Shown here one piece after another: positions 1-64,000 of a DNA stretch of 64,000 nucleotides. Position 1 is the stretch's first letter. Each line of letters opens with the position of its first letter. Below the pieces are notes generated by a model that saw only the letters and a list, made by a program, of their open reading frames with translations, was not told the DNA's origin and ran no database searches. This stretch comes from Pseudomonadota bacterium (GTDB taxonomy: Bacteria > Bdellovibrionota > Bdellovibrionia > Bdellovibrionales > SG-bin7). The stretch covers positions 64,001-128,000 of the forward strand of contig JAWXAY010000029.1 in the NCBI GenBank assembly GCA_034439715.1, read 5' to 3'. Made by a program: the position numbers and the translations under genes.

Positions 1-39
1 TAGGGGATCAAAACTACCAGGGTATACAGCAAGACTCAC
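1..39 (-). CDS. coaD: Pantetheine-phosphate adenylyltransferase, 5' fragment (runs off window start)
   Basis: GTG at 39 reads (M)SLAVYPGSFDPL, the CoaD N-terminal motif; GGAG SD upstream; canonical rsmD-coaD order. Confidence 0.85.
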   Translation of the reverse strand, partial: MSLAVYPGSFDPL

Positions 40-41
40 AT

Positions 42-584
42 TTAACTCCGAAATACAGATAAGACCTTATCACCATAGTTTCGCTGTGTTTGTCCAATTA
101 AATTACCATATTTAGTCTCAATGCGCTCTTTTTTTGCAGTCTCTAATGCCACTACTGTGTCGATCTTGATGGCCTTGCTCTCACAGAGCGCTAACATCAC
201 ATCGTGCCCTATGGCCTTCGTGAATGGTGGGTCTATTAGAATGACCTCGAAAGGTTCTCCGCTATAGTCTTTTAGAAAAGCAAAGACATCCATTCCAAGA
301 ATTGTTACTTGGCCAGTGATCTCAAATAATTTTAAATTCTCGCGTATAATAGTAAGCGACTTTTTATGGATTTCGACAAAGGTTACCTGCTCTGCGCCGC
401 GAGATAGTGCTTCGATACCCAAATTACCGGTGCCCGAAAATAAATCTAACACTTTTGCCTCAGGTAAATCTGCGGCAATAATATTAAAAAGACTCTCTTT
501 GACTCGATCTGTTGTGGGCCGAATATGACTTGCCGAAAATGAGGATAGTCTTCGACCTTTAAATTTTCCGCTGATGATTCTCAT
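42..584 (-). CDS. rsmD: 16S rRNA (guanine966-N2) methyltransferase
   Basis: MRIISGKFKGRRL, IRPTTDRVKESLFN, LDLFSGTG, DPPF motifs. Confidence 0.95.
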   Translation of the reverse strand: MRIISGKFKGRRLSSFSASHIRPTTDRVKESLFNIIAADLPEAKVLDLFSGTGNLGIEALSRGAEQVTFVEIHKKSLTIIRENLKLFEITGQVTILGMDVFAFLKDYSGEPFEVILIDPPFTKAIGHDVMLALCESKAIKIDTVVALETAKKERIETKYGNLIGQTQRNYGDKVLSVFRS

Positions 585-931
585 ACAAGCTCTTTTGCCC
601 TCTTCACGACCGCGAATATATCATCAAATGGTTTTTCGATAAAGTCGTCAGCTCCAACCTGTTTAGCGGTCTCTTGGCTTTGCTCTCCCGTAAAGGCCGA
701 CATCATGACCACTTTGCCGGTTTTTCGATTGCCTAACTCGATAAGAACTTCTGGGCCTGTCAGCTTAGGCATAATAATATCTAAAAAGGTTAAGTCAGGT
801 GAAACTTTTAACCAAGCGTCTAGACCCTGTTGCCCATCCACGGCCAGAACGACCGTGTCGCCAAGGCTTTCCAAAACACGTTTTAGTGTGTATCGGACCA
901 AAGGTTCGTCATCGACAATGAGAACCTTCAT
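581..931 (-). CDS. Single-domain response regulator (receiver)
   Basis: VLIVDDE, LDIIMPKLTG, conserved KPF. Confidence 0.9.
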   Translation of the reverse strand: MKVLIVDDEPLVRYTLKRVLESLGDTVVLAVDGQQGLDAWLKVSPDLTFLDIIMPKLTGPEVLIELGNRKTGKVVMMSAFTGEQSQETAKQVGADDFIEKPFDDIFAVVKRAKELV

Positions 932-2958
932 TTTTCAAAACCGACAATGGGTAAAGTGATGGTGAAGGTAGTTCCTACATTGACTTGGCTCACCACTGAA
1001 ATTTTACCCCCATAGCGCTCTATAACATTTTTACTCATGCTCAGACCAATGCCTGTACCCTGTTCGGCACCTTTTGTAGTAAAGAAGGGTTCAAATATTT
1101 GATTCTGATCGGATTCGGCAATTCCATGCCCCGTATCCTGCACCGTCAACTGGGCCCAAGCTTTATCGTCGTGAAAACTTTTTGAAGTTGATATTGTTAG
1201 TTGGCCAGGCTGCCTCATGGCTTGACAAGCATTGAGCAAAAGATTGAATACAACTTGCTGCACAAGGTGACTTTCGACTTTAACGATTAAGTCTTCTTTG
1301 CAAAGCTCTACGAAATTGCGATGGTCACGCATACCTGACTGTAATAAAGGTAACGTCTTACTAACAATTTCGTTCAGAGAAAACTCTCCGACGTTACTAA
1401 TTTCAAATGGCTGAGAAAACTCTAAAAGGTTTTTGATAGTTTTTTGTGAGCGCTCTGCGGCATTTTCAATTTCTTTAAGGTCACTAGACAGTTGCGTTTT
1501 CTGGGCTAGCGTTTTCTGGGCTGTAGACGAAACATCGTGGATTAAAAACTGGGCCAAGGATCTTATTCCCGTTAAGGGGTTATTTAGTTCGTGGGCAATA
1601 TTAGCCGCAAGGGCTCCAACGGCAACCATTTTTTCGTTTTGCACCAGTCGCGAAAATAATTTTCGCTCAATGGTAACATCCACATAATGATTAATTACAT
1701 TCGTGATACCGCCACCGGGCGAAACCTCGATGGGGTAGGAATGAACTTCATAGATTTTATCTTTAGCCCTAATTCGACTCACACTTGAATTTCCTGAAGA
1801 CAGTGATTTTATCACCGGACAGCCAGGACAAATATCATCTCGGCTCGCCAAATTTTTATGACATTTTCCCGACACGCGGCTCTGGGTAAAAGATTTATTA
1901 TGTCGCACCAAATTGTAGTCAAAATCGATAATGGCGACGGGGTCTTGAATGCTATCAAAAGTCTGCTCCCACTGCTTCGAGGCAAATCGTGTCTGCTGCT
2001 CCAACAGGATGCGATCTAGTGACAGCATGATCGGCTGAATTCGTTGGAATAAAAAATCTAAAAATGTTGCCAAACTCGCGCCCGAGAATAAATACTCAAA
2101 ATAAATTACGGTTGGAATGCGTGTTTTACCGAGAGGGACCGCCACCACATTAGCAAAAGGCCTTGAAAAAATATTTGCCAAATAATGTTGATCCTCCTTA
2201 AAGCCCGCTCTCATTTCCTGAAGCTCAGGCCAAATATGAGAAGTTTCGACCTCGATAAGATCTTTACCCCTAAATGTTACCAAACGCTTGACCCCGGCAG
2301 GAGTGGTGTAAGCGAGCACGGGAGGACTGACACCATGAATTTTTCTGACCTCAACCCCAATAACTCCCAACCAATCATCGATGATATTTGCCAATGAAAG
2401 ATTCTTAATAAAACCTAAGAGTCCGCGCATAATTTTTGACTGCTGTGCGTCTTGTTCGCGCGAGCTTTCGACGCTGCGAGTTCGCTCTTCGACAAGAAAT
2501 TCTAGGTTGTGCGTAAGCTCTTCGAGTTTTTTATTTTGCAAACTGATTTCTTGTAGAATTTTAGTTTGCGACTTTGTTTTGCGACTGTGATTGGCCGCAC
2601 CCAAAACTAATTCCTTAAAGACATTCGACTCTAAGCCAGTATCGACAACTCGGTAAATACCTACTTCGTTAACCAGGCTAACTAATTCGCCCTCATTGGT
2701 AGCGCTTGAAAATATTACGCGGGCGGCTGAGGGCATATGACGTTTGGCAAAAAGCAAAAAGTCTGAACTGTCTTTGAACTTAAAAGACTTATCAACCACA
2801 ACTACTTCGACTTCTTGGTTTTTTAAAAAGAGCTGGCCAGACTCAAAGTTTGACTCAGTACGAAGATCGACATCAACGCCAGCTAAAGATTGCCTTAACT
2901 GTTCAATCCCTTTGTCATTTTGACTGATCCACAGCACCTTCGCCGGAGAACTGTTCAC
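928..2958 (-). CDS. Sensor histidine kinase (degenerate N-terminal receiver, PAS, HisKA, HATPase)
   Basis: IAHELNNPL H-box, NLLLNA, DTGHGI, FEPFFTTK, GTGIGL. Confidence 0.9.
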   Translation of the reverse strand: MNSSPAKVLWISQNDKGIEQLRQSLAGVDVDLRTESNFESGQLFLKNQEVEVVVVDKSFKFKDSSDFLLFAKRHMPSAARVIFSSATNEGELVSLVNEVGIYRVVDTGLESNVFKELVLGAANHSRKTKSQTKILQEISLQNKKLEELTHNLEFLVEERTRSVESSREQDAQQSKIMRGLLGFIKNLSLANIIDDWLGVIGVEVRKIHGVSPPVLAYTTPAGVKRLVTFRGKDLIEVETSHIWPELQEMRAGFKEDQHYLANIFSRPFANVVAVPLGKTRIPTVIYFEYLFSGASLATFLDFLFQRIQPIMLSLDRILLEQQTRFASKQWEQTFDSIQDPVAIIDFDYNLVRHNKSFTQSRVSGKCHKNLASRDDICPGCPVIKSLSSGNSSVSRIRAKDKIYEVHSYPIEVSPGGGITNVINHYVDVTIERKLFSRLVQNEKMVAVGALAANIAHELNNPLTGIRSLAQFLIHDVSSTAQKTLAQKTQLSSDLKEIENAAERSQKTIKNLLEFSQPFEISNVGEFSLNEIVSKTLPLLQSGMRDHRNFVELCKEDLIVKVESHLVQQVVFNLLLNACQAMRQPGQLTISTSKSFHDDKAWAQLTVQDTGHGIAESDQNQIFEPFFTTKGAEQGTGIGLSMSKNVIERYGGKISVVSQVNVGTTFTITLPIVGFEK

Positions 2959-3559
2959 GGTTGTTTAACTCCAGTTTTTGAAGATTATCTTTTGCCCAAG
3001 CTAGCCAAGTGTCAAATAAATTATGTAGTTCGTATTCTACCAGGTCGGCAACCAGCACGTAATCTTTTCTTTCGTAGGCCTTCATGATTTCACGAATCAA
3101 AGTCGCAAAGTGCTCCTCAACAAACACACTCTCGGAAATATCTTTAGAGGAGCGCTTAAGTTCAATAAGTGAGTTGATGTAGTAGCGACAAGAGTCTAAC
3201 ATTGTGATAAAACTTTTTTGGCCTTTTTCGAGATCGCCCGATTGAAAATATTTTGCAGTTTCAAGTAGAACACTTTTAATGTTAGGAATCCACAGCACGT
3301 AGTTTTTTAGCAAACCCAAAACGAGTTCATCAAGTGTACCATAGACAATTTCAAGTTCATTAATGTCTTCCCGGTTTGTGCTCGCGAACTTGATCTCATC
3401 GTCTTCGCCAATACCCATACCATTCACATTGATACGGCAAACATATTCCCCAGATGGACGCCCACTTTTTTCTACGTCTTCAATTATTTCTTTGAGATTG
3501 TTACACTGCTCAAACCGGCTTTCGATCTCATTTTTTTCAAATCTGACGGTTTTCATCAA
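2915..3559 (-). CDS. Hypothetical helical protein of the flagellar glycosylation-associated operon
   Basis: Long ORF overlapping both neighbours; KDYVLVADLVEYEL motif resembles proteins seen in flagellar glycosylation loci. Confidence 0.65.
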   Translation of the reverse strand: MMKTVRFEKNEIESRFEQCNNLKEIIEDVEKSGRPSGEYVCRINVNGMGIGEDDEIKFASTNREDINELEIVYGTLDELVLGLLKNYVLWIPNIKSVLLETAKYFQSGDLEKGQKSFITMLDSCRYYINSLIELKRSSKDISESVFVEEHFATLIREIMKAYERKDYVLVADLVEYELHNLFDTWLAWAKDNLQKLELNNREQFSGEGAVDQSK

Positions 3560-5003
3560 ATACCCCTTCCTTGGAATTTTTTACTGGACCCAGATATAAT
3601 GATAATACATGATCGAGACCCTGACAAATCTTAAGCGTTTTCTGAGCTAGGTCCCCTACCTTTCCCGGTATTATTCGAATTTTCTCAGTCTCATACCACC
3701 GAATTAACGGAGAAAGTTCAGGACAAAGGTTTTTAATGCGCGCGATTAAGTCTTCGCTGCGATCAATTATCGCCGCATGCAGTTGGCTTTCTTTACTCTT
3801 TATAATCATCTCGATCTGCTCACCAATGACTGATAGGACTTCTCTGAGTTGGATCATACCCATTAACATTCGCTCACTTGGGGCGCTGGGCAATTCCCCA
3901 CCCATGTAAACAGCCTGGATCAATTGCCAAGGTAAAGAAAAACCTTTCGAATTAAGTTGAAGGAAGGAGGGAACATCAAATACACTTTCGGCTTCGCAAC
4001 AAAACGCCTTTTCTCCATGAATCATGTTTAGGCTCTCTAATACAACGTCAGTCGGACTAATTTCGTGCATTGATTTAGCGTAAAGTATGCGACTGCCTCT
4101 TGAACGTGGACCTGTTTCCCAAAAGTTAACTGCCGCTGAACTTAAATTAAGGCATTTGGTATCCACCAAATTGGCTACGTTCATAAGGGCACTGTCGGCA
4201 GCAACTATTAGCCGCGCCTGTTTTACAAGATCGAACAAGTCCGAAAAGCTTGTGCGACCAACCAAATTAATCAGGCGCGATGAACTAGAAACCGTTTCAA
4301 TTTTTTCAGCAATGGACAATTCCCCTTTTGTACCTATAAGCCCAATATTCAAATCACTGGAATTTAGAAACCCCTTGATAACCTCGATCCACTGCTGACT
4401 CTGAAACGTCTTATTTTTTTGGCTTGCACCAATGTGAATGAGAATTGAATTCAGAGGTAAATTAAATCTGTTTTTAGGAGGCACCTGACAGCTAAAATCT
4501 TCAGGCATGAGATTTATTCCTGCCACTTGCGCAAACATATCACAAATGTGGACACGGTTGTTTCTGCCAAGTCCTACTTGAGCATAAAAATAAGCACTGG
4601 CATCATCGGGAATATTCAGAAAACCATCAGAATGCCGCGTGTAGCCTGAGGTAAGCTTAGCTTCAGGATCCAAAATACTACACAAAAAACTCGACAGAGG
4701 GGAAAAACTTAAATTTATAATTCTGTCAAACCTATAGGATTTTAAATCTCTCGTCAGCTCGTTAACATATTTCGTCGAGTCCTCGATTTTAATAGGAAAG
4801 GCCAGTAAAGGATTTAGTACTTCTTTAGCATTAAACCGCCAGACCGCGGTGGCATCTTCAAGCGCGGTTGCTGCATCCTGAAATGTCGATCGTACGAGTA
4901 CGTGAATCTCGGCATTCGGAAAGTTCCGGCGCAGTGCTTTTACGGGCGGCACAGTCTGTAGAATATCACCGAAGCGTGCGAGTTGCGTTACCAGTATTTT
5001 CAT
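3537..5003 (-). CDS. Glycosyltransferase family 9 (heptosyltransferase-like) with C-terminal extension
   Basis: ILVTQLARFGDILQT, HIGAS..K, NLVGRTS, ADSALM; GT9 motifs. Confidence 0.85.
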   Translation of the reverse strand: MKILVTQLARFGDILQTVPPVKALRRNFPNAEIHVLVRSTFQDAATALEDATAVWRFNAKEVLNPLLAFPIKIEDSTKYVNELTRDLKSYRFDRIINLSFSPLSSFLCSILDPEAKLTSGYTRHSDGFLNIPDDASAYFYAQVGLGRNNRVHICDMFAQVAGINLMPEDFSCQVPPKNRFNLPLNSILIHIGASQKNKTFQSQQWIEVIKGFLNSSDLNIGLIGTKGELSIAEKIETVSSSSRLINLVGRTSFSDLFDLVKQARLIVAADSALMNVANLVDTKCLNLSSAAVNFWETGPRSRGSRILYAKSMHEISPTDVVLESLNMIHGEKAFCCEAESVFDVPSFLQLNSKGFSLPWQLIQAVYMGGELPSAPSERMLMGMIQLREVLSVIGEQIEMIIKSKESQLHAAIIDRSEDLIARIKNLCPELSPLIRWYETEKIRIIPGKVGDLAQKTLKICQGLDHVLSLYLGPVKNSKEGVFDENRQI

Positions 5004-5178
5004 AGTTGATTTGTTCCTTCGCGAGTTCTTTTATAATGCCTAAAATTCTTAGTTCGTCACCAAAACTACCTTGTAAGGCTTTTTCGGCAAATATCTTTTC
5101 TAGCTGGCGGCTAAGATCGCGCCAGTCATTAGCGCCTTCACGAGGGTCTACAGCCACTTTGGGATCTGATGTTTTCAA
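4966..5178 (-). CDS. Putative small (~70 aa) protein bridging the two GT9 genes
   Basis: AGAGGA SD 7 nt before TTG at 5178; fills the gap and overlaps both GT9 genes. Confidence 0.4.
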   Translation of the reverse strand: MKTSDPKVAVDPREGANDWRDLSRQLEKIFAEKALQGSFGDELRILGIIKELAKEQINYENTGNATRTLR

Positions 5179-6334
5179 GATTTGTTCCTCTCTCACCAAT
5201 TTTTACGGCCCGCCACAAATGCCCGGGCGTAAATATCGTCTTGTACATTTCAAATTTCGCTTTAGCGTTTTTAAATATTTCATTTTTTGTCAGCCACAGA
5301 GCGACGATTTCTCCCACTAAGTTGGCTCGAATATCCATAGCGCAATAGTGCTGATCGCGCGAACAGGGCAACCGGTGATGACAGGGGGCACAAGCCTGGC
5401 GAGAAGTAACTATCACACAGTCAGCTAAATACGCACCCGTAAAATTAAAATCACTACTACCGATCGCAACTTCAAGAATTTTAACACGAGCTGCTGTCGC
5501 CAGGTGCTTTATGGCAGTATCACCCGTTATCATCAAACGAGATCGCTTGATGATGCTAAAGGCACATTCGAGATCACAAATGGCGAGCCGCACAGGTATT
5601 CCCATTCTGAGCATTTCCTCATGAGCAGACTTTAGTTCGTCCTCCTCAAATCTTGAGCCCAACCACACAAATTTTTGATTCTGGACTTTGTCTGCAAGCT
5701 CAATTGTCAGTTCCGCAAAGTTATTTACGCCCCAATTTTTTTTGGGGTCGCTTGTCAAAGGTTGAATTACTATGAATCCCGTATCATTTCCAAGAATTTG
5801 TTGTGCGGCGTAGTCGCCTCGATCTGTTGATTTTAGTTTAAGCTGAGACTCGTAAGAGCGATCGTCAACTGCCTGGCCCAACAAATCTGCGTAATGCATG
5901 CCAACTTTTTTTGGCTCCAGATTCAGTTTTTTAAACCAGTCGTTGGTGAGCTCGAGTTTGCCATCAAGATCTGATACCATTCCCCACTTGTCTTTTGCCC
6001 GCAAAAGAGAAATCAAAAATGCCGAAAGAAAGTTTTGCGTGAGATTAACTACTAAATCAAATTTCTCTTCGTTAATTTTTTCGGCGAGGCTGCCGATTCG
6101 GTAATAGGCCTCCAAATAAGAGGACGAATAACAACCTAAACTGTTTTGAATTTCGATGCGATCGAAACCCCAAACTCTATCTACATCAACTAACATGGGT
6201 TCTAAAATTTTATTCTGACTATTTATAAGTAGATGAACTTCGGACTTCGGAAATTTTTTCTTGAGACGCCCAATGGCGGCGGTCGCCATAACCACGTCGC
6301 CCAGTCGCAAAAGGCTCACCACCATAATCTTCAT
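5138..6334 (-). CDS. Glycosyltransferase family 9 (heptosyltransferase-like)
   Basis: VVSLLRLGDVVM, QPLTSDPKKNW, ITGDTAIKHLA, CAPC..C motifs. Confidence 0.85.
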   Translation of the reverse strand: MKIMVVSLLRLGDVVMATAAIGRLKKKFPKSEVHLLINSQNKILEPMLVDVDRVWGFDRIEIQNSLGCYSSSYLEAYYRIGSLAEKINEEKFDLVVNLTQNFLSAFLISLLRAKDKWGMVSDLDGKLELTNDWFKKLNLEPKKVGMHYADLLGQAVDDRSYESQLKLKSTDRGDYAAQQILGNDTGFIVIQPLTSDPKKNWGVNNFAELTIELADKVQNQKFVWLGSRFEEDELKSAHEEMLRMGIPVRLAICDLECAFSIIKRSRLMITGDTAIKHLATAARVKILEVAIGSSDFNFTGAYLADCVIVTSRQACAPCHHRLPCSRDQHYCAMDIRANLVGEIVALWLTKNEIFKNAKAKFEMYKTIFTPGHLWRAVKIGERGTNLENIRSQSGCRPS

Positions 6335-6966
6335 CGCACAAGCTCCCTACAAATGCGCGTCATGGCACCAAAGTTTCCAAGCTTCAGTTGATCGACCGCC
6401 ATTACTCGAGCCACATCTTTAATTGAAAGTGGTCCGTCAAGAGCGCCAAGGGATTTTTCAAGTTTAACGGCGTGAGCGCTCAACTCGGGGTTTATCTTCA
6501 TGAGAAACCTTAAGCTCGCCGGGGTTCGCCCCAATATAATCATCTCAAGATTTGAAAGCGCCGTTCTCTCGACTTGAAAGCTCGCCGGATGCCTAAGTAC
6601 AGAATAGAGTTCGCTTAACCTCGTCCGTAATTCTGGCGACGCCATAATAGCGTCTTGATTCATCACATTGAGAATCTTGACTCTCTTGCCCTGCGTGGGG
6701 CCCTCGAGCTTAACCCATTTGATGACGTTTAAATCGGGCTCAAGAACAATTATTTTATTGAGTGGAAATTTCAACGATGCCCAATGGGTGTGGTAACCGC
6801 AACCCAAACCTAAAACAATAGTAACGTCAAATTTTTCGAAGGCTAAAGAATTTTTGCTAACCCAGGCCTCGGCCTCGCGTAGCGGGTTGTTTGCGGAGGC
6901 CAGCCTAATTCCATTCTTCAAAAAAATGGCCGCGCCTGTCGAGGCATGCAGTGTTTCTAAATTCAT
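6331..6966 (-). CDS. Stand-alone Maf (motility-associated factor) N-terminal-like protein
   Basis: LASANNPLREAEAW, VLGLGCGYH, IIVLEPD resemble the Maf N-terminus; only 211 aa. Confidence 0.6.
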   Translation of the reverse strand: MNLETLHASTGAAIFLKNGIRLASANNPLREAEAWVSKNSLAFEKFDVTIVLGLGCGYHTHWASLKFPLNKIIVLEPDLNVIKWVKLEGPTQGKRVKILNVMNQDAIMASPELRTRLSELYSVLRHPASFQVERTALSNLEMIILGRTPASLRFLMKINPELSAHAVKLEKSLGALDGPLSIKDVARVMAVDQLKLGNFGAMTRICRELVR

Positions 6967-6969
6967 CTT

Positions 6970-7836
6970 TTAAACCTTAGTAAGCTCTAGTTCAATTAAG
7001 TTGAAAACCTGTTGGGCTTCGCGATTGGTGCTTTGATTTTTTAGTAAGGGTAGAATAGTTTCTCGCGCCTGTAGGTAATCTCCCTGGCAGTAAAGTATTT
7101 TACTCAATGCCAAACGCATTTCCGTGGAATCATTGACATTAGCTAAATAGTTTTTTAAAAAATTTGCGGAACTCCCGAGTCGACCGTCAGATACTCCCCA
7201 CTCAATCGAAAGAGCAAGTGCTGTTTCATTGCCTGGATTTTCATCCAATGCCCTATGAAGATCGGCCCAACTTAACTCGTGATCGTTAAACTCGCGATGG
7301 ACCAGCGCTAATCCTACCCAGGCTTTGTCATTTTTAGAATTAATTTCAATCGCTTGGCGAAATCTTTCTACCGCTTTGGCCAAATTCTTTCTTTGAATTT
7401 CAAGAATTCCATAATTCACAAAAAGGATATCGGATTTACTATCAATAGTGTGAGCCTTATTAAAATTCTCCTCTGCACCATCAAAATCAGAAGTCGTCAG
7501 CGCGATATTGCCGAGATTTTTATAAGTATCGAATAAAATCTCTAAATTATAGTGATAGGTCGTTAGTATTTGCTGATAGATTTCTGTGGCGGCCTTATAA
7601 TTACCTTTTGTAAAATTATCTCTAGCCTGAGCGTTTAGCGCTTCTATAGACAGAGAATTTTTTTGAGACTCTATTGTAAACTCTTGGTCAAACTCGCTGA
7701 GCATGCGATTGAGATCTGACTTTACTCCCGGTCTTGGACGCTGCGCTTTTGGTTCTTCGAATGTGTTCTTAACGTCGTCGATTAATAAAAATTCAATTTC
7801 AGGATCATTATTTTCTATCGACTCAAGTCCAGTCAT
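6970..7836 (-). CDS. TPR-repeat protein
   Basis: Repeated TPR helices (YKNLGNI, AWVGLAL); start moved to ATG 7836 because TTG 7857 lies at the predicted sigma54 TSS. Confidence 0.85.
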   Translation of the reverse strand: MTGLESIENNDPEIEFLLIDDVKNTFEEPKAQRPRPGVKSDLNRMLSEFDQEFTIESQKNSLSIEALNAQARDNFTKGNYKAATEIYQQILTTYHYNLEILFDTYKNLGNIALTTSDFDGAEENFNKAHTIDSKSDILFVNYGILEIQRKNLAKAVERFRQAIEINSKNDKAWVGLALVHREFNDHELSWADLHRALDENPGNETALALSIEWGVSDGRLGSSANFLKNYLANVNDSTEMRLALSKILYCQGDYLQARETILPLLKNQSTNREAQQVFNLIELELTKV

Positions 7837-7868
7837 GACACACCCCTTTTGCTTCAATACAAGTATTG

Positions 7869-7885
7869 AGCAATGAATATGCCAG
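7869..7885 (-). promoter_or_regulatory. Sigma54 (-24/-12) promoter of the TPR-Maf-GT9 operon
   Basis: CTGGCATATTCATTGCT = GG-N10-GC. Confidence 0.75.
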
Positions 7886-7979
7886 CTGTTCAGCTGTGGT
7901 TAGATTTGTAAAGAGCTTTTAATCGCCAATTTTTTGACGAATTTAAACGCTGCGCTGTCAAATTAGGCACGGACTTACT

Positions 7980-8405
7980 TTAAACCTTTTCGTTAAGTTT
8001 ACTTTTACCTTCAACGCCAGGCTTTTCGTAGGTCTCCATGAGTTTACGAGATGTCTGGACGGCTTTAAGCTCAGCTATGATTCCCGACTTTTCTTTTTCG
8101 ATACAAGTAATGATACACAAATCTTGGTCGACGATTTTTTTGACCAGCAAATCCTTTCGATCCAACAGATTTGTCACCTTAATTTTGTTCTCTTTGCTGG
8201 CCGTACCGTCTATGGTGCGACAGAAGTGTTCTATTTGTTCGTCAAGACGACTCATCAGTTTCAGCAAATTCTCTCGACAGTCGTAAAACGACTCTAGATT
8301 ACCAAAGTCGCGGGCCTCTATATTCAATAGTTCGGCCTCATTGATAGTCGTAAATTTTTCTAGAAACATATTTTTTCTCTCTAATAAATCTAAAATCATT
8401 TCCAT
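7980..8405 (-). CDS. FliT/FlgN-like flagellar chaperone (putative)
   Basis: Helical 141-aa ORF directly after fliS, in the fliT position. Confidence 0.55.
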   Translation of the reverse strand: MEMILDLLERKNMFLEKFTTINEAELLNIEARDFGNLESFYDCRENLLKLMSRLDEQIEHFCRTIDGTASKENKIKVTNLLDRKDLLVKKIVDQDLCIITCIEKEKSGIIAELKAVQTSRKLMETYEKPGVEGKSKLNEKV

Positions 8406-8414
8406 ATGACCTTC

Positions 8415-8819
8415 CTATGCTTTCTGTTGTGATTGTTTGGCTTCGTCTTTTTTGAGCTTTTCTATGGCGCCCGTCCAGCCCTCATGCAATGTCTCTAATA
8501 TCTTGATCGCATTTCGAAGTGGGCCTGGATCTCCACTGATATTAGATTTTGTTAACTGATCTAATATGAACATGTAAAGTTGTTCCAGATTTTTGGCTAT
8601 GTCGCCACCCACTGAATGATCGAGCGTATTAGCAAGCTCCATGACGATGTCATAAGTCTTGCCAATATTGAGTCCCCGTTCTGCGATCTGCTTTTGTTCA
8701 CAAGCAACCGCTGCTTTCTTTGCGAACTTGATGGCGCCCTCATACATCATGAGAAGCAGTTTTTCACGACTCGCGCTCGTGACTGCGGTCGCCTTATATT
8801 TTTGATATGGATTCGACAT
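8415..8819 (-). CDS. fliS: Flagellin export chaperone FliS
   Basis: TSASREKLLLMMYEGAI, GGDIAKNLEQLY, EGW. Confidence 0.95.
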   Translation of the reverse strand: MSNPYQKYKATAVTSASREKLLLMMYEGAIKFAKKAAVACEQKQIAERGLNIGKTYDIVMELANTLDHSVGGDIAKNLEQLYMFILDQLTKSNISGDPGPLRNAIKILETLHEGWTGAIEKLKKDEAKQSQQKA

Positions 8820-8837
8820 AGCTCCCTATTCCTCCCA

Positions 8838-10229
8838 CTATCCGCTCATCCCGCCCAAGCTGGCTCCGCCGATGAGGCTTCCGCCACCAAGAGCGCCTAA
8901 TGAGGCTCCCTGAGACTTAAGTTTAGACATTGTTTCTTCTAACCTCGAAAATTGCTTTTTAAGTGCTTCTTCTTTTTTTTCTAGTTGTTTTTCTTTTCTA
9001 GCTATTTGATCCTCAGCCGCACTAATGTTGTGCTGAAGTCCTTTTTTTCTGTTAGCGATAGGGCCAAAAGATGCATTAAGGATCGCACCCAGTTCTCTCT
9101 TCACCATTTGAATAAATCCCGTGCTGTATCCATCGCCCGAAAAAAATGCCTGTACTGCTGCCGAATTCCTCGCAAGGGAGTTCCGAAATTTGTCTTTGTC
9201 AAAATCAAGGGTGCCCGCTCTTGTGAAAACAATACCTAGCTGATTAAGTCTTTTAATATCGCCTTTTGTTCCCAGTACCGGGTCTTGAACAATTCGATGC
9301 ATACGGGATTCAACACTTCTTAAAATGCTATCTCCCCCCAAAGTCTTGCTAGTGTCTGTCGTTTTATCCATTTTATTCTGTGTCTGAACAAAGCCCATCA
9401 CTTCATTCATGGCTTTCACAAACCCTTCGACTTTGCCGCTTACCGCCTCTTGATTTTCTTTCACTCCTACGCTCACGTTCTTTCCGGGATCGGCGCCTTT
9501 TATTTCTAGTGTAACTCCTGGAATAATATCTTCGACCTTGGTATCTGAGATCTCCATTTCGAACCCATCGATTTTGATAACTCCATTTTTGGCTTGCTTT
9601 GAGTCTTCAAAGAAAAAATCCTGATCGCCATCGAGAAAGTAAAGCTTGGGATATTCGATCTGATTGTCTTCACCCACGTGATTCGATGCCAACACCAACT
9701 TGTAGGGGTAGTCTTTGTCTTTTCTATCATTTATGATAGTTGCCTTTATGCCGACGCCCGCTTGATTAATTTTTGCAGCGACACCTTGTAGAGTATTGTT
9801 GGTGCCATCAATATAGACTTCCTTATCGCCGTCAGCAGTTACAAACGACAGGTATCCGACCCCAACTTCTGATTGATCCTTATCCGGAAAGCCATTGGTG
9901 ATCGCCGATGCCTTTTGTGGCATTTCGACAACTTCTATATTCCAGTTTCCTACAGACGTTTTTGTAGGATCAACGATGCCAGTGACAACAGCTGGATTGC
10001 TGCTATTGAGTTCGTAGTCGGTGAATCCCCGGGTTCCTGCCAACTCGCCAAGCGTACCTGTGATACCGCCAACCTTAGCTTCAAGATCTTGAATCAATTT
10101 TAATTTTATTTCTGTTTTACCTTTTTTTAGTTCGAGGTTTTGAATGGGCATGCGTTCAGCTTCCATGATTTTTTCAATCAAGTTTGGCGGTAATCCCGTG
10201 TTAATACCCTGGAAGCTAATATTTGCCAA
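8838..10229 (-). CDS. fliD: Flagellar filament cap protein
   Basis: ISFQGINTGL N-terminus, QFSRLEETMSKLKSQ C-terminus; flaG-fliD-fliS order. Confidence 0.93.
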   Translation of the reverse strand: MANISFQGINTGLPPNLIEKIMEAERMPIQNLELKKGKTEIKLKLIQDLEAKVGGITGTLGELAGTRGFTDYELNSSNPAVVTGIVDPTKTSVGNWNIEVVEMPQKASAITNGFPDKDQSEVGVGYLSFVTADGDKEVYIDGTNNTLQGVAAKINQAGVGIKATIINDRKDKDYPYKLVLASNHVGEDNQIEYPKLYFLDGDQDFFFEDSKQAKNGVIKIDGFEMEISDTKVEDIIPGVTLEIKGADPGKNVSVGVKENQEAVSGKVEGFVKAMNEVMGFVQTQNKMDKTTDTSKTLGGDSILRSVESRMHRIVQDPVLGTKGDIKRLNQLGIVFTRAGTLDFDKDKFRNSLARNSAAVQAFFSGDGYSTGFIQMVKRELGAILNASFGPIANRKKGLQHNISAAEDQIARKEKQLEKKEEALKKQFSRLEETMSKLKSQGASLGALGGGSLIGGASLGGMSG

Positions 10230-10349
10230 AGTTCCTCCATGAACCCACTATGAATATCTTCGCAGAGAAAAAACTAAATCTGTGAGTCAATAAAATGATA
10301 ATAGTGCTTTTGCCTAGGGTTAGAATTTTGACAGAATGGTGACCAAAGG

Positions 10350-10733
10350 CTAAAGGGCTTTGTTAAAAATTCGGCCTTTTTTAATTTCCTTATCGGAGTC
10401 CTTCAAAATGTGCCAAAGGTCTTTGGCGGCAACACGTCTCACGACTTTTCCGGTGGGGTCCTCTATCAAGACAAAATGCTTGCCATTGATAAGTTTTAAA
10501 TTTACCTGAAGATTATTGTCTTTTACGCCGGGATGAGCTTTTAGAGTTTCTACGACCTTATTTAACTCTTCTTCACTCAATTCTCTGGGACCTTCTTCCG
10601 GTCCTCTGTTTATCTGGCCGTTGGCATCACGTTCAGCACTCGCATCAGACTTAATTTCGGCCTTCTTTTCAGTGTCAGCCCGAGTCGTTGCTAATGTATT
10701 GTTAATAATGTTGTTAATTGAGCGTATATCCAT
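10350..10733 (-). CDS. flaG: FlaG-like flagellar protein
   Basis: VLIEDPTGKVVRRV...GRIFNKAL C-terminus; position between fliC and fliD; start uncertain (10733 or 10769). Confidence 0.7.
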   Translation of the reverse strand: MDIRSINNIINNTLATTRADTEKKAEIKSDASAERDANGQINRGPEEGPRELSEEELNKVVETLKAHPGVKDNNLQVNLKLINGKHFVLIEDPTGKVVRRVAAKDLWHILKDSDKEIKKGRIFNKAL

Positions 10734-10800
10734 TTCATAATCACAATCGGAAGTCTCAATTAAAAACAAAAGGCCGGATCTTCGAGACTAGAAAAAAATA

Positions 10801-10839
10801 AAAAAAAGCTGGGTAGTCCCCTCGACTGAACTACCCAGC
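10801..10839 (-). terminator. Intrinsic terminator after flagellin 1
   Basis: GCTGGGTAGT / ACTACCCAGC 10-bp stem followed by a T tract on the minus strand. Confidence 0.8.
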
Positions 10840-10897
10840 ATGCCATTACTAGACTAATTGACGTACCACTCTTTATTTATAAATTAAGAACCAGTGA

Positions 10898-11731
10898 TCA
10901 ACCCAATAATTTCAATGCGACGGTAGGAAACTGATTAGCCTGTGCCAATACAGAAGCTGTCGCATTAAGTAAAATGCTCCCTTTAGTTAATTCTGCAGTT
11001 GAAGCAGCTATGTCAGTATCTCTGATCCGAGAATTTGCTGCTGACAAGTTTTCAACTCCAACCCCTAAATTATCATCGGTTGAGATTAGGCGATTTTGAA
11101 TGGCGCCCAAATTTGCGCGAAAACCATTTACCTTAACTTGCGCGCTTTCAATTGTATCAAGGGCTGACCGAGCACCTTCTGCACTCGAAAAATCAAAGTC
11201 GTCTATCCCCAATGCGGTGGCAGTTGCTTCAGTTTCGCCGGCATCAAATTTAATGCGGTCAACAAAATCGTCATTATTAATGTCTACTTGAAATGCAAAT
11301 TCTTTTCCGGATCCATTGAGTACATGAATATCCCCAAATCGCGTTGACTGAGCAATGCGTTCAACTTCAGCCTTTAGTTGGACTACCTCTTTGTTTACAA
11401 ATGCCCGCTCTTGGTCGCCAAGATTGTCCGATGCTGCCTGCACTCCTAACTCTCGCAGTCTTGTGATAATATTGCTGATCTCATTGAGTCCGCCCTCAGC
11501 AATTTGCACAACTGACATAGCGTCGTTAGCATTTCTTTGGGCCTGTTTGTATCCACGAATACGTGATTTTAGATTTTCACTAATTGACAGCCCGGCTGCA
11601 TCGTCCGCAGCTTTTGTGATTCGGCTTCCTGATGCTAGTTGAGCATAACTTCGCTCAACTGTTCTTTGGCTTCCTGAGAAAGCTCGTTGGGCATTTATTG
11701 ACGCTATATTGGTACTCACTGTTAATGGCAT
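10898..11731 (-). CDS. fliC: Flagellin (277 aa, D0/D1 only)
   Basis: SGSRITKAADDAAGLSISE, RANLGAIQNRL, SRIRDTDIA. Confidence 0.97.
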   Translation of the reverse strand: MPLTVSTNIASINAQRAFSGSQRTVERSYAQLASGSRITKAADDAAGLSISENLKSRIRGYKQAQRNANDAMSVVQIAEGGLNEISNIITRLRELGVQAASDNLGDQERAFVNKEVVQLKAEVERIAQSTRFGDIHVLNGSGKEFAFQVDINNDDFVDRIKFDAGETEATATALGIDDFDFSSAEGARSALDTIESAQVKVNGFRANLGAIQNRLISTDDNLGVGVENLSAANSRIRDTDIAASTAELTKGSILLNATASVLAQANQFPTVALKLLG

Positions 11732-11782
11732 ATTTCTCTCCTGGTGTTAGACCGTCGAGGTCTGGTTTAGCTTGCACCAACT

Positions 11783-11809
11783 CTTTCGGCCGGGTCGGGC
11801 CCCACTGAA
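11783..11809 (-). promoter_or_regulatory. Sigma28-like promoter, flagellin 1
   Basis: TTCA-N15-GCCGAAAG; weak -35. Confidence 0.55.
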
Positions 11810-12048
11810 GTCACGTCGTGCAAATCTCAACTGAAGTCTTGGAGAAAATAGGCAAAGGTCGTGAAAACTACGACCAAAATAGGGATTTTTCTAAACTTAT
11901 GTCTAGACTGTTTTTTAGTAGGGGTAGACTAAACGCGATCAGCCTTTAGCTTGTACCGACTCAAGGACCGTCTCGTCCTGAAAAGGTACCCCAGAGGTTT
12001 TATCCTCTGGGTAGGTAAGTACCAGAAGGGAGGATCCCCTTCAAAAAC

Positions 12049-12882
12049 TTAACTTAGCAACTTCAATCCTATTGCAGGAAATTGATTTGCCTGTGCAAGG
12101 ACTGCTACGGTTGCATTTAGTAATATATTATTCTTCGTTAATTCAGCTGAAGACGCGGCGACATCAGTATCTCGAATGCGAGAGTTAGCTGCCGATAAGT
12201 TCTCAATAGCTACGCCAATGTTATCAGATGTTGAAATCATACGATTCTGAATAGCTCCCAAGTTGGCACGAAAGCCGTTAACTTTAGCGAGTCCTTTTTC
12301 AATCGTATCGAGCGCCGAGCGTGCGCCTTCTATGTCTTTAAAATCAAAACCAGAAATACCTAGTGAACTTGCGGTAGCTTCGGTTTCACTCGCATCAAAG
12401 CTAATCCTATCAACGTCATCGTTGTTTCCAATATCTACTTGGAATGAAAAAAGACTGCCTGAGCCGTCGATCATTTTAACATCACCAAATCTAGTAGATT
12501 TAGCAATACGGTCAACCTCTGCAACTAAGTGTTGAACCTCTTTGTCTACAAATCCGCGCTCAGTATCTCCAATATTATCTGAAGCAGCTTGCACCCCGAG
12601 TTCTCTCAAGCGTGTCATGATGTTACTAATCTCGTTTAATCCACCTTCAGCGATTTGTACAACTGACATTGCGTCGTTGGCATTTCGTTGGGCTTGAGTA
12701 TACCCGCGTATTCGCGATTTCAAGTTCTCGCTAATAGATAAACCAGCAGCGTCATCCGCTGCTTTGGTAATGCGGCTACCAGAAGCCAGCTGAGCATAGC
12801 TCTTGCCAACTTCTCTTTGGCTAGTTGCCATAAATCTCTGTGCATTGATCGATGCAACGTTCGTGTTAATCAGTAAAGGCAT
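12049..12882 (-). CDS. fliC: Flagellin (277 aa)
   Basis: Flagellin N/C motifs; ATG 12882 preceded by GGGAGGA SD. Confidence 0.97.
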   Translation of the reverse strand: MPLLINTNVASINAQRFMATSQREVGKSYAQLASGSRITKAADDAAGLSISENLKSRIRGYTQAQRNANDAMSVVQIAEGGLNEISNIMTRLRELGVQAASDNIGDTERGFVDKEVQHLVAEVDRIAKSTRFGDVKMIDGSGSLFSFQVDIGNNDDVDRISFDASETEATASSLGISGFDFKDIEGARSALDTIEKGLAKVNGFRANLGAIQNRMISTSDNIGVAIENLSAANSRIRDTDVAASSAELTKNNILLNATVAVLAQANQFPAIGLKLLS

Positions 12883-13044
12883 ATATCCTCCCTTTTGTTG
12901 TGAAGGCTCTGCCTTCTGCCACATGCCAGGAATACCTACTACCTGACCTTTAGCCCCGCGTCCTTACGGTTGTTGTTGTTTTTTTCTTCTACAAACCCCA
13001 AGACCTTTCTTTCGAGTCGAGTCTTGTTGCTTGTTACAACCAAC

Positions 13045-13071
13045 ATTTCGGCCAGGTCTGCAAGGACATAA
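13045..13071 (-). promoter_or_regulatory. Sigma28-like promoter, flagellin 2
   Basis: TTAT-N15-GCCGAAAT; weak -35. Confidence 0.55.
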
Positions 13072-13330
13072 GTCTCGTCTACTGGTTCTGGACTAATGTC
13101 ATAGGATTTCTAGACTTACGTGCAGAAAACTAGGCCAATTTCCAGACAGAGGTCTGGCATCTTCAAGACTATAGTTTTGATATGCAGAAAGTCGTGCACG
13201 ACCTTATTTTAGCAGACTTTAATCTAACTCGACATTGGCTCTATCTAGGTTTTTATATATATGGAGGAGTTTCCAGTAAACTATTGGGGCTGCAGATTGT
13301 TTTTCCGATAAATATTTTGAGGAAATATCA

Positions 13331-15178
13331 TTGGGGAAAAAAAAGAAGTTCGAGACGAGTGAGATTTTAATCCGCTTGATGGCAGAGAGAAATATAGATC
13401 CGTCTATTGCTCCTGATGGTGGTTCGTGGACTCTCTTTATTGCCGATCTAACCGAATATTTAAGTGATCTCGAACGCGACCGTGATTTGTTAGAAAAATC
13501 ACTCGAAGTCTCTACAATAGCTGTGGATGAGCGTTGGCATCACCAAGGAGTTTTAGAAAAAGATCTCCTAGAAACCGAAGCCGAACTCCGCGCCCTCTAT
13601 GATGCCTCTCCGCTAGGAATGTTTGTCTGCGACAACAAAGCCAACATTAGCTATGTCAATCGTACCTTTCGAGAAATAACCGGCTATAATCCGCAGTCGT
13701 CATTCGAAAAAGAATGGACTGACTATGTCCACCCTGAAGATCAGAAACACTTTAAAGCCCAATGGAAAGTATTAAAAAACAAACCAGATACGCCAATTGA
13801 TTGTGAAATTCGTTTTTTAAATTTAGAAAATGATGAGTTGATTTGGATCAATTTGCGAATTTCGGCAATTTATATCGAAAAAAATCTCATAGGATTTTTA
13901 GGAACAGTCGACAATATTTCTGAACGAAAAAAAGCCGAATCGCTACTGTTAGGAGAAAAACAGGTATTAGAGATGATCGCACGCAATCTGCCCCTGAAGT
14001 ATACCCTTGCCGGACTCCTGCAAATGATCGAATCTCAAATTATAGAAGTCAAAACAGCAATCTTTTTGATAGACGAGAACAGAAGCCTGACCTTTGCTGC
14101 ATCGCCCAGTATGCCACAAGATTTGATGCTTGAAGTTGGCAAAATAAAAATTCCCTTTATTTCAAACTTCTTTCAAACTTTTAAAACATCGGGCCAAAAA
14201 TTTATTATGCAAGATATTACCGAACAACAAAATTGGGCTGAGTATCTAAAAAAAATCAAACCTCTGAAGTTTAATTCTATCTGGGCCTCTCCACTTTTAG
14301 GCTCTCAACGCGAAGTTGTTGGCTTGATTGCTCTTCATCTCCCACCTGGAAAGTCGCCCCAGGACCGCCACAGTGATATTATAGAATCTTTTGCCGACTT
14401 GATATCCATTACGATTGAAAGAAAAATATTTCAGGACAACCTTGAACGTGAACAATTGAGATTAATTTCATCGTCAAAAATGGCAAGCCTAGGAGAAATG
14501 GCCGGTGGCATTTCTCATGAAATTATGAATCCATTGACCATTATTGATGGCTTTGCCTCGCGCATTGAGCGCATGGCCTCATCCCAAAATATTCAAGCTG
14601 ATAACTTGCTTCACCATACCGAAAAAATTCGCAGCACTGTAACCCGAATCACAAAAATTATTTCAAGCCTCAAAGCATTTGCGAGGGAAGGCGACCGCGA
14701 CGACTTTGAATGTCAGTCAGTAAAAAAATTAATCGGCGATACGCTTGAGTTTTGCCATCAAAAAATCAAACATCGTGGCATTAGTCTGATTATAAAGGAT
14801 TTTGATCAGTCCCTAGAGATTGACTGTCGACCGGTGCAGATTTCCCAAGTACTGCTCAATTTACTTAATAATGCGACAGACGCTATAGAACATCTCGCAG
14901 AAAAGTGGATACTACTTGAAGTTCGCGATGAAACTGATCGCCTGATAATCAGAGTCACTGACAGCGGACAAGACCTTCCCGCCGACGTTGCCGAAAAAGT
15001 AATGAAGCCCTTTTTTACCACAAAACCAGTGGGCAAAGGCACGGGCCTTGGCTTAAGTGTCTCTAAATCATTGATCGAGGGTCATAACGGCACTCTAAGA
15101 ATCGACCACGACATAAAAAACACATGCTTTGTAATTGATTTGCCAAAAATTCAGAACCGGGAAAAAAAGGCGGCATAA
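13331..15178 (+). CDS. Cytoplasmic PAS-GAF histidine kinase (orphan)
   Basis: YVHPEDQ PAS, ISHEIMNPL, KPFFTTK, GTGLGL; no transmembrane segment seen. Confidence 0.92.
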   Translation: MGKKKKFETSEILIRLMAERNIDPSIAPDGGSWTLFIADLTEYLSDLERDRDLLEKSLEVSTIAVDERWHHQGVLEKDLLETEAELRALYDASPLGMFVCDNKANISYVNRTFREITGYNPQSSFEKEWTDYVHPEDQKHFKAQWKVLKNKPDTPIDCEIRFLNLENDELIWINLRISAIYIEKNLIGFLGTVDNISERKKAESLLLGEKQVLEMIARNLPLKYTLAGLLQMIESQIIEVKTAIFLIDENRSLTFAASPSMPQDLMLEVGKIKIPFISNFFQTFKTSGQKFIMQDITEQQNWAEYLKKIKPLKFNSIWASPLLGSQREVVGLIALHLPPGKSPQDRHSDIIESFADLISITIERKIFQDNLEREQLRLISSSKMASLGEMAGGISHEIMNPLTIIDGFASRIERMASSQNIQADNLLHHTEKIRSTVTRITKIISSLKAFAREGDRDDFECQSVKKLIGDTLEFCHQKIKHRGISLIIKDFDQSLEIDCRPVQISQVLLNLLNNATDAIEHLAEKWILLEVRDETDRLIIRVTDSGQDLPADVAEKVMKPFFTTKPVGKGTGLGLSVSKSLIEGHNGTLRIDHDIKNTCFVIDLPKIQNREKKAA

Positions 15179-15210
15179 AAAAAACCCCGAGGAATTTCTA
15201 TTCCCCAGGG
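15176..15210 (-). terminator. Intrinsic terminator for flagellin 3 (convergent with the kinase gene)
   Basis: CCCTGGGGAAT-AGAA-ATTCCTCGGGG followed by a long T run on the minus strand. Confidence 0.75.
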
Positions 15211-15344
15211 CGGGCATTCTAGTAGTTGTGGTTGTCGGACTGTGGGTCTTCTACCGAATCTCCCTTAGATCTGTAAAGTAGAGAGCGCCGGTTAAGTCAC
15301 CGGCATGCTCCTAAAAACCCTAAATAAAATTATCGAATTAAATG

Positions 15345-16172
15345 TTACGCTAAAAGTCTTAGCGCCGAAGCTCCTCGTTGATTAGCTTGCGCCAATACCG
15401 CGATAGAAGCCTGTTGCAGAATCGAAGATGAAGCGAGTTCCGCTGATTCATGCGCTATGTCTGCATCACGAAGTCGTGAATTAGCAGCACTTAAGTTTTC
15501 GTATTGAATATCCAAGTTACTGACAGTTACACCCATTCGGCTCGAAACCGCGCCAAAATCTGCACGCATCTTACCTAATTTAATAAGGGCATCGTCCACT
15601 GTTTGTAGGGAATCACGAGCAGACTCCTTATCACTAAGGGATATGTCGTCATAACCGATGGCACCCCCGGTAGCGTCAGCATTAAATTTGTAACTGACGA
15701 CGTTATCTTTATCACCAAAGGGACCGACGTGGAACTCTAGTTCTTCGCCAGAACCATCAAGCAATTTCATATTTCCGAATCGTGTGGTCTTAGCTATGCG
15801 CTCAGACTCTTCAAGTAATTGCATCGACTCTTGGTTGAGAAACTGTCTCTCAACTTCACCGATGTTGTCAGAAGCAGCTTGTACTCCCAACTCTCGGATT
15901 CGAATCATGATGTTATTGATTTCGCTTAATCCGCCGTCACTCACTTCAATTAATGACTGAGCGTTGTAGGCGTTATTACGTGCCATTGCTATACCGCGAA
16001 TCTGACCTTTTAAGTTTTCAGATATCGCTAATCCTGCTGCATCATCTGCAGCTTTAGTAATGCGGCTACCAGAAGAAAGAGCTGCCATGGCATGCTCGTT
16101 TCTTGATTGTTGTTTGTCGAGTTGTCGTTGAGCGTTGATCGACGCAACGTTTGTTGAAATTCTTAGACCCAT
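15345..16172 (-). CDS. fliC: Flagellin (275 aa)
   Basis: MGLRISTNVASINAQR, AADDAAGLAISE; ATG 16172 with GGGGAG SD. Confidence 0.97.
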   Translation of the reverse strand: MGLRISTNVASINAQRQLDKQQSRNEHAMAALSSGSRITKAADDAAGLAISENLKGQIRGIAMARNNAYNAQSLIEVSDGGLSEINNIMIRIRELGVQAASDNIGEVERQFLNQESMQLLEESERIAKTTRFGNMKLLDGSGEELEFHVGPFGDKDNVVSYKFNADATGGAIGYDDISLSDKESARDSLQTVDDALIKLGKMRADFGAVSSRMGVTVSNLDIQYENLSAANSRLRDADIAHESAELASSSILQQASIAVLAQANQRGASALRLLA

Positions 16173-16392
16173 ACTGTCTCCCCACAAAAGACTTCATCCA
16201 TGATGAATAGTCTCAGCCCCGACTCTGGTCGAGTTTGAGCGCCATTCTGGCGTTGTTAATAATCAAAACTAACTTTTGTTGGAATTTGGACCGAAGAATT
16301 AATTACGACATTAGTTCTTTAGTCTCTTGGAGGGATCCTTTAAGTGACTGCTGAAAGGGTTCCTTCAAGCGGCTCCAACGTTTACAAAGAAC

Positions 16393-16419
16393 TAATCGAC
16401 GTTAGTCTAGGAAACTTTA
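16393..16419 (-). promoter_or_regulatory. Sigma28 promoter, flagellin 3
   Basis: TAAA-N15-GTCGATTA. Confidence 0.8.
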
Positions 16420-16568
16420 GCCTTAGGTCTAGCAATTCTAAAACGCGAAGCGTCTAGTTGCGGAAGTTACTCACGATAAATTTTAAAGTTTTTTTTAGAA
16501 AACGGCTCGAATAAAGCCTAAAGGTGTTTGAAGGGACCGAATAGTCCCCGAAATAATGCGGCGCATTT

Positions 16569-17396
16569 CTACATTATGAGACGTAAAGCTTTCTGTGGAA
16601 GCGAGTTTGCTTGAGCTAAAACCGCCACGCCCATCTCTTGTAATATTTGAGCTTGAGCGAGCTCTGAAGTTTCATGCGCAATATCGGCGTCAATAATTCG
16701 CGAACGCGCCGCTTGGTTGTTCTCCACTTGTTGATCAAGGTTGTTGATTGCAAATTGAAAACGACTTTGCAGAGCACCAAAGCCAGCGCGCACACCCGCT
16801 AGCTTTTGTATTCCATTATCTAAATCTGGTAATATCTCAGAGGCTTCGTCTTTATCTGCGATGCTAAGTCCAGAGAGGTTCATGGCATCTCCAGAAGTAT
16901 CTGCATCTAGCGATAGCCCAATGATGTTACTCTCGTCAGAGTCAGCACCGACGTGGAACTCAAACCTTTGCCCTGATCCCTCAAGCAGTTTTGCGCTGCC
17001 AAATGTTGTGGATTTTGCAATACGATCAGACTCTTCAGTGAGAAGTTGAAACTCCTGATCTAAAAAACCCCGTTCCGCATCAGAAATACCATCACTCGCA
17101 GCTTGCACAGCAAGTTCACGCAACCTAATCATAATATTATTTTGCTCGGAAAGGCCGCCTTCAGCGACCTGGATTAGAGAAGTTCCATGCTCGGCGTTTT
17201 GACGAGCCCTCGTAAGACCCACCACTCGACCCTTAAGATTTTCGGCAATCGCAAAACCCGCAGCATCATCCGAAGCAGTGACAATTCTCTGTCCTGATGC
17301 GAGTGCTTGAATAGCGTGGTTCACACGCTCGTCAGTTTTTCCCAACTTACGTTGGACATAAAGCGACGCAACGTTTGTACCAATACGAATAGGCAT
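16569..17396 (-). CDS. fliC: Flagellin (275 aa, most divergent copy)
   Basis: SGQRIVTASDDAAGFAIAE, RAGFGALQSRF, SRIIDADIA. Confidence 0.96.
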   Translation of the reverse strand: MPIRIGTNVASLYVQRKLGKTDERVNHAIQALASGQRIVTASDDAAGFAIAENLKGRVVGLTRARQNAEHGTSLIQVAEGGLSEQNNIMIRLRELAVQAASDGISDAERGFLDQEFQLLTEESDRIAKSTTFGSAKLLEGSGQRFEFHVGADSDESNIIGLSLDADTSGDAMNLSGLSIADKDEASEILPDLDNGIQKLAGVRAGFGALQSRFQFAINNLDQQVENNQAARSRIIDADIAHETSELAQAQILQEMGVAVLAQANSLPQKALRLIM

Positions 17397-17512
17397 GTCA
17401 GAGCTCCCCTGTTTTGTGCCGCACTTAGAGCCGCCTTATTGGCGACCCAAAGTGAGGCAGCGAAAGATCAAGAAAACCCACAATCCGATAACCCTTTCAA
17501 CAGTCACCAAAC

Positions 17513-17539
17513 TATTCGGTGCGCTGCACTATAACTTTA
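17513..17539 (-). promoter_or_regulatory. Sigma28 promoter, flagellin 4
   Basis: TAAA-N15-ACCGAATA. Confidence 0.75.
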
Positions 17540-17815
17540 GTCATATTTTTATATATTGCGTTAAGCTTATGAATTGGTTTTATAATTTTATGATGTTTTG
17601 CGTTAATTTGAATTTTTATCAGACGCTTTTGATAGGATCTTTAGGTGGGCCGTCTCGTTTTATGTCGAACAAGTCAAGTTATACCTTCACTTGTTCGAGA
17701 GTGGGTCAAGAGACAGGTGTTTCGCATTTTCCTGTGGGAAGAGAGATCTTAATAGTCAGTTCAAAAGTGGACACTCGCTAGCTTGGTAAGGTTAGTCACG
17801 TGATCAAAAAATCTC

Positions 17816-17844
17816 TTGATTTGATGTGCGATATACCGTACATT
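17816..17844 (+). promoter_or_regulatory. Sigma70 promoter with overlapping palindromic operator of the TA module
   Basis: TTGATT-N17-TACATT; inverted repeat ATGTGCG-N6-CGTACAT at 17824-17843. Confidence 0.6.
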
Positions 17845-17851
17845 AAAAAAT

Positions 17852-18162
17852 GTGAAGAAATTTGAGGTTCTCAAAACGATTGAGTTCGAGGAATGGTTGG
17901 CAACTCAACCGCCGAAGACCAAGGTGATTATTAAAGCTCGACTTGATCTAATTGCAATCGGTCACTTTGGTGACCACAAACGTTTTGAGGGGCTTATTGA
18001 GTTAAGATGGTTAAACGGCAATCGTGTCTACTCATTTTTGTGGGGACACTCGATAGTGGTCGCTCTTTATGGAGGTAATAAAATGCGCAAAACAGGGACA
18101 TCAGGAAAGCGAAGAAAATTAGGGACGAAATCCTTGAAGGTACACGAACCCTTCGCAAGTAA
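17852..18162 (+). pseudogene. RelE/HigB-like addiction-module toxin, frameshifted at the A-run 18080-18083
   Basis: FEEWL...ARLDLIAIGHFGDHK...ELRW..GNRVY...GGNK; expected tail NAQNRDIRKAKKIRDE...* lies in the -1 frame (18082-18162). Confidence 0.75.
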
Positions 18163-18397
18163 AGAATTAAAAAACCCTCACCTTGTTGCGGAAACCCTAC
18201 TTGAATGCATCAAGACTGGGGACGTAGAATCATTTCGTGAGGTTCTTATAGCCCATTTGATGACTGTCAATAAGGTTGAAATTGCAAAGAAGGCTGGTAT
18301 TGGTCGCCGAACACTTTATGATTTGATTGACCCTAAGAAGGAATTTAATCCTGAACTTTCAACTATCTCTGCAGTTATTCGCGCTTTAGCGGCATGA
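18083..18397 (+). CDS. HTH (XRE-type) addiction-module antitoxin
   Basis: GGAGGT SD before ATG 18083; EIAKKAGIGRRTLY...NPELSTISAVIRAL. Confidence 0.85.
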   Translation: MRKTGTSGKRRKLGTKSLKVHEPFASKELKNPHLVAETLLECIKTGDVESFREVLIAHLMTVNKVEIAKKAGIGRRTLYDLIDPKKEFNPELSTISAVIRALAA

Positions 18398-18404
18398 ACT
18401 AAAT

Positions 18405-18788
18405 ATGAAAATTAATTTAAAACATAAATTGTCATGCCATTGTGGTTCGATTGAGATCGAACTCACTTTACCAAACGGATTAGAAAAACCACGGCGATGT
18501 GATTGTTCGATGTGCCGCCGGCGAGGAGCAATTGTTGCTTCGGTCACCTTAGATCGGCTTAAGATTATTAAGGGACACGAAAAAATTTTCCTTTATCAAT
18601 TTGGTACTAAGACGGCAAAGCACTACTTTTGTTCAGTATGTGGAATCTACACTCACCATCAGCGCCGCTCAAATCCCACCGAGTTTGGGTTTAATGTTGG
18701 TTGTCTTGACGGAGTTAACCCATACGAATTGAAAGACGTTCCCGTTATGGACGGCGTGAATCACCCGGCAGATCGAGAGCGGCCTTAA
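18405..18788 (+). CDS. GFA/CENP-V family Zn protein
   Basis: SCHCG, CDCSMCRR, FCSVCGIYTHH. Confidence 0.92.
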   Translation: MKINLKHKLSCHCGSIEIELTLPNGLEKPRRCDCSMCRRRGAIVASVTLDRLKIIKGHEKIFLYQFGTKTAKHYFCSVCGIYTHHQRRSNPTEFGFNVGCLDGVNPYELKDVPVMDGVNHPADRERP

Positions 18789-18876
18789 GAGCATCCACAA
18801 TCACTGGTTTCATTGACACTATTTAATTCGAAATACGCTGACTTCGCGAGCAAAGGCCTGCGCAGATCTTAAAAAG

Positions 18877-19947
18877 TTAAAAAGTAAAACGGACGTCGCA
18901 ACGAGCGAGTATTGTCCAATTGACATCAAGGACACGATTGCCAAGTTGGTCGTCTAAAAAGTTTCGAAATTCCAGCTTGGGCGTTACGATCATTACACCG
19001 TACATCATCGGGGCGTAGGCACCTAAAATAAAATTGCTACCCCCATCTGTAGGAGTAGGATTTGTTTGATTGGGACTCTTAAACTCTTTTTGCGACTCCG
19101 AAGTAAAACCCACATATGTACCAAAGTTCCAACTGGTTGACATTTTTTCGTAGAACACATTAAGAGCTAACACATGACCGCCTGAAAGCGTCTTTTTAGT
19201 GCTTTGAACCGTGGGGGATTGAAAATCTATGGTGCGATCGCCTTTGTATTCATAAGAGATATCCAAGCCGGCAAAACCTGAAGTAAATTTTTTCGAATAA
19301 CCCAAATAAGGTCTGTAAGATGGTCCGCCCGAAAAAGCATTTGTGTTTCCTTGACCGTCATCCGTGCCATCGCCAGGACTAAACCCAATTCTCAGACCAT
19401 AGTGAATACTGCCACTCGAAAAAGCCCAGTTACCTTTGGTGTAAAGCACTACATCTTCAATTCCATTTTTACTTCCAACATCTTCTTTGGTGGAACTCAT
19501 ATAATAAGACAACCGTCCGCCAAGTGAAATGCTTTCTAGAAGTCCAAATTCGGTCTCTACGCCTGCTCTAAAAATTTGGTCACTAACTGAGTACTGCTGT
19601 CCTCCCGGTGTTCCATTAACAAGTGTACCTTCGTTTTTAGAAAAGGCGGCCTCGATAAATGGATTGGCTAAAAGCTGGTCTGACTTTGCCTGCCAATAAT
19701 ATTGCGGAAGCGGAGCCTCACTCACGGACTCAATCGGTGCTGATCTTGCTTTAGCTTTTGGCGTGACGTATTCATCAGTGGGTTTAGCGCCGCTCTTGCT
19801 ATCGCTTTTGGGAATATCGATCAACAATTCTTCTTTGGCCGAACGACCTTTTTTTTGATCTTTTTTCTTAGTTTGCGCATTGGCTTCGCTTAAGCCTAAC
19901 GCTAAAATTAACCCACCTGAAACAGCAATTAATGTGACTCGTCTCAT
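18877..19947 (-). CDS. Putative outer-membrane beta-barrel protein
   Basis: Signal peptide, alternating aromatic beta-strands, C-terminal VRFTF. Confidence 0.7.
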   Translation of the reverse strand: MRRVTLIAVSGGLILALGLSEANAQTKKKDQKKGRSAKEELLIDIPKSDSKSGAKPTDEYVTPKAKARSAPIESVSEAPLPQYYWQAKSDQLLANPFIEAAFSKNEGTLVNGTPGGQQYSVSDQIFRAGVETEFGLLESISLGGRLSYYMSSTKEDVGSKNGIEDVVLYTKGNWAFSSGSIHYGLRIGFSPGDGTDDGQGNTNAFSGGPSYRPYLGYSKKFTSGFAGLDISYEYKGDRTIDFQSPTVQSTKKTLSGGHVLALNVFYEKMSTSWNFGTYVGFTSESQKEFKSPNQTNPTPTDGGSNFILGAYAPMMYGVMIVTPKLEFRNFLDDQLGNRVLDVNWTILARCDVRFTF

Positions 19948-20009
19948 TAGTAAAAATTTTCTCGTAAGGTGGCGGCTTTGTCCACAGATTCTCTTTAGAA
20001 ATTATAAGT

Positions 20010-20312
20010 TTAGACATGCCTGTCTAGATTTTGCCCGACGTTTTGCCCGCCAGTCCCATGGAGCGCTAACATTTTTTGATAAATCTCGATAAATTTTCGC
20101 CTTTGGGTTTGGTCGCGGTAACCATAAATTTTTGCAATAACACGACCAAGGCCTTGTTTGACCTCCCGCTCGGATTCATCGCCCACTAAATTGTTTTCTT
20201 TTTGGTTGGGTAGCACGGCACGAATAAAAACCGGCTTGGGTTTATCGAAGGGTATAGTGCTCGCTTCAAACGAGTCTATCGGAGATGTCGGAACAGCCGA
20301 CATAATTTTCAC
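20010..20312 (-). CDS. Hypothetical protein
   Basis: 100-aa ORF with GAGGTG SD; C-terminal GQNLDRHV. Confidence 0.55.
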   Translation of the reverse strand: MKIMSAVPTSPIDSFEASTIPFDKPKPVFIRAVLPNQKENNLVGDESEREVKQGLGRVIAKIYGYRDQTQRRKFIEIYQKMLALHGTGGQNVGQNLDRHV

Positions 20313-20432
20313 CTATCACCTCAATTCTCACTAACGTACTACTTAGGTCTAGGTAAGATTATAAATGACAAGAGACAGAATGCCCATTTTATCTCACAAC
20401 AAGCATTTAATTGTATCAATGTGATACTTATT

Positions 20433-21317
20433 TTAAAAAAGAGATTTTAGATCGCTGTTAGATTTGATTTTTAAAACGCGTTTGTCGATTTTGGCTTTGG
20501 CTTCTGACTCTAATAGCGAGCGGGCTTCGGCCCGCAGGCGTGAGGGTTTTGTTCGCTCACTTATTAAATTTATTTCTGATTTTTTTTGAATCATAGTTTC
20601 CACCAAATCGGCAACCCCTTTACTTTCTGTCGCCACAGTTGAAAAAACTTTTACCTTTTTAGGTGACATTGATAACTCAAAGGATTGCTTTAGCTCACTC
20701 ACCATTGTGTCCGCACCAGGACGATCTGACTTATTCACGACAAAAAGATCGGCGATTTCGAGCAAACCTGCCTTAAGTGCTTGAATGGAATCTCCCGATT
20801 CAGGAACCAAAACGATTGTCACCAGATCGGCCACATTCATAATTTCAAGTTCAGTTTGTCCAACACCGACAGTTTCAACTATTACTACATCAAAACCAAA
20901 GTGGTCGTACGCTCTTAACATTAAATAAACGGCAGCGCTGAGGCCACCGTGAAATCCTCGCGAGGCCACAGAGCGTATAAATACCTTGTCATCATTGAAG
21001 TGAGCGTGGGCACGAATGCGGTCTCCTAGTATTGCGCCCTGAGTGAAGGGGCTCGACGGATCAACTGCGATCACACCCACAGACATGTTACGAATGCGAA
21101 ATTCGCTGATTAGCGCTGACAATAACGTCGATTTACCCGCTCCCGGCGGGCCTGTAAGGCCTATTCGGAATGAATGCTTTTTAGGTGTTAAAAGCTCTTT
21201 AGCCTTAAGAGACTTCACTCCCACACGGTCAATATGACTTAGAAGTTTTGCCAAATCCTCATGAGTTTTAGTGAGAGTTACTTTTTTAATTAGGCTGCTC
21301 AGAGTGTCACTGGTCAT
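20433..21317 (-). CDS. meaB: Methylmalonyl-CoA mutase-associated GTPase MeaB/ArgK
   Basis: GLTGPPGAGKST, VDPSSPFTQGAILGDRIR, ETVGVGQ, VNKSD. Confidence 0.92.
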   Translation of the reverse strand: MTSDTLSSLIKKVTLTKTHEDLAKLLSHIDRVGVKSLKAKELLTPKKHSFRIGLTGPPGAGKSTLLSALISEFRIRNMSVGVIAVDPSSPFTQGAILGDRIRAHAHFNDDKVFIRSVASRGFHGGLSAAVYLMLRAYDHFGFDVVIVETVGVGQTELEIMNVADLVTIVLVPESGDSIQALKAGLLEIADLFVVNKSDRPGADTMVSELKQSFELSMSPKKVKVFSTVATESKGVADLVETMIQKKSEINLISERTKPSRLRAEARSLLESEAKAKIDKRVLKIKSNSDLKSLF

Positions 21318-21464
21318 GTCAATTCAGTGTATATTTTAAGTATATGAAAATACAGCATTTTTCCACCTGCGGCCACCCATCGCATGAAAAAGAGACATGG
21401 CATCTGCCGCCTTCCAATGGCTCCTAAAAATTATCAGTTATTTTATATAGTTATGGCCTCCCAT

Positions 21465-21481
21465 TTGGCATGGCACCTGCT
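21465..21481 (+). promoter_or_regulatory. Sigma54 promoter
   Basis: TTGGCATGGCACCTGCT = GG-N10-GC, ~40 bp before ATG 21519. Confidence 0.65.
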
Positions 21482-21518
21482 CTTATTAGGATCAAGAAAG
21501 TAGATTTAAAGGAAAAAT

Positions 21519-22649
21519 ATGGAACAAAGGCGAATACTACAAATAGCATTTATCTTTTTTGCCTGTGGCTTAAGTATCGAATTACTTAAGACACTAGGTA
21601 AAAGTAGCCCGCTTAATATGAAGCCGGCGACAGTAGGTATTAAGCTTGATGACTACGAAGTTCAATTGGGTACCGAGGACGTAACCCTTGAAATGCCAGT
21701 ATTAAAATTAGCAAATAGTTTTTCTGGTTACCAAAAAATCAATGGCATAAAACTAGTTGAGGGAAAGAAAGCAGAAGGCAAAAAAGACGCCAAAAAGGAC
21801 GAACTAAAGAAGCCAGACGAAAATAAGCTAGCCAAAAAGAAAAAGAAGAAAAAGAAGAAAAAAATAGACAGCTTTGAGCCCGAAGACGACACCATCGCAA
21901 AAAAGAACAAAGACAAAAAGGACGAATTTAGTGGTTCAAATGGTCCCAGTAGCTATTTTACGCTTAATGATACGATCGCACCTAACCCACAAGATAAAAA
22001 TAAAAACCTTCCTAAAACTTTGCAGGAATGGGAGAATCTCTTACTCAAAGACCCTTCCTTTGAAGAGGCTAAAAAATTCATAGATCTTTACCGTAGTCGC
22101 GAGGTAAGCGCCGAGGTTTTTTACTCTATCGCCAAGAAAATGCTAGAGGACCAAAGACCTCAGATGCGCCACTTGGGACTATCTTTAATTGATTCCTCCC
22201 CCGGAGCTATGAGTTTTGCAGTGCTTTCTGAGGCTTATTATCAGGAACCAAATAACAGTGCATTTCGCTCAAAGATGGAGCGCCAACTTGTCAGTTATGG
22301 TCGCCCTGAAAGTTTTAATCTTTTGGTGCAAGGTCTTTCTCCTGAAAAAAGCCTGGCCGTCAATTTTACTTCGGTTACGGTTTTAAGCCGTGCCATCGAA
22401 CGCTATAAAGTAGACCAAGCAAGAGTCGCAGCAAATGCAAGTGGAAGTAATTTACCTGCACCCGCTGCAACTCCAATAACGCCCAGCCCTACTTCGAATC
22501 CCGCAGCCACGGTCCGTCCCACTCGTACCCAATCTTTGTTTTCAAGATTTCAGTCACCACTAAAAGCTTTGGTAGCGGAAAACGACCCTAATCTAGCCCC
22601 CTCAGCTGCCCAAGTTTTGAGTCAGATTCTCGCACTATTAAACTCATAG
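21519..22649 (+). CDS. Membrane-anchored hypothetical protein with K10 tract and helical-repeat C-terminus
   Basis: N-terminal hydrophobic segment, Lys-rich linker, AAGGA SD. Confidence 0.75.
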   Translation: MEQRRILQIAFIFFACGLSIELLKTLGKSSPLNMKPATVGIKLDDYEVQLGTEDVTLEMPVLKLANSFSGYQKINGIKLVEGKKAEGKKDAKKDELKKPDENKLAKKKKKKKKKKIDSFEPEDDTIAKKNKDKKDEFSGSNGPSSYFTLNDTIAPNPQDKNKNLPKTLQEWENLLLKDPSFEEAKKFIDLYRSREVSAEVFYSIAKKMLEDQRPQMRHLGLSLIDSSPGAMSFAVLSEAYYQEPNNSAFRSKMERQLVSYGRPESFNLLVQGLSPEKSLAVNFTSVTVLSRAIERYKVDQARVAANASGSNLPAPAATPITPSPTSNPAATVRPTRTQSLFSRFQSPLKALVAENDPNLAPSAAQVLSQILALLNS

Positions 22650-22682
22650 ACAAGTATCTGAATCCAGATAATCATAATTTTT

Positions 22683-23399
22683 ATGCCTCAATTTCTACTT
22701 TTCATTTTACTTTTTTTTAGTCAGACTTTATTTGCCGAAATCAAAATCCCCGTAAATCTTTCGCAATTGGACCGTTTGGAGACTTTACGAATCTTGGGCA
22801 TGGGCACGTCGAGCAAAATCCTATCTGAACCCTACCCCTTAGGAGGTTATTCGGGACTCGAGTTAGGTGTTAGCATTGAGTTTTTAGATCTGACCGATCT
22901 TTCTAGCCTAGGAGCCACCATCCCAGACAAGCAAGAAAACACGACTTACCCAAAACTTTCGTTGGGCAAGGGCCTTTATAACAACATAGACATGTTTTTC
23001 AACTTTACTCCTTACAGCAAAAACTCTGGTCTTTCGCAGTACGGAGGAATGATCCGCTGGGGATTTTATCAATCGCCCTACGTGCCCACCTGTCTGTCAC
23101 TTTTAGTTCATGGCAATGCTACCAATGTTTCACAGAATATTTTTTCGCAGTCATTTGGTGTGGACCTCGTCGCCGGCTTTACTTTAAATTATGTGTCTGT
23201 TTATTTTGGGGGTGGACAGATTGAAAGCCGCGGCCAATTTGTGGGAATAAACTCCTCGAACAATATAGAAACAGAGCATACAAGTTCTGTTCATACATTG
23301 ATGGGTACAATACTAACTTTAGACAAAGTATTTGTGGCCATTGAGCTCGATCGTTACTCTGATGCTATGATATCAGCTAAAATTGGAATCCGAAATTGA
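22683..23399 (+). CDS. Secreted hypothetical, probable small beta-barrel
   Basis: Signal peptide (TLFA-E), beta-strand pattern. Confidence 0.7.
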   Translation: MPQFLLFILLFFSQTLFAEIKIPVNLSQLDRLETLRILGMGTSSKILSEPYPLGGYSGLELGVSIEFLDLTDLSSLGATIPDKQENTTYPKLSLGKGLYNNIDMFFNFTPYSKNSGLSQYGGMIRWGFYQSPYVPTCLSLLVHGNATNVSQNIFSQSFGVDLVAGFTLNYVSVYFGGGQIESRGQFVGINSSNNIETEHTSSVHTLMGTILTLDKVFVAIELDRYSDAMISAKIGIRN

Positions 23400-23896
23400 T
23401 CCAATAAACTCAGGCCACTTTTGTAGCGAAGAAATGTAAAAACGGGAGTGTGCAAATCCTCCCCCTTTTTATAGGGGTCAAAATCGATGTTAATTTTTTC
23501 GTTAAAATTCTCCATACTATCTGGAATCTCTATAACCAGTTTGTGCACTCTCGCTTCGTTTATGTCGGTAATGAGAATTTTCACCTGGTACCATACAGCA
23601 GACGTGTAAACCGCTTTTGCAAGTGTAACATCCATGGAATATGGTTTGCCGCCACGCTCTGCATGCTGCGACCAATTTCCGCTATACATATGTGGATCGG
23701 ATCCGCCAATATCTTTGAGTTCGATGGAATAATCCAATGGTACTCGAGGATAAGGAAAATCCTCACACTCGTCAGCTGGGGTATCTGGAGGGCAGACAAA
23801 GATTTGCAAAGAAGACCTAAAGTAATGAGTCTCCAGTGCCTGCGCAAAGTTAGAAAAAAATACCGTTACAAAAATGCCAATTATTAATTTTTTCAT
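23354..23896 (-). CDS. Secreted hypothetical protein
   Basis: MKKLIIGIFVTVFFSNFAQA signal peptide; ATGA overlap with the histone gene. Confidence 0.7.
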   Translation of the reverse strand: MKKLIIGIFVTVFFSNFAQALETHYFRSSLQIFVCPPDTPADECEDFPYPRVPLDYSIELKDIGGSDPHMYSGNWSQHAERGGKPYSMDVTLAKAVYTSAVWYQVKILITDINEARVHKLVIEIPDSMENFNEKINIDFDPYKKGEDLHTPVFTFLRYKSGLSLLDQFRIPILADIIASE

Positions 23897-24324
23897 TCGA
23901 AATCCCTTTCTAAAACAGTTTTTCTGCCTTCTTCGCGCGCCTTATCGATAGCATCGTTGCAAATCCGGCGGACTTTCTCGGACAAAATATCCATTATTTT
24001 ATCCGACGTATTCATATCAGCTCGTTCCTTAATATAAGATTTTACCTTTGTAACAACTACCAGGGGTTCATGAATGGGACGCATACTCGCAATTTGGCTT
24101 GCGCCCGCTACTACCCGCCGGGGGGCCTTTCGTTCCTCAGCCCACGAATCTTTATGTTTCATAATCGGCACATGGGCATCCCAACAGGCCACACTACAAA
24201 ATACAAAACCCGTGCGCGTTTGATTACAAGTGGTTACGTTACAGACAAAATAAGCTTCACCGAATCCGATGTTTTTTTTACAGGTGTTGCATTTTTTCCA
24301 AAAATTATTTCCATTTTCAATCAA
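23893..24324 (-). CDS. Bacterial histone: N-terminal Cys/His Zn-finger plus C-terminal histone fold (Bd3044-like)
   Basis: LVVVTKVKSYIKERADMNTS...LSEKVRRIC..AIDKAREEGRKTVLERDF resembles the Bdellovibrio Bd0055 histone; CxxC..C..C..CSxxCWDAH. Confidence 0.88.
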   Translation of the reverse strand: MIENGNNFWKKCNTCKKNIGFGEAYFVCNVTTCNQTRTGFVFCSVACWDAHVPIMKHKDSWAEERKAPRRVVAGASQIASMRPIHEPLVVVTKVKSYIKERADMNTSDKIMDILSEKVRRICNDAIDKAREEGRKTVLERDFE

Positions 24325-24788
24325 AGTTTTCTCACTTTTTCTATAATGGCGGATGACGACTTGCCTTCGACAAACGGAAGGGACTTAATTAACCCTCCAC
24401 GAGACTTTACGAAGTCAGCCCCTACTATCTTATCGACAGGCCAGTCTCCACCTTTAACTAAGATATCAGGTTCTAGTTTTTTGATCAGGTCTTTGGGTGT
24501 GTCCTCGCCAAAGACCACGACATAGTCCACACTGACAAGCGCCGCTAGAATCTTGGCGCGATCTTCTTCGCATTGAATCGGACGTGTGGGTCCCTTTAAG
24601 GATTTAACACTTTCGTCAGAGTTGATGCCGACGACCAGGATATCGCCCAAGGCCTTTGCTGCATCAAGATAAGTGACATGTCCTGCATGAAGAATATCAA
24701 AACAACCATTGGTAAAAATAACTTTTTTATTTTTTCTCTTTTGAGTTAGGGCTATTTGTAGGTCTTGGAGATTTAATACTTGTCCCAC
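24321..24788 (-). CDS. rfaE2: D-glycero-beta-D-manno-heptose 1-phosphate adenylyltransferase (HldE domain II)
   Basis: FTNGCFDILHAGH, GINSDESV..LKGPTRP, VKGGDW. Confidence 0.93.
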   Translation of the reverse strand: MGQVLNLQDLQIALTQKRKNKKVIFTNGCFDILHAGHVTYLDAAKALGDILVVGINSDESVKSLKGPTRPIQCEEDRAKILAALVSVDYVVVFGEDTPKDLIKKLEPDILVKGGDWPVDKIVGADFVKSRGGLIKSLPFVEGKSSSAIIEKVRKL

Positions 24789-24793
24789 GATAA

Positions 24794-25483
24794 TTAATTA
24801 TTTCGATAGAGCCTAAGGCCTGAAACTCTAGACGCTAGATCGTTGCCTAGGAGCAATGATAAAAAGGGCAAAAGAATAACTCCAGTAAAAGTCACAAATA
24901 GAGATCGGGCCAAGACCTTTAAGGGATAGCGGTCGTCCTGCTGATCACTCGGCGTTCCCAATTGAATATCAAATGCCCATTCACCAAGAGTTTGGCCGCA
25001 AAAGGTTCTGGCGATCACAATATAAAGTTGCGAGATGGCTACATATAGCACCACCAGACTCACTTGATTGGTTAAATATATACTGGTCGCACGCACGATG
25101 CTCAAAATGTCGATGCGGGTTACAAAAACGAGCGCAATTAAAAAAATCAAAGAGATGGCAAAAGAAAAAATGGCATCAAACATCATTGCCGGAAAACTAG
25201 CGGCCACAACCGGGTAAGTAATCTTAGGTTTGGGCTTTTCTAAAATTACCGAATTAAGCTGGCTCTTAAATTGGCTGCGAATAGCGTCAGACACAGTTTT
25301 TTCAGGGGTGATGCCCATAAGTTCTTTTTCAATAAGGCTTTTTGGAACTGTGGGCATATCATAACCCATTTGGGTTTTTGCAATTCGACTTTCTTCAATT
25401 TCTTTTTTTATATTTTGAGCTCTTTTGTTGAAACCTAATCCCTCAGTCAGCGGCTTGAACTCAAACTCATCTATAAAATCCAT
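24794..25483 (-). CDS. RDD family membrane protein
   Basis: Transmembrane helices, GQTLG, ARSL motif; N-terminal FKPLTEGLGF. Confidence 0.75.
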   Translation of the reverse strand: MDFIDEFEFKPLTEGLGFNKRAQNIKKEIEESRIAKTQMGYDMPTVPKSLIEKELMGITPEKTVSDAIRSQFKSQLNSVILEKPKPKITYPVVAASFPAMMFDAIFSFAISLIFLIALVFVTRIDILSIVRATSIYLTNQVSLVVLYVAISQLYIVIARTFCGQTLGEWAFDIQLGTPSDQQDDRYPLKVLARSLFVTFTGVILLPFLSLLLGNDLASRVSGLRLYRNN

Positions 25484-25491
25484 TTTGGCTC

Positions 25492-26244
25492 CTACTGCAT
25501 AAGATTACATTCGTACTTTATGATGCTAACTAAAGCTAAGCAAGCCGTTTCCACCCGCAGAACTTGTTCTCCGAGAGTTATCGGTTCTAAACCGCTAGCT
25601 TTAAAAACTTCCACTTCTTGTTTTGAAAATCCGCCTTCACTGCCTACAAAAAGCCACACATTTTTGAGGGCTTTGTTGTTACTTGAGGTCAAAACCTGTT
25701 TGACATTGCGCTCGCAATGCCCCTCAAAAGCAAATAGACCCATGGCAGCATCAGATTGGTTAAATCCTTTGATAATTTCTTCAAGTTTTATGGGTTCTGG
25801 AGTCGCCATCAGTTCAGAGCGCCCACATTGCTGCGTGGCCATTTTAACTATTTTTTCCCAACGTTTTTGTTTTCCGTTGAGCGCGTCATTCGGCTTTCGA
25901 AAGTAACTGTGTTCAGAGAAAAATGGCAACAAAGTAGAAACGCCGAGTTCCACCGATTTTTCCAAAATAGTTTCAAATGTCTGTAATTTTGGCAAAGATA
26001 TGGCTAAACTAATATGGGGAAGCGCTAGCGAGGAGATTTCTCGCTTGCTTAATACAGTGGCTTTTGCTTCTCTTTTTTTTAGTTCAACGATCTCAACCAA
26101 CAAGGCAACGTCGCCTTGGCCCAAAATTTCAAATCGATCTTTCATGCCTTGGCGACATACTCCACAAATATGATGAAAGCTCTCACCCTGGATTACTACG
26201 AAATCTTCTTTGATATCTTGGGGCTCAAGCCAATAGCGACGCAT
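25492..26244 (-). CDS. rsmE: 16S rRNA (uracil1498-N3) methyltransferase
   Basis: EKSVELGV, QQCGR, VGSEGGFS, LGEQVLRVETA. Confidence 0.95.
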   Translation of the reverse strand: MRRYWLEPQDIKEDFVVIQGESFHHICGVCRQGMKDRFEILGQGDVALLVEIVELKKREAKATVLSKREISSLALPHISLAISLPKLQTFETILEKSVELGVSTLLPFFSEHSYFRKPNDALNGKQKRWEKIVKMATQQCGRSELMATPEPIKLEEIIKGFNQSDAAMGLFAFEGHCERNVKQVLTSSNNKALKNVWLFVGSEGGFSKQEVEVFKASGLEPITLGEQVLRVETACLALVSIIKYECNLMQ

Positions 26245-27112
26245 AAAAACTAACCCAATCCCCTTTGGTTCTTGTTGCGATAAGCTTTAGACCGGTGTGG
26301 GCAAAAAAATTTTCACAAAACTCTTTTTCTTCTTCTTTCAGAACGCCGGTAAGGATGATTCCTCCGCCCGGCTCAATGGCCCTAATTAGGCTCGGTTTCA
26401 AATCTAAGAGTACTCCACTCACTATGTTCGCGACCACTAAATCAAATTTCTCACTAATTTTTTCGATGGGTCTAGCTGAAAATACAATATTTTCAAAATA
26501 ATTAAGGGCGATGTTTTCGCGCGAAACTCTTAGGCACTCAGGATCAATATCAATTCCCAATACCTTTTCCGCTCCGAGCGAGCTAGCAAGCATGGCCAAA
26601 ACCCCAGTGCCAGTGCCCACATCTAGAACCGATTTAGGATGTTTTTGCGAACGGTATACACATAGTATGAGTTCGGCTGCCATTTGTGTCGTTTCGTGAG
26701 TCCCTGTGCCAAAAGCCATTCCCGGATCTATGCGAAAAAAGCGTCGGGCCACCTTCGGCGCCTCATGCCAACTCGGCACGATCCAGTAAGGATCAGCGAA
26801 TAAAAACGGTTTAAAATTTTCTTTCCAGTTGGCTAACCAATCTTGGGTTTCGAGTTCAGAAATTGAGGCTTGCACATGCGGAAAGCCTTGTTGCAATTTT
26901 AAGAAAAAGTCTTCGTTAGGACGGGAACTAAAATAGACCACCATCTGCTTTGAATGATCTTCGAGAATGGTCGGCCGATATTTTAGTGACTTTTGCTCAA
27001 AGGGGACATCCTCTGACGTTCCTAAGCATCCCATTGCAAAGCAAAAGGCCGATAGCAAGTCCTTTTCACGACTGTAAACGGGATTTAAATTTATTTCACA
27101 ATAGGTCTTCAC
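26225..27112 (-). CDS. prmA: Ribosomal protein L11 methyltransferase
   Basis: DWLANWK, IDPGMAFGTGTHETT, LDVGTGTG, VANI. Confidence 0.95.
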   Translation of the reverse strand: MKTYCEINLNPVYSREKDLLSAFCFAMGCLGTSEDVPFEQKSLKYRPTILEDHSKQMVVYFSSRPNEDFFLKLQQGFPHVQASISELETQDWLANWKENFKPFLFADPYWIVPSWHEAPKVARRFFRIDPGMAFGTGTHETTQMAAELILCVYRSQKHPKSVLDVGTGTGVLAMLASSLGAEKVLGIDIDPECLRVSRENIALNYFENIVFSARPIEKISEKFDLVVANIVSGVLLDLKPSLIRAIEPGGGIILTGVLKEEEKEFCENFFAHTGLKLIATRTKGDWVSFYASLLA

Positions 27113-27666
27113 TACAGACTGGGTTTACCAACTGTGGTAGCGACTGGCAAGCCAGAAGGTTTAGCTTCTTCTCTTAATTCAGCCTTGAGTTCAATCTTTT
27201 GATCGACCTTAGGGTCTTCTTGTGGCTCTTCACGCTTGGCTTTTTTACCGGGAACGAGTGCCGATCCCATATCGAGGAAATCTCCAACCATGATGCCCTC
27301 AAACTCCAGAATAGGTAGCCCCACTCGGTCAATGGAACTATAGAGGCGTCCCACGCTAAACTCATTCTCGACATGAATGATTTGAATTCGGGCAACGGGA
27401 TTGGTCAGTAATCCTTGCGATTTATTTTTTAAGGTGTCGTGAACCGGGAGGTTTCTGACCACAGTAATGACCATCCCCTTTTGTAGACCCTGTTGAGATC
27501 CACCGGTGACATAGTAATCTTTATAGACAATATCTTCAGACGTTAACGGAATGTTTTTTTGCACTTCAAATACTGAAACTTCGCTAGCGCCAGCGGATGT
27601 CCCCGCAGGTAATTGCAGAACAATCACGAGGCTCAGTGAAAAAAATCCTTTTAAATATAACGACAT
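27112..27666 (-). CDS. Secreted hypothetical protein (possibly FlgT C-terminal-like)
   Basis: Signal peptide after ATG 27666 (GAGGGGG SD); YVTGGSQQGLQKGM...VARIQII. Confidence 0.65.
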   Translation of the reverse strand: MSLYLKGFFSLSLVIVLQLPAGTSAGASEVSVFEVQKNIPLTSEDIVYKDYYVTGGSQQGLQKGMVITVVRNLPVHDTLKNKSQGLLTNPVARIQIIHVENEFSVGRLYSSIDRVGLPILEFEGIMVGDFLDMGSALVPGKKAKREEPQEDPKVDQKIELKAELREEAKPSGLPVATTVGKPSL

Positions 27667-27763
27667 GACAGACCCCCTCTTTCCTTGGTCTATCACCTTC
27701 CTGGTAATTTCTTGTCCAATCCTTGGTAACAATTTCTCGGTTGTCCCTACCTGAGACTTTATC

Positions 27764-29554
27764 TCAAAATCTAAAACTGGCCGTAGGCCCGAAGTTTAAT
27801 TTTCGATAGTTCCTAACCGGAATTTGAACACGCAGTGTTTTACCATTTCTTTCGATCTCAAGGTCTACTCTGGCGCTTTGGCCTAACTGAGCCACCCGTT
27901 GACCTAAATCCCAAGCTGAAAGGATGACCCTTCCGTTCAGCGTTTTAATCACATCCCCAACCTTTAGCCCCAGGTGGGAGATTTGCTGGCGACTTAGTCC
28001 GCTATCAAAATCGATTACTTTCGGACTTCCACCAGCATCAAAAACATGTAGGCCCAGGTCGGGGGAGTTAGACACCGAAAAGTTAAGACCCCTCATCCTC
28101 AACATTTCTCCCATATCTAATTCTTTAGTGGACAACAAATTCTTGACAAAAAAATCTTTTACTTCTCGGCCCATGACCTCATAAATTGTGGAAAAAATTA
28201 TTTCTAACGAAATTTCACGATTATTAATTCCATGCCGATTCCAAAGCAAACTTAAGACGTCCTTAAAGGTCTTTTTTGACCCTAGTTCTAGGGCCATGCC
28301 ATCCATTGCCATCGCCAACAAAGTCGTCTTGCGATAAATGATATCTTCTTTTTGTACTTTCCGTAACGAACTCGAAGTGTCTTCCCACAGACTTTTACTC
28401 GCATCTAGAATTGATACTGATCTCACTGCATCTTGGTTCCAATAGGATTTTTCAATCAAAAATCGAAAAACTTTATTGACGGAACTTTCAGATAACACGC
28501 CGGAATCCAATAGGCTCTTATAGGCCATATAATCGGTGGTACCCTCATAGAACCAAGCCATATTATCTTCGCCCCCATCGAACTCCCAATCAAAACTGTG
28601 AAAAAATTCATGTGCAGCCACATAGAGTGCACGCTCCAAAAATTCTTCTTTGCTTAAATTTCGCATTACCAAAGAATAAGTAGAGTCATGTAAACTCTCA
28701 CCGCCACCTGACCAGCCGGTTATTTCAATTTCTTCGGGGTAAGTATCCACCACCATACTTAAATGTTTGCGATTGTGAGCGCCCATTGACTTTAGCTGCC
28801 AGCTTATAGGAGCTTCCATCGCCTTGAAAAAATCATTGAAGCCCATCTCCCAATCGCCACCTCTAAGCACCTCAAGTCTCACGCCCGAAATCATTGCTTC
28901 TTTTCTTTCCCAATTTCCGACTGCGTAAACGTTGTTATTAATTGCTTCTTTTCTTTCACTAGCTTCAATTTCCTCGCCAATACCACAGATGTTATCTTCT
29001 ACTTGTACTGAGGGGCAAAAAACCTTCCAGCCCTCGGGTAATTCAAAGCGAATCTGAATATTTTCAAAATCACTAGGCAATTGAGCAATCTGAACAAACG
29101 TTTGCATACCTTTTATCGCCGCATGATCTTTTTGAATAATATTAAAAGCAGAGCTTAATTTCCAATATTCCTTGTAGTCGGGAGGACTAACTACGTATTT
29201 TATTTCGAGGGTGCCGGGCTCGATCTCGAGAGCTTCGTATGTCACGCTGGGAACTTTACCTGAAGCGGCAAAAAGATTTACCTTCCGCGACTTGCCGTTG
29301 GTTTTGACATCTACCTGAGAAATTAATTTTGAAAGATCTTCAGCTGTCCCAAAATTAGTGGGCATCATAAATTTGATTTTTGAGTCTCGCCATCCTTCGA
29401 TCACGATCCTGACGTTCACGCGCCTTTCTGGAAAAGCTGAAACACCAACGACATACTCAATGTTGAAAGCCTGACTGGCCAAAGAAAAAACCAAGGAAAA
29501 GCCCAAAGAAAAGAATGATGGTAGGCTTGCGGTAATTTTCAAAAAATCCTCCAT
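27764..29554 (-). CDS. M61 family glycyl aminopeptidase-like metallopeptidase with PDZ domain
   Basis: AHEFFH, WFYEGTTDY, GLKVGDVIKTLNG. Confidence 0.85.
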   Translation of the reverse strand: MEDFLKITASLPSFFSLGFSLVFSLASQAFNIEYVVGVSAFPERRVNVRIVIEGWRDSKIKFMMPTNFGTAEDLSKLISQVDVKTNGKSRKVNLFAASGKVPSVTYEALEIEPGTLEIKYVVSPPDYKEYWKLSSAFNIIQKDHAAIKGMQTFVQIAQLPSDFENIQIRFELPEGWKVFCPSVQVEDNICGIGEEIEASERKEAINNNVYAVGNWERKEAMISGVRLEVLRGGDWEMGFNDFFKAMEAPISWQLKSMGAHNRKHLSMVVDTYPEEIEITGWSGGGESLHDSTYSLVMRNLSKEEFLERALYVAAHEFFHSFDWEFDGGEDNMAWFYEGTTDYMAYKSLLDSGVLSESSVNKVFRFLIEKSYWNQDAVRSVSILDASKSLWEDTSSSLRKVQKEDIIYRKTTLLAMAMDGMALELGSKKTFKDVLSLLWNRHGINNREISLEIIFSTIYEVMGREVKDFFVKNLLSTKELDMGEMLRMRGLNFSVSNSPDLGLHVFDAGGSPKVIDFDSGLSRQQISHLGLKVGDVIKTLNGRVILSAWDLGQRVAQLGQSARVDLEIERNGKTLRVQIPVRNYRKLNFGPTASFRF

Positions 29555-29868
29555 TCCCTAACTTAACAGAATTAACGCGCCACTCCAATAAATTGGGAGG
29601 GCCGAATTTTTCGTGTATAATTTTCAAACTAAGAGATGCGTTCTGACACCATGTTTTTGTCATTTGCTAACTAGTTGCCACTAAAGGTTAAAATCGGTAC
29701 TGATAATTTTTTTTTATTCACTGCATCAAGTATGCTAATTATATATATATTTCAATTTTTAGAGAGAATTAATAGGCATCCTAGAGGTTCGGCACGAATA
29801 TTCCATAGTACTTCAGCGAGAACCAAAAAAGGGACATTAAGTTACCATTAAAATTTAGAGGGGGGAAA

Positions 29869-30360
29869 ATGAGATATTTATTAGTTTTATGCTTTTTAGT
29901 CGCTGGAGTTTTCGGTCAAGCCGAAGACATTGCCATAAGCTTGGATTCATTGAGGCCTGCCGAAGAGATCGATTTAGAGCTTGAAGCAATTGATGAAGAA
30001 AATTTAGAAGAAAACTCAGAAGAGGATTCAGAAGTAGGTTTATCGATAAGCACCTTTGATCGACGACGTCCACCGCCACCACCACGTCGGTATCCACGGC
30101 CTACTCCGTATCCACGACCTATCCCATATCCGCGGCCTACGCCTTATCCACGGCCTATGCCCTATCCGCAACCTGCACCTTACCCACGTCCCGTGCCTTA
30201 TCCGCGACCCAGCGCCACTGTTGTTTGTCATGCGACCGACGATTACGGGCGAATCTACACGGCAACGGCATATTATGCGAGCGATGCTCAAAGGTATGCA
30301 ATGAATGAGTGCCTAAGCCACTCTTACTATTGTTATGAGAGAGGCTGTAACTACTACTAA
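29869..30360 (+). CDS. Secreted Pro/Arg-rich repeat protein with acidic N-region and Cys-containing C-domain
   Basis: Signal peptide; GAGGGGGG SD; (YPRPxP)n. Confidence 0.8.
   Translation: MRYLLVLCFLVAGVFGQAEDIAISLDSLRPAEEIDLELEAIDEENLEENSEEDSEVGLSISTFDRRRPPPPPRRYPRPTPYPRPIPYPRPTPYPRPMPYPQPAPYPRPVPYPRPSATVVCHATDDYGRIYTATAYYASDAQRYAMNECLSHSYYCYERGCNYY
30091..30210 (+). repeat. 18-bp coding tandem repeat, 6 full units plus a partial (YPRPxP)
   Basis: TATCCACGGCCTACTCCG-like units at 30091, 30109, 30127, 30145, 30163, 30181, 30199. Confidence 0.9.
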
Positions 30361-30403
30361 GTCGGTGCAGCTAGTGCGGAATGTAAATAATGTAAGTATA
30401 GAG

Positions 30404-30431
30404 GGCGAGTGTTAACCACTCGCCTTTTTTT
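30404..30431 (+). terminator. Intrinsic terminator
   Basis: GGCGAGTG-TTAAC-CACTCGCC followed by T7. Confidence 0.85.
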
Positions 30432-30440
30432 ATTAAGGGA

Positions 30441-30962
30441 CTATAAGCTTGCAACAGGTAATCGTACTGCGACACCTGTGTCCATGGCTTTACTTTTAAT
30501 TGCCTGAGGCGGCGTTTGAACCACTCGTTGTTGAAGCGCCGCAAATATTGGTTCACGAATCGCCAAACTATTATCTTGTAAAACACACTGGCGGCCGAAT
30601 CGCTTTTTACTATTAATAATGACAGGTGCTTTAAGATTGGCGGTCATTTGTCTGGGATCATTGGGAATAGTGATTATACAAAACGTGTGAAATTTTTCGC
30701 CAGCAACCATTTGTAATGCATCATAGTCTCGACGATTAAACTGTATATTATATTTAGCAGCTAAAAATAGTTCGGGTTCTAAAACAGGAAATGCAATTGC
30801 AGGTGATTCACAACTCTGTAGCCAAGCAAAAATCTCATCGGTGGGATCGTCTAATAAAACAAATTTGCGTAAAGAGGCAAAACCAAGAATTCCTTCAGAA
30901 AACTCAATTATGTCTTCTGAATTAAGCTCTACTGTTCCAAACCGTGAAGTTTGAATCTGCAT
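30441..30962 (-). CDS. fliW: Flagellar assembly factor FliW
   Basis: TSRFG, FSEGILGF, WLQS, TANLKAPVIIN. Confidence 0.95.
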   Translation of the reverse strand: MQIQTSRFGTVELNSEDIIEFSEGILGFASLRKFVLLDDPTDEIFAWLQSCESPAIAFPVLEPELFLAAKYNIQFNRRDYDALQMVAGEKFHTFCIITIPNDPRQMTANLKAPVIINSKKRFGRQCVLQDNSLAIREPIFAALQQRVVQTPPQAIKSKAMDTGVAVRLPVASL

Positions 30963-31106
30963 TTATTCTCTCCCTCTAAAGCCAATTTAAAGTCCCACTA
31001 ACTATTGACACGCTTAATCTTTAGATCAGTTAGTCCAACATCTGTCTTTAAGCTTGAACTCAGGGCTTAGGTCAGGTCAACGATATTTTGAAATTTAGAT
31101 TTAAGA

Positions 31107-31343
31107 TCAGTTAGATTCTTTTTTGAGCAACTGATTTACAGCCCGCGTCCTGTCGGATGGCGCGTTAACAGACTCTTGGTTTTGAGCCTGAATTGCTACA
31201 TACACTTCTTCACGATGGATCTTCGTGTCTTTTGGGGCCTCTATGCCTAGGCGGACTTGCTTACCTTTGATCTGTACCACTCGGATTTTAATATGGTCAT
31301 CGATGGCAATGCTTTCACCGAGTTTTCTTGTAAGGACCAGCAT
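31107..31343 (-). CDS. csrA: Carbon storage regulator CsrA
   Basis: [30 protein letters not shown]-terminal extension with N at the FliW-type position (QNQES). Confidence 0.97.
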
Positions 31344-31400
31344 AGCATCTCCTTCGCTTCTGGTTTAGACACACGTCTCAAATATTAAATGCTTAACCAC

Positions 31401-31428
31401 TTAACGGACATCTTGTAAAAGAGCTTTA
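31401..31428 (-). promoter_or_regulatory. Sigma28-like promoter of csrA
   Basis: TAAA-N16-TCCGTTAA. Confidence 0.5.
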
Positions 31429-31438
31429 GCTATTATTT

Positions 31439-32521
31439 CTACCTAAGAAAGTCAAGTAGACTTGGCTGCATCATCTTGTTGGAAGTCGCAAGTGTGGCCT
31501 TTAGTGTGGTTTCGTTCTTATTTACATCTGAGACTGATTTAAAGGCATCTTCATCTTCCAGTTGAGAAATTGACGATTTTGTTTCAACTTTCACTTTGCC
31601 TAAAGATTCTGTCGCAGAATTTAAGTTCATTAGCCTAGACCCTAGCTCTGATCTAATTAGCGTGACTTGATTGTGAGCATCGTCAATTTCATCCAGTGTG
31701 ATTTGTAGTGAGAGTTTATCATCGGCTTCAAGCGATAATTCAATTTTTCGTAAGAGTCCAAATAAATTAATTCCCTGTTTGTTGGGGTTGGGTCCCGGCC
31801 CACCACGTGGAGAAGAGGCGGCGAATTTAATGTCCTCTTCAACACTCGCAGGCCCCCGTTGATTGGCACCACTCCCAGTGGACTCGTGACTTTGTGGGAC
31901 TTCGGACTCTAATGTTGTTCCTGGCTTTGTGCCAGGGCGAGGTTCGGGTTGGGGCTGTACTAAGCTGCCAATGTCTTTTCCTAAAAATATTCGGCTGCCA
32001 GGCATGTTAACGGCCACAAAGGCTTCTCGGTCAATAGGGACACGCACTTCTCCGTCGTCACCCTTATAATTTCCTTTGTAATCAAAGGGGGCCTCCACCG
32101 TGCCAAAGCCACCAAAAATAAATTTTCCCGCAAGCTTTCTATTTCCCACTTGAACAATCTGCTCATAGAGCTGCTTAACTTCGCGTGCAAGCGTGCGCCG
32201 CGTGTCTGTGTTGGTGCTAGCATCGTTGACTGCGCCTAAAACCAATTCTTTCACTCGCAAAAAAACGTCTCCCAGTTCACCCAGCGATTGCTCTGAGAAT
32301 TCCAGATAAGATTTAGCGTGAGTAAGCACTTTTCCAAACTGAGTGTTATTCTGATCTTCTGTTTTATAAGATAAAACTCGAGCAGCCGACATCGGGTCAT
32401 CCGAAGGTTTATTAACCCTTTTTTGCGATGAGGCTTTAGCCAAAGCATCATTAAGACCTGTACGACTCTTATGAAGTGAATCATTAATTTGGCCATAAAC
32501 CATTTTATCAGAAACGCGCAT
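31439..32521 (-). CDS. flgL: Hook-filament junction protein FlgL
   Basis: KRVNKPSDDP, FIFGG, SLLDFLR. Confidence 0.93.
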   Translation of the reverse strand: MRVSDKMVYGQINDSLHKSRTGLNDALAKASSQKRVNKPSDDPMSAARVLSYKTEDQNNTQFGKVLTHAKSYLEFSEQSLGELGDVFLRVKELVLGAVNDASTNTDTRRTLAREVKQLYEQIVQVGNRKLAGKFIFGGFGTVEAPFDYKGNYKGDDGEVRVPIDREAFVAVNMPGSRIFLGKDIGSLVQPQPEPRPGTKPGTTLESEVPQSHESTGSGANQRGPASVEEDIKFAASSPRGGPGPNPNKQGINLFGLLRKIELSLEADDKLSLQITLDEIDDAHNQVTLIRSELGSRLMNLNSATESLGKVKVETKSSISQLEDEDAFKSVSDVNKNETTLKATLATSNKMMQPSLLDFLR

Positions 32522-32534
32522 TTCCTAAATCCTC

Positions 32535-33959
32535 TTATCTCTTCATTGCCAGTATCGTGTCAAACATCTCATCAGCTGTCTGAATTAATTTCGCCGAAGC
32601 ATCAAATGTTTTTTGAAACTCAATCATCTTTGTCGCTTCTTCGTCGAGACTGACTCCACTGACACTGTCGCGAATGTTTTCTAATTGAGCGTGAATGTTC
32701 TTCTGTGATTCCGCGCTACGATTAGCTTTTTCAGTGGCAATTCCCACTTTTCCCACAATAGAATTATAAAACTCATCATAAGTGGTAGTCCCCTGCTCCA
32801 TGACTCTCTGTTGTTGCAGTTCACCGATCATATTGGCAATTCGATTATCTCCGGGAGCATTCGGCATTATTCCAGCTACAATACGTCCCGGATCTTTAGC
32901 TACGGCAGCATCGAGACCCATATTTTGGGCCGCTTCTATTTTATTTTGTAGCGGTGCAAATAAAGCGCCCCCAGGATTGCTAAAGGCATCAAACCCTTGG
33001 CGATGGATGCCATTCACTCCATTGATAAAACTAAAAGCCAACTCGTCGACATCGTCGAGGAGACTATTAATCGCAACATCTCGAACTTCAAATATTCCAC
33101 CCAAGCTTCCATTTTTTATTTCTTTAGTGATGTTCATGGGATCTGCACCAACTGCTGGCTGAATAAAAATCGCATTTCTTATGCCTTCTCGGCCATTTTT
33201 ATTTTCAACTCGCCCAGAGGTGATTTCGTTAGAAGAGTTTCCAGATACTATAATTCCGGAATTTCCGACAGTGACAGAAATCATTCCGTTGCCAGCTTCG
33301 GTAACTCTCACGTTAGCCATTTCGCTCATCTTTTTTATTAACAGATCTCGGCGATCTCTTTGATCATTCGCCGGTGCTCCAGAAATTTCAATCGCCGCAA
33401 TTTTTTCGTTTAGCTGAGCTATTTCTTTTCCGAAGGCATTGATTTGCCCAACTTGCTGAGTCACTTGTTGATCCAGCTCACCTTGAATTGCCCTAAGGCT
33501 AGCCACCGCTTTAGCAAAATCTTTTGTCACAAATTTTGCGGTATCGCGAACCAGCGTTCGTGTGGCCGTACTTTCTGGATTCGTAGCCAGCTCTCTAAAG
33601 GAGTTAAAAAATTCTCCGATGGATTGGTTAAGGCCTTTATTCATCTGTTCGTTATAGATTTGCTCTACACGAGTCATAGCGTCAGATTTCGCCTGTTCAA
33701 ATCCCAGCTGAGTGCCTTCAAATCTTAATTGTTTTTCTAAGAATATATCATTGATTCGAGTCACAGAACTAGTTTTGGCTCCCATGCCAACTTGGTATCG
33801 GCCTTCGCTTATAGGAATATTTGTCTGAGTCTCTATGCGCTGCCGAGAGAACCCTTCCGTGGATTTATTAGCAATGTTGTGACCGACTGTTTGCAGCGCG
33901 GTTTGACTGTTCATCATGGCCCGCTTGCCCACATCCATCATCGAATTTATTTTGGCCAA
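32535..33959 (-). CDS. flgK: Hook-associated protein FlgK
   Basis: GHNIANKSTEGFSRQR, SVSGVSLDEEA. Confidence 0.95.
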   Translation of the reverse strand: MAKINSMMDVGKRAMMNSQTALQTVGHNIANKSTEGFSRQRIETQTNIPISEGRYQVGMGAKTSSVTRINDIFLEKQLRFEGTQLGFEQAKSDAMTRVEQIYNEQMNKGLNQSIGEFFNSFRELATNPESTATRTLVRDTAKFVTKDFAKAVASLRAIQGELDQQVTQQVGQINAFGKEIAQLNEKIAAIEISGAPANDQRDRRDLLIKKMSEMANVRVTEAGNGMISVTVGNSGIIVSGNSSNEITSGRVENKNGREGIRNAIFIQPAVGADPMNITKEIKNGSLGGIFEVRDVAINSLLDDVDELAFSFINGVNGIHRQGFDAFSNPGGALFAPLQNKIEAAQNMGLDAAVAKDPGRIVAGIMPNAPGDNRIANMIGELQQQRVMEQGTTTYDEFYNSIVGKVGIATEKANRSAESQKNIHAQLENIRDSVSGVSLDEEATKMIEFQKTFDASAKLIQTADEMFDTILAMKR

Positions 33960-33962
33960 GTC

Positions 33963-34493
33963 TTAAGCCTCGCAACTAACAATCTTGCCTGCCACCCCTG
34001 TTTTCGAGAGATTTCCTTTTTTCTCGTAAACAGGTTTTCCAGCCAAAGAATCGCGAATCGCGCCAATGGCACCAGAAACATTCTTCAAAGCAGCATGAGC
34101 AAGCTGTTCGTTTTCTTTGTTTATCTCATTAAGTCTCTTTATTAAAAGATCTAAAACGGAATGTTGATTTCTTAAATGATTGCCTTCAGATGTCGACAAG
34201 CGCGACGCGATATCTAAAAGTCTGGGTTGTTCGTGGTCGGCCCCCACGGCCATCGCTAAGTCTTTAGCCACCTTCATTCGAGCATTTTCAAAAGTTCTAA
34301 GTTTTAAAAGAATGATCTCCTTGGCCTTGTTGTTTTCAGCCAATTTTTCAATATCCGCTTTAATTAATAGGTCTTTTTCGTTACGAATATTATCGAGGAG
34401 CATTCTATAAACTTTTATGAGATGCCCCATGCCGTCGGTCAATAAGGTGCAAAGACGTTTTTGATTCGGAGATAGTGTTTCCATTTTTCTCAT
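33963..34493 (-). CDS. flgN: Flagellar export chaperone FlgN
   Basis: Position flgM-flgN-flgK; helical FlgN pattern; alternative start 34484. Confidence 0.8.
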   Translation of the reverse strand: MRKMETLSPNQKRLCTLLTDGMGHLIKVYRMLLDNIRNEKDLLIKADIEKLAENNKAKEIILLKLRTFENARMKVAKDLAMAVGADHEQPRLLDIASRLSTSEGNHLRNQHSVLDLLIKRLNEINKENEQLAHAALKNVSGAIGAIRDSLAGKPVYEKKGNLSKTGVAGKIVSCEA

Positions 34494-34517
34494 CCTTGAA
34501 AATGGTTATTAACTGTA

Positions 34518-34850
34518 TTAGTCGCTAAACAAATGCTCAGACAGAATTTTATCTGCAAGTTCTTTTGAATCTATCGAATATTTACCGTCATCTATTAATT
34601 TTTGAAAATGAGCGACCTTGGCCTCATCAACGGCATTCATATTTGGTGTTGCCAACTCTTTTACTTTTAAAGTGTCTTGAGCTCGCTTAGAAATATCCAC
34701 GCGGGCATAGTCCCCACCCACATTATCGGTGGCCGCAGCGCCCTTGCCGTCTTTCTTATTTATGTTTATGCCCGAAGGTCCGACCTTACCTGATTTAGCC
34801 GAATCTTGAGACCCTAAAGAATCTCTAATTTTTGAGTTGTCCACTTTCAT
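34518..34850 (-). CDS. flgM: Anti-sigma28 factor FlgM
   Basis: VDISKRA, EAKVAHFQKLIDDGKYSIDSKELADKIL; GGAGGA SD before ATG 34850. Confidence 0.9.
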   Translation of the reverse strand: MKVDNSKIRDSLGSQDSAKSGKVGPSGININKKDGKGAAATDNVGGDYARVDISKRAQDTLKVKELATPNMNAVDEAKVAHFQKLIDDGKYSIDSKELADKILSEHLFSD

Positions 34851-34962
34851 ACGTTCCTCCCCCAAAAAACTTTAGAACCATTTAGTCATACCCTAAGGCC
34901 CAAAAGTTTCCAAGTTATCCTTACCTATTGTATCATACTGAGACAGAAAAAAGTTTAGGTTT

Positions 34963-35637
34963 TTAGCTGACCGGACTATAATTAATACTCCAGATCAGCG
35001 GTTTTTCAGCTGAAAAGCGACCAATTCTGTCACCGGGGGCCACTTTGGTGTCTGGCGGCAAACTGGAGACTGCTCCATTAAATGCTAGTGTCGATTGGGT
35101 TCCATTGTCGTGATCTAATTTTACAATACTAAGGCCCTCTGGACTTTGGAATGAAGACTGAACTTTTCCGGACCAGGGACTCAATATCTCCAAAGTTTTT
35201 TTGTCGAGCTCCTTATTGATGTAAAATGAGAACTGATCAACTTTGCCATCACCATTTTTTTTAATCTTTATATTTTGTTTTAAATCTTCTGGCAAAGGTC
35301 CCCGCGGTCTATCTAGTGGTTTTATATTCTTCATACCAAATTGGTTGCCATATCTTTCTTTAATTTGATTATAGATAAGATCTGATAAACCTACGCCACC
35401 CTTTCCGACCCACTGATCTACATACTCATCATCTAATTGGTTGCGAAAAATTTTTTCGCCCATTGAGGCCGGCATGAGCTCACTTTCACTGACAGTTTTT
35501 CTCATGGCACGCACCATTTCACGTAAAAATTGTGATTCATAAAGTTGGGCCGCTTTTAGCAACTTGGGATCTCGGGTGTCTTGCTGAGGCTGAGGCTGGG
35601 TTTTTGCTATTGAAGAAATGTCTCCCATCAGAGACAC
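34963..35637 (-). CDS. flgJ: FlgJ rod-binding domain plus degenerate M23-like domain
   Basis: LLKAAQLYESQFLREMVRAMRKTV...LDDEY..GLSDLIYNQI. Confidence 0.8.
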   Translation of the reverse strand: MSLMGDISSIAKTQPQPQQDTRDPKLLKAAQLYESQFLREMVRAMRKTVSESELMPASMGEKIFRNQLDDEYVDQWVGKGGVGLSDLIYNQIKERYGNQFGMKNIKPLDRPRGPLPEDLKQNIKIKKNGDGKVDQFSFYINKELDKKTLEILSPWSGKVQSSFQSPEGLSIVKLDHDNGTQSTLAFNGAVSSLPPDTKVAPGDRIGRFSAEKPLIWSINYSPVS

Positions 35638-35641
35638 CCAG

Positions 35642-35835
35642 AAAAAAGAGGGGGAGTATGAGCTAGAGTTGTACGTGCATCCTGCACTTCACTCTTTAAT
35701 ACCGGTCTACTGCCAATACTTGGCTGGCGCTGAACCGTTGACTTTGTTTCCTGCGAGAAACTTTTGTCACCTAACCATCCTTGGTCACCAATCCCTAACC
35801 CATCATCCCCCGGATCCCAACACGTCCATGTGTCG
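35642..35835 (-). ncRNA. Candidate CsrA-binding structured RNA (CsrB/RsmZ-like sRNA or flgJ leader)
   Basis: Seven GGA motifs, three in short hairpin loops; 3' imperfect stem plus U tract. Confidence 0.45.
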
Positions 35836-35896
35836 GAAAAAATAACCGTTGATATCTTTATTTTAATATTTTTTTGCTTCAATGCGAAACAAATTT

Positions 35897-36901
35897 TCAT
35901 AAAATCTCTAAATCTCCCTGTAAAGCCCCGACCGCCTTGATGTTCTGAAGTATCGTGATCAGGTCTTTGGGAGAGACCCCTAGACCATTGAGCGACTTGA
36001 CAAGGCCTCCGACATTCGCATCGGGAGGAATGACCCCGACCCGTTCGGCATCTTGATCTTTCCCCTTTGCGACTTTTGCTCCACCAACTCTAACGCTTAA
36101 ATCTCCATGGCTTATGGCTACCTCACTAATTCTCACTCCTGATCCGATGACAACCGTTCCCGTTCTTTGATTAACCACAACCTTAGCTTTGACATCAGGA
36201 ACGACTTCAAGAGATTCAATCGTTGCTAACATCTCCACAACTTTTCCTTCAAATCTTTGGGGGACAATAACGTCAACCGTACCTGAATCTTTGGCGACTG
36301 CATATTTACCAGATAGATCACTATTAATGACTTTCACCATTCTTGCCGCCGTAGTAAAATCGGGGTTGTTAAGTGTCAGTCTAAACATTTTTCTTGAAGT
36401 AAAATCAGATGAGACGTCGCGTTCAATGATGGCGCCATTAGGAATTCTACCAACCGTATTGTGAGTGGCCCCACCACCTTCGCCGATTAAAACGGCTCCT
36501 TGCGCTACAGCATAAATTTCCTGATTAGCCGCTCTTAAGGGAGACTGGATGAGCGTGCCACCCTTTAAACTTGAGGAGTCGCCAACGGAGTTAACTGTAA
36601 TGTCAATATTGTTCCCCGCCCTCGCAAAGGAAGGGAGATTAGCTGTGATAATTACAGCAGCGACATTGGCGCTAGCGACTTCTTTGCCCGAAAGCTTCAT
36701 TCCCATTTTATCTAGCATTCGTGTGAAACTTTTTTCAGTAAACTCTGACTTCGAGTCACCTGTACCCGCAAGACCTACCACTAATCCATAGCCAACCAGT
36801 TGGTTTTCACGAACACCGCGAACATTGGCTATGTCTTTGAGGCGTACAGCCTGAGCTAAATCACACGAGATCATCAACAGTAAAAAATATATTTTTCTCA
36901 T
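35897..36901 (-). CDS. flgI: Flagellar P-ring protein
   Basis: RLKDIANVRGVRENQLVGYGLVVGLAGTGD, SLKGGTL, GALQGDL. Confidence 0.97.
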   Translation of the reverse strand: MRKIYFLLLMISCDLAQAVRLKDIANVRGVRENQLVGYGLVVGLAGTGDSKSEFTEKSFTRMLDKMGMKLSGKEVASANVAAVIITANLPSFARAGNNIDITVNSVGDSSSLKGGTLIQSPLRAANQEIYAVAQGAVLIGEGGGATHNTVGRIPNGAIIERDVSSDFTSRKMFRLTLNNPDFTTAARMVKVINSDLSGKYAVAKDSGTVDVIVPQRFEGKVVEMLATIESLEVVPDVKAKVVVNQRTGTVVIGSGVRISEVAISHGDLSVRVGGAKVAKGKDQDAERVGVIPPDANVGGLVKSLNGLGVSPKDLITILQNIKAVGALQGDLEIL

Positions 36902-36903
36902 AA

Positions 36904-37710
36904 TTATAGGCCTCGCTTTACACTAACGACGTCAAAATTGGGCTCTAGAATAGCCTGAGAGCTCAGCCCGTCGTCATTAAAATCCTGTTCGCGCACAATT
37001 CCGGTTACAACGACGCGGTACTCTCGCTTGCCCAACATAAACGACTGGGTACCTTTTATTCGATAATTGCCATCAGGAAGTCTTTGGATAATTCTTGTCG
37101 GAACTAGTTCTAGGCCAAGATTGTTCTCATCCTTGTTGTTGTCGTCCTCATTTTTTGCAGTTGAGTTGTCTTTACCAGTATCTTTTTTATCCTTTGAATC
37201 TTTGGCGTCGGCCGTCTTATCTTTAGAGTCTTTGCTGTCTTTAGCATCTTTCTCCTTTTCTTTATCGTCGGCCTTACCGTCTTCGTCAGAGGCCAGTTTT
37301 CGCTGTGGAGCATCTATTTTTTTCAATAGCTTTTTAATAACAGTTACTTTGGAGTCCACTTGAGTGCGCCCCGAACCTTCAAGCTTTACATTTAAAAGGT
37401 CACCCACCAGACGAACTATGTTTTGCGAAAATAAATATGAACTTTGCCCTTCCATGATCCACAGCGAGCCTTCATTGGCTCCCACTCTAGCTTCACGTTC
37501 AAACTGATCCTTAGTCATTCTCGAATATTTACGTTGCTCACCTTTTTTGTAGTTGGGGTTATCGGCATAAGAAAATGGCTTTTGCGGACTCGCGTCTTCA
37601 ACAAAACCGTTGCCTCTCATTAAATTTTTAAGTTTCATGCCAAATCCCGCGCAGGCAGAGACCTGTAGAGAAATAATAATCAATATAAAAAGCTTTAAAC
37701 TTTTATTCAT
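36904..37710 (-). CDS. flgH: Flagellar L-ring lipoprotein
   Basis: VSAC lipobox, GSLW, VGDLLNV, LPDGNYRIKG, TGIVR. Confidence 0.85.
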   Translation of the reverse strand: MNKSLKLFILIIISLQVSACAGFGMKLKNLMRGNGFVEDASPQKPFSYADNPNYKKGEQRKYSRMTKDQFEREARVGANEGSLWIMEGQSSYLFSQNIVRLVGDLLNVKLEGSGRTQVDSKVTVIKKLLKKIDAPQRKLASDEDGKADDKEKEKDAKDSKDSKDKTADAKDSKDKKDTGKDNSTAKNEDDNNKDENNLGLELVPTRIIQRLPDGNYRIKGTQSFMLGKREYRVVVTGIVREQDFNDDGLSSQAILEPNFDVVSVKRGL

Positions 37711-38669
37711 TGGACTTTTACGACTCCTGGCTCCTTGACCACTGCAAAAATAATTGTTTGCGTGGTTGGGTTAATCACACGTATTGTATCGCCGACTTCG
37801 CCTTGCTCTTGGGCAACTCCCCGGAGCGTAATATCGTAGTAATCTGTTTCGTTAACTATTTTTACGGCTTGCCCTTGTTTAATTGCTATTTCTTTAACTA
37901 GGTCCCGCCGCCAAATAATGTCATTCACTCTTAAACCCCGGCTGACTTTTTTGCCAATCAGAGAATTAAAATCGGTGACACCATCGTCAGCAAATGTAAC
38001 TTCTCTTTTTTGATTTTGGTAATCACCAACTTGAAGTCTTTCACCAATATTAAGTGCTCGAGATGCGACTGGCACATTTCTTAATACTTGAATTTTTCCG
38101 CTAACCCAATAAATTTTGGGCAACCCTTGAAGTGAGGCAATTTTTAGCGGCAAAGAAAAACTTCCTCGAGGGAGCGTCTGGCCAATATGCTCGAGTGACC
38201 ATTTAGCATCCGCTTCGACATCGGCAATCCATGGGATTTGAATTCCTGAAATTTGAAATTCACAATCCTGGCAAATCTGGGAGTATTTTTGGACGATAGT
38301 GGCCTTAAGGTCTTCTTCGTCAAAGGCATATTTTGAGCGGTAAACATCTACGAGGCTCGGAACGATTAGTGAAATCTTTTGGCTCCACTTTTTTTCGAGA
38401 GCTGCTACTTGCTTTCGAATCATTCGGGTTAAAACAGAACCTTTTAATTTGATGGTTTGGCCCACACCGGGCGCGGGTCCCAGATCAATTTTTTGAAGTT
38501 CTTGAGCCTTTTCGGCATCGATATTTTTTAGTGTTACTCCGTTACCTAAATAAATTCGTGACTGGCTCTTAACGTTAATTCTTTTATTAACCGAAATTTC
38601 TGGCGCGTCATTAGCAAGCCCAATAACTCCCAAAAAAATAAAAAATAAGAACGTTAAAGCTCTAATCAC
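37707..38669 (-). CDS. flgA: P-ring assembly chaperone FlgA
   Basis: VPVASRAL..GE, IKQGQAV, GEVGDTIRVINP. Confidence 0.9.
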   Translation of the reverse strand: MIRALTFLFFIFLGVIGLANDAPEISVNKRINVKSQSRIYLGNGVTLKNIDAEKAQELQKIDLGPAPGVGQTIKLKGSVLTRMIRKQVAALEKKWSQKISLIVPSLVDVYRSKYAFDEEDLKATIVQKYSQICQDCEFQISGIQIPWIADVEADAKWSLEHIGQTLPRGSFSLPLKIASLQGLPKIYWVSGKIQVLRNVPVASRALNIGERLQVGDYQNQKREVTFADDGVTDFNSLIGKKVSRGLRVNDIIWRRDLVKEIAIKQGQAVKIVNETDYYDITLRGVAQEQGEVGDTIRVINPTTQTIIFAVVKEPGVVKVQ

Positions 38670-38672
38670 CTG

Positions 38673-39458
38673 TCACCTCAGCGAATTTATACTTTGAAGC
38701 ATTTGATCTGCGGCCTGTACAACTTTAGAATTTGTTTCGTACGCTCTCTGGGCCGAAATCATATTCACCATTTCATCAACAATGTTTACGTTGCTATTTT
38801 CAAGTTGGCCCTGCGAAATGTCGCCTACCCCATTCTCGCCAGGAATAGACTGTTGCGGCAGACCACTAGAGTTAGAGGGCATAAAGAGATTTCTGCCCAT
38901 AGCTCTTAGGCCCGCAGGATTGACAAAATTAACTATTTGGATTTGTCCGAGATTTTGTGGAGCTACGTTTTGGTCTAGGTAAGCCTCTACTATTCCCTTG
39001 TTGTTTACCGTAAGGGTTTTGGTGTTCACAGGAATGACTATTTCTGGCTGTAGAACATAGCCATTTTTATCGACAATGCGGCCCGACGAGTCTTTTTTAA
39101 AGGATCCATCACGTGTATAGGCGATTTGTCCGTTATCAGTTTCCACTGGAAAAAAACCATTACCATCGATTTGTAAATCGAGAGGATTATTAGTCAAGCG
39201 CGGCGTGCCACTTGTAAAATCCTTTTGAATAGAACTGGTTCGCACACCAAGGCCGGTCTGAATACCGGTAGGTGAAATCGTGTTGGCCCCTGTCGCAGAG
39301 CCTGGCTCCTTAATCGTTTGGTACATGAGGTCTTCGAATTCAGCGCGATGTTTTTTAAATCCTGTCGTACCGATGTTTGCCATATTGTGGGCAATGACAT
39401 CCATATTATCTTGCTGGGCGTTCATACCCGTGGCTGAAGTATTTAGCGCTTTAAGCAT
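38673..39458 (-). CDS. flgG: Distal rod protein FlgG
   Basis: IAHNMANIGTTGFKK, FEDLMYQ, LENSNVNIVDEMVNMI. Confidence 0.96.
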   Translation of the reverse strand: MLKALNTSATGMNAQQDNMDVIAHNMANIGTTGFKKHRAEFEDLMYQTIKEPGSATGANTISPTGIQTGLGVRTSSIQKDFTSGTPRLTNNPLDLQIDGNGFFPVETDNGQIAYTRDGSFKKDSSGRIVDKNGYVLQPEIVIPVNTKTLTVNNKGIVEAYLDQNVAPQNLGQIQIVNFVNPAGLRAMGRNLFMPSNSSGLPQQSIPGENGVGDISQGQLENSNVNIVDEMVNMISAQRAYETNSKVVQAADQMLQSINSLR

Positions 39459-39479
39459 TCATCCTCCCCAAAAACATAA

Positions 39480-40292
39480 CTAACCTCTGCTAACTCTCGG
39501 AACGTCATTGGTGAGCTTTTCATCTATTTGATCATAGGCCTTGATTGCCCTTTGATTAGATTCAAAAACCCTTGTCGCCCCAATCATGTCTGTCATTTCT
39601 TGTACAATATTTACGTTGCTGGCCTCCAAAAATCCCTGATGAATTTTAGTTTCATTGGCGGGGGTCATGTTGACGTTATAATTTGGTCGCAGATTGTATA
39701 AAGTCATACCCTCTTTTGCCAATGCGTCTTTTTGGTCAACATTAATAACTGAGAGTTTGCCGAGGCTATCGCTGCCATCGAAAACTTCGCCATTGTAAGC
39801 CACAGTTACATTGGAGCCTTTTAGGTTAATTATTCTTTGTGCCGGATCTCCCGCACCTGCTTTTAACACCGGAAAGCCTGATGACGAAATGAGATTGCCC
39901 TGATTATCAATTTTAAAATTTCCCGATCTCGTAAAACGAGGTCCACCGGGAGTTAAGACTTCAAAAAAACCATCACCCTCAATCGCGACATCTAACTTAT
40001 TGCCGGTAGACATTAACGAACCTTGCGAGAAGTCTGACGACACTGAATTGGCATCAACGTAGCCGCGATCGACTCCTTGCATATCATAGAAACTTTCGAT
40101 GGACGCGGGCACTCGAGGGATTTGCATGACATCTGGTTGTTTTTCTAACGCCGTTAAATACTCTTTAAATTGAATGTTGTCTTTTTTAAATCCGGCCGTA
40201 TTGGCGTTCGCAATATTATTGGCAATTGTGTCTAGCCTTTGGTTTTGGGCAATAGCTCCGCTCAACGCTGCATAGATGCCTTTTGAACTCAT
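39480..40292 (-). CDS. flgF: Proximal rod protein FlgF
   Basis: IANNIANANTAGFK, TGNKLDVAIEGDGFF, LEASNVN; precedes flgG. Confidence 0.9.
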   Translation of the reverse strand: MSSKGIYAALSGAIAQNQRLDTIANNIANANTAGFKKDNIQFKEYLTALEKQPDVMQIPRVPASIESFYDMQGVDRGYVDANSVSSDFSQGSLMSTGNKLDVAIEGDGFFEVLTPGGPRFTRSGNFKIDNQGNLISSSGFPVLKAGAGDPAQRIINLKGSNVTVAYNGEVFDGSDSLGKLSVINVDQKDALAKEGMTLYNLRPNYNVNMTPANETKIHQGFLEASNVNIVQEMTDMIGATRVFESNQRAIKAYDQIDEKLTNDVPRVSRG

Positions 40293-40315
40293 GCTTCCAC
40301 CTCAACAAGATATGG

Positions 40316-40332
40316 AGCAATGCACATGCCAA
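40316..40332 (-). promoter_or_regulatory. Sigma54 promoter of the flgF operon
   Basis: TTGGCATGTGCATTGCT = GG-N10-GC. Confidence 0.8.
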
Positions 40333-40466
40333 TTTAATTTACAGGACCTAGGTGGGTGTTTGATATGTTTTTAGTCTGTTTCAGTGGTTATAGACGCCAA
40401 AATCCTGACGGTCTGTCAAAAAAACTTGTCTCGACCGCGACCCACTTTTAACTGATAATTAAACCT

Positions 40467-41411
40467 ATGTTAAACAAAGTATTTCTTTTGGGAATGCTTC
40501 TTTTCTCTCAGGTTGTGTCTATGACAACCTATGCAAGTCCGCCAGCGGAACTTAAAACTATCGACACATTAAGTGTGCCAAAACTTGTATTAGCTCGGCC
40601 CGACGAGGGCTCGGTCGTTTTTGATCTTCCCATTACGTACAACACACGCGTCCAACATTGGATCCACTATTTTCAAAAAAACGGAAAACCTTATTTCAAA
40701 AAGTGGATCGAACGCTCCTATAAGTATATTCCAGCTATTCAGCGGGTTCTAAAAGAACGGGGACTTCCTAATGATTTGGCCTATGTCGCCATGATTGAAA
40801 GTGGTTTTTCGTCACAAGCGGTAAGCTCTGCAGCCGCCGTAGGGCCCTGGCAATTTATCAAAGGAACAGCTGAAAGATTTGGGCTCCAAATAAATTGGTG
40901 GATTGATGAACGCAAGGATTTTCATAAAAGCACCGTGGCTGCCGCCAACTATATATCTTCTCTTTATAAGATGTTTAGCTCTTGGTATTTGGTCGCCGCC
41001 GCCTACAATATGGGAGAAAACAGAGTTAAAAGAATTGTAGCAAAACACCAAACAACGAATTTTTGGATTTTATCAAAGCAAGGCGCTTTGTCGCAGGAAA
41101 CCAAAAATTACGTACCCAAATTAATTGCGGCAATGCTCATCTCTAAAGCTCCTGCCCTTTATGGTTTCCGTGAGCTGAAAGCACAAGAGCCTGTGCCCTA
41201 TGATCATATTTTTGTACCTGGCGGCACAGACCTCGCGGGACTTGCGACTCACTTGGGAGTTAACTACGAATACATAAAAGAAATGAATCCAGAATTACTT
41301 CATGGCTTCGTTCCCAAATTTATACAAAGTCACAAAATAAAGATTCCCAAGGGATCGACCAAAATGGTATCTCATTATTTGGAAACAAGGCTTTCAGGAA
41401 AGACTCTATAA
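40467..41411 (+). CDS. MltD-like lytic transglycosylase (SLT domain)
   Basis: MIESGF, AVGPWQFI, AAAYNMGE, ETKNYVPK. Confidence 0.92.
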   Translation: MLNKVFLLGMLLFSQVVSMTTYASPPAELKTIDTLSVPKLVLARPDEGSVVFDLPITYNTRVQHWIHYFQKNGKPYFKKWIERSYKYIPAIQRVLKERGLPNDLAYVAMIESGFSSQAVSSAAAVGPWQFIKGTAERFGLQINWWIDERKDFHKSTVAAANYISSLYKMFSSWYLVAAAYNMGENRVKRIVAKHQTTNFWILSKQGALSQETKNYVPKLIAAMLISKAPALYGFRELKAQEPVPYDHIFVPGGTDLAGLATHLGVNYEYIKEMNPELLHGFVPKFIQSHKIKIPKGSTKMVSHYLETRLSGKTL

Positions 41412-41412
41412 A

Positions 41413-42600
41413 ATGTCTCTCATTGTCCAAAAATATGGTGGAAGCAGTCTTAAGACTGCCCGAGAAGTTCACTCGGTCGCTGATAGAATTCAAAGTCTCC
41501 ATAGTCATGGCCTGTCTATTGTGGTGGTGGTTAGCGCCATGGGTAACACCACTAACGAATTAATTGATCTCGCCTTTCAAGTGAGCCCACGCCCCCTCCA
41601 ACGTGAACTAGACATGTTGCTCACTACTGGCGAACGGGTATCTATGTCACTTTTGAGCATGGCACTTAATGATCGAAGTGTTCCTGCAATTAGTTTTACC
41701 GGCAGTCAAGCGGGCGTTATCACCAACGAATCTCATAATAACGCCCAGATAGTAGAAATAAAACCACTTCGTGTAAAACAGGCTCTCGAACAAAAAAAAG
41801 TGGTGGTCCTAGCAGGCTTTCAAGGAGTAACTCAAGAGTCAAAAGAAGTTACTACCCTTGGTCGCGGAGGATCAGATACAACAGCCGTGGCAATGGCAGC
41901 GCACTTTTCAGCCGATCGATGTGAAATCTTAAAGGATGTGGACGGCGTTTATTCCGCCGATCCAAAAATCGTCAAAACTGCAAGACTTATTCCGATGATG
42001 AGCTATCAACATTTAAGCGAGATGACTTTTTGGGGGTCTAAAGTTTTACATCACCGCGCTGCAGATTTAGCTCTGCAGCTGAAAGTCCCACTTTACGTGG
42101 GACCAACTCACACTAAGGGAACGGGAACGTTAATTAAGGGAGAGGCCACAATGTATGAAAATTCAAATATTTCATCAATCAACAGTCATACCTTTGTCAG
42201 ACTAATTAGAGTAAAAAACAGCAATTTAGATCAAGCGCTTATTGCTTTTACTCAGATACTAGCAAACAAAAACTTTTCGCTTCCGCAAATTATTGATGCC
42301 CGATTTGAAAATTCCGACACGTTGCTGCTTATTACGGGTCCTAAAGAAAATATTTTACCGCTTATGGAAACGCTATTGGGCCAAACCACTCTAGAAATTG
42401 TTTCGAACCACCTTTCTTCAGTCACAGTTACTGGCTTAGGTTTTAGCGCCACTCCTTCGATTCAACGGCTCACTCATTGGCTCACTCTAAAAGGCGTGGC
42501 ATTGCACTCTATAATTTCTAGCCCAATGAGTTGCACCTTTGTGATTAATGAGAATGATCGTGAGAATGCTATTAAAATTTTACATGAATTTATGCAGTGA
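41413..42600 (+). CDS. lysC: Aspartate kinase
   Basis: VQKYGGSS, VVSAMG, TTLGRGGSDTTA, DVDGVYSADP. Confidence 0.95.
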   Translation: MSLIVQKYGGSSLKTAREVHSVADRIQSLHSHGLSIVVVVSAMGNTTNELIDLAFQVSPRPLQRELDMLLTTGERVSMSLLSMALNDRSVPAISFTGSQAGVITNESHNNAQIVEIKPLRVKQALEQKKVVVLAGFQGVTQESKEVTTLGRGGSDTTAVAMAAHFSADRCEILKDVDGVYSADPKIVKTARLIPMMSYQHLSEMTFWGSKVLHHRAADLALQLKVPLYVGPTHTKGTGTLIKGEATMYENSNISSINSHTFVRLIRVKNSNLDQALIAFTQILANKNFSLPQIIDARFENSDTLLLITGPKENILPLMETLLGQTTLEIVSNHLSSVTVTGLGFSATPSIQRLTHWLTLKGVALHSIISSPMSCTFVINENDRENAIKILHEFMQ

Positions 42601-42609
42601 CAATCAACG

Positions 42610-43593
42610 ATGACAAACAAAGAACTGAGTCACTTTTATAAGAATTTTTATGAACTCGTTGAGTCAGGCATTCCTATCAACGGAATTTTGGAAACCTTAA
42701 GAACCACTTCCAAAGGTGATCATTTAAAAAGACAATATGGTCACGCACTGAAACTCGTAGACTCAGGTAAAACTCTCACCGAGTCTCTGCAATCCGCTGA
42801 ACTTATTTCTCCATTTGATGTTGAAATTATTCGTGCGGCCGAATCTTCGGGTAGTTTGTCTCGCGTCTTAACGGCATTGTCTTTTAGGTATGAAGTGCGA
42901 AGTGCAGCCGAACAAGAGCTTCGCTCGGGACTGTGGCGCCCCTTCTTTTTATTTGTGGCCGCGTTGTTTGTACCTAGCTTGCCCGGCTTGATGAGTGGCA
43001 AAACCACTTTGGCGCAGTATTGCATTAGTTCTTTCGGCTTATTATCACTTGTTCTATTTTTGGTTTATTTGATTTTTAAATTTAATAACTTGGCTAATCA
43101 GAACTATGAATTGGCTCTGCTTCGTTTTCAGATTTTTTCTAAAGTGCCTTTTATTAGCGGGCTTATAAAAAAAATGGCACTTGAAAATTTTTGCTCTTCC
43201 TTGGCCTTTATGCTAGACGCCGGCATTGATATGTTTCGCGCGCTCAAATGGGCAGGTAATTCGTCGGCCGACAAGTCCATTAAAAGATCTGCGCAAATGA
43301 TACTTATGCAAATAAAAGAGGGCCGCGACCTGGCGGTCAGCTTTCGTGCCCAACCCGCATTTACTGATGAAATCAAAAATGCGATTTTTGTCGGGAATCA
43401 AAGTGGTAAGATTCCAACGATGCTCCATCGAGCATCTCAGGACCTAAACCGTGACGTGACTTCACGTGTCCAAGCAATTGCTAAGTTTGTTCCTTTAATT
43501 ATTTATGCAGTGATCGCCTTTTTTGTGGCGAAACAAATTATTGATTTTTATAGCGAACATCTTAAGGATATCGACAAAGCGTTGGGAGAATAA
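42610..43593 (+). CDS. Type II secretion F / PilC-family platform protein
   Basis: ESGIPI, AAESSGSL, LDAGID, GNQSGKI; duplicated T2SSF pattern. Confidence 0.85.
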   Translation: MTNKELSHFYKNFYELVESGIPINGILETLRTTSKGDHLKRQYGHALKLVDSGKTLTESLQSAELISPFDVEIIRAAESSGSLSRVLTALSFRYEVRSAAEQELRSGLWRPFFLFVAALFVPSLPGLMSGKTTLAQYCISSFGLLSLVLFLVYLIFKFNNLANQNYELALLRFQIFSKVPFISGLIKKMALENFCSSLAFMLDAGIDMFRALKWAGNSSADKSIKRSAQMILMQIKEGRDLAVSFRAQPAFTDEIKNAIFVGNQSGKIPTMLHRASQDLNRDVTSRVQAIAKFVPLIIYAVIAFFVAKQIIDFYSEHLKDIDKALGE

Positions 43594-43594
43594 T

Positions 43595-43621
43595 TGCGGC
43601 CTCCGTGAATCGGAAGCCGCA
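43595..43621. terminator. Hairpin between convergent pilC-like and recA genes
   Basis: TGCGGC(C)TCCG-TGAAT-CGGA(A)GCCGCA. Confidence 0.6.
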
Positions 43622-43626
43622 TTACT

Positions 43627-44772
43627 TCAGTGGCTCTTCTTTTTCAGAGCTTTTTTCTTTTCTTCGTCCAGAAGTTTTTCTTTTTCTTTATCCGCATCGG
43701 GATTGACTGTGGCCGCTTCAATAGAGGCGTCAGGAACGGGAGCCACTCTACCTATTCCGTGCTTTGTAAGCACTTGCGCCCGCAGAGATTTCAGAAGGTC
43801 AGTGTGTTCGTAGAGATACTGTTTTACAGCGTCGCGACCCTGGCCAAGTCTTTCTCCGTTGTAACTGTACCAAGCACCAGATTTTTCAACGATACCGTCA
43901 TTAGAGGCGATATCCAAAACATCTCCGGCCTGGCAAATTCCTGTGCCAAACATCAAATCAAATTCGATTTTAGCAAAAGGCGGCGCCATTTTATTTTTTA
44001 CCACTTTTACAGCTGTGCGGTTACCCACAATATCTTCACCGTTTTTAATGGCACCAATTCGGCGTACATCTAAACGCACTGAAGAATAAAACTTTAGAGC
44101 ATTACCGCCAGTGGTTGTTTCGGGGTTACCAAACATCACACCGATTTTCATTCGAATTTGGTTAATAAAAATCACAAGAGTGCGGCTGCGGTTTATCGAC
44201 GCCGTTAACTTTCGAAGGGCTTGTGACATCAAACGCGCCTGAAGACCCATGTGAGAGTCTCCCATTTCGCCTTCAATCTCAGCTCGAGGAACAAGAGCCG
44301 CTACCGAGTCTATTACTAAAACGTCTATAGCGCCTGAGCGCACAAGTGTTTCAGTAATTTCGAGAGCCTGCTCACCCGTATCGGGTTGCGAAACAAGAAG
44401 ATCTTTTGTGTTTACACCTAGCTTTGCAGCATATCCAATATCTAGGGCATGCTCAGCATCGATAAACGCCACCACGCCGCCAGCCTTCTGAGCTTCGGCA
44501 ATTACACTTAAAGACAGAGTTGTCTTACCAGAACTTTCAGGACCGTAAATTTCAACAATTCGACCCTTAGGAAGCCCACCGATGCCTAAAGCGATATCTA
44601 AACTTAATGACCCCGTGCTGATAGTGGGAACATCTTTATATAAACTCTCCCCACCCATGCGCATAATTGCGCCTTTACCAAATTGTTTTTCAATTGCGGT
44701 AACTGCTAAGCTGAGAGCTTGTTGCTTTTCAGTACTTCTCTCTGTTCCTTTTTCGGTCTGTACACTTGCCAT
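43627..44772 (-). CDS. recA: Recombinase A
   Basis: [25 protein letters not shown]. Confidence 0.99.
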
Positions 44773-44798
44773 GCTTTCTCCTTTTTATTGAGCTTCTA

Positions 44799-44821
44799 TT
44801 AGTTAGTTAGTTAGTTAGTTA
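44799..44821. repeat. (TTAG)5 tetranucleotide microsatellite upstream of recA
   Basis: TTAGTTAGTTAGTTAGTTAGTTA, including the cinA stop codon. Confidence 0.9.
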
Positions 44822-45304
44822 TTGAGTAGCTGTTAATAATAATTCTAATGCTTTATTTACAGAAGCTTCAATTATTTCTAATCGAGCCCCTTTAAAACAG
44901 TAAGTAGCCACATATTCAAATCCTGGGCCACAGACTGCAATACATACAGTACCTACTGGCTTCGTTACTGTGCCGCCGCTCGGACCTGCAATTCCCGTTA
45001 TACCCAGAGACCAAGTGCTTTCCAATTTTTTTCGTAGGCCCTTTGCCATTTGGACTGCTACTACCTGACTCACTGCGCCCGATGCTAAAAGAGTTGCCCG
45101 AGATACGTTTAATTCATTTATTTTAATTTTATTGGAATACGCAATAACTCCGCCAGAAATATATTGAGAGGCTCCAGGTAGCGAAGTTAACTGTGAAATT
45201 AATGTCCCGCCTGTACAACTTTCTGCCAACGATAAAGTAATGTGCCTATCGACAAAGCGTTTTTGAATTGTTTTTATTATTTCTAGATTCTTCATAACAT
45301 CCAC
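44819..45304 (-). CDS. cinA: CinA C-terminal / NMN amidohydrolase (PncC-like)
   Basis: AESCTGG, GAVS, ITGIAGPSGG..KPVGTV. Confidence 0.9.
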   Translation of the reverse strand: MDVMKNLEIIKTIQKRFVDRHITLSLAESCTGGTLISQLTSLPGASQYISGGVIAYSNKIKINELNVSRATLLASGAVSQVVAVQMAKGLRKKLESTWSLGITGIAGPSGGTVTKPVGTVCIAVCGPGFEYVATYCFKGARLEIIEASVNKALELLLTATQ

Positions 45305-45768
45305 TCTTGAACCAGTTGCGATTTAGAAAAAATCAACTGAAGTAAAATATTGCTCAAAAGGCCAGCAGCCAAATCGTCTGCCACGACACCTAATCCACCT
45401 TTTATTTTTTGATCTAAAATATTAATTGGAAAGGGCTTTAAAATATCAAAAAATCTAAAGAGCACAAAGCCAAGCGCATAAGGCAACCAGTGATGCGGCA
45501 ACCAGGTCATAGTTACCAGATAACCCACGACCTCATCGATAACTATAGAAGGTTGGTCATGCTCATGGGTCGCCAACTGGTAAAAATGACACAAAAAAAT
45601 AGCAAACAGAATAAGAGCTAATGTCGCTCCCATATAAAAATAAATGTTTCCGAAATTAAGGAGAATTGCCAGAGGAATTCCCAAAAGGGTGCCAAATGTG
45701 CCTGGTGCCCATTTAATCTTGCCAATACAGAACCCAGTGACGATAAATTCGAGAACTTTACGCCGCAA
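45292..45768 (-). CDS. pgpA: Phosphatidylglycerophosphatase A
   Basis: APGTFGT, IVIDEVVG, FRFFDILKPFPI, DDLAAG. Confidence 0.93.
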   Translation of the reverse strand: MRRKVLEFIVTGFCIGKIKWAPGTFGTLLGIPLAILLNFGNIYFYMGATLALILFAIFLCHFYQLATHEHDQPSIVIDEVVGYLVTMTWLPHHWLPYALGFVLFRFFDILKPFPINILDQKIKGGLGVVADDLAAGLLSNILLQLIFSKSQLVQEWML

Positions 45769-45845
45769 TGTAAACCCCTTATCATGTTTTTAACATGACC
45801 AAGGGCACTGTCAACGTGACAGCCCACAAAATTCATAGTTAAATT

Positions 45846-47108
45846 ATGAAAGGCTTCCGAAAGGATTTTATTTTGAAATTAAACAATTTGTTAACTCTCG
45901 CTGTTGACCGTGGTGCTAGTGATCTACATCTCAAAGTAGGAATCGTACCCGTTATTCGCAAGCACGGTATTCTGAGACCTCTTGATCCTAGTATGGAGGC
46001 GGTAAATCAAGATATGATGAGTGCAATTACCGATCAACTTTTAAGCGCCCCTCAAAAGGAAACCTTAGAAAGAGAAGGCTATGTCGATTTAGGTTACGGC
46101 ATATCCGGACTTGGTCGCTTTCGCGTGAACATATTTAAACAACGAGGAACTCTGAGGCTCGTGATTCGAAACATTCCCTTTGATGTCCCTGATATTGATA
46201 ATTTGAATCTCCCTCCAATAATAAAAAAACTTGCCCTAGAAACTGAAAGGGGCTTGATACTTGTCACTGGCATGACGGGCTCAGGAAAATCCACAACTCT
46301 CGCTGCCATGATCGACTATGTTAACAAACACCGAAATCGCCACATCATTACTATTGAAGACCCTATAGAATTTTTGATTAAAGATCAAAAATGTATTATT
46401 TCTCAAGTTGAATTAGGCAGCGATGCCCCCACCTATCCAAAAGCGCTGCGGGCCGCCCTTCGTCAAGATCCCGATATTATCTTAATTGGCGAAATGCGAG
46501 ACCTAGATACCATCGACACGGCTATTACGGCTGCCGAAACTGGCCATTTAGTTCTCTCAACTCTTCATACATCTGATGCCGTCGAAACCATTAATCGAAT
46601 CTTAGCGGCCTACCCCTCTCATCAACAGCAACAAATTCGCTATCAACTCTCATCTGTGATTACGGCGATTATAAGTCAAAGAATGATCATGAAAACAGAT
46701 GAACAAGGATTTGTTCCGGCAATCGAAGTGCTTATCAATACGAGTCGTATTAAAGAGTTGATTCTCAATGGAGCCAGGACTAAAGAAATTTTTAATTCTA
46801 TTGAAGAAGGAAAGTCGGCCTATGGAATGCAATCATTTGATCAAAGTCTGCTCGAGCTCGTCCATCAGAAGATAGTTACTTTTGAAGAAGCCATGGCTTC
46901 AGCCACCAATCCCAAAGATTTCGCACTCAGGCATTCAGGCGTTAAGGGCGCGAGTACCCAAGTCTGGGACCCAAAGTCAGACCGCGCGGCAGGCAAAAAA
47001 ATATGGGATGACATTCAGGAACTTGAACTTCAAACTAATGTTTCGCATATCCAAAAATCTTCGAAATTTCCGACCCGTTCACCACCTAAGCCTCCCGGAA
47101 AAAAATAA
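45846..47108 (+). CDS. pilT: PilT/PilU-family retraction ATPase
   Basis: ASDLHL, GMTGSGKSTT, TIEDPIE, ALRQDPD, GEMRD, GMQSFDQ. Confidence 0.88.
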   Translation: MKGFRKDFILKLNNLLTLAVDRGASDLHLKVGIVPVIRKHGILRPLDPSMEAVNQDMMSAITDQLLSAPQKETLEREGYVDLGYGISGLGRFRVNIFKQRGTLRLVIRNIPFDVPDIDNLNLPPIIKKLALETERGLILVTGMTGSGKSTTLAAMIDYVNKHRNRHIITIEDPIEFLIKDQKCIISQVELGSDAPTYPKALRAALRQDPDIILIGEMRDLDTIDTAITAAETGHLVLSTLHTSDAVETINRILAAYPSHQQQQIRYQLSSVITAIISQRMIMKTDEQGFVPAIEVLINTSRIKELILNGARTKEIFNSIEEGKSAYGMQSFDQSLLELVHQKIVTFEEAMASATNPKDFALRHSGVKGASTQVWDPKSDRAAGKKIWDDIQELELQTNVSHIQKSSKFPTRSPPKPPGKK

Positions 47109-49729
47109 TGAAAAGCTTTGAAGTCAGAAATACCTTTATTAAATACTTTGAGGGGCAAAAACATACCCACGTATCGTCTAGCTCGCTCATACCTGAAAAT
47201 GACGCCACAATTCTCTTTGCCAACGCGGGCATGAATCAGTTTAAAAATGTTTTTTTAGGAATAGAGAAAAGAAACTATAGTCGCGCGGTGTCTTCCCAAA
47301 AATGTGTGCGCGCCGGGGGAAAACACAACGATCTTGAAAACGTGGGCATCACGGCAAGGCATCACACTTTTTTTGAAATGCTCGGTAATTTTTCGTTTGG
47401 CGATTATTTTAAAAAAGACGCCATTCGCTTTGCCTGGGACCTTCTACTTAAAAAATATGGTTTTCCGAAAGACAAACTTTATGTTTCGGTTTTTGAAACC
47501 GACCATGAAGCTGCAGACATTTGGCATAAACAAGAGGGCGTGGCCAAAGATCGAATTTTTCGATTTGGTGAAAAAGATAACTTTTGGCGAATGGGCGATA
47601 CCGGTCCTTGTGGACCATGTACTGAAATTTTTTATGATCATGGGTCGGATTCGGGTTGCGGAAAGCCTAGCTGTACCGTCGGCTGTTCCTGTGACCGATA
47701 CGTTGAAATTTGGAATAATGTTTTTATGCAATTTTATGAAGACGAAAATGGCAAACAAACGCCACTACCAAAACCCTCAGTCGATACAGGTGCGGGACTT
47801 GAACGGCTAACGGCTGCCCTGCAAGGGAAAACTAACAATTACGATACGGATTTGTTTGCGCCGATGATTCAAACAGCGGCTAAGCTGGGGAAAGTTGAAT
47901 ACGGTACTAACCCAAAAACAACGACGGCTCTCAGAGTGATGGCTGATCATGCGCGCGCGACAGCCTTTTTAATAGCTGACGGCGCCCTACCTTCAAACGA
48001 AGGCCGCGGTTATGTTTTACGCCGAATCATGAGACGGGGTATCCGCTACGGCCGGAGCATTTCAAAAGATCAGTCTTTATTTCCTGCAGTGGTTGGCTCG
48101 GTCATTGAACATATGTCTAGTTTTTATCCAGAATTAAAACAAAGCTCGGATCGAATATTGAATTCAACTCGAGACGAAGAAGGACGCTTTATACATACTC
48201 TTGATCAGGGCACTGAAATAATGACTCAAACTTTGAGTAAACAAAAAAATAAAGTCCTTGATGGCGCATTTGTTTTTAAACTCTACGATACCTTTGGCTT
48301 TCCGGCCGATCTAACCGCGCTAATGGCTAAAGAAAAGGGTTTTGAAATTGACGAGGCCGGCTTTGAAAAAGAAATGCAAAAAGCACGCGAAACTTCTAAA
48401 GCAAGTTGGAAGGGTACAGCCATAACTGAAGATCGCACTCACCTAGTAAGTCTTGTGCAACAAGCAACTAAAATGCAAAAAACAACTCAATTTGTAGGCT
48501 ATGAATCATTCTCCTCAAAAGCTAGAGTTTTACTTTTGAGTGACGGTAAACAGATTGTTAATAGTCTTAGCAAAGGTAGTCGTGGTTATTTAATCACTGA
48601 TACCACGCCATTTTATGCCGAAGGTGGCGGGCAAATTGGTGATCAAGGCACGGTAACCGGAAATGAAGTTTTTAATTGTACCAAAGAGCACGAGATTTAT
48701 ATTCATCATGTTAATATAACCGAGAAGGAAATTAAAACGAGCGACAAAGTCGATCTCATCGTAACCACAGGTCGGCGCAAAAAAACTATGGCGAATCATT
48801 CGGCAACTCACTTGATGCATGCGGCGCTAAGAAAAATTCTTGGCTCGCACATTGGTCAAGCAGGCTCTCTTGTGAACGAAGAAAAACTTCGTTTTGATTT
48901 TACCCATAACCAACCAGTTTCAAAAAAAGAATTATTAGAAATTGAAAGACTCGTGAATGAAGAGATTGCTAAAGGAAGCGAAGTAGATACAAAAATAACG
49001 ACGCCGAAAAAAGCGGCTGAAGAGGGCGCCATGGCTCTTTTTGGCGAAAAATACGGCGACGAGGTGCGCGTAATAAAAATGGGTGATTTTTCTATGGAGC
49101 TTTGTGGTGGCACCCATGTTTCTAATACTTCAAATATTTTGGCTTTTAAAGTTACAAGCGAAGGCGGAGTGAGTGCGGGCGTAAGGCGTATTGAAGCGAT
49201 CACAGGCCCCAACGCAATTCAATATTTAATGAACGCGACAGCTGAACTCAGTGAAGCCAAACAGGCCATCGGCACCATTGAACCAATAGCAAAATGGATA
49301 GAAAAATCGCGTGAAGATATTAAAATTCTCGAGCGCCAAATCAAAAGTCTGCAAAGTCAAAAAATCGATGTCGATCAATTTATTAAGGAAGCTAAGATAC
49401 TAAATTTTGGCGGCACTGAAGCCAAATTAGTTACGGCGATAATTGAAATGGATGATCGCCAAGTGTTAAGCGAGATCGCTGACAAATTAAAGAACAAAGT
49501 GAGCAGTGGTGTCGTTATCGTCATTGGTAAGGGCGAAGAAACACATCCCATTATTGTGACGGTCTCTAATAATTTGACGGGCAAAGTAAAGGCCGGTGAT
49601 GTTTTAAAATCTTTGACTGCGACAATGGGTGGTAAGGGTGGCGGTCGCCCTGATTTTGCTCAAGGCGCCGGAAATGATTTTTCTAAAGCCAAAGAGTCTA
49701 TTGCTGGAGTTGTGCTTCAGTTTCAGTAA
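47108..49729 (+). CDS. alaS: Alanine-tRNA ligase
   Basis: NAGMNQFK, HHTFFEMLGNFSFGDYFK, HSATHL, ELCGGTH, GGGRPDFAQG. Confidence 0.99.
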   Translation: MKSFEVRNTFIKYFEGQKHTHVSSSSLIPENDATILFANAGMNQFKNVFLGIEKRNYSRAVSSQKCVRAGGKHNDLENVGITARHHTFFEMLGNFSFGDYFKKDAIRFAWDLLLKKYGFPKDKLYVSVFETDHEAADIWHKQEGVAKDRIFRFGEKDNFWRMGDTGPCGPCTEIFYDHGSDSGCGKPSCTVGCSCDRYVEIWNNVFMQFYEDENGKQTPLPKPSVDTGAGLERLTAALQGKTNNYDTDLFAPMIQTAAKLGKVEYGTNPKTTTALRVMADHARATAFLIADGALPSNEGRGYVLRRIMRRGIRYGRSISKDQSLFPAVVGSVIEHMSSFYPELKQSSDRILNSTRDEEGRFIHTLDQGTEIMTQTLSKQKNKVLDGAFVFKLYDTFGFPADLTALMAKEKGFEIDEAGFEKEMQKARETSKASWKGTAITEDRTHLVSLVQQATKMQKTTQFVGYESFSSKARVLLLSDGKQIVNSLSKGSRGYLITDTTPFYAEGGGQIGDQGTVTGNEVFNCTKEHEIYIHHVNITEKEIKTSDKVDLIVTTGRRKKTMANHSATHLMHAALRKILGSHIGQAGSLVNEEKLRFDFTHNQPVSKKELLEIERLVNEEIAKGSEVDTKITTPKKAAEEGAMALFGEKYGDEVRVIKMGDFSMELCGGTHVSNTSNILAFKVTSEGGVSAGVRRIEAITGPNAIQYLMNATAELSEAKQAIGTIEPIAKWIEKSREDIKILERQIKSLQSQKIDVDQFIKEAKILNFGGTEAKLVTAIIEMDDRQVLSEIADKLKNKVSSGVVIVIGKGEETHPIIVTVSNNLTGKVKAGDVLKSLTATMGGKGGGRPDFAQGAGNDFSKAKESIAGVVLQFQ

Positions 49730-49731
49730 GT

Positions 49732-51859
49732 TCAGGGTGCAGGGATTACATCGACCACAACATTACTGACATTCGAGTCTAGTCTTCCATCATTAGCTTT
49801 ATAGGTAAAAAAGTCCTGACCAATATAATCAGTGTTGGGCGTGTATCGAAATATATTTCCTGAGATTAAAGTGGCTGTGCCGTTTAATGGAGGCGAAACA
49901 ATAGAGTAGGTTAAAACGTCTCCATTGGGATCACTGGCATTACCCGCAACCTGTATCGTCACGTTTTGATCTGTCGCTGCACTTACATTGAGCGAGACTG
50001 GTGTATTAACAGAGGTGACAGTAATCCGCGCCATGCTAAACGTAGAATCGATTTTACCATCGTTTGCCACATACTGAAAACTATCGATGCCATCAAAATC
50101 AACTTTATTAATATAGTATAAATATTTAAAGCTTAGAGCGATATTATAGGGGGGGGCTGGAGGTATCAAAAACAAGTACGCCTCCGTCATTGTAGGTCGT
50201 CACATAACCATTTGCAGGAATATTGATCAGCCGATAAGTCAGAGAATCTCCATCGACATCACTAGCCACCAACGGCACACCGCTGTTAGTATTTTTATCT
50301 ACTACAAGGTCAATGTTTTGTGAAACGGGAGCATCATTAACAGCATTCACTGTTATCGCCACCGTTTTAACAACTGAGTCAACTTTGCCGTCACTGACTG
50401 CATACTGAACACTATCAGGACCATAAAAATTAGCCTTGGGAGTATAAACAAAAGTGCCCGCCACCATATCGCTGCTTCCCACCGTACCATTTACAGGCTG
50501 ACCAGTTAGACGGTAAGCAAGAGAGTCGCCATCAACGTCTGTCGCCAACATCTTGATGGTAACGCTCGAGTCTTCATTTGTTGTTGCACTAATGTTCTGT
50601 GCAACAGGCACGTCATTTACTGCCGTTACTATTATTGAGATTGTCTTAATGGCAGAGTCAACGGTTCCATCGCTGGCCACAAATTGAATACTATCAGAAC
50701 CATTAAAATTAGCATTTGGAAAATAGGTAAAGGTACCTTTGATCAAGTCGCGGTTTCCAGCTGTGCCATTTACCGGTTGCTTAGTCAGCCGATAATTAAG
50801 GGGGTCGCCGTCAGCGTCTGTCGCCAACATCTTAATGTCCACGCTCCCGTCCTCATTTGTAGTTGTACTAATATTTTGTGCGACAGGCGCATCATTTACA
50901 TTATTGAGATTTACCGTAGTCGTTGCCGTGTTTGAAAAATCCCCTCTGTCTCTGGCTCTAAAGGTAAAACTATCAGTACCGATGGCTCCGGCATTAGGTA
51001 CAAAGGTATACGTCCCGGTATTTACATTGAGATTATTTATGGTACCTTTTAACGGCATTACCACAATTGAATACTCCAGGGCATCAGCGTCAACATCAAC
51101 AACACTTAACTGCCCATTAATCCGCACATCTTGATCTGTATTTAGGTTGCCACTCGCAGCGACCGGCAGGTCGTTGATCGGAGCAATTGTCAATGAAATG
51201 AACGCATCGTTTGAAGTCAGCTGACCGTCGCTAACCTTAAACGAAAATGAATCCGTTCCGTTGACATCTTTTCGAGGACTGTAAACATAATCACCACTAC
51301 TAGGATTGATGGTTACTGTTCCTTTATCAGGACTCTTGGCAACACTAAAAATAAGTGCCGCACTGTCGATGTCTGAACCCACCAGTTTACCCGATTTGGG
51401 TGCATCCTCAGAAGTCGCCAATGCTGCAGGAAATGCCGTAGGCAAATCATTGACAGGCAAAATTTCAACTTCAATTTTGTGGGGCTCTGAAGTAAATTTT
51501 CTATCTACAGTCGCCACGATTTCAAATGAGTCCAAACCACTAATGTTTGCAACAGGCACATACTCGAATTGAGCCGTCATTTCGTTAAACGAATTGATTT
51601 TTCCCAGTGCAGGTTGCCTAGTAATGGCATAGGTAATGCGATTTTCAGGGTCGGCATATATGCGCGCCTGTCCTAAAAATCGGATGTCCTCCATTGTTGT
51701 TGATTTCCTTTGAAATGAGGAATTTCCGTTTGAAGAAAAATAATCATTTTGTTCTGATTTTATTTCTAAAAAAGTTTCTTTGTTACAACTTAGAAGAGTT
51801 AGTGCTGCCGCAGAAAGCATGAGAACTTTAGATAATTTATTAATCTCCATTTTTGCCAT
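49732..51859 (-). CDS. Lipoprotein adhesin with tandem cadherin/Ig-like (Big_9 / tandem-95) repeats, frameshifted at the C8 tract 50149-50156
   Basis: LLSC lipobox; repeated NDxPVA...EDxxV..ATDxDGDxLxY...GxDSF; ORFs 50144-51910 and 49732-50190 join if the tract is C7. Confidence 0.8.
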
Positions 51860-51874
51860 CCCCCCAAATAATAT

Positions 51875-51891
51875 TGCAATAGAGGGGCCAG
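51875..51891 (-). promoter_or_regulatory. Sigma54 promoter of the adhesin gene
   Basis: CTGGCCCCTCTATTGCA = GG-N10-GC. Confidence 0.6.
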
Positions 51892-52047
51892 ATTGAGCTC
51901 CTGTTTTCAATATGTTGGGAGAGTTAATTTTAAGAATTTTGACTACTTGAATATTGTCCAGACGTTTTATGAAACATTTTATCTCAATTTGAGATGTTAC
52001 TTAGTACCTGGCTTAGCTTCAAAGCGGTAAGTCAAAATGGGAAGAAA

Positions 52048-54888
52048 CTAAAACGAAAAATGTTTTCGGCCGAACAATCTCAGGTTCGCCGAAAATACAT
52101 TTTCGCCGCTAATTACTCCTAAGAAACCGGGATTCGATGACGTGGGGCCCGGTTCTAAATCAACAGATAATTTGGTGTTGGCAAGAGTTCCATCGGTTTC
52201 CCAAATTTCTGTTCCAGTAGCAGCGTCAGCATACGGGAAATAAGCCTTTCCGTTACCAACGGCGTAAGCGGGATACCCATTAAAAGTCGGTGTCACGACC
52301 TCCTCGCTCATAGGCACAAGCCCAGTGCGAATTTGTGTAACGGCTACTCCGTCGAAGGAATAAAGACTGTACCGAATGGCCGCGTTATCAGGTTTCACAT
52401 AAAAGAAAAGGTTTTGACCAGAAGCTCGGAGGTTATTGATAGCCCCAATACCAGCGTACACCATACTGGTGCCGACAGCGGTTCCATCTGTCGACCAAAG
52501 CTGTGAGGTGGTGGTCGAAGAAACTACGACAAAGAAAACCTTGTTGCCAAGAATAGCGGAATTGAAAACCTCCGTGAATGCAGGGCCGCCAAAATCGGCA
52601 AACTGGCTACTATAGAAATACATGTTTTGAGCTAAGTCAGTTTCTTTAAGGCGTGTTGCCACCCTTGTGGTGATATCCAAAGACCAAATTTGGTAGCTGG
52701 CACCATTAAAAGTACTAAAAATAAGTTGGTTTCCAAGCTTAAAAGGGCCGCTGGTAAAATTTGCGTTGCTGGGATTTATCGAGTTCACATTAAAAAGATT
52801 CGTCGTGCCCGCCGTTGTTCCGTTGGTCTGGCCAATATTAACTTGACCGCCAGCCGAGGAAATAAAATAAGCGATATTGGCCTCTGGCAGCTGAGCTAAT
52901 TGCAAATTTGCGTCGGCAAGTTTTTCGCGATTTACTCCCTCCACACTCCATGTGGCGAAAGTAAGATTAGGATAAGCTGCGCCAATGATCAGGCGCTGAG
53001 CAACACTACCGGAGAAAAATATATTTAACGGATTCATAAGGTCAATATTAACCAAAGCTGTGTTGGCATTGGTGCCGTCAGTTCTCCAAAGTTCTTTTAG
53101 ATTTTTGATGTAATACAGAAAACCGCCACTGATTCTAAAACTACGGTGATAATCACCATCCGAGCCCGGAGTTAAAGAAAGCAAATCAAGCCGAACACTT
53201 TGACCCGTTAGTGAGTCCACAGAAATAAGTTGCGTGCCATTTGTGGGGTTATTCCGAGATACTTCAACAAAGAATTTTTTAGTGGCGGTCTTACCTAAGT
53301 ATTTTTCAGCTAGGTTTTTAGTATCTGTCTGTGTTGCGAATGAATTTAACGGAAAAATTTTGGACCCATCAAATTGCCAGGGAGAATAGCGCGTGGTCCC
53401 ATTAGTCTTTGCTAAGAAGAAAACTCCCGCAGATGTGGATTCAATACTATGTGCAGGACTCTTTAGATCCTGGTGCGTGATTGTCCCAACAACTGTACCG
53501 TCGGTGGACTTAAACAGCGAGTTTTTCAAAGCATCGCCTCGTTTAAAATAAAAGACTCGTCCGTTAAATGCTGTAATTTCAGGTTCAACATCGGTATCTA
53601 AAACCTGAAGTGTATCGCCAATGGGATCGTAAACTGCCAGGTTGGGATTTAGATCCAGTTGAGAACCATTAACAATCAAATAAAGTTTGTTATTTGACAC
53701 CAGCCACGAGCGCTGTTTTCCAAACAAGAATTCTAAATAGCGTGAACCTATATTTGCATCGGTCCTCGTGCCAGCTACTGTCCCGTTAGTAACTCCGCCC
53801 TGAAAAACAACTTTGTTGCCGACAGCAGAAATCACCTGACTTCTACCAACTGTCCCCAGCCCAGTTGCATTCCCGGCGGCGTCCACTTTCAAAAGTTGGC
53901 CACCATAAATAAAGTAAACATCCGTTCCCAGTTTTACGACGGGATAGTTATCAATGTAGCAATTATCGCGGTTATTAGTGGTATAGACGGCGACTGTTCC
54001 CGCAGCGGTTCCATCACTACGCCAAAGCCTGCAGGCCTGGACATCTGGGGAGAAAAAATAAACCTCCGTATTACTCACATAACTAAAATATAGTGGACCG
54101 CCACTGGGGAAAAGGCGCACAACATTGAAGGCTTCGCCCTCGTAGCTGTAGAGGTGATATCCAGTGTTTGACGCCATACTAAATATTGTTCTGCCGTTTA
54201 AGACTACCGGTAGTCGGGGGGCGACCGTGCTAGAGAGCAGAGTCGAGACATTGTTTTCAAATTTATAAGTCTGGTAGCTGAGTGTGCCGATATTGTTATT
54301 GATGCGGGCTTTACCGTAAAAAACAATATTACTTACCTGGTGAGAATAAATATATTCGCTGATGTTGGGCGGAACATTGTTGGCTTGGGTCAGGAGTACG
54401 GGTGTTGGACTCTGATTCGAGACATAATACAGATTAGTGGCGTTCGCGCTGCTGAAGACGACACCCGTTGAGGATGGAGTTACGTTGGTAATGTCGCTAG
54501 AGGCCGCACCCACAGTCGTATCAGCCAAAAGTTTATTTGCTTTTGTAGTAGTATCAAATTTCCACAGCTCAAGACCGCTAACTCCGTCGCTGGCGGTGAA
54601 GAAAATATTTTTTCCGTCGCTAGCAATTTTTTGTGTGGGTTGTCCGTACTCTAAAAGTGGGGAGTACTTTCCTTTAAAGCTTTCTAGCGTTGAGCCAGGA
54701 GCGGGGCCCGGCATTGGTCCCGGGCCGGGATTGTTGTCAGTGCCAGAATTGTTGTCTGGGTCGGCGTCGTTTGAAGCTGTTGATAAGTCCTTTATGGATT
54801 GGAAGCTGTCGCCGCAGTTTTGAAATGTAGTTGTTGTAATGAGAACAAAAACAATAAGGCCCTTTGAAACAACTATCTTATTTTTCAA
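52048..54888 (-). CDS. Exported ELWxxDGT-repeat (beta-propeller) protein
   Basis: LWRSDGT, ELWRTDGT, LWSTDGT, EIWETDGT repeats; FQNC after a hydrophobic leader. Confidence 0.85.
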   Translation of the reverse strand: MKNKIVVSKGLIVFVLITTTTFQNCGDSFQSIKDLSTASNDADPDNNSGTDNNPGPGPMPGPAPGSTLESFKGKYSPLLEYGQPTQKIASDGKNIFFTASDGVSGLELWKFDTTTKANKLLADTTVGAASSDITNVTPSSTGVVFSSANATNLYYVSNQSPTPVLLTQANNVPPNISEYIYSHQVSNIVFYGKARINNNIGTLSYQTYKFENNVSTLLSSTVAPRLPVVLNGRTIFSMASNTGYHLYSYEGEAFNVVRLFPSGGPLYFSYVSNTEVYFFSPDVQACRLWRSDGTAAGTVAVYTTNNRDNCYIDNYPVVKLGTDVYFIYGGQLLKVDAAGNATGLGTVGRSQVISAVGNKVVFQGGVTNGTVAGTRTDANIGSRYLEFLFGKQRSWLVSNNKLYLIVNGSQLDLNPNLAVYDPIGDTLQVLDTDVEPEITAFNGRVFYFKRGDALKNSLFKSTDGTVVGTITHQDLKSPAHSIESTSAGVFFLAKTNGTTRYSPWQFDGSKIFPLNSFATQTDTKNLAEKYLGKTATKKFFVEVSRNNPTNGTQLISVDSLTGQSVRLDLLSLTPGSDGDYHRSFRISGGFLYYIKNLKELWRTDGTNANTALVNIDLMNPLNIFFSGSVAQRLIIGAAYPNLTFATWSVEGVNREKLADANLQLAQLPEANIAYFISSAGGQVNIGQTNGTTAGTTNLFNVNSINPSNANFTSGPFKLGNQLIFSTFNGASYQIWSLDITTRVATRLKETDLAQNMYFYSSQFADFGGPAFTEVFNSAILGNKVFFVVVSSTTTSQLWSTDGTAVGTSMVYAGIGAINNLRASGQNLFFYVKPDNAAIRYSLYSFDGVAVTQIRTGLVPMSEEVVTPTFNGYPAYAVGNGKAYFPYADAATGTEIWETDGTLANTKLSVDLEPGPTSSNPGFLGVISGENVFSANLRLFGRKHFSF

Positions 54889-54909
54889 ATTCCCTCCGAA
54901 GAACCTTAC

Positions 54910-57111
54910 TTATAATTCATTAATCCAATCGCGGAATATTTTTTCCACTGCAGGATCAAGAATTTGATTCAGTAGCGGTGGTGGCATCGGCAATGCTACA
55001 TTTGTTGCCCGGATATAAATTCGACTCGCCAAGGGATTTTTAGCCACTACTCTAGGTGGTGCGGCAATTAATGTTACATATGCGTTTTCTGTCTCGAGAC
55101 TTACCGCTGTGCTCGAGTGCCACAGATTTAGCCCCACAACGGCCGCTGGCCCGGTCGGGCTATGGCATGTGCCACAATTAGTTTGCATATAACCCAGCGC
55201 CGCTTTGGCATTAGGTGAACCTTGAATTTCTACTGGGTTTAGAATCGGTCTCGTTAAGAGTCCCCTTGCTCCCAAGTTTGCCAATGAGAAAGTGCCCACC
55301 TGGCCCGAGAGTTGGAGCGCATTGAATCCCAGCACGTAATCTTTAGCAGCATTATGACAAATAATGCAAATGCCGACATGAGCTACGCTTTTATTTTGGG
55401 TAAGTTGGTTTCTTAAAATCGTCCGGTCAGCGGGATCGCGTTTAACTAATCGCCCTGGACTGTTAGGACTGGGCGCAAAAACTGTAGATATCCAGTTTGT
55501 GCTACCTACGCCGTCGCGAATTTTTTCAAAGACGCGTGTCTCGTAGTTCGCATTGTTAAATATAAACTCTTTCCACAATCTGGTTTCGCGAGGAAAAGTC
55601 CAATTATCTGTGTCAGTGGTGTCAATCTTTTTACCAGGAGGAAGATAAATAATTCTTTGTTTTTCGGCACCATCACTATAAAGAGGATATTTAGGCGTGT
55701 AGGCCAAGGCATTGTCAAAGTAACCTCGGTAGCCAGATTTAAGAACTTCTAGGCATTTAAGGTCTTCTTGATTAGGTATCGTAGGTTCGCAAAAAATTGG
55801 ACCTCTTGAGTCTACCTTTTGATTACCGCCAAACACAAGAGTAAACCCACGACTAGGCTCTCCCAAATCAACAATCACACGATCGCCTAAAATATCAAAG
55901 AAGCTTAGGCCCTCGCTATTGCCAGAGCTGGTATTAACAATCAATTTTGCACTCGGGATTGGCCGTCTCAGATCTATGGCATATAATTTTCCACCAATAT
56001 TATTAAAATAGGCCACGCCATCAATTGTTTCTGTGAGTAATCCTCCGTTATTCGGCAATAGCATCTGAGGCGCTTTAAGACTATACTGGTTACTCCTATC
56101 AACCTGGTGAAGGACGAGCCCACTTTGGGAACCAATTGTCCCGAGGCCAGCAAAATAGTCTCCGTAAATGGTATCACAGCCAAATCCATCTATTGTCCCT
56201 AACGGAAGATATTGCCCCTGAGTAAATCTAAAAATTTGCGTTTTCGACCCCAGTGTCGGACTCTGAATATGAACAACTAAATAATCAGAACTAATATGGG
56301 TGAAGTAGCTATAAATTCTATTGAAACCTTGCGGCGCGGGGAGGGTTTGAATCAAATTTGGGTTTGACGGAGCACTTAGGTCGTACACTCCTAATGTCAT
56401 TTCGTCGGGTGAAAAATGCAGTAATTTGTTTTCTTCGATTCTAAAACCCCCTGCGGGCAAAGAAAATGAAACTGAGGTAGGATTAGTTAAACTAAAAATT
56501 TTAATATTCTTTTTAATTGATAGGTCCGAAGAGGAAATAAATAAGTAATCACTGTGTATGTCCGCATTATCTAGTTTTGTTCCTAAATCTGGCGCAATAA
56601 TGAATGGCGAGCGCACCGTCCCGTTTACCAAGTTAATGGCATAAACCGTTTTTATTGGTTCATTCAAAAGATAAAGATTCTGTTTGTAATACTTCAAAAC
56701 CACTTTACTAAAAATTCCATTATTAGTGTTTGGCACGGTAACATTAATCTCTTTGACCGGTATGTGCGGCGTCAAATTGCCAACGCTCATGTCAAAATGC
56801 AAAATACGAAAAGCTTCTGGCCCCGAATCACTTATTGTCATCCATAGATTACCTTCTTTGTAACCGGACGGGACGGCACCGGAAAGCGTACTTGAACCAG
56901 GTAGTCTTAGCGGGGTTGCTGCCACAAAGCCTCCTACAAATCCCGCTTCTTTAACTTCGGGACCGAGTGCGGATAAACTTTGAGAATTCATGTTTTTCGT
57001 AGCGAGAAATCCTTCGCCACAATTTTGATACGAAAGCGCAAATGCGACAATCACTACTACAAGCGCAGAAAAATAAAATTTTCCCAAATGGCTTTTTTTA
57101 ATGACTGGCAT
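54910..57111 (-). CDS. Exported beta-propeller plus di-heme c-type cytochrome domain protein
   Basis: YQNC leader; YPLYSDGAEKQR...WTFP..T.LWKEF; CIICH and CGTCH heme motifs; MPP near the C-terminus. Confidence 0.8.
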   Translation of the reverse strand: MPVIKKSHLGKFYFSALVVVIVAFALSYQNCGEGFLATKNMNSQSLSALGPEVKEAGFVGGFVAATPLRLPGSSTLSGAVPSGYKEGNLWMTISDSGPEAFRILHFDMSVGNLTPHIPVKEINVTVPNTNNGIFSKVVLKYYKQNLYLLNEPIKTVYAINLVNGTVRSPFIIAPDLGTKLDNADIHSDYLFISSSDLSIKKNIKIFSLTNPTSVSFSLPAGGFRIEENKLLHFSPDEMTLGVYDLSAPSNPNLIQTLPAPQGFNRIYSYFTHISSDYLVVHIQSPTLGSKTQIFRFTQGQYLPLGTIDGFGCDTIYGDYFAGLGTIGSQSGLVLHQVDRSNQYSLKAPQMLLPNNGGLLTETIDGVAYFNNIGGKLYAIDLRRPIPSAKLIVNTSSGNSEGLSFFDILGDRVIVDLGEPSRGFTLVFGGNQKVDSRGPIFCEPTIPNQEDLKCLEVLKSGYRGYFDNALAYTPKYPLYSDGAEKQRIIYLPPGKKIDTTDTDNWTFPRETRLWKEFIFNNANYETRVFEKIRDGVGSTNWISTVFAPSPNSPGRLVKRDPADRTILRNQLTQNKSVAHVGICIICHNAAKDYVLGFNALQLSGQVGTFSLANLGARGLLTRPILNPVEIQGSPNAKAALGYMQTNCGTCHSPTGPAAVVGLNLWHSSTAVSLETENAYVTLIAAPPRVVAKNPLASRIYIRATNVALPMPPPLLNQILDPAVEKIFRDWINEL

Positions 57112-57134
57112 ATGACGTTCCCCCGACTTTAATC

Positions 57135-57162
57135 TTGTCGGGCAAACGAAATGTATACTTTA
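57135..57162 (-). promoter_or_regulatory. Sigma28-like promoter
   Basis: TAAA-N16-CCCGACAA (CTAAAG -35). Confidence 0.5.
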
Positions 57163-57265
57163 GGGATTTTTTTCAGTACTTTGCGGTGGCTAACCTTACT
57201 ATATCTGGGCGACCAGCAACAAATTTGCCGTATCAATTCGAGACAAAAACCGCGATAATATAAGT

Positions 57266-57706
57266 ATGAAAATTCTCAATTGTTTTGGTTTATTCCTTGC
57301 TGTATTTGTTTTTTCAGGTGCCTCGTTGGCTTTTAAAACCAACGATTCCGAGTGTTTAGGTTCATTGTTTCCTCGGAGACTACATGCCGTGGAGTCCTAC
57401 AAGTGGGCGACCAAAGACGACAAAACGCTCGTCGGCTTAAGTGTCGAGGGCCATACATCAATCGTGAATGAAAATGGCACCTATCTAATCAAGGATGGCA
57501 TTTGCGGAATGTCTAACCCAGATAGAACATTTTCTGCATTAATAGTTCAGGCAGCAACCGGAGCTAAGGGGCTTTATAGTTTAGAACCAGATATCTGGAA
57601 CAAAGTTGTTACTGCCTGTAAAGATGCTGAAAGCAAAACAATTCGCGATGTGGTAGCACCTAAAGTGAGACTCGGCGAAGACGCCAAAAGTCTCAAATCA
57701 AATTAA
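57266..57706 (+). CDS. Secreted hypothetical protein
   Basis: Signal peptide (ASLA-F). Confidence 0.65.
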   Translation: MKILNCFGLFLAVFVFSGASLAFKTNDSECLGSLFPRRLHAVESYKWATKDDKTLVGLSVEGHTSIVNENGTYLIKDGICGMSNPDRTFSALIVQAATGAKGLYSLEPDIWNKVVTACKDAESKTIRDVVAPKVRLGEDAKSLKSN

Positions 57707-57715
57707 AGCAATTAA

Positions 57716-58639
57716 TTAAAACATACATAAAAATTCAAACATGGTATCAGCTGCTGCGAGTGCCGTAATTTCTGTAGGATCATAGGCCGGGCAAACTTCG
57801 ACGATGTCAGCGCCTACAAGATTTTTAATATTTAAACCTCGCAGAATTTTTTGCGTTTCATACGTCGTAAGTCCACCGCACACAGGCGTACCCGTGCCAG
57901 GTGCATAGGCGGGATCCAGACAATCTATATCAAAACTGATGTAGGTTGGCACATCATCTAAATGCGATACTTTTTTTAATCTTCCGGGAATGCCTTCTTC
58001 GCGAATAGTATCTACGGTATGCACATTGATTTTATGTTTTCGCACGAAAGCCAAGTCGTCTGCTGAAGCCAGTGGCCCGCGTATGCCAAACTGATGTGAT
58101 TCTTCGGGATCAATAAGTTTTTCTTCGACCGCATGTCGCACAAAAGTACCATGGTGATATTCACAGTCCCACGCGGCCGGATAAGTGTCGAAGTGCGCAT
58201 CAAAATGGATTAGTCTAATGGGAGTTTTATATTTCTTTTTTAGTTCCCGCAAAATCGGCAGTGTTACCGAATGATCGCCGCCGACTGCAATAAATTTTTT
58301 ATCATTTTTTAAAACTTTGGCAGTAAATTCTTGAATGCGCTTGTAACATTTTTCTTGATCAATCGGCACTGTGGGGCAGTCGCCAATATCAGCCACTTTT
58401 AATTTATCGATAAAACTTATTTCGCGACTCATGTGATAACCGCGACCAAGGGACGAAAGATCTCTTACTTTTTGTGGAGCAAAGCGCGCTCCCGGCCGGT
58501 ACGAAACCGCGCCGTCATAAGGAATACCAAAAATTCCAACGTCATAGTCAGCATCTAGCGCCACATAGGGCATGCGAAAAAAAGTTTTAATTCCTGAAAA
58601 TCTCGGAAACTCGCGACCACTTATCGGTTTATATTCCAA
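57716..58639 (-). CDS. speB: Agmatinase (ureohydrolase)
   Basis: RPGARFAP, GGDHS, HFDAHFD, SFDIDCLDPAYAPGTGTP. Confidence 0.9.
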   Translation of the reverse strand: MEYKPISGREFPRFSGIKTFFRMPYVALDADYDVGIFGIPYDGAVSYRPGARFAPQKVRDLSSLGRGYHMSREISFIDKLKVADIGDCPTVPIDQEKCYKRIQEFTAKVLKNDKKFIAVGGDHSVTLPILRELKKKYKTPIRLIHFDAHFDTYPAAWDCEYHHGTFVRHAVEEKLIDPEESHQFGIRGPLASADDLAFVRKHKINVHTVDTIREEGIPGRLKKVSHLDDVPTYISFDIDCLDPAYAPGTGTPVCGGLTTYETQKILRGLNIKNLVGADIVEVCPAYDPTEITALAAADTMFEFLCMF

Positions 58640-58763
58640 GCTGTACTCCCTAGGCAGTGTTTAGTTTTCACTGTATTTTTCCTTGGCTTGCCTCAATAGT
58701 AAACAAAATTCTCAAAATAAAGCTGTTTGCTTATATTGATGTATTTTTGGTAAACAATTACTC

Positions 58764-59759
58764 ATGAGTAGTACAGAAGTAAGTGTCGATATTCTCCGCC
58801 CGCTACTCCTCAATTGGTACAAAGTTCATGGGCGTAAACTACCATGGCGGCAAAACCAAGACCCCTACTTGATTTGGCTGTCCGAAGTAATGCTGCAACA
58901 AACAACAGTAACTGCTGTCATCCCGTATTTTGACAGGTTTAGCGCTAAGTTTCCCACGTTGAACGATTTGGCCTTAGCCCCTTTGACTAAAGTTTTGGAA
59001 CTCTGGGCCGGGCTTGGATATTACAGTCGGGCGAAAAACCTTCATAAGGCCTCGCACAGAATTTCTAAAATGAAGGCCTTTCCGCAAACTTATTCCCAGC
59101 TCTTAAAGCTCCCGGGCTTTGGCCCCTACACAGCGCGAGCCGTTAGTAGCATTGCCTTTGGTGAAGCCGTGGGAGTTGTCGATGGAAATGTCATTCGCAT
59201 TTTAAGTCGCGTTTTTGGAAAAAGAATAAAACATTGGATTACCGACGGAAAAATTCTCCTACAAAAACTTTCTGATGAGTTTTCGTTCAAAGGCAATAGT
59301 GCTAACATCAATCAAGCCCTTATGGATTTGGGAGCACAAATTTGTACCAGAACCTCCCCCCGCTGTCGCGCCTGCCCATGGGTCGCCAAATGTTTGGCCT
59401 TTAAAAATGATTTAATCAATATTTTGCCACTTAAAAAACCGAAACGCGAGATTGAAATTTGGCAGTGGCGAGCTCAAGTGGTTATGCGTAACAAAAAAAT
59501 CGCTCTCATTAAAAACAGCTATGCGCCGTTTTTAAAAAATGAGTGGATTTTACCCGGCACCGTCAAAAAGTGTAAAAAACGTCCAAAAGCATTTGCATTC
59601 AAGCATGCCATTACCCATCATGCTATTTACGGTAACAGCCAAAAAAACTCAGGCTTAGGCCAAAGGCAAGGAGTGCGATGGGTCACAAGAAAAGAGTTGT
59701 CGCAGATAGCGCCTTTTTCTATCCTACAAAAGGCCTTAAACCATTTGGAACTGAAATGA
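58764..59759 (+). CDS. mutY: A/G-specific adenine glycosylase
   Basis: LPWR, SEVMLQQT, WAGLGYYSRA, VDGNV, C-x6-C-x2-C-x5-C. Confidence 0.95.
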   Translation: MSSTEVSVDILRPLLLNWYKVHGRKLPWRQNQDPYLIWLSEVMLQQTTVTAVIPYFDRFSAKFPTLNDLALAPLTKVLELWAGLGYYSRAKNLHKASHRISKMKAFPQTYSQLLKLPGFGPYTARAVSSIAFGEAVGVVDGNVIRILSRVFGKRIKHWITDGKILLQKLSDEFSFKGNSANINQALMDLGAQICTRTSPRCRACPWVAKCLAFKNDLINILPLKKPKREIEIWQWRAQVVMRNKKIALIKNSYAPFLKNEWILPGTVKKCKKRPKAFAFKHAITHHAIYGNSQKNSGLGQRQGVRWVTRKELSQIAPFSILQKALNHLELK

Positions 59760-60937
59760 AAAAAGAAATACTATTTTTTGGTTTGTTATTTGGATTTATT
59801 CTTTTCCTTGTCAGCTGTGAGTCCACGCCTCCCCTTGCGCCAGTAGGCGAATCCCTTCCTTTTGCCGAAGCTACACGCGAAGGTGCAATCTTGCCGCCGC
59901 CTATTGCGCCAGGCATATTACCTGCCCCACCAATGACAGTTTCAGAATATACAGTGCTGCTGCCGGCCGACCTTCCTCCTCTTCCCAAAACATTTGCCGA
60001 ATTCAAGGAACCCCCCGTTCAAATGCTTACTCAGAGTGGTGAAAATTTTAACGCAGCATTTTCGAGCAATGGAAAAAAAATCTTATTCAGCAGTCGTAAT
60101 CGACCGCAACATCTACAAGCTCAAGCTTATGAACTAAATCTCGAGAATAAAAAGGAAAAACGTGTCACTCACCAAGATGGCGATGTCATTGAAGCCAGAT
60201 ATCTCGGAGACAACAAACTCGTTTATGTTTCTACCACTGACGAACAAAAGGAAAATCTTGCTGCCCTAGTAAAAGGTCTCTCCAAATCAGGTGCGGCGCA
60301 AATACCGGTCATTATCCAAGAAAATAATTCTAATTTGCCCACTGAAATTTACTTAGCGAATAGCGATGGTAGCCATATTCGGAGGATTACTGACGCCAAA
60401 GGCTTTGATGGTTTTACCTCAAACCCCTCTGGCAGTAGAAATCTTATCTATACCTCATTTCGAAATGGCAACGGCGAACTTTACTTGTTTAATTCGATTT
60501 CAGGCGTTCAACAAAAATTAAGGACGTCTCTCGGCGCCGACATGGAAGGACAACTTTCTACTGATGGCAAAAGGATGGTCTGGGTTAATAAAGAAAAAAA
60601 TGGCGCCGACACACGTCTGATGACAGGAAGCTACATGGCGGCGAATCCAAAGGCTTTAAAATTAAAAACCGGAATTCATCAGAGTCCGAGCTTTAGCCCC
60701 AATGCCGAAACTATTTTATTTAGCTCTAACTTTGAAAATCCCAATAATTCCGAGATTTATGTTTATCTGGCCGCGACTGAATGTGTCCGCAAAGTAACCC
60801 AAAATCCAGCGCAAGATAGAGCACCTTCTTTTAGCCCCGACGGAAAGAAAATCCTATTCACCAGCACACGAAGCGGCCAAGATCAGATCTATTTAATGGA
60901 TTTTGAGACATCCCAGGCTTGCATTTCAGCGCAATAA
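59756..60937 (+). CDS. TolB-like PD40 beta-propeller lipoprotein
   Basis: LVSC lipobox after ATG 59756; PSFSPDGKKILFTS repeats. Confidence 0.85.
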   Translation: MKKEILFFGLLFGFILFLVSCESTPPLAPVGESLPFAEATREGAILPPPIAPGILPAPPMTVSEYTVLLPADLPPLPKTFAEFKEPPVQMLTQSGENFNAAFSSNGKKILFSSRNRPQHLQAQAYELNLENKKEKRVTHQDGDVIEARYLGDNKLVYVSTTDEQKENLAALVKGLSKSGAAQIPVIIQENNSNLPTEIYLANSDGSHIRRITDAKGFDGFTSNPSGSRNLIYTSFRNGNGELYLFNSISGVQQKLRTSLGADMEGQLSTDGKRMVWVNKEKNGADTRLMTGSYMAANPKALKLKTGIHQSPSFSPNAETILFSSNFENPNNSEIYVYLAATECVRKVTQNPAQDRAPSFSPDGKKILFTSTRSGQDQIYLMDFETSQACISAQ

Positions 60938-60954
60938 TAGCTTAAAGTTTATAA

Positions 60955-61527
60955 ATGAAACTAATAATATCAATTCTGACACTGAAAGTAGCATTGGCAA
61001 TATTAAGTGTTCCCCTAGCGCTTGCGTCTCCGGCGCCGGGTGCCCTAATGTCATTAGGCACAGACACCGCAAGTCTTTACCGCTCTCCACTTGGTTTTAA
61101 AATCGACTCTGCTGAAACCGCTTGGGAACGAATTTCTCCGACCAAAAAAAGTAAATTTGTTATCACCCAGTACCGCGCTAAAGAAAGTTATAAAAATATT
61201 TTCGCTTCGTTAACTTTGAGGCGAGATTCGTTGAAAAAAAAACAGAGCCTTGAGGATTACGTTGAGAAATGGCTTGGCCAGTACCCTAAATTTGGTTTTG
61301 ACGTGATCGGATCCAAACGCTTAAAGTCTAAATCCAAAGATAGCTCTAGAGAAAATGAAGGCTTTTTAATTGATCTCGTGAGCCGCGATGGACTCAAACA
61401 ACTTCGCCAAGTGGTTTACGTTCATGATAAGAATGCTTTTGTACTCACTTGCCGCGATCATAAAGAAAATTTTAAAAAATCTTTGAAAGACTGCAACAAA
61501 ATCATCCGCTCTTTTGAATTCGAATAG
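60955..61527 (+). CDS. Secreted hypothetical protein (possibly PsbP/Mog1-like fold)
   Basis: Signal peptide; C-terminal IIRSFEFE. Confidence 0.65.
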   Translation: MKLIISILTLKVALAILSVPLALASPAPGALMSLGTDTASLYRSPLGFKIDSAETAWERISPTKKSKFVITQYRAKESYKNIFASLTLRRDSLKKKQSLEDYVEKWLGQYPKFGFDVIGSKRLKSKSKDSSRENEGFLIDLVSRDGLKQLRQVVYVHDKNAFVLTCRDHKENFKKSLKDCNKIIRSFEFE

Positions 61528-61529
61528 CC

Positions 61530-62675
61530 TTAAAAAACATTACTTAGAATTTCGGTGACGGCCTCAGTGTGAGGACAAGCAAACTTATGGTTCGCTTTCG
61601 TTTCCTGCGTCTTAGAAAATCTAGGTATCATTAGTATATTTACGGGACTGAATCTTTCCAGCGCAAGCACGTCTTTAGACTTTTGAAACACCGAATTCAT
61701 TTCTTTTTTGTGGTTATTAATAAGATTCTTAGCGGCCTCATAAGCGTCAGTACTAAGCGATAATTGATCAGTTGCCGCAAGAGAAATATAGCGATCAAAA
61801 TCAGCCACTGGGCTATTTAAGAGCTCGTATAACTCGAGTCCTTTTTTATAATTTGACTCAATATATCCCTGTGATGATCCAAAACTTTTTGGCATGTACG
61901 AAAATTTTGAATAATCTCCAATGAGTTCGCTTTCAATTGTCATTTCCTCCAATGCCGAGCCCACTACAAGGTCATCAAAAAGTGTCAAAAGGTTAGCCAG
62001 CAAATCGATTCCTTGCTGAAGTCCTGCTTTAATTTCTGAATAATTTTTTGCCTGGCCATCATTTAGATAAAATTTGCTATTCAACTCACCCGAAAGCTTA
62101 GTAAAATCAGAAATCACTCGATTTTGACTTTTGCCTTGCTTGGTACTTTCAAGTTCAAATAGGTGATGCATGAACTCATGAACCAAAGTCCAACGGGACG
62201 TATCGTTTCTTACCAAAATAGTAGCGTCATGCCCTGGTAGTCTCGAATAATTTTCGGGTAAATATACTCCTAACAATTTACTTCTATCGTCCTCAACGTC
62301 GCCAACAACATCATCCCAGAACTTTTGAAAAACACCATCAGCTCTGCCAATCTCGCTAAACATCGAGCAACCATCATTAGTATTTGTACTCCTAAAGACT
62401 TTTACCTGACCTTTCTCGGTCATGTATTTAAAGGTTTGAGCCGCAGAAGATTTCTGAATATTTTTAAGGTGGTGGCTACTATAAATCTTTGAAAATGAAG
62501 TCGTTTTTAACTCCTCAGGAAAAGAAGAGTAGCTTTCACCTTCATCATATTTAAATTCGCAAGACTCAGAGGAAAACCCCGCAACACCCACTCTATTTTT
62601 GCTACTATTGGATTTGCCGCAGCCCACTACGCTGATTAAAAGTGCTCCGATCAAGAAGTGATGAATTAATTTCAA
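61530..62675 (-). CDS. Lipoprotein with HExxH Zn-metalloprotease motif
   Basis: VVGC lipobox; TLVHEFMHH and downstream EE. Confidence 0.7.
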   Translation of the reverse strand: MKLIHHFLIGALLISVVGCGKSNSSKNRVGVAGFSSESCEFKYDEGESYSSFPEELKTTSFSKIYSSHHLKNIQKSSAAQTFKYMTEKGQVKVFRSTNTNDGCSMFSEIGRADGVFQKFWDDVVGDVEDDRSKLLGVYLPENYSRLPGHDATILVRNDTSRWTLVHEFMHHLFELESTKQGKSQNRVISDFTKLSGELNSKFYLNDGQAKNYSEIKAGLQQGIDLLANLLTLFDDLVVGSALEEMTIESELIGDYSKFSYMPKSFGSSQGYIESNYKKGLELYELLNSPVADFDRYISLAATDQLSLSTDAYEAAKNLINNHKKEMNSVFQKSKDVLALERFSPVNILMIPRFSKTQETKANHKFACPHTEAVTEILSNVF

Positions 62676-62804
62676 AATATCCTCCCCAATTTAAAATTGC
62701 TAAGCACCCTATCTCAGTTTTTTTTAAAAAAGGATAGCGGGAACTATTAGTGAAATGACTTAATGCGGAGCAGCCCGCTGTTATGGGCTGGTACCTTACG
62801 AGAA

Positions 62805-64000
62805 TTAATTGAATATTTTTTTAAGAAAGCCTTTTACTTTTTCAGTAATGCCGGTAGCTGGTTTTGGTTTTGCGGCGTATTGCCTCGGTGGCGTCTTATT
62901 ATTGTATGATTTGCGAGGAGGCGGCCGATTATCTCTATTACCCCGCAGGTCTCTATTTTCTTGTGTGCCACTTCGGTTGGGTCTCTGATCTCTGGTCTGT
63001 CCTCTGGCTTGATCTCGATTGTTTCTATTGTCACTCGGTGGTCCCTGTTGACCATGTCGTCCTGTTAGTCTGTCCCGGTGTGCCTGATTGCCCTGTCCTT
63101 CGCTGCGACTCTGTGCCTGAGGTCGATCACCACGGGGTGGACCATCATTTCGTGGTCCGCGAGAAGGCAAACCATCTCGACGTTGAGGTCTATCGGGGCG
63201 ACGACCTTGACCTTTATCATGACCCGGCCATTTACTGGTAGGAACCCCCAAGTGGCGCGGTCGGCTTTCTCGAAGAAAAGGTTTAAATTCTTTTACGAGT
63301 TGCGCTTCGTCCATCCATAACACGGGCAAAGTATTTTTCAAAAACTCTTGAACTCTCTCTAGCGAAGGCACGTCATCATCAGAAACTAAACTAAACGCTT
63401 CACCCGTTTTACCTGCTCGACCCGTTCGACCAATGCGATGTACATAAGTTTCGGCATCTTCAGGCATGTCGTAGTTCACAACCAGATCAACACCTGTCAC
63501 ATCAAGACCTCGAGCAGCAAGATCGGTTGCGACTAAAATATTTTGCCCACTATCATCGGCCTTAAACTGGCCCATTACTCGGTTGCGTTGGCTCTGACTT
63601 AACAGACTTGAAATTCCAACTGCCGGGTGACCATTAGAAGTCAGGAAGGTCGCAATTCGATCAACGTTATGCTTGTAGTTAGTAAAAATAATCGCCTGTT
63701 TTGGCCCTTGCGCGCGAATCAGCGATAAAAGATGCGACGGCTTTTCACTGTTACCGACATGATAAATCGCGTCTTTAACATTCTCAGCTTTGGCCTGGTC
63801 TCGGCTTAAATTAATTTCAATAGGATCTGAACCAACTTGATAGGCCATGTTTAAAACATCAAAATTGAGAGTCGCACTAAACAGCAAGAGCTGCCGCTCT
63901 TTTGGAATTCGCGTTAATATATATTTTACATCATCCTTAAAACCCATATCGAACATACGGTCAGCTTCATCAAACACAACGCCACGAACTTGCCTGAGAT
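62805..64000 (-). CDS. DEAD-box RNA helicase (5' end beyond window) with disordered Arg-rich tail
   Basis: VFDEADRM, FSAT, ATDLAARGLD, YVHRIGRTGRAG; frame open to the window edge. Confidence 0.93.
   Translation of the reverse strand, partial: LRQVRGVVFDEADRMFDMGFKDDVKYILTRIPKERQLLLFSATLNFDVLNMAYQVGSDPIEINLSRDQAKAENVKDAIYHVGNSEKPSHLLSLIRAQGPKQAIIFTNYKHNVDRIATFLTSNGHPAVGISSLLSQSQRNRVMGQFKADDSGQNILVATDLAARGLDVTGVDLVVNYDMPEDAETYVHRIGRTGRAGKTGEAFSLVSDDDVPSLERVQEFLKNTLPVLWMDEAQLVKEFKPFLRESRPRHLGVPTSKWPGHDKGQGRRPDRPQRRDGLPSRGPRNDGPPRGDRPQAQSRSEGQGNQAHRDRLTGRHGQQGPPSDNRNNRDQARGQTRDQRPNRSGTQENRDLRGNRDNRPPPRKSYNNKTPPRQYAAKPKPATGITEKVKGFLKKIFN

Follow-up and report, generated by a model that had tools for sequence, protein, structure and literature searches.

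A conserved GGA-hairpin RNA between flgI and flgJ of Bdellovibrionales as a candidate CsrA sponge in FliW-encoding bacteria

What fills the 259-nt gap that separates the flgI stop (35897) from the flgJ start (35637) on the minus strand of a flagellar operon? The window, by which we mean the whole 64,000-nt stretch of DNA analysed here, carries the neighbours in the order flgI, flgJ-like, flgM, flgN, flgK, flgL-like, csrA and fliW. With 61-73% identity between its FlgI and Bdellovibrionales records, the genome most likely falls in that order. A first-pass annotation of the sequence had proposed that the gap encodes a GGA-rich RNA, either a sponge for the regulator CsrA or a CsrA-sensing attenuator. 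Pfam agreed with the gene identities it gave, and csrA and fliW, which it put about 4.5 kb downstream, lie 4.3-5.2 kb away. The genes on which the argument draws are as follows.

35897..36901, minus strand: flgI, the upstream neighbour (PF02119)
34963..35637, minus strand: flgJ-like rod-binding gene, the downstream neighbour (PF10135, ORF list)
34518..34865, minus strand: flgM (PF04316), with a promoter-like element of its own
31107..31343, minus strand: csrA (PF02599), 78 aa, FliW-type with a C-terminal extension and N55, the presumed partner of the RNA
30441..30962, minus strand: fliW (PF02623), protein antagonist of CsrA

The flgJ start codon is GTG and falls 4 nt past the U-tract of the small RNA described below. 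A 163-aa exported-looking protein with proline-rich PYPRP-type repeats and no Pfam match is encoded at 29869-30360 on the plus strand.

We first evaluated the spacer as a structured RNA. Its minus strand was more stable than all 200 of 200 shuffles (z = -3.55), and three hairpin-loop A(N)GGA sites per 200 nt place it in the genome's top class, reached by 7 of 64,784 half-overlapping segments; none had four. The seven minus-strand GGA motifs reported earlier were all found, with their G at 35827, 35817, 35808, 35794, 35780, 35751 and 35682 (the plus-strand TCC lies two bases lower than each of these coordinates), and the three hairpins named with them were present in both the minimum-energy and the centroid folds. 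The expected RNA of about 150-200 nt proved to be real as a structured element and larger than described, at ~210 nt. Its 5' end (35854) was inferred from the -10 box and from the mapped start of APsRNA1, a Bdellovibrio transcript considered below, and its 3' end was set at the U-tract. P1 comes first, the two arms of a long-range helix (P0) then enclose P2-P5, and the U-tract follows directly.

~35642..35854, minus strand: small RNA, ~210 nt, APsRNA1 ortholog (fold; match to covariance model R1 at 35643-35842, 166.7 bits)
35815..35838, minus strand: P1 hairpin, ANGGAN hexaloop with GGA at 35827; 6 of 7 pairs with two-sided changes
35795..35811, minus strand: P0 5' arm, one strand of the long-range closing helix (17 pairs, of which 9 show two-sided changes; 90.7% of cells paired)
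35772..35787, minus strand: P2 hairpin, GGA at 35780 (alignment, fold)
35746..35761, minus strand: P3, a weak AU-rich hairpin with the nearly invariant GCAGGAAA; GGA (35751) partly in the stem
35712..35724, minus strand: P4 hairpin, fifth conserved site; GGA in most relatives, GUA in the window genome
35675..35687, minus strand: P5 hairpin, AGGAU pentaloop with GGA at 35682; 99.3% of cells paired
35642..35666, minus strand: P0 3' arm and six-U tract (35647-35642), predicted terminator via the long-range helix

One part of the earlier fold did not stand: the local AAAGAG/CUCUUU stem gives way to the long-range helix, in which the partner of the C-rich 3' end is a G-rich 5' arm ~150 nt upstream. 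A scan for local-hairpin terminators found none at the RNA 3' end, where the U-tract follows the long-range helix.

The covariation check suggested for flgI-flgJ spacers supported this structure, since pairs changed on both sides in two sequence sets. The 54 flgI loci yielded 47 distinct sequences, after four were not extracted (L025 too short, L042 and L058 cut, L062 without the element) and three proved duplicates. Alignment A1 (MAFFT, mean identity 63%) comprises 37 of the 47 and leaves out the most divergent and some near-identical ones, a selection that flatters its conservation figures. In it, 90.7% of cells were paired and 22 of 40 pairs showed two-sided changes (0 of 500 shuffles as high; slid controls, 40-47%), these counts, like all covariation counts here, being raw and ignoring the relatedness of the sequences. 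The other set, of 34 distinct matches from metagenomes, gave 92.8% paired and again 22 of 40 pairs with two-sided changes; it was picked outside the training set and aligned by fitting to the model, and some members may be near-duplicates of training rows.

While the stems vary among homologs, the GGA loops are among the invariant columns of A1: GGA is invariant in P1, P3 and P5, nearly so in P2, and variable in P4, where RNA contigs of one metatranscriptome run (X2) carry the GGA-type base at 35718. P3 has few compensatory changes and is conserved in sequence rather than by covariation, and one pair of P5 has a two-sided change in 18 of 37 sequences. Conservation of the seven GGA motifs was partial, extending to four (35827, 35780, 35751 and 35682), with those at 35817, 35808 and 35794 lying in or beside stems. 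Per homolog we counted 4-8 A(N)GGA sites (median 6, with a median of 4 unpaired). Neither BLAST nor model R1, which gave a single match, found a paralog in the genome. A 6S RNA identity was rejected, as RF00013 did not match here and the genome's 6S RNA lies on contig C35.

The first reading had also held that no such RNA was described in this lineage. This is right for the connection to CsrA and wrong for the transcript, which was published in 2013 as APsRNA1. In Bdellovibrio bacteriovorus HD100, APsRNA1 spans 499,375-499,581 (207 nt), between the end of flgI (499,332) and the start of flgJ (499,642) and on the same strand (Karunker et al. 2013, PMC3627812). APsRNA1 and the window RNA agree in position, strand and size (207 vs ~210 nt), and its printed sequence, compared by eye with alignment A1 and the homolog L021, has equal motifs in equal order; as position, size and motifs agree, we consider the two orthologous. 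APsRNA1 reached RPKM values of 50,451 in attack and 3,181 in growth phase, a 16-fold drop in growth, with flgI at 15 and 9 and flgJ at 7.7 and 41.5 (PMC3627812). Both flanking genes lie far below the RNA, indicating that it is not simply a piece of the operon mRNA.

PMC3627812 lists no FliA-type promoter for APsRNA1 and reports no function and no homologs beyond B. bacteriovorus, and CsrA is absent from its main text. The family, its structure, the promoter conservation and the CsrA reading are beyond that paper. In the literature searched, which mostly excluded subscription papers, the name APsRNA1 occurred only in PMC3627812 and no paper tied it to CsrA. Another RNA of that study, merRNA, has ~15 GGA in 445 nt, several of them A(N)GGA, as counted by eye in its Fig. 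S1 (PMC3627812), and is a possible second CsrA ligand. Three metatranscriptomes of close relatives, from three studies, gave nine records over 34900-36400, all within 35650-35835, and the longest contigs were 97-99% identical to the window and ended at 35650-35652; these contigs are a weak hint, carrying no strand or level and coming from runs that were found using this stretch. Over 26000-45900, the same three runs yielded only short divergent recA pieces beyond the RNA; given how the runs were chosen, the parts left uncovered carry no weight.

The claim that no convincing dedicated promoter is visible was overturned by a -10 box at 35865-35860.

35860..35888, minus strand: sigma70-type promoter candidate, -35 at 35888-35883 and -10 at 35865-35860
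35875..35891, minus strand: imperfect 17-bp palindrome over the -35 box and spacer, candidate operator

Of the 47 distinct homologs, 40 keep this -10 box, which lies 9-37 nt upstream of their first hairpin (500 shuffles: mean 8.1, maximum 17). In the homolog L021, a comparison made by eye puts the end of the box 5 nt ahead of the counterpart of the published APsRNA1 start. The palindrome core occurs in 22 of 47 homologs, in all 22 at 9-10 nt before the -10 box, and may partly be a mere extended -10. Genome-wide it was not clearly enriched (17 matches vs 9-12 in three shuffles); 12 of 16 sites checked were intergenic, with the site count near chance. A second copy at 34929-34945 overlies the -10 region of the flgM promoter candidate, and was seen at no more than two mismatches in 33 of 54 loci (duplicates included, some loci being too short).

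We next examined how widely the RNA is distributed. Model R1 detected it in 48 of 51 flgI-bearing genomes of the order across two samples. It matched 32 of 33 such genomes in the first sample, where the miss was a contig ending inside flgI; all 30 loci of the first fetch carry the RNA, and the model search gave one match per genome. Two genomes (G159, G171) have flgI and csrA but lack both the spacer and a model match. All 33 genomes with a match in the first search have csrA, the reverse not being true, and all but two have fliW. Four genomes with neither csrA nor flgI gave no match better than E 0.54. An anchor-free pattern search of metagenomes returned at least 120 matches; among the 80 examined, 35 were model-positive and 45 were chance, and 34 of the 35 adjoin flgI or flgJ. 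Locus L243 was set aside because the contig end cuts the element and an unrelated ORF adjoins it. Weak model matches in G006, G042, G122 and G049 were discarded as lying in or against ORFs or being too weak, and so were four viral contigs matched by a two-motif pattern, all chance matches in coding DNA. In one genome (G014, contig C34, 54938-55399), the FliW family matched in two pieces within one 297-aa open frame, which suggests an insertion.

Outside the order we read 57 spacers, and a further three came from the order of the window. Families f22, f23, f26, f29, f31, f32 and f19 have long spacers that contain 2-5 GGA hairpins, and f15 has 1-3; f17, f21, f27 and f25 have none despite csrA, the spacer itself being absent from f17, f21 and f27. 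In family f20, 10 of 19 spacers had a pair of GGA hairpins, of which the second falls at the flgJ ribosome-binding site. The flgJ leaders of these f20 loci (L113, L120, L157, L165 and others) are short, combine a -10 box with both hairpins and do not align with one another; they suggest a candidate CsrA-repressed, cis-acting flgJ leader and a possible ancestral state. The long multi-GGA variants (L124, L128, L133-type; f22, f23, f26, f31, f32) have a G-rich run at the flgJ ribosome-binding site and a C-rich partner just downstream, and may act in cis. Two further loci, L021 and L049, have a long inverted or repeated insert between U-tract and flgJ, with a spacer of 600-700 nt.

The RNA also outlives the flagellar genes around it. 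Two genomes without flgI that keep csrA (G010, G021) have a 72-81-nt version consisting of the -10 box, two GGA hairpins, a closing stem and the U-tract, with P3 lost. It lies between flgM and an mltD-like gene 57% identical to the window's, implying the loss of flgF-flgI to one side of it and of flgJ to the other. The G021 form matches 12 of 12 positions of the CsrA SELEX consensus, and FliW was not found in G010, a single contig. Both keepers belong to one genus, so the retention counts as one event. Of the five csrA-positive, flgI-negative genomes of the order, the other three (G006, G019, G175) gave no credible copy, nor did five genomes of this type in other orders yield a convincing one. 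The csrA leader of flagellum-less G006 (L063, ~8010-8090) has several A(N)GGA motifs; judged from these motifs, it suggests possible autoregulation where the small RNA was not found. Three flgI-less genomes retain flgM (L063:8242-8454, L079:1774-2079, L080:1757-2101), which fits a non-flagellar role of sigma28 control.

Taken together, we think it probable, on comparative evidence, that the RNA is a stand-alone CsrA sponge operating beside FliW, which peaks in the opposite phase of the life cycle. The conserved loops, the promoter of its own, the abundant and discrete transcript of the ortholog and survival after flagellar gene loss support this branch of the original sponge-or-attenuator alternative well, if indirectly; the attenuator branch came out weaker. 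The small RNA is likely transcribed from its own promoter, and transcription is predicted to stop at the U-tract closed by the long-range helix. Its GGA hairpin loops would then sequester CsrA dimers, and CsrA repression would be relieved in the swimming attack phase, when FliW is low. With the RNA acting in attack phase and FliW in growth and exit, the two antagonists may divide the labour.

The published levels are consistent with such a division. The mRNA of Bd0543 peaks in growth phase (41 attack, 3,077 growth RPKM) and that of flagellin Bd0604 in attack phase (11,984 and 6), like APsRNA1, all of these being RNA rather than protein levels (PMC3627812); a proteome study gives Bd0543 the name FliW and has it raised by 2.11 log2 at exit phase (PMC12546842). 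A C-terminal extension and N55 are the criterion for FliW-type CsrA (PMC13407953); the window CsrA has N55, and its best PDB match is 5DMB_D over residues 2-74. High-affinity SELEX ligands of CsrA present a hexaloop closed by AC/GU (PMC7652899); P1 has the same hexaloop and closing pairs, and 42 of 47 homologs match 9-10 of 12 consensus positions. As a CsrA dimer is reported to bridge two sites, the two GGA hairpins of the mini form fit its two RNA-binding faces.

Several observations point the other way. P4 is degenerate in the window genome, 4-8 A(N)GGA sites compare with the 22 GGA reported for CsrB, and coupling to csrA is loose across genomes. CsrA might protect the RNA and in this way account for its attack-phase abundance, instead of being controlled by it. 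B. bacteriovorus CsrA represses a hag reporter and a mutant hag reporter too (PMC13443453), which implies that its specificity may not follow a simple GGA rule. As for other possible targets, two flagellin genes with FliA-like promoters (G000, contig C6, 32490-34300; L176, L177) have leaders that combine a GGA hairpin with a GGA-rich ribosome-binding site, and by these motifs are plausible CsrA targets. The window itself holds another four flagellin genes, at ~11300-17400.

The best surviving alternative, which we consider unlikely, makes the RNA the 5' leader of flgJ: whether the polymerase stops at the U-tract or continues into flgJ-flgM-flgN would depend on CsrA occupancy during transcription, and the small RNA would be what termination releases, possibly a sponge too. 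The fixed place before flgJ (34 of 35 model-positive metagenome matches beside flgI or flgJ), the enclosure of the CsrA sites by the terminator helix and the cis-acting ancestor suggested by the f20 leaders all favour it. The flgJ/RNA ratio also climbs from ~0.015% in attack phase to 1.3% in growth phase, the time of high FliW (PMC3627812), but the flgJ counts behind it are 18 and 29 reads, maybe from the upstream operon. An equilibrium model predicted the closing helix in 47 of 47 homologs with or without the GGA motifs held open, more than three pairs changing in only 3, and the one alternative helix examined (P0 5' arm with the P2 5' strand) was 74% paired, a level reached by 36 of 500 shuffles. 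In addition, the U-tract and flgJ lie anywhere between a few and several hundred nt apart, depending on the locus, the RNA persists where flgJ has been lost, and flgM has a promoter-like element of its own.

Elements of both readings can be combined in a Bdellovibrionales switch with two antagonists, an RNA sponge in attack phase and FliW inside prey. The sponge would have evolved independently, from a CsrA-controlled flgJ leader; the "loop" of its terminator would be a 150-nt CsrA-binding domain, and CsrA load may set flgJ read-through. We offer this wider scheme tentatively, as somewhat more likely to fail than to hold in full.

It is improbable that the RNA is instead a passive store or scaffold that holds, stabilises or localises CsrA for release on prey entry. 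The very high attack-phase level with its 16-fold drop in growth, a compact enclosed multiloop unlike CsrB, and published protection of CsrB from decay by CsrA agree with a store, yet this role is functionally close to a sponge and has no separate support.

Slightly less probable still is action without CsrA, through base-pairing with mRNAs, as Karunker et al. suggested for APsRNAs (PMC3627812), or through another protein, for example one recognising GCAGGAAA of P3. Conservation of P3 in sequence and loss of the RNA from some csrA-positive genomes are in keeping with this, but the conserved single-stranded parts are repeated GGA loops with no unique seed, and the minimal form retains exactly two GGA hairpins while dropping P3.

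That the gap is instead a 90-aa protein-coding gene coupled to flgI, with incidental RNA features, is very improbable. An ATG overlaps the flgI stop, and a 90-100-aa frame is open in 4 of 4 window-family members examined (119 and 185 aa in two other loci), but the ATGA overlap occurs in only 12 of 50 loci, 6 of those 12 giving 6-41 aa. In 29 of 36 comparisons the lengths differ by an amount not divisible by three, and members of the family change frame towards the C terminus. There is no Pfam match, and the compensatory changes track RNA pairing. Coding selection on this frame, raised earlier as a challenge to the RNA, is largely refuted.

Returning to the sponge reading, we compared the RNA with known CsrA antagonists. 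It resembles CsrB/CsrC and RsmX/RsmY/RsmZ of Gammaproteobacteria: like them it is small and abundant, displays several GGA motifs in short hairpin loops and is U-rich at its end. It likely acts like CsrB/RsmZ while standing outside those families. The Rfam check left the element without a family match: no Csr/Rsm family was found even at E up to 5-10, where only chance matches appeared. The regulators of the CsrB/Rsm systems were also sought. Profiles NF008318 and NF007018 (labelled PRK11107.1 and PRK09483.1), which we take to be BarA and UvrY, reached at best 310 of 890 and 64 of 280 bits in the 95.7% complete genome, below cut-off. A GacA-box-like pattern was absent at three mismatches within 1 kb upstream, and the genome had 13 matches vs 27.7 expected, none of them near the RNA. 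Unlike CsrB/Rsm, the window RNA is embedded in a flagellar operon, most of its sites sit in one multiloop closed by a long-range helix with no local terminator hairpin, and its host has FliW together with an N55, extended CsrA.

Among FliW hosts, the flaA mRNA of Campylobacter jejuni, part of its CsrA-FliW system (PMC4894983), and the hag leader of Bacillus subtilis are likewise described as flagellar GGA-hairpin RNAs that bind CsrA. Both are mRNA leaders repressed by CsrA, whereas the window RNA is non-coding and self-contained, and its ortholog is far more abundant than the flanking mRNAs. For Geobacter sulfurreducens, a FliW species, sRNAs that would regulate RsmA have been predicted computationally (Fakhry et al. 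2017, PMC5568370) and are likewise candidate CsrA binders; they are single-genome predictions, and that paper mentions neither Bdellovibrio nor FliW. According to a 2026 paper, no such sRNA has yet been characterised in G. sulfurreducens, and PMC3818213 concerns a different sRNA.

Reviews present sRNA mimicry and FliW as mutually exclusive forms of CsrA antagonism (PMC7366521) and leave their coexistence open. If the sponge reading is true, an RNA decoy and the protein antagonist FliW occur in one bacterium, and the RNA lets the question of coexistence be tested in Bdellovibrio, which is harmless, genetically tractable and has a CsrA that is active in a published reporter. Work cited in PMC13443453 implicates csrA in predation. 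The comparison suggests what an abundant RNA, an orphan since its publication in 2013, may do, and offers a post-transcriptional handle on the attack-to-growth switch.
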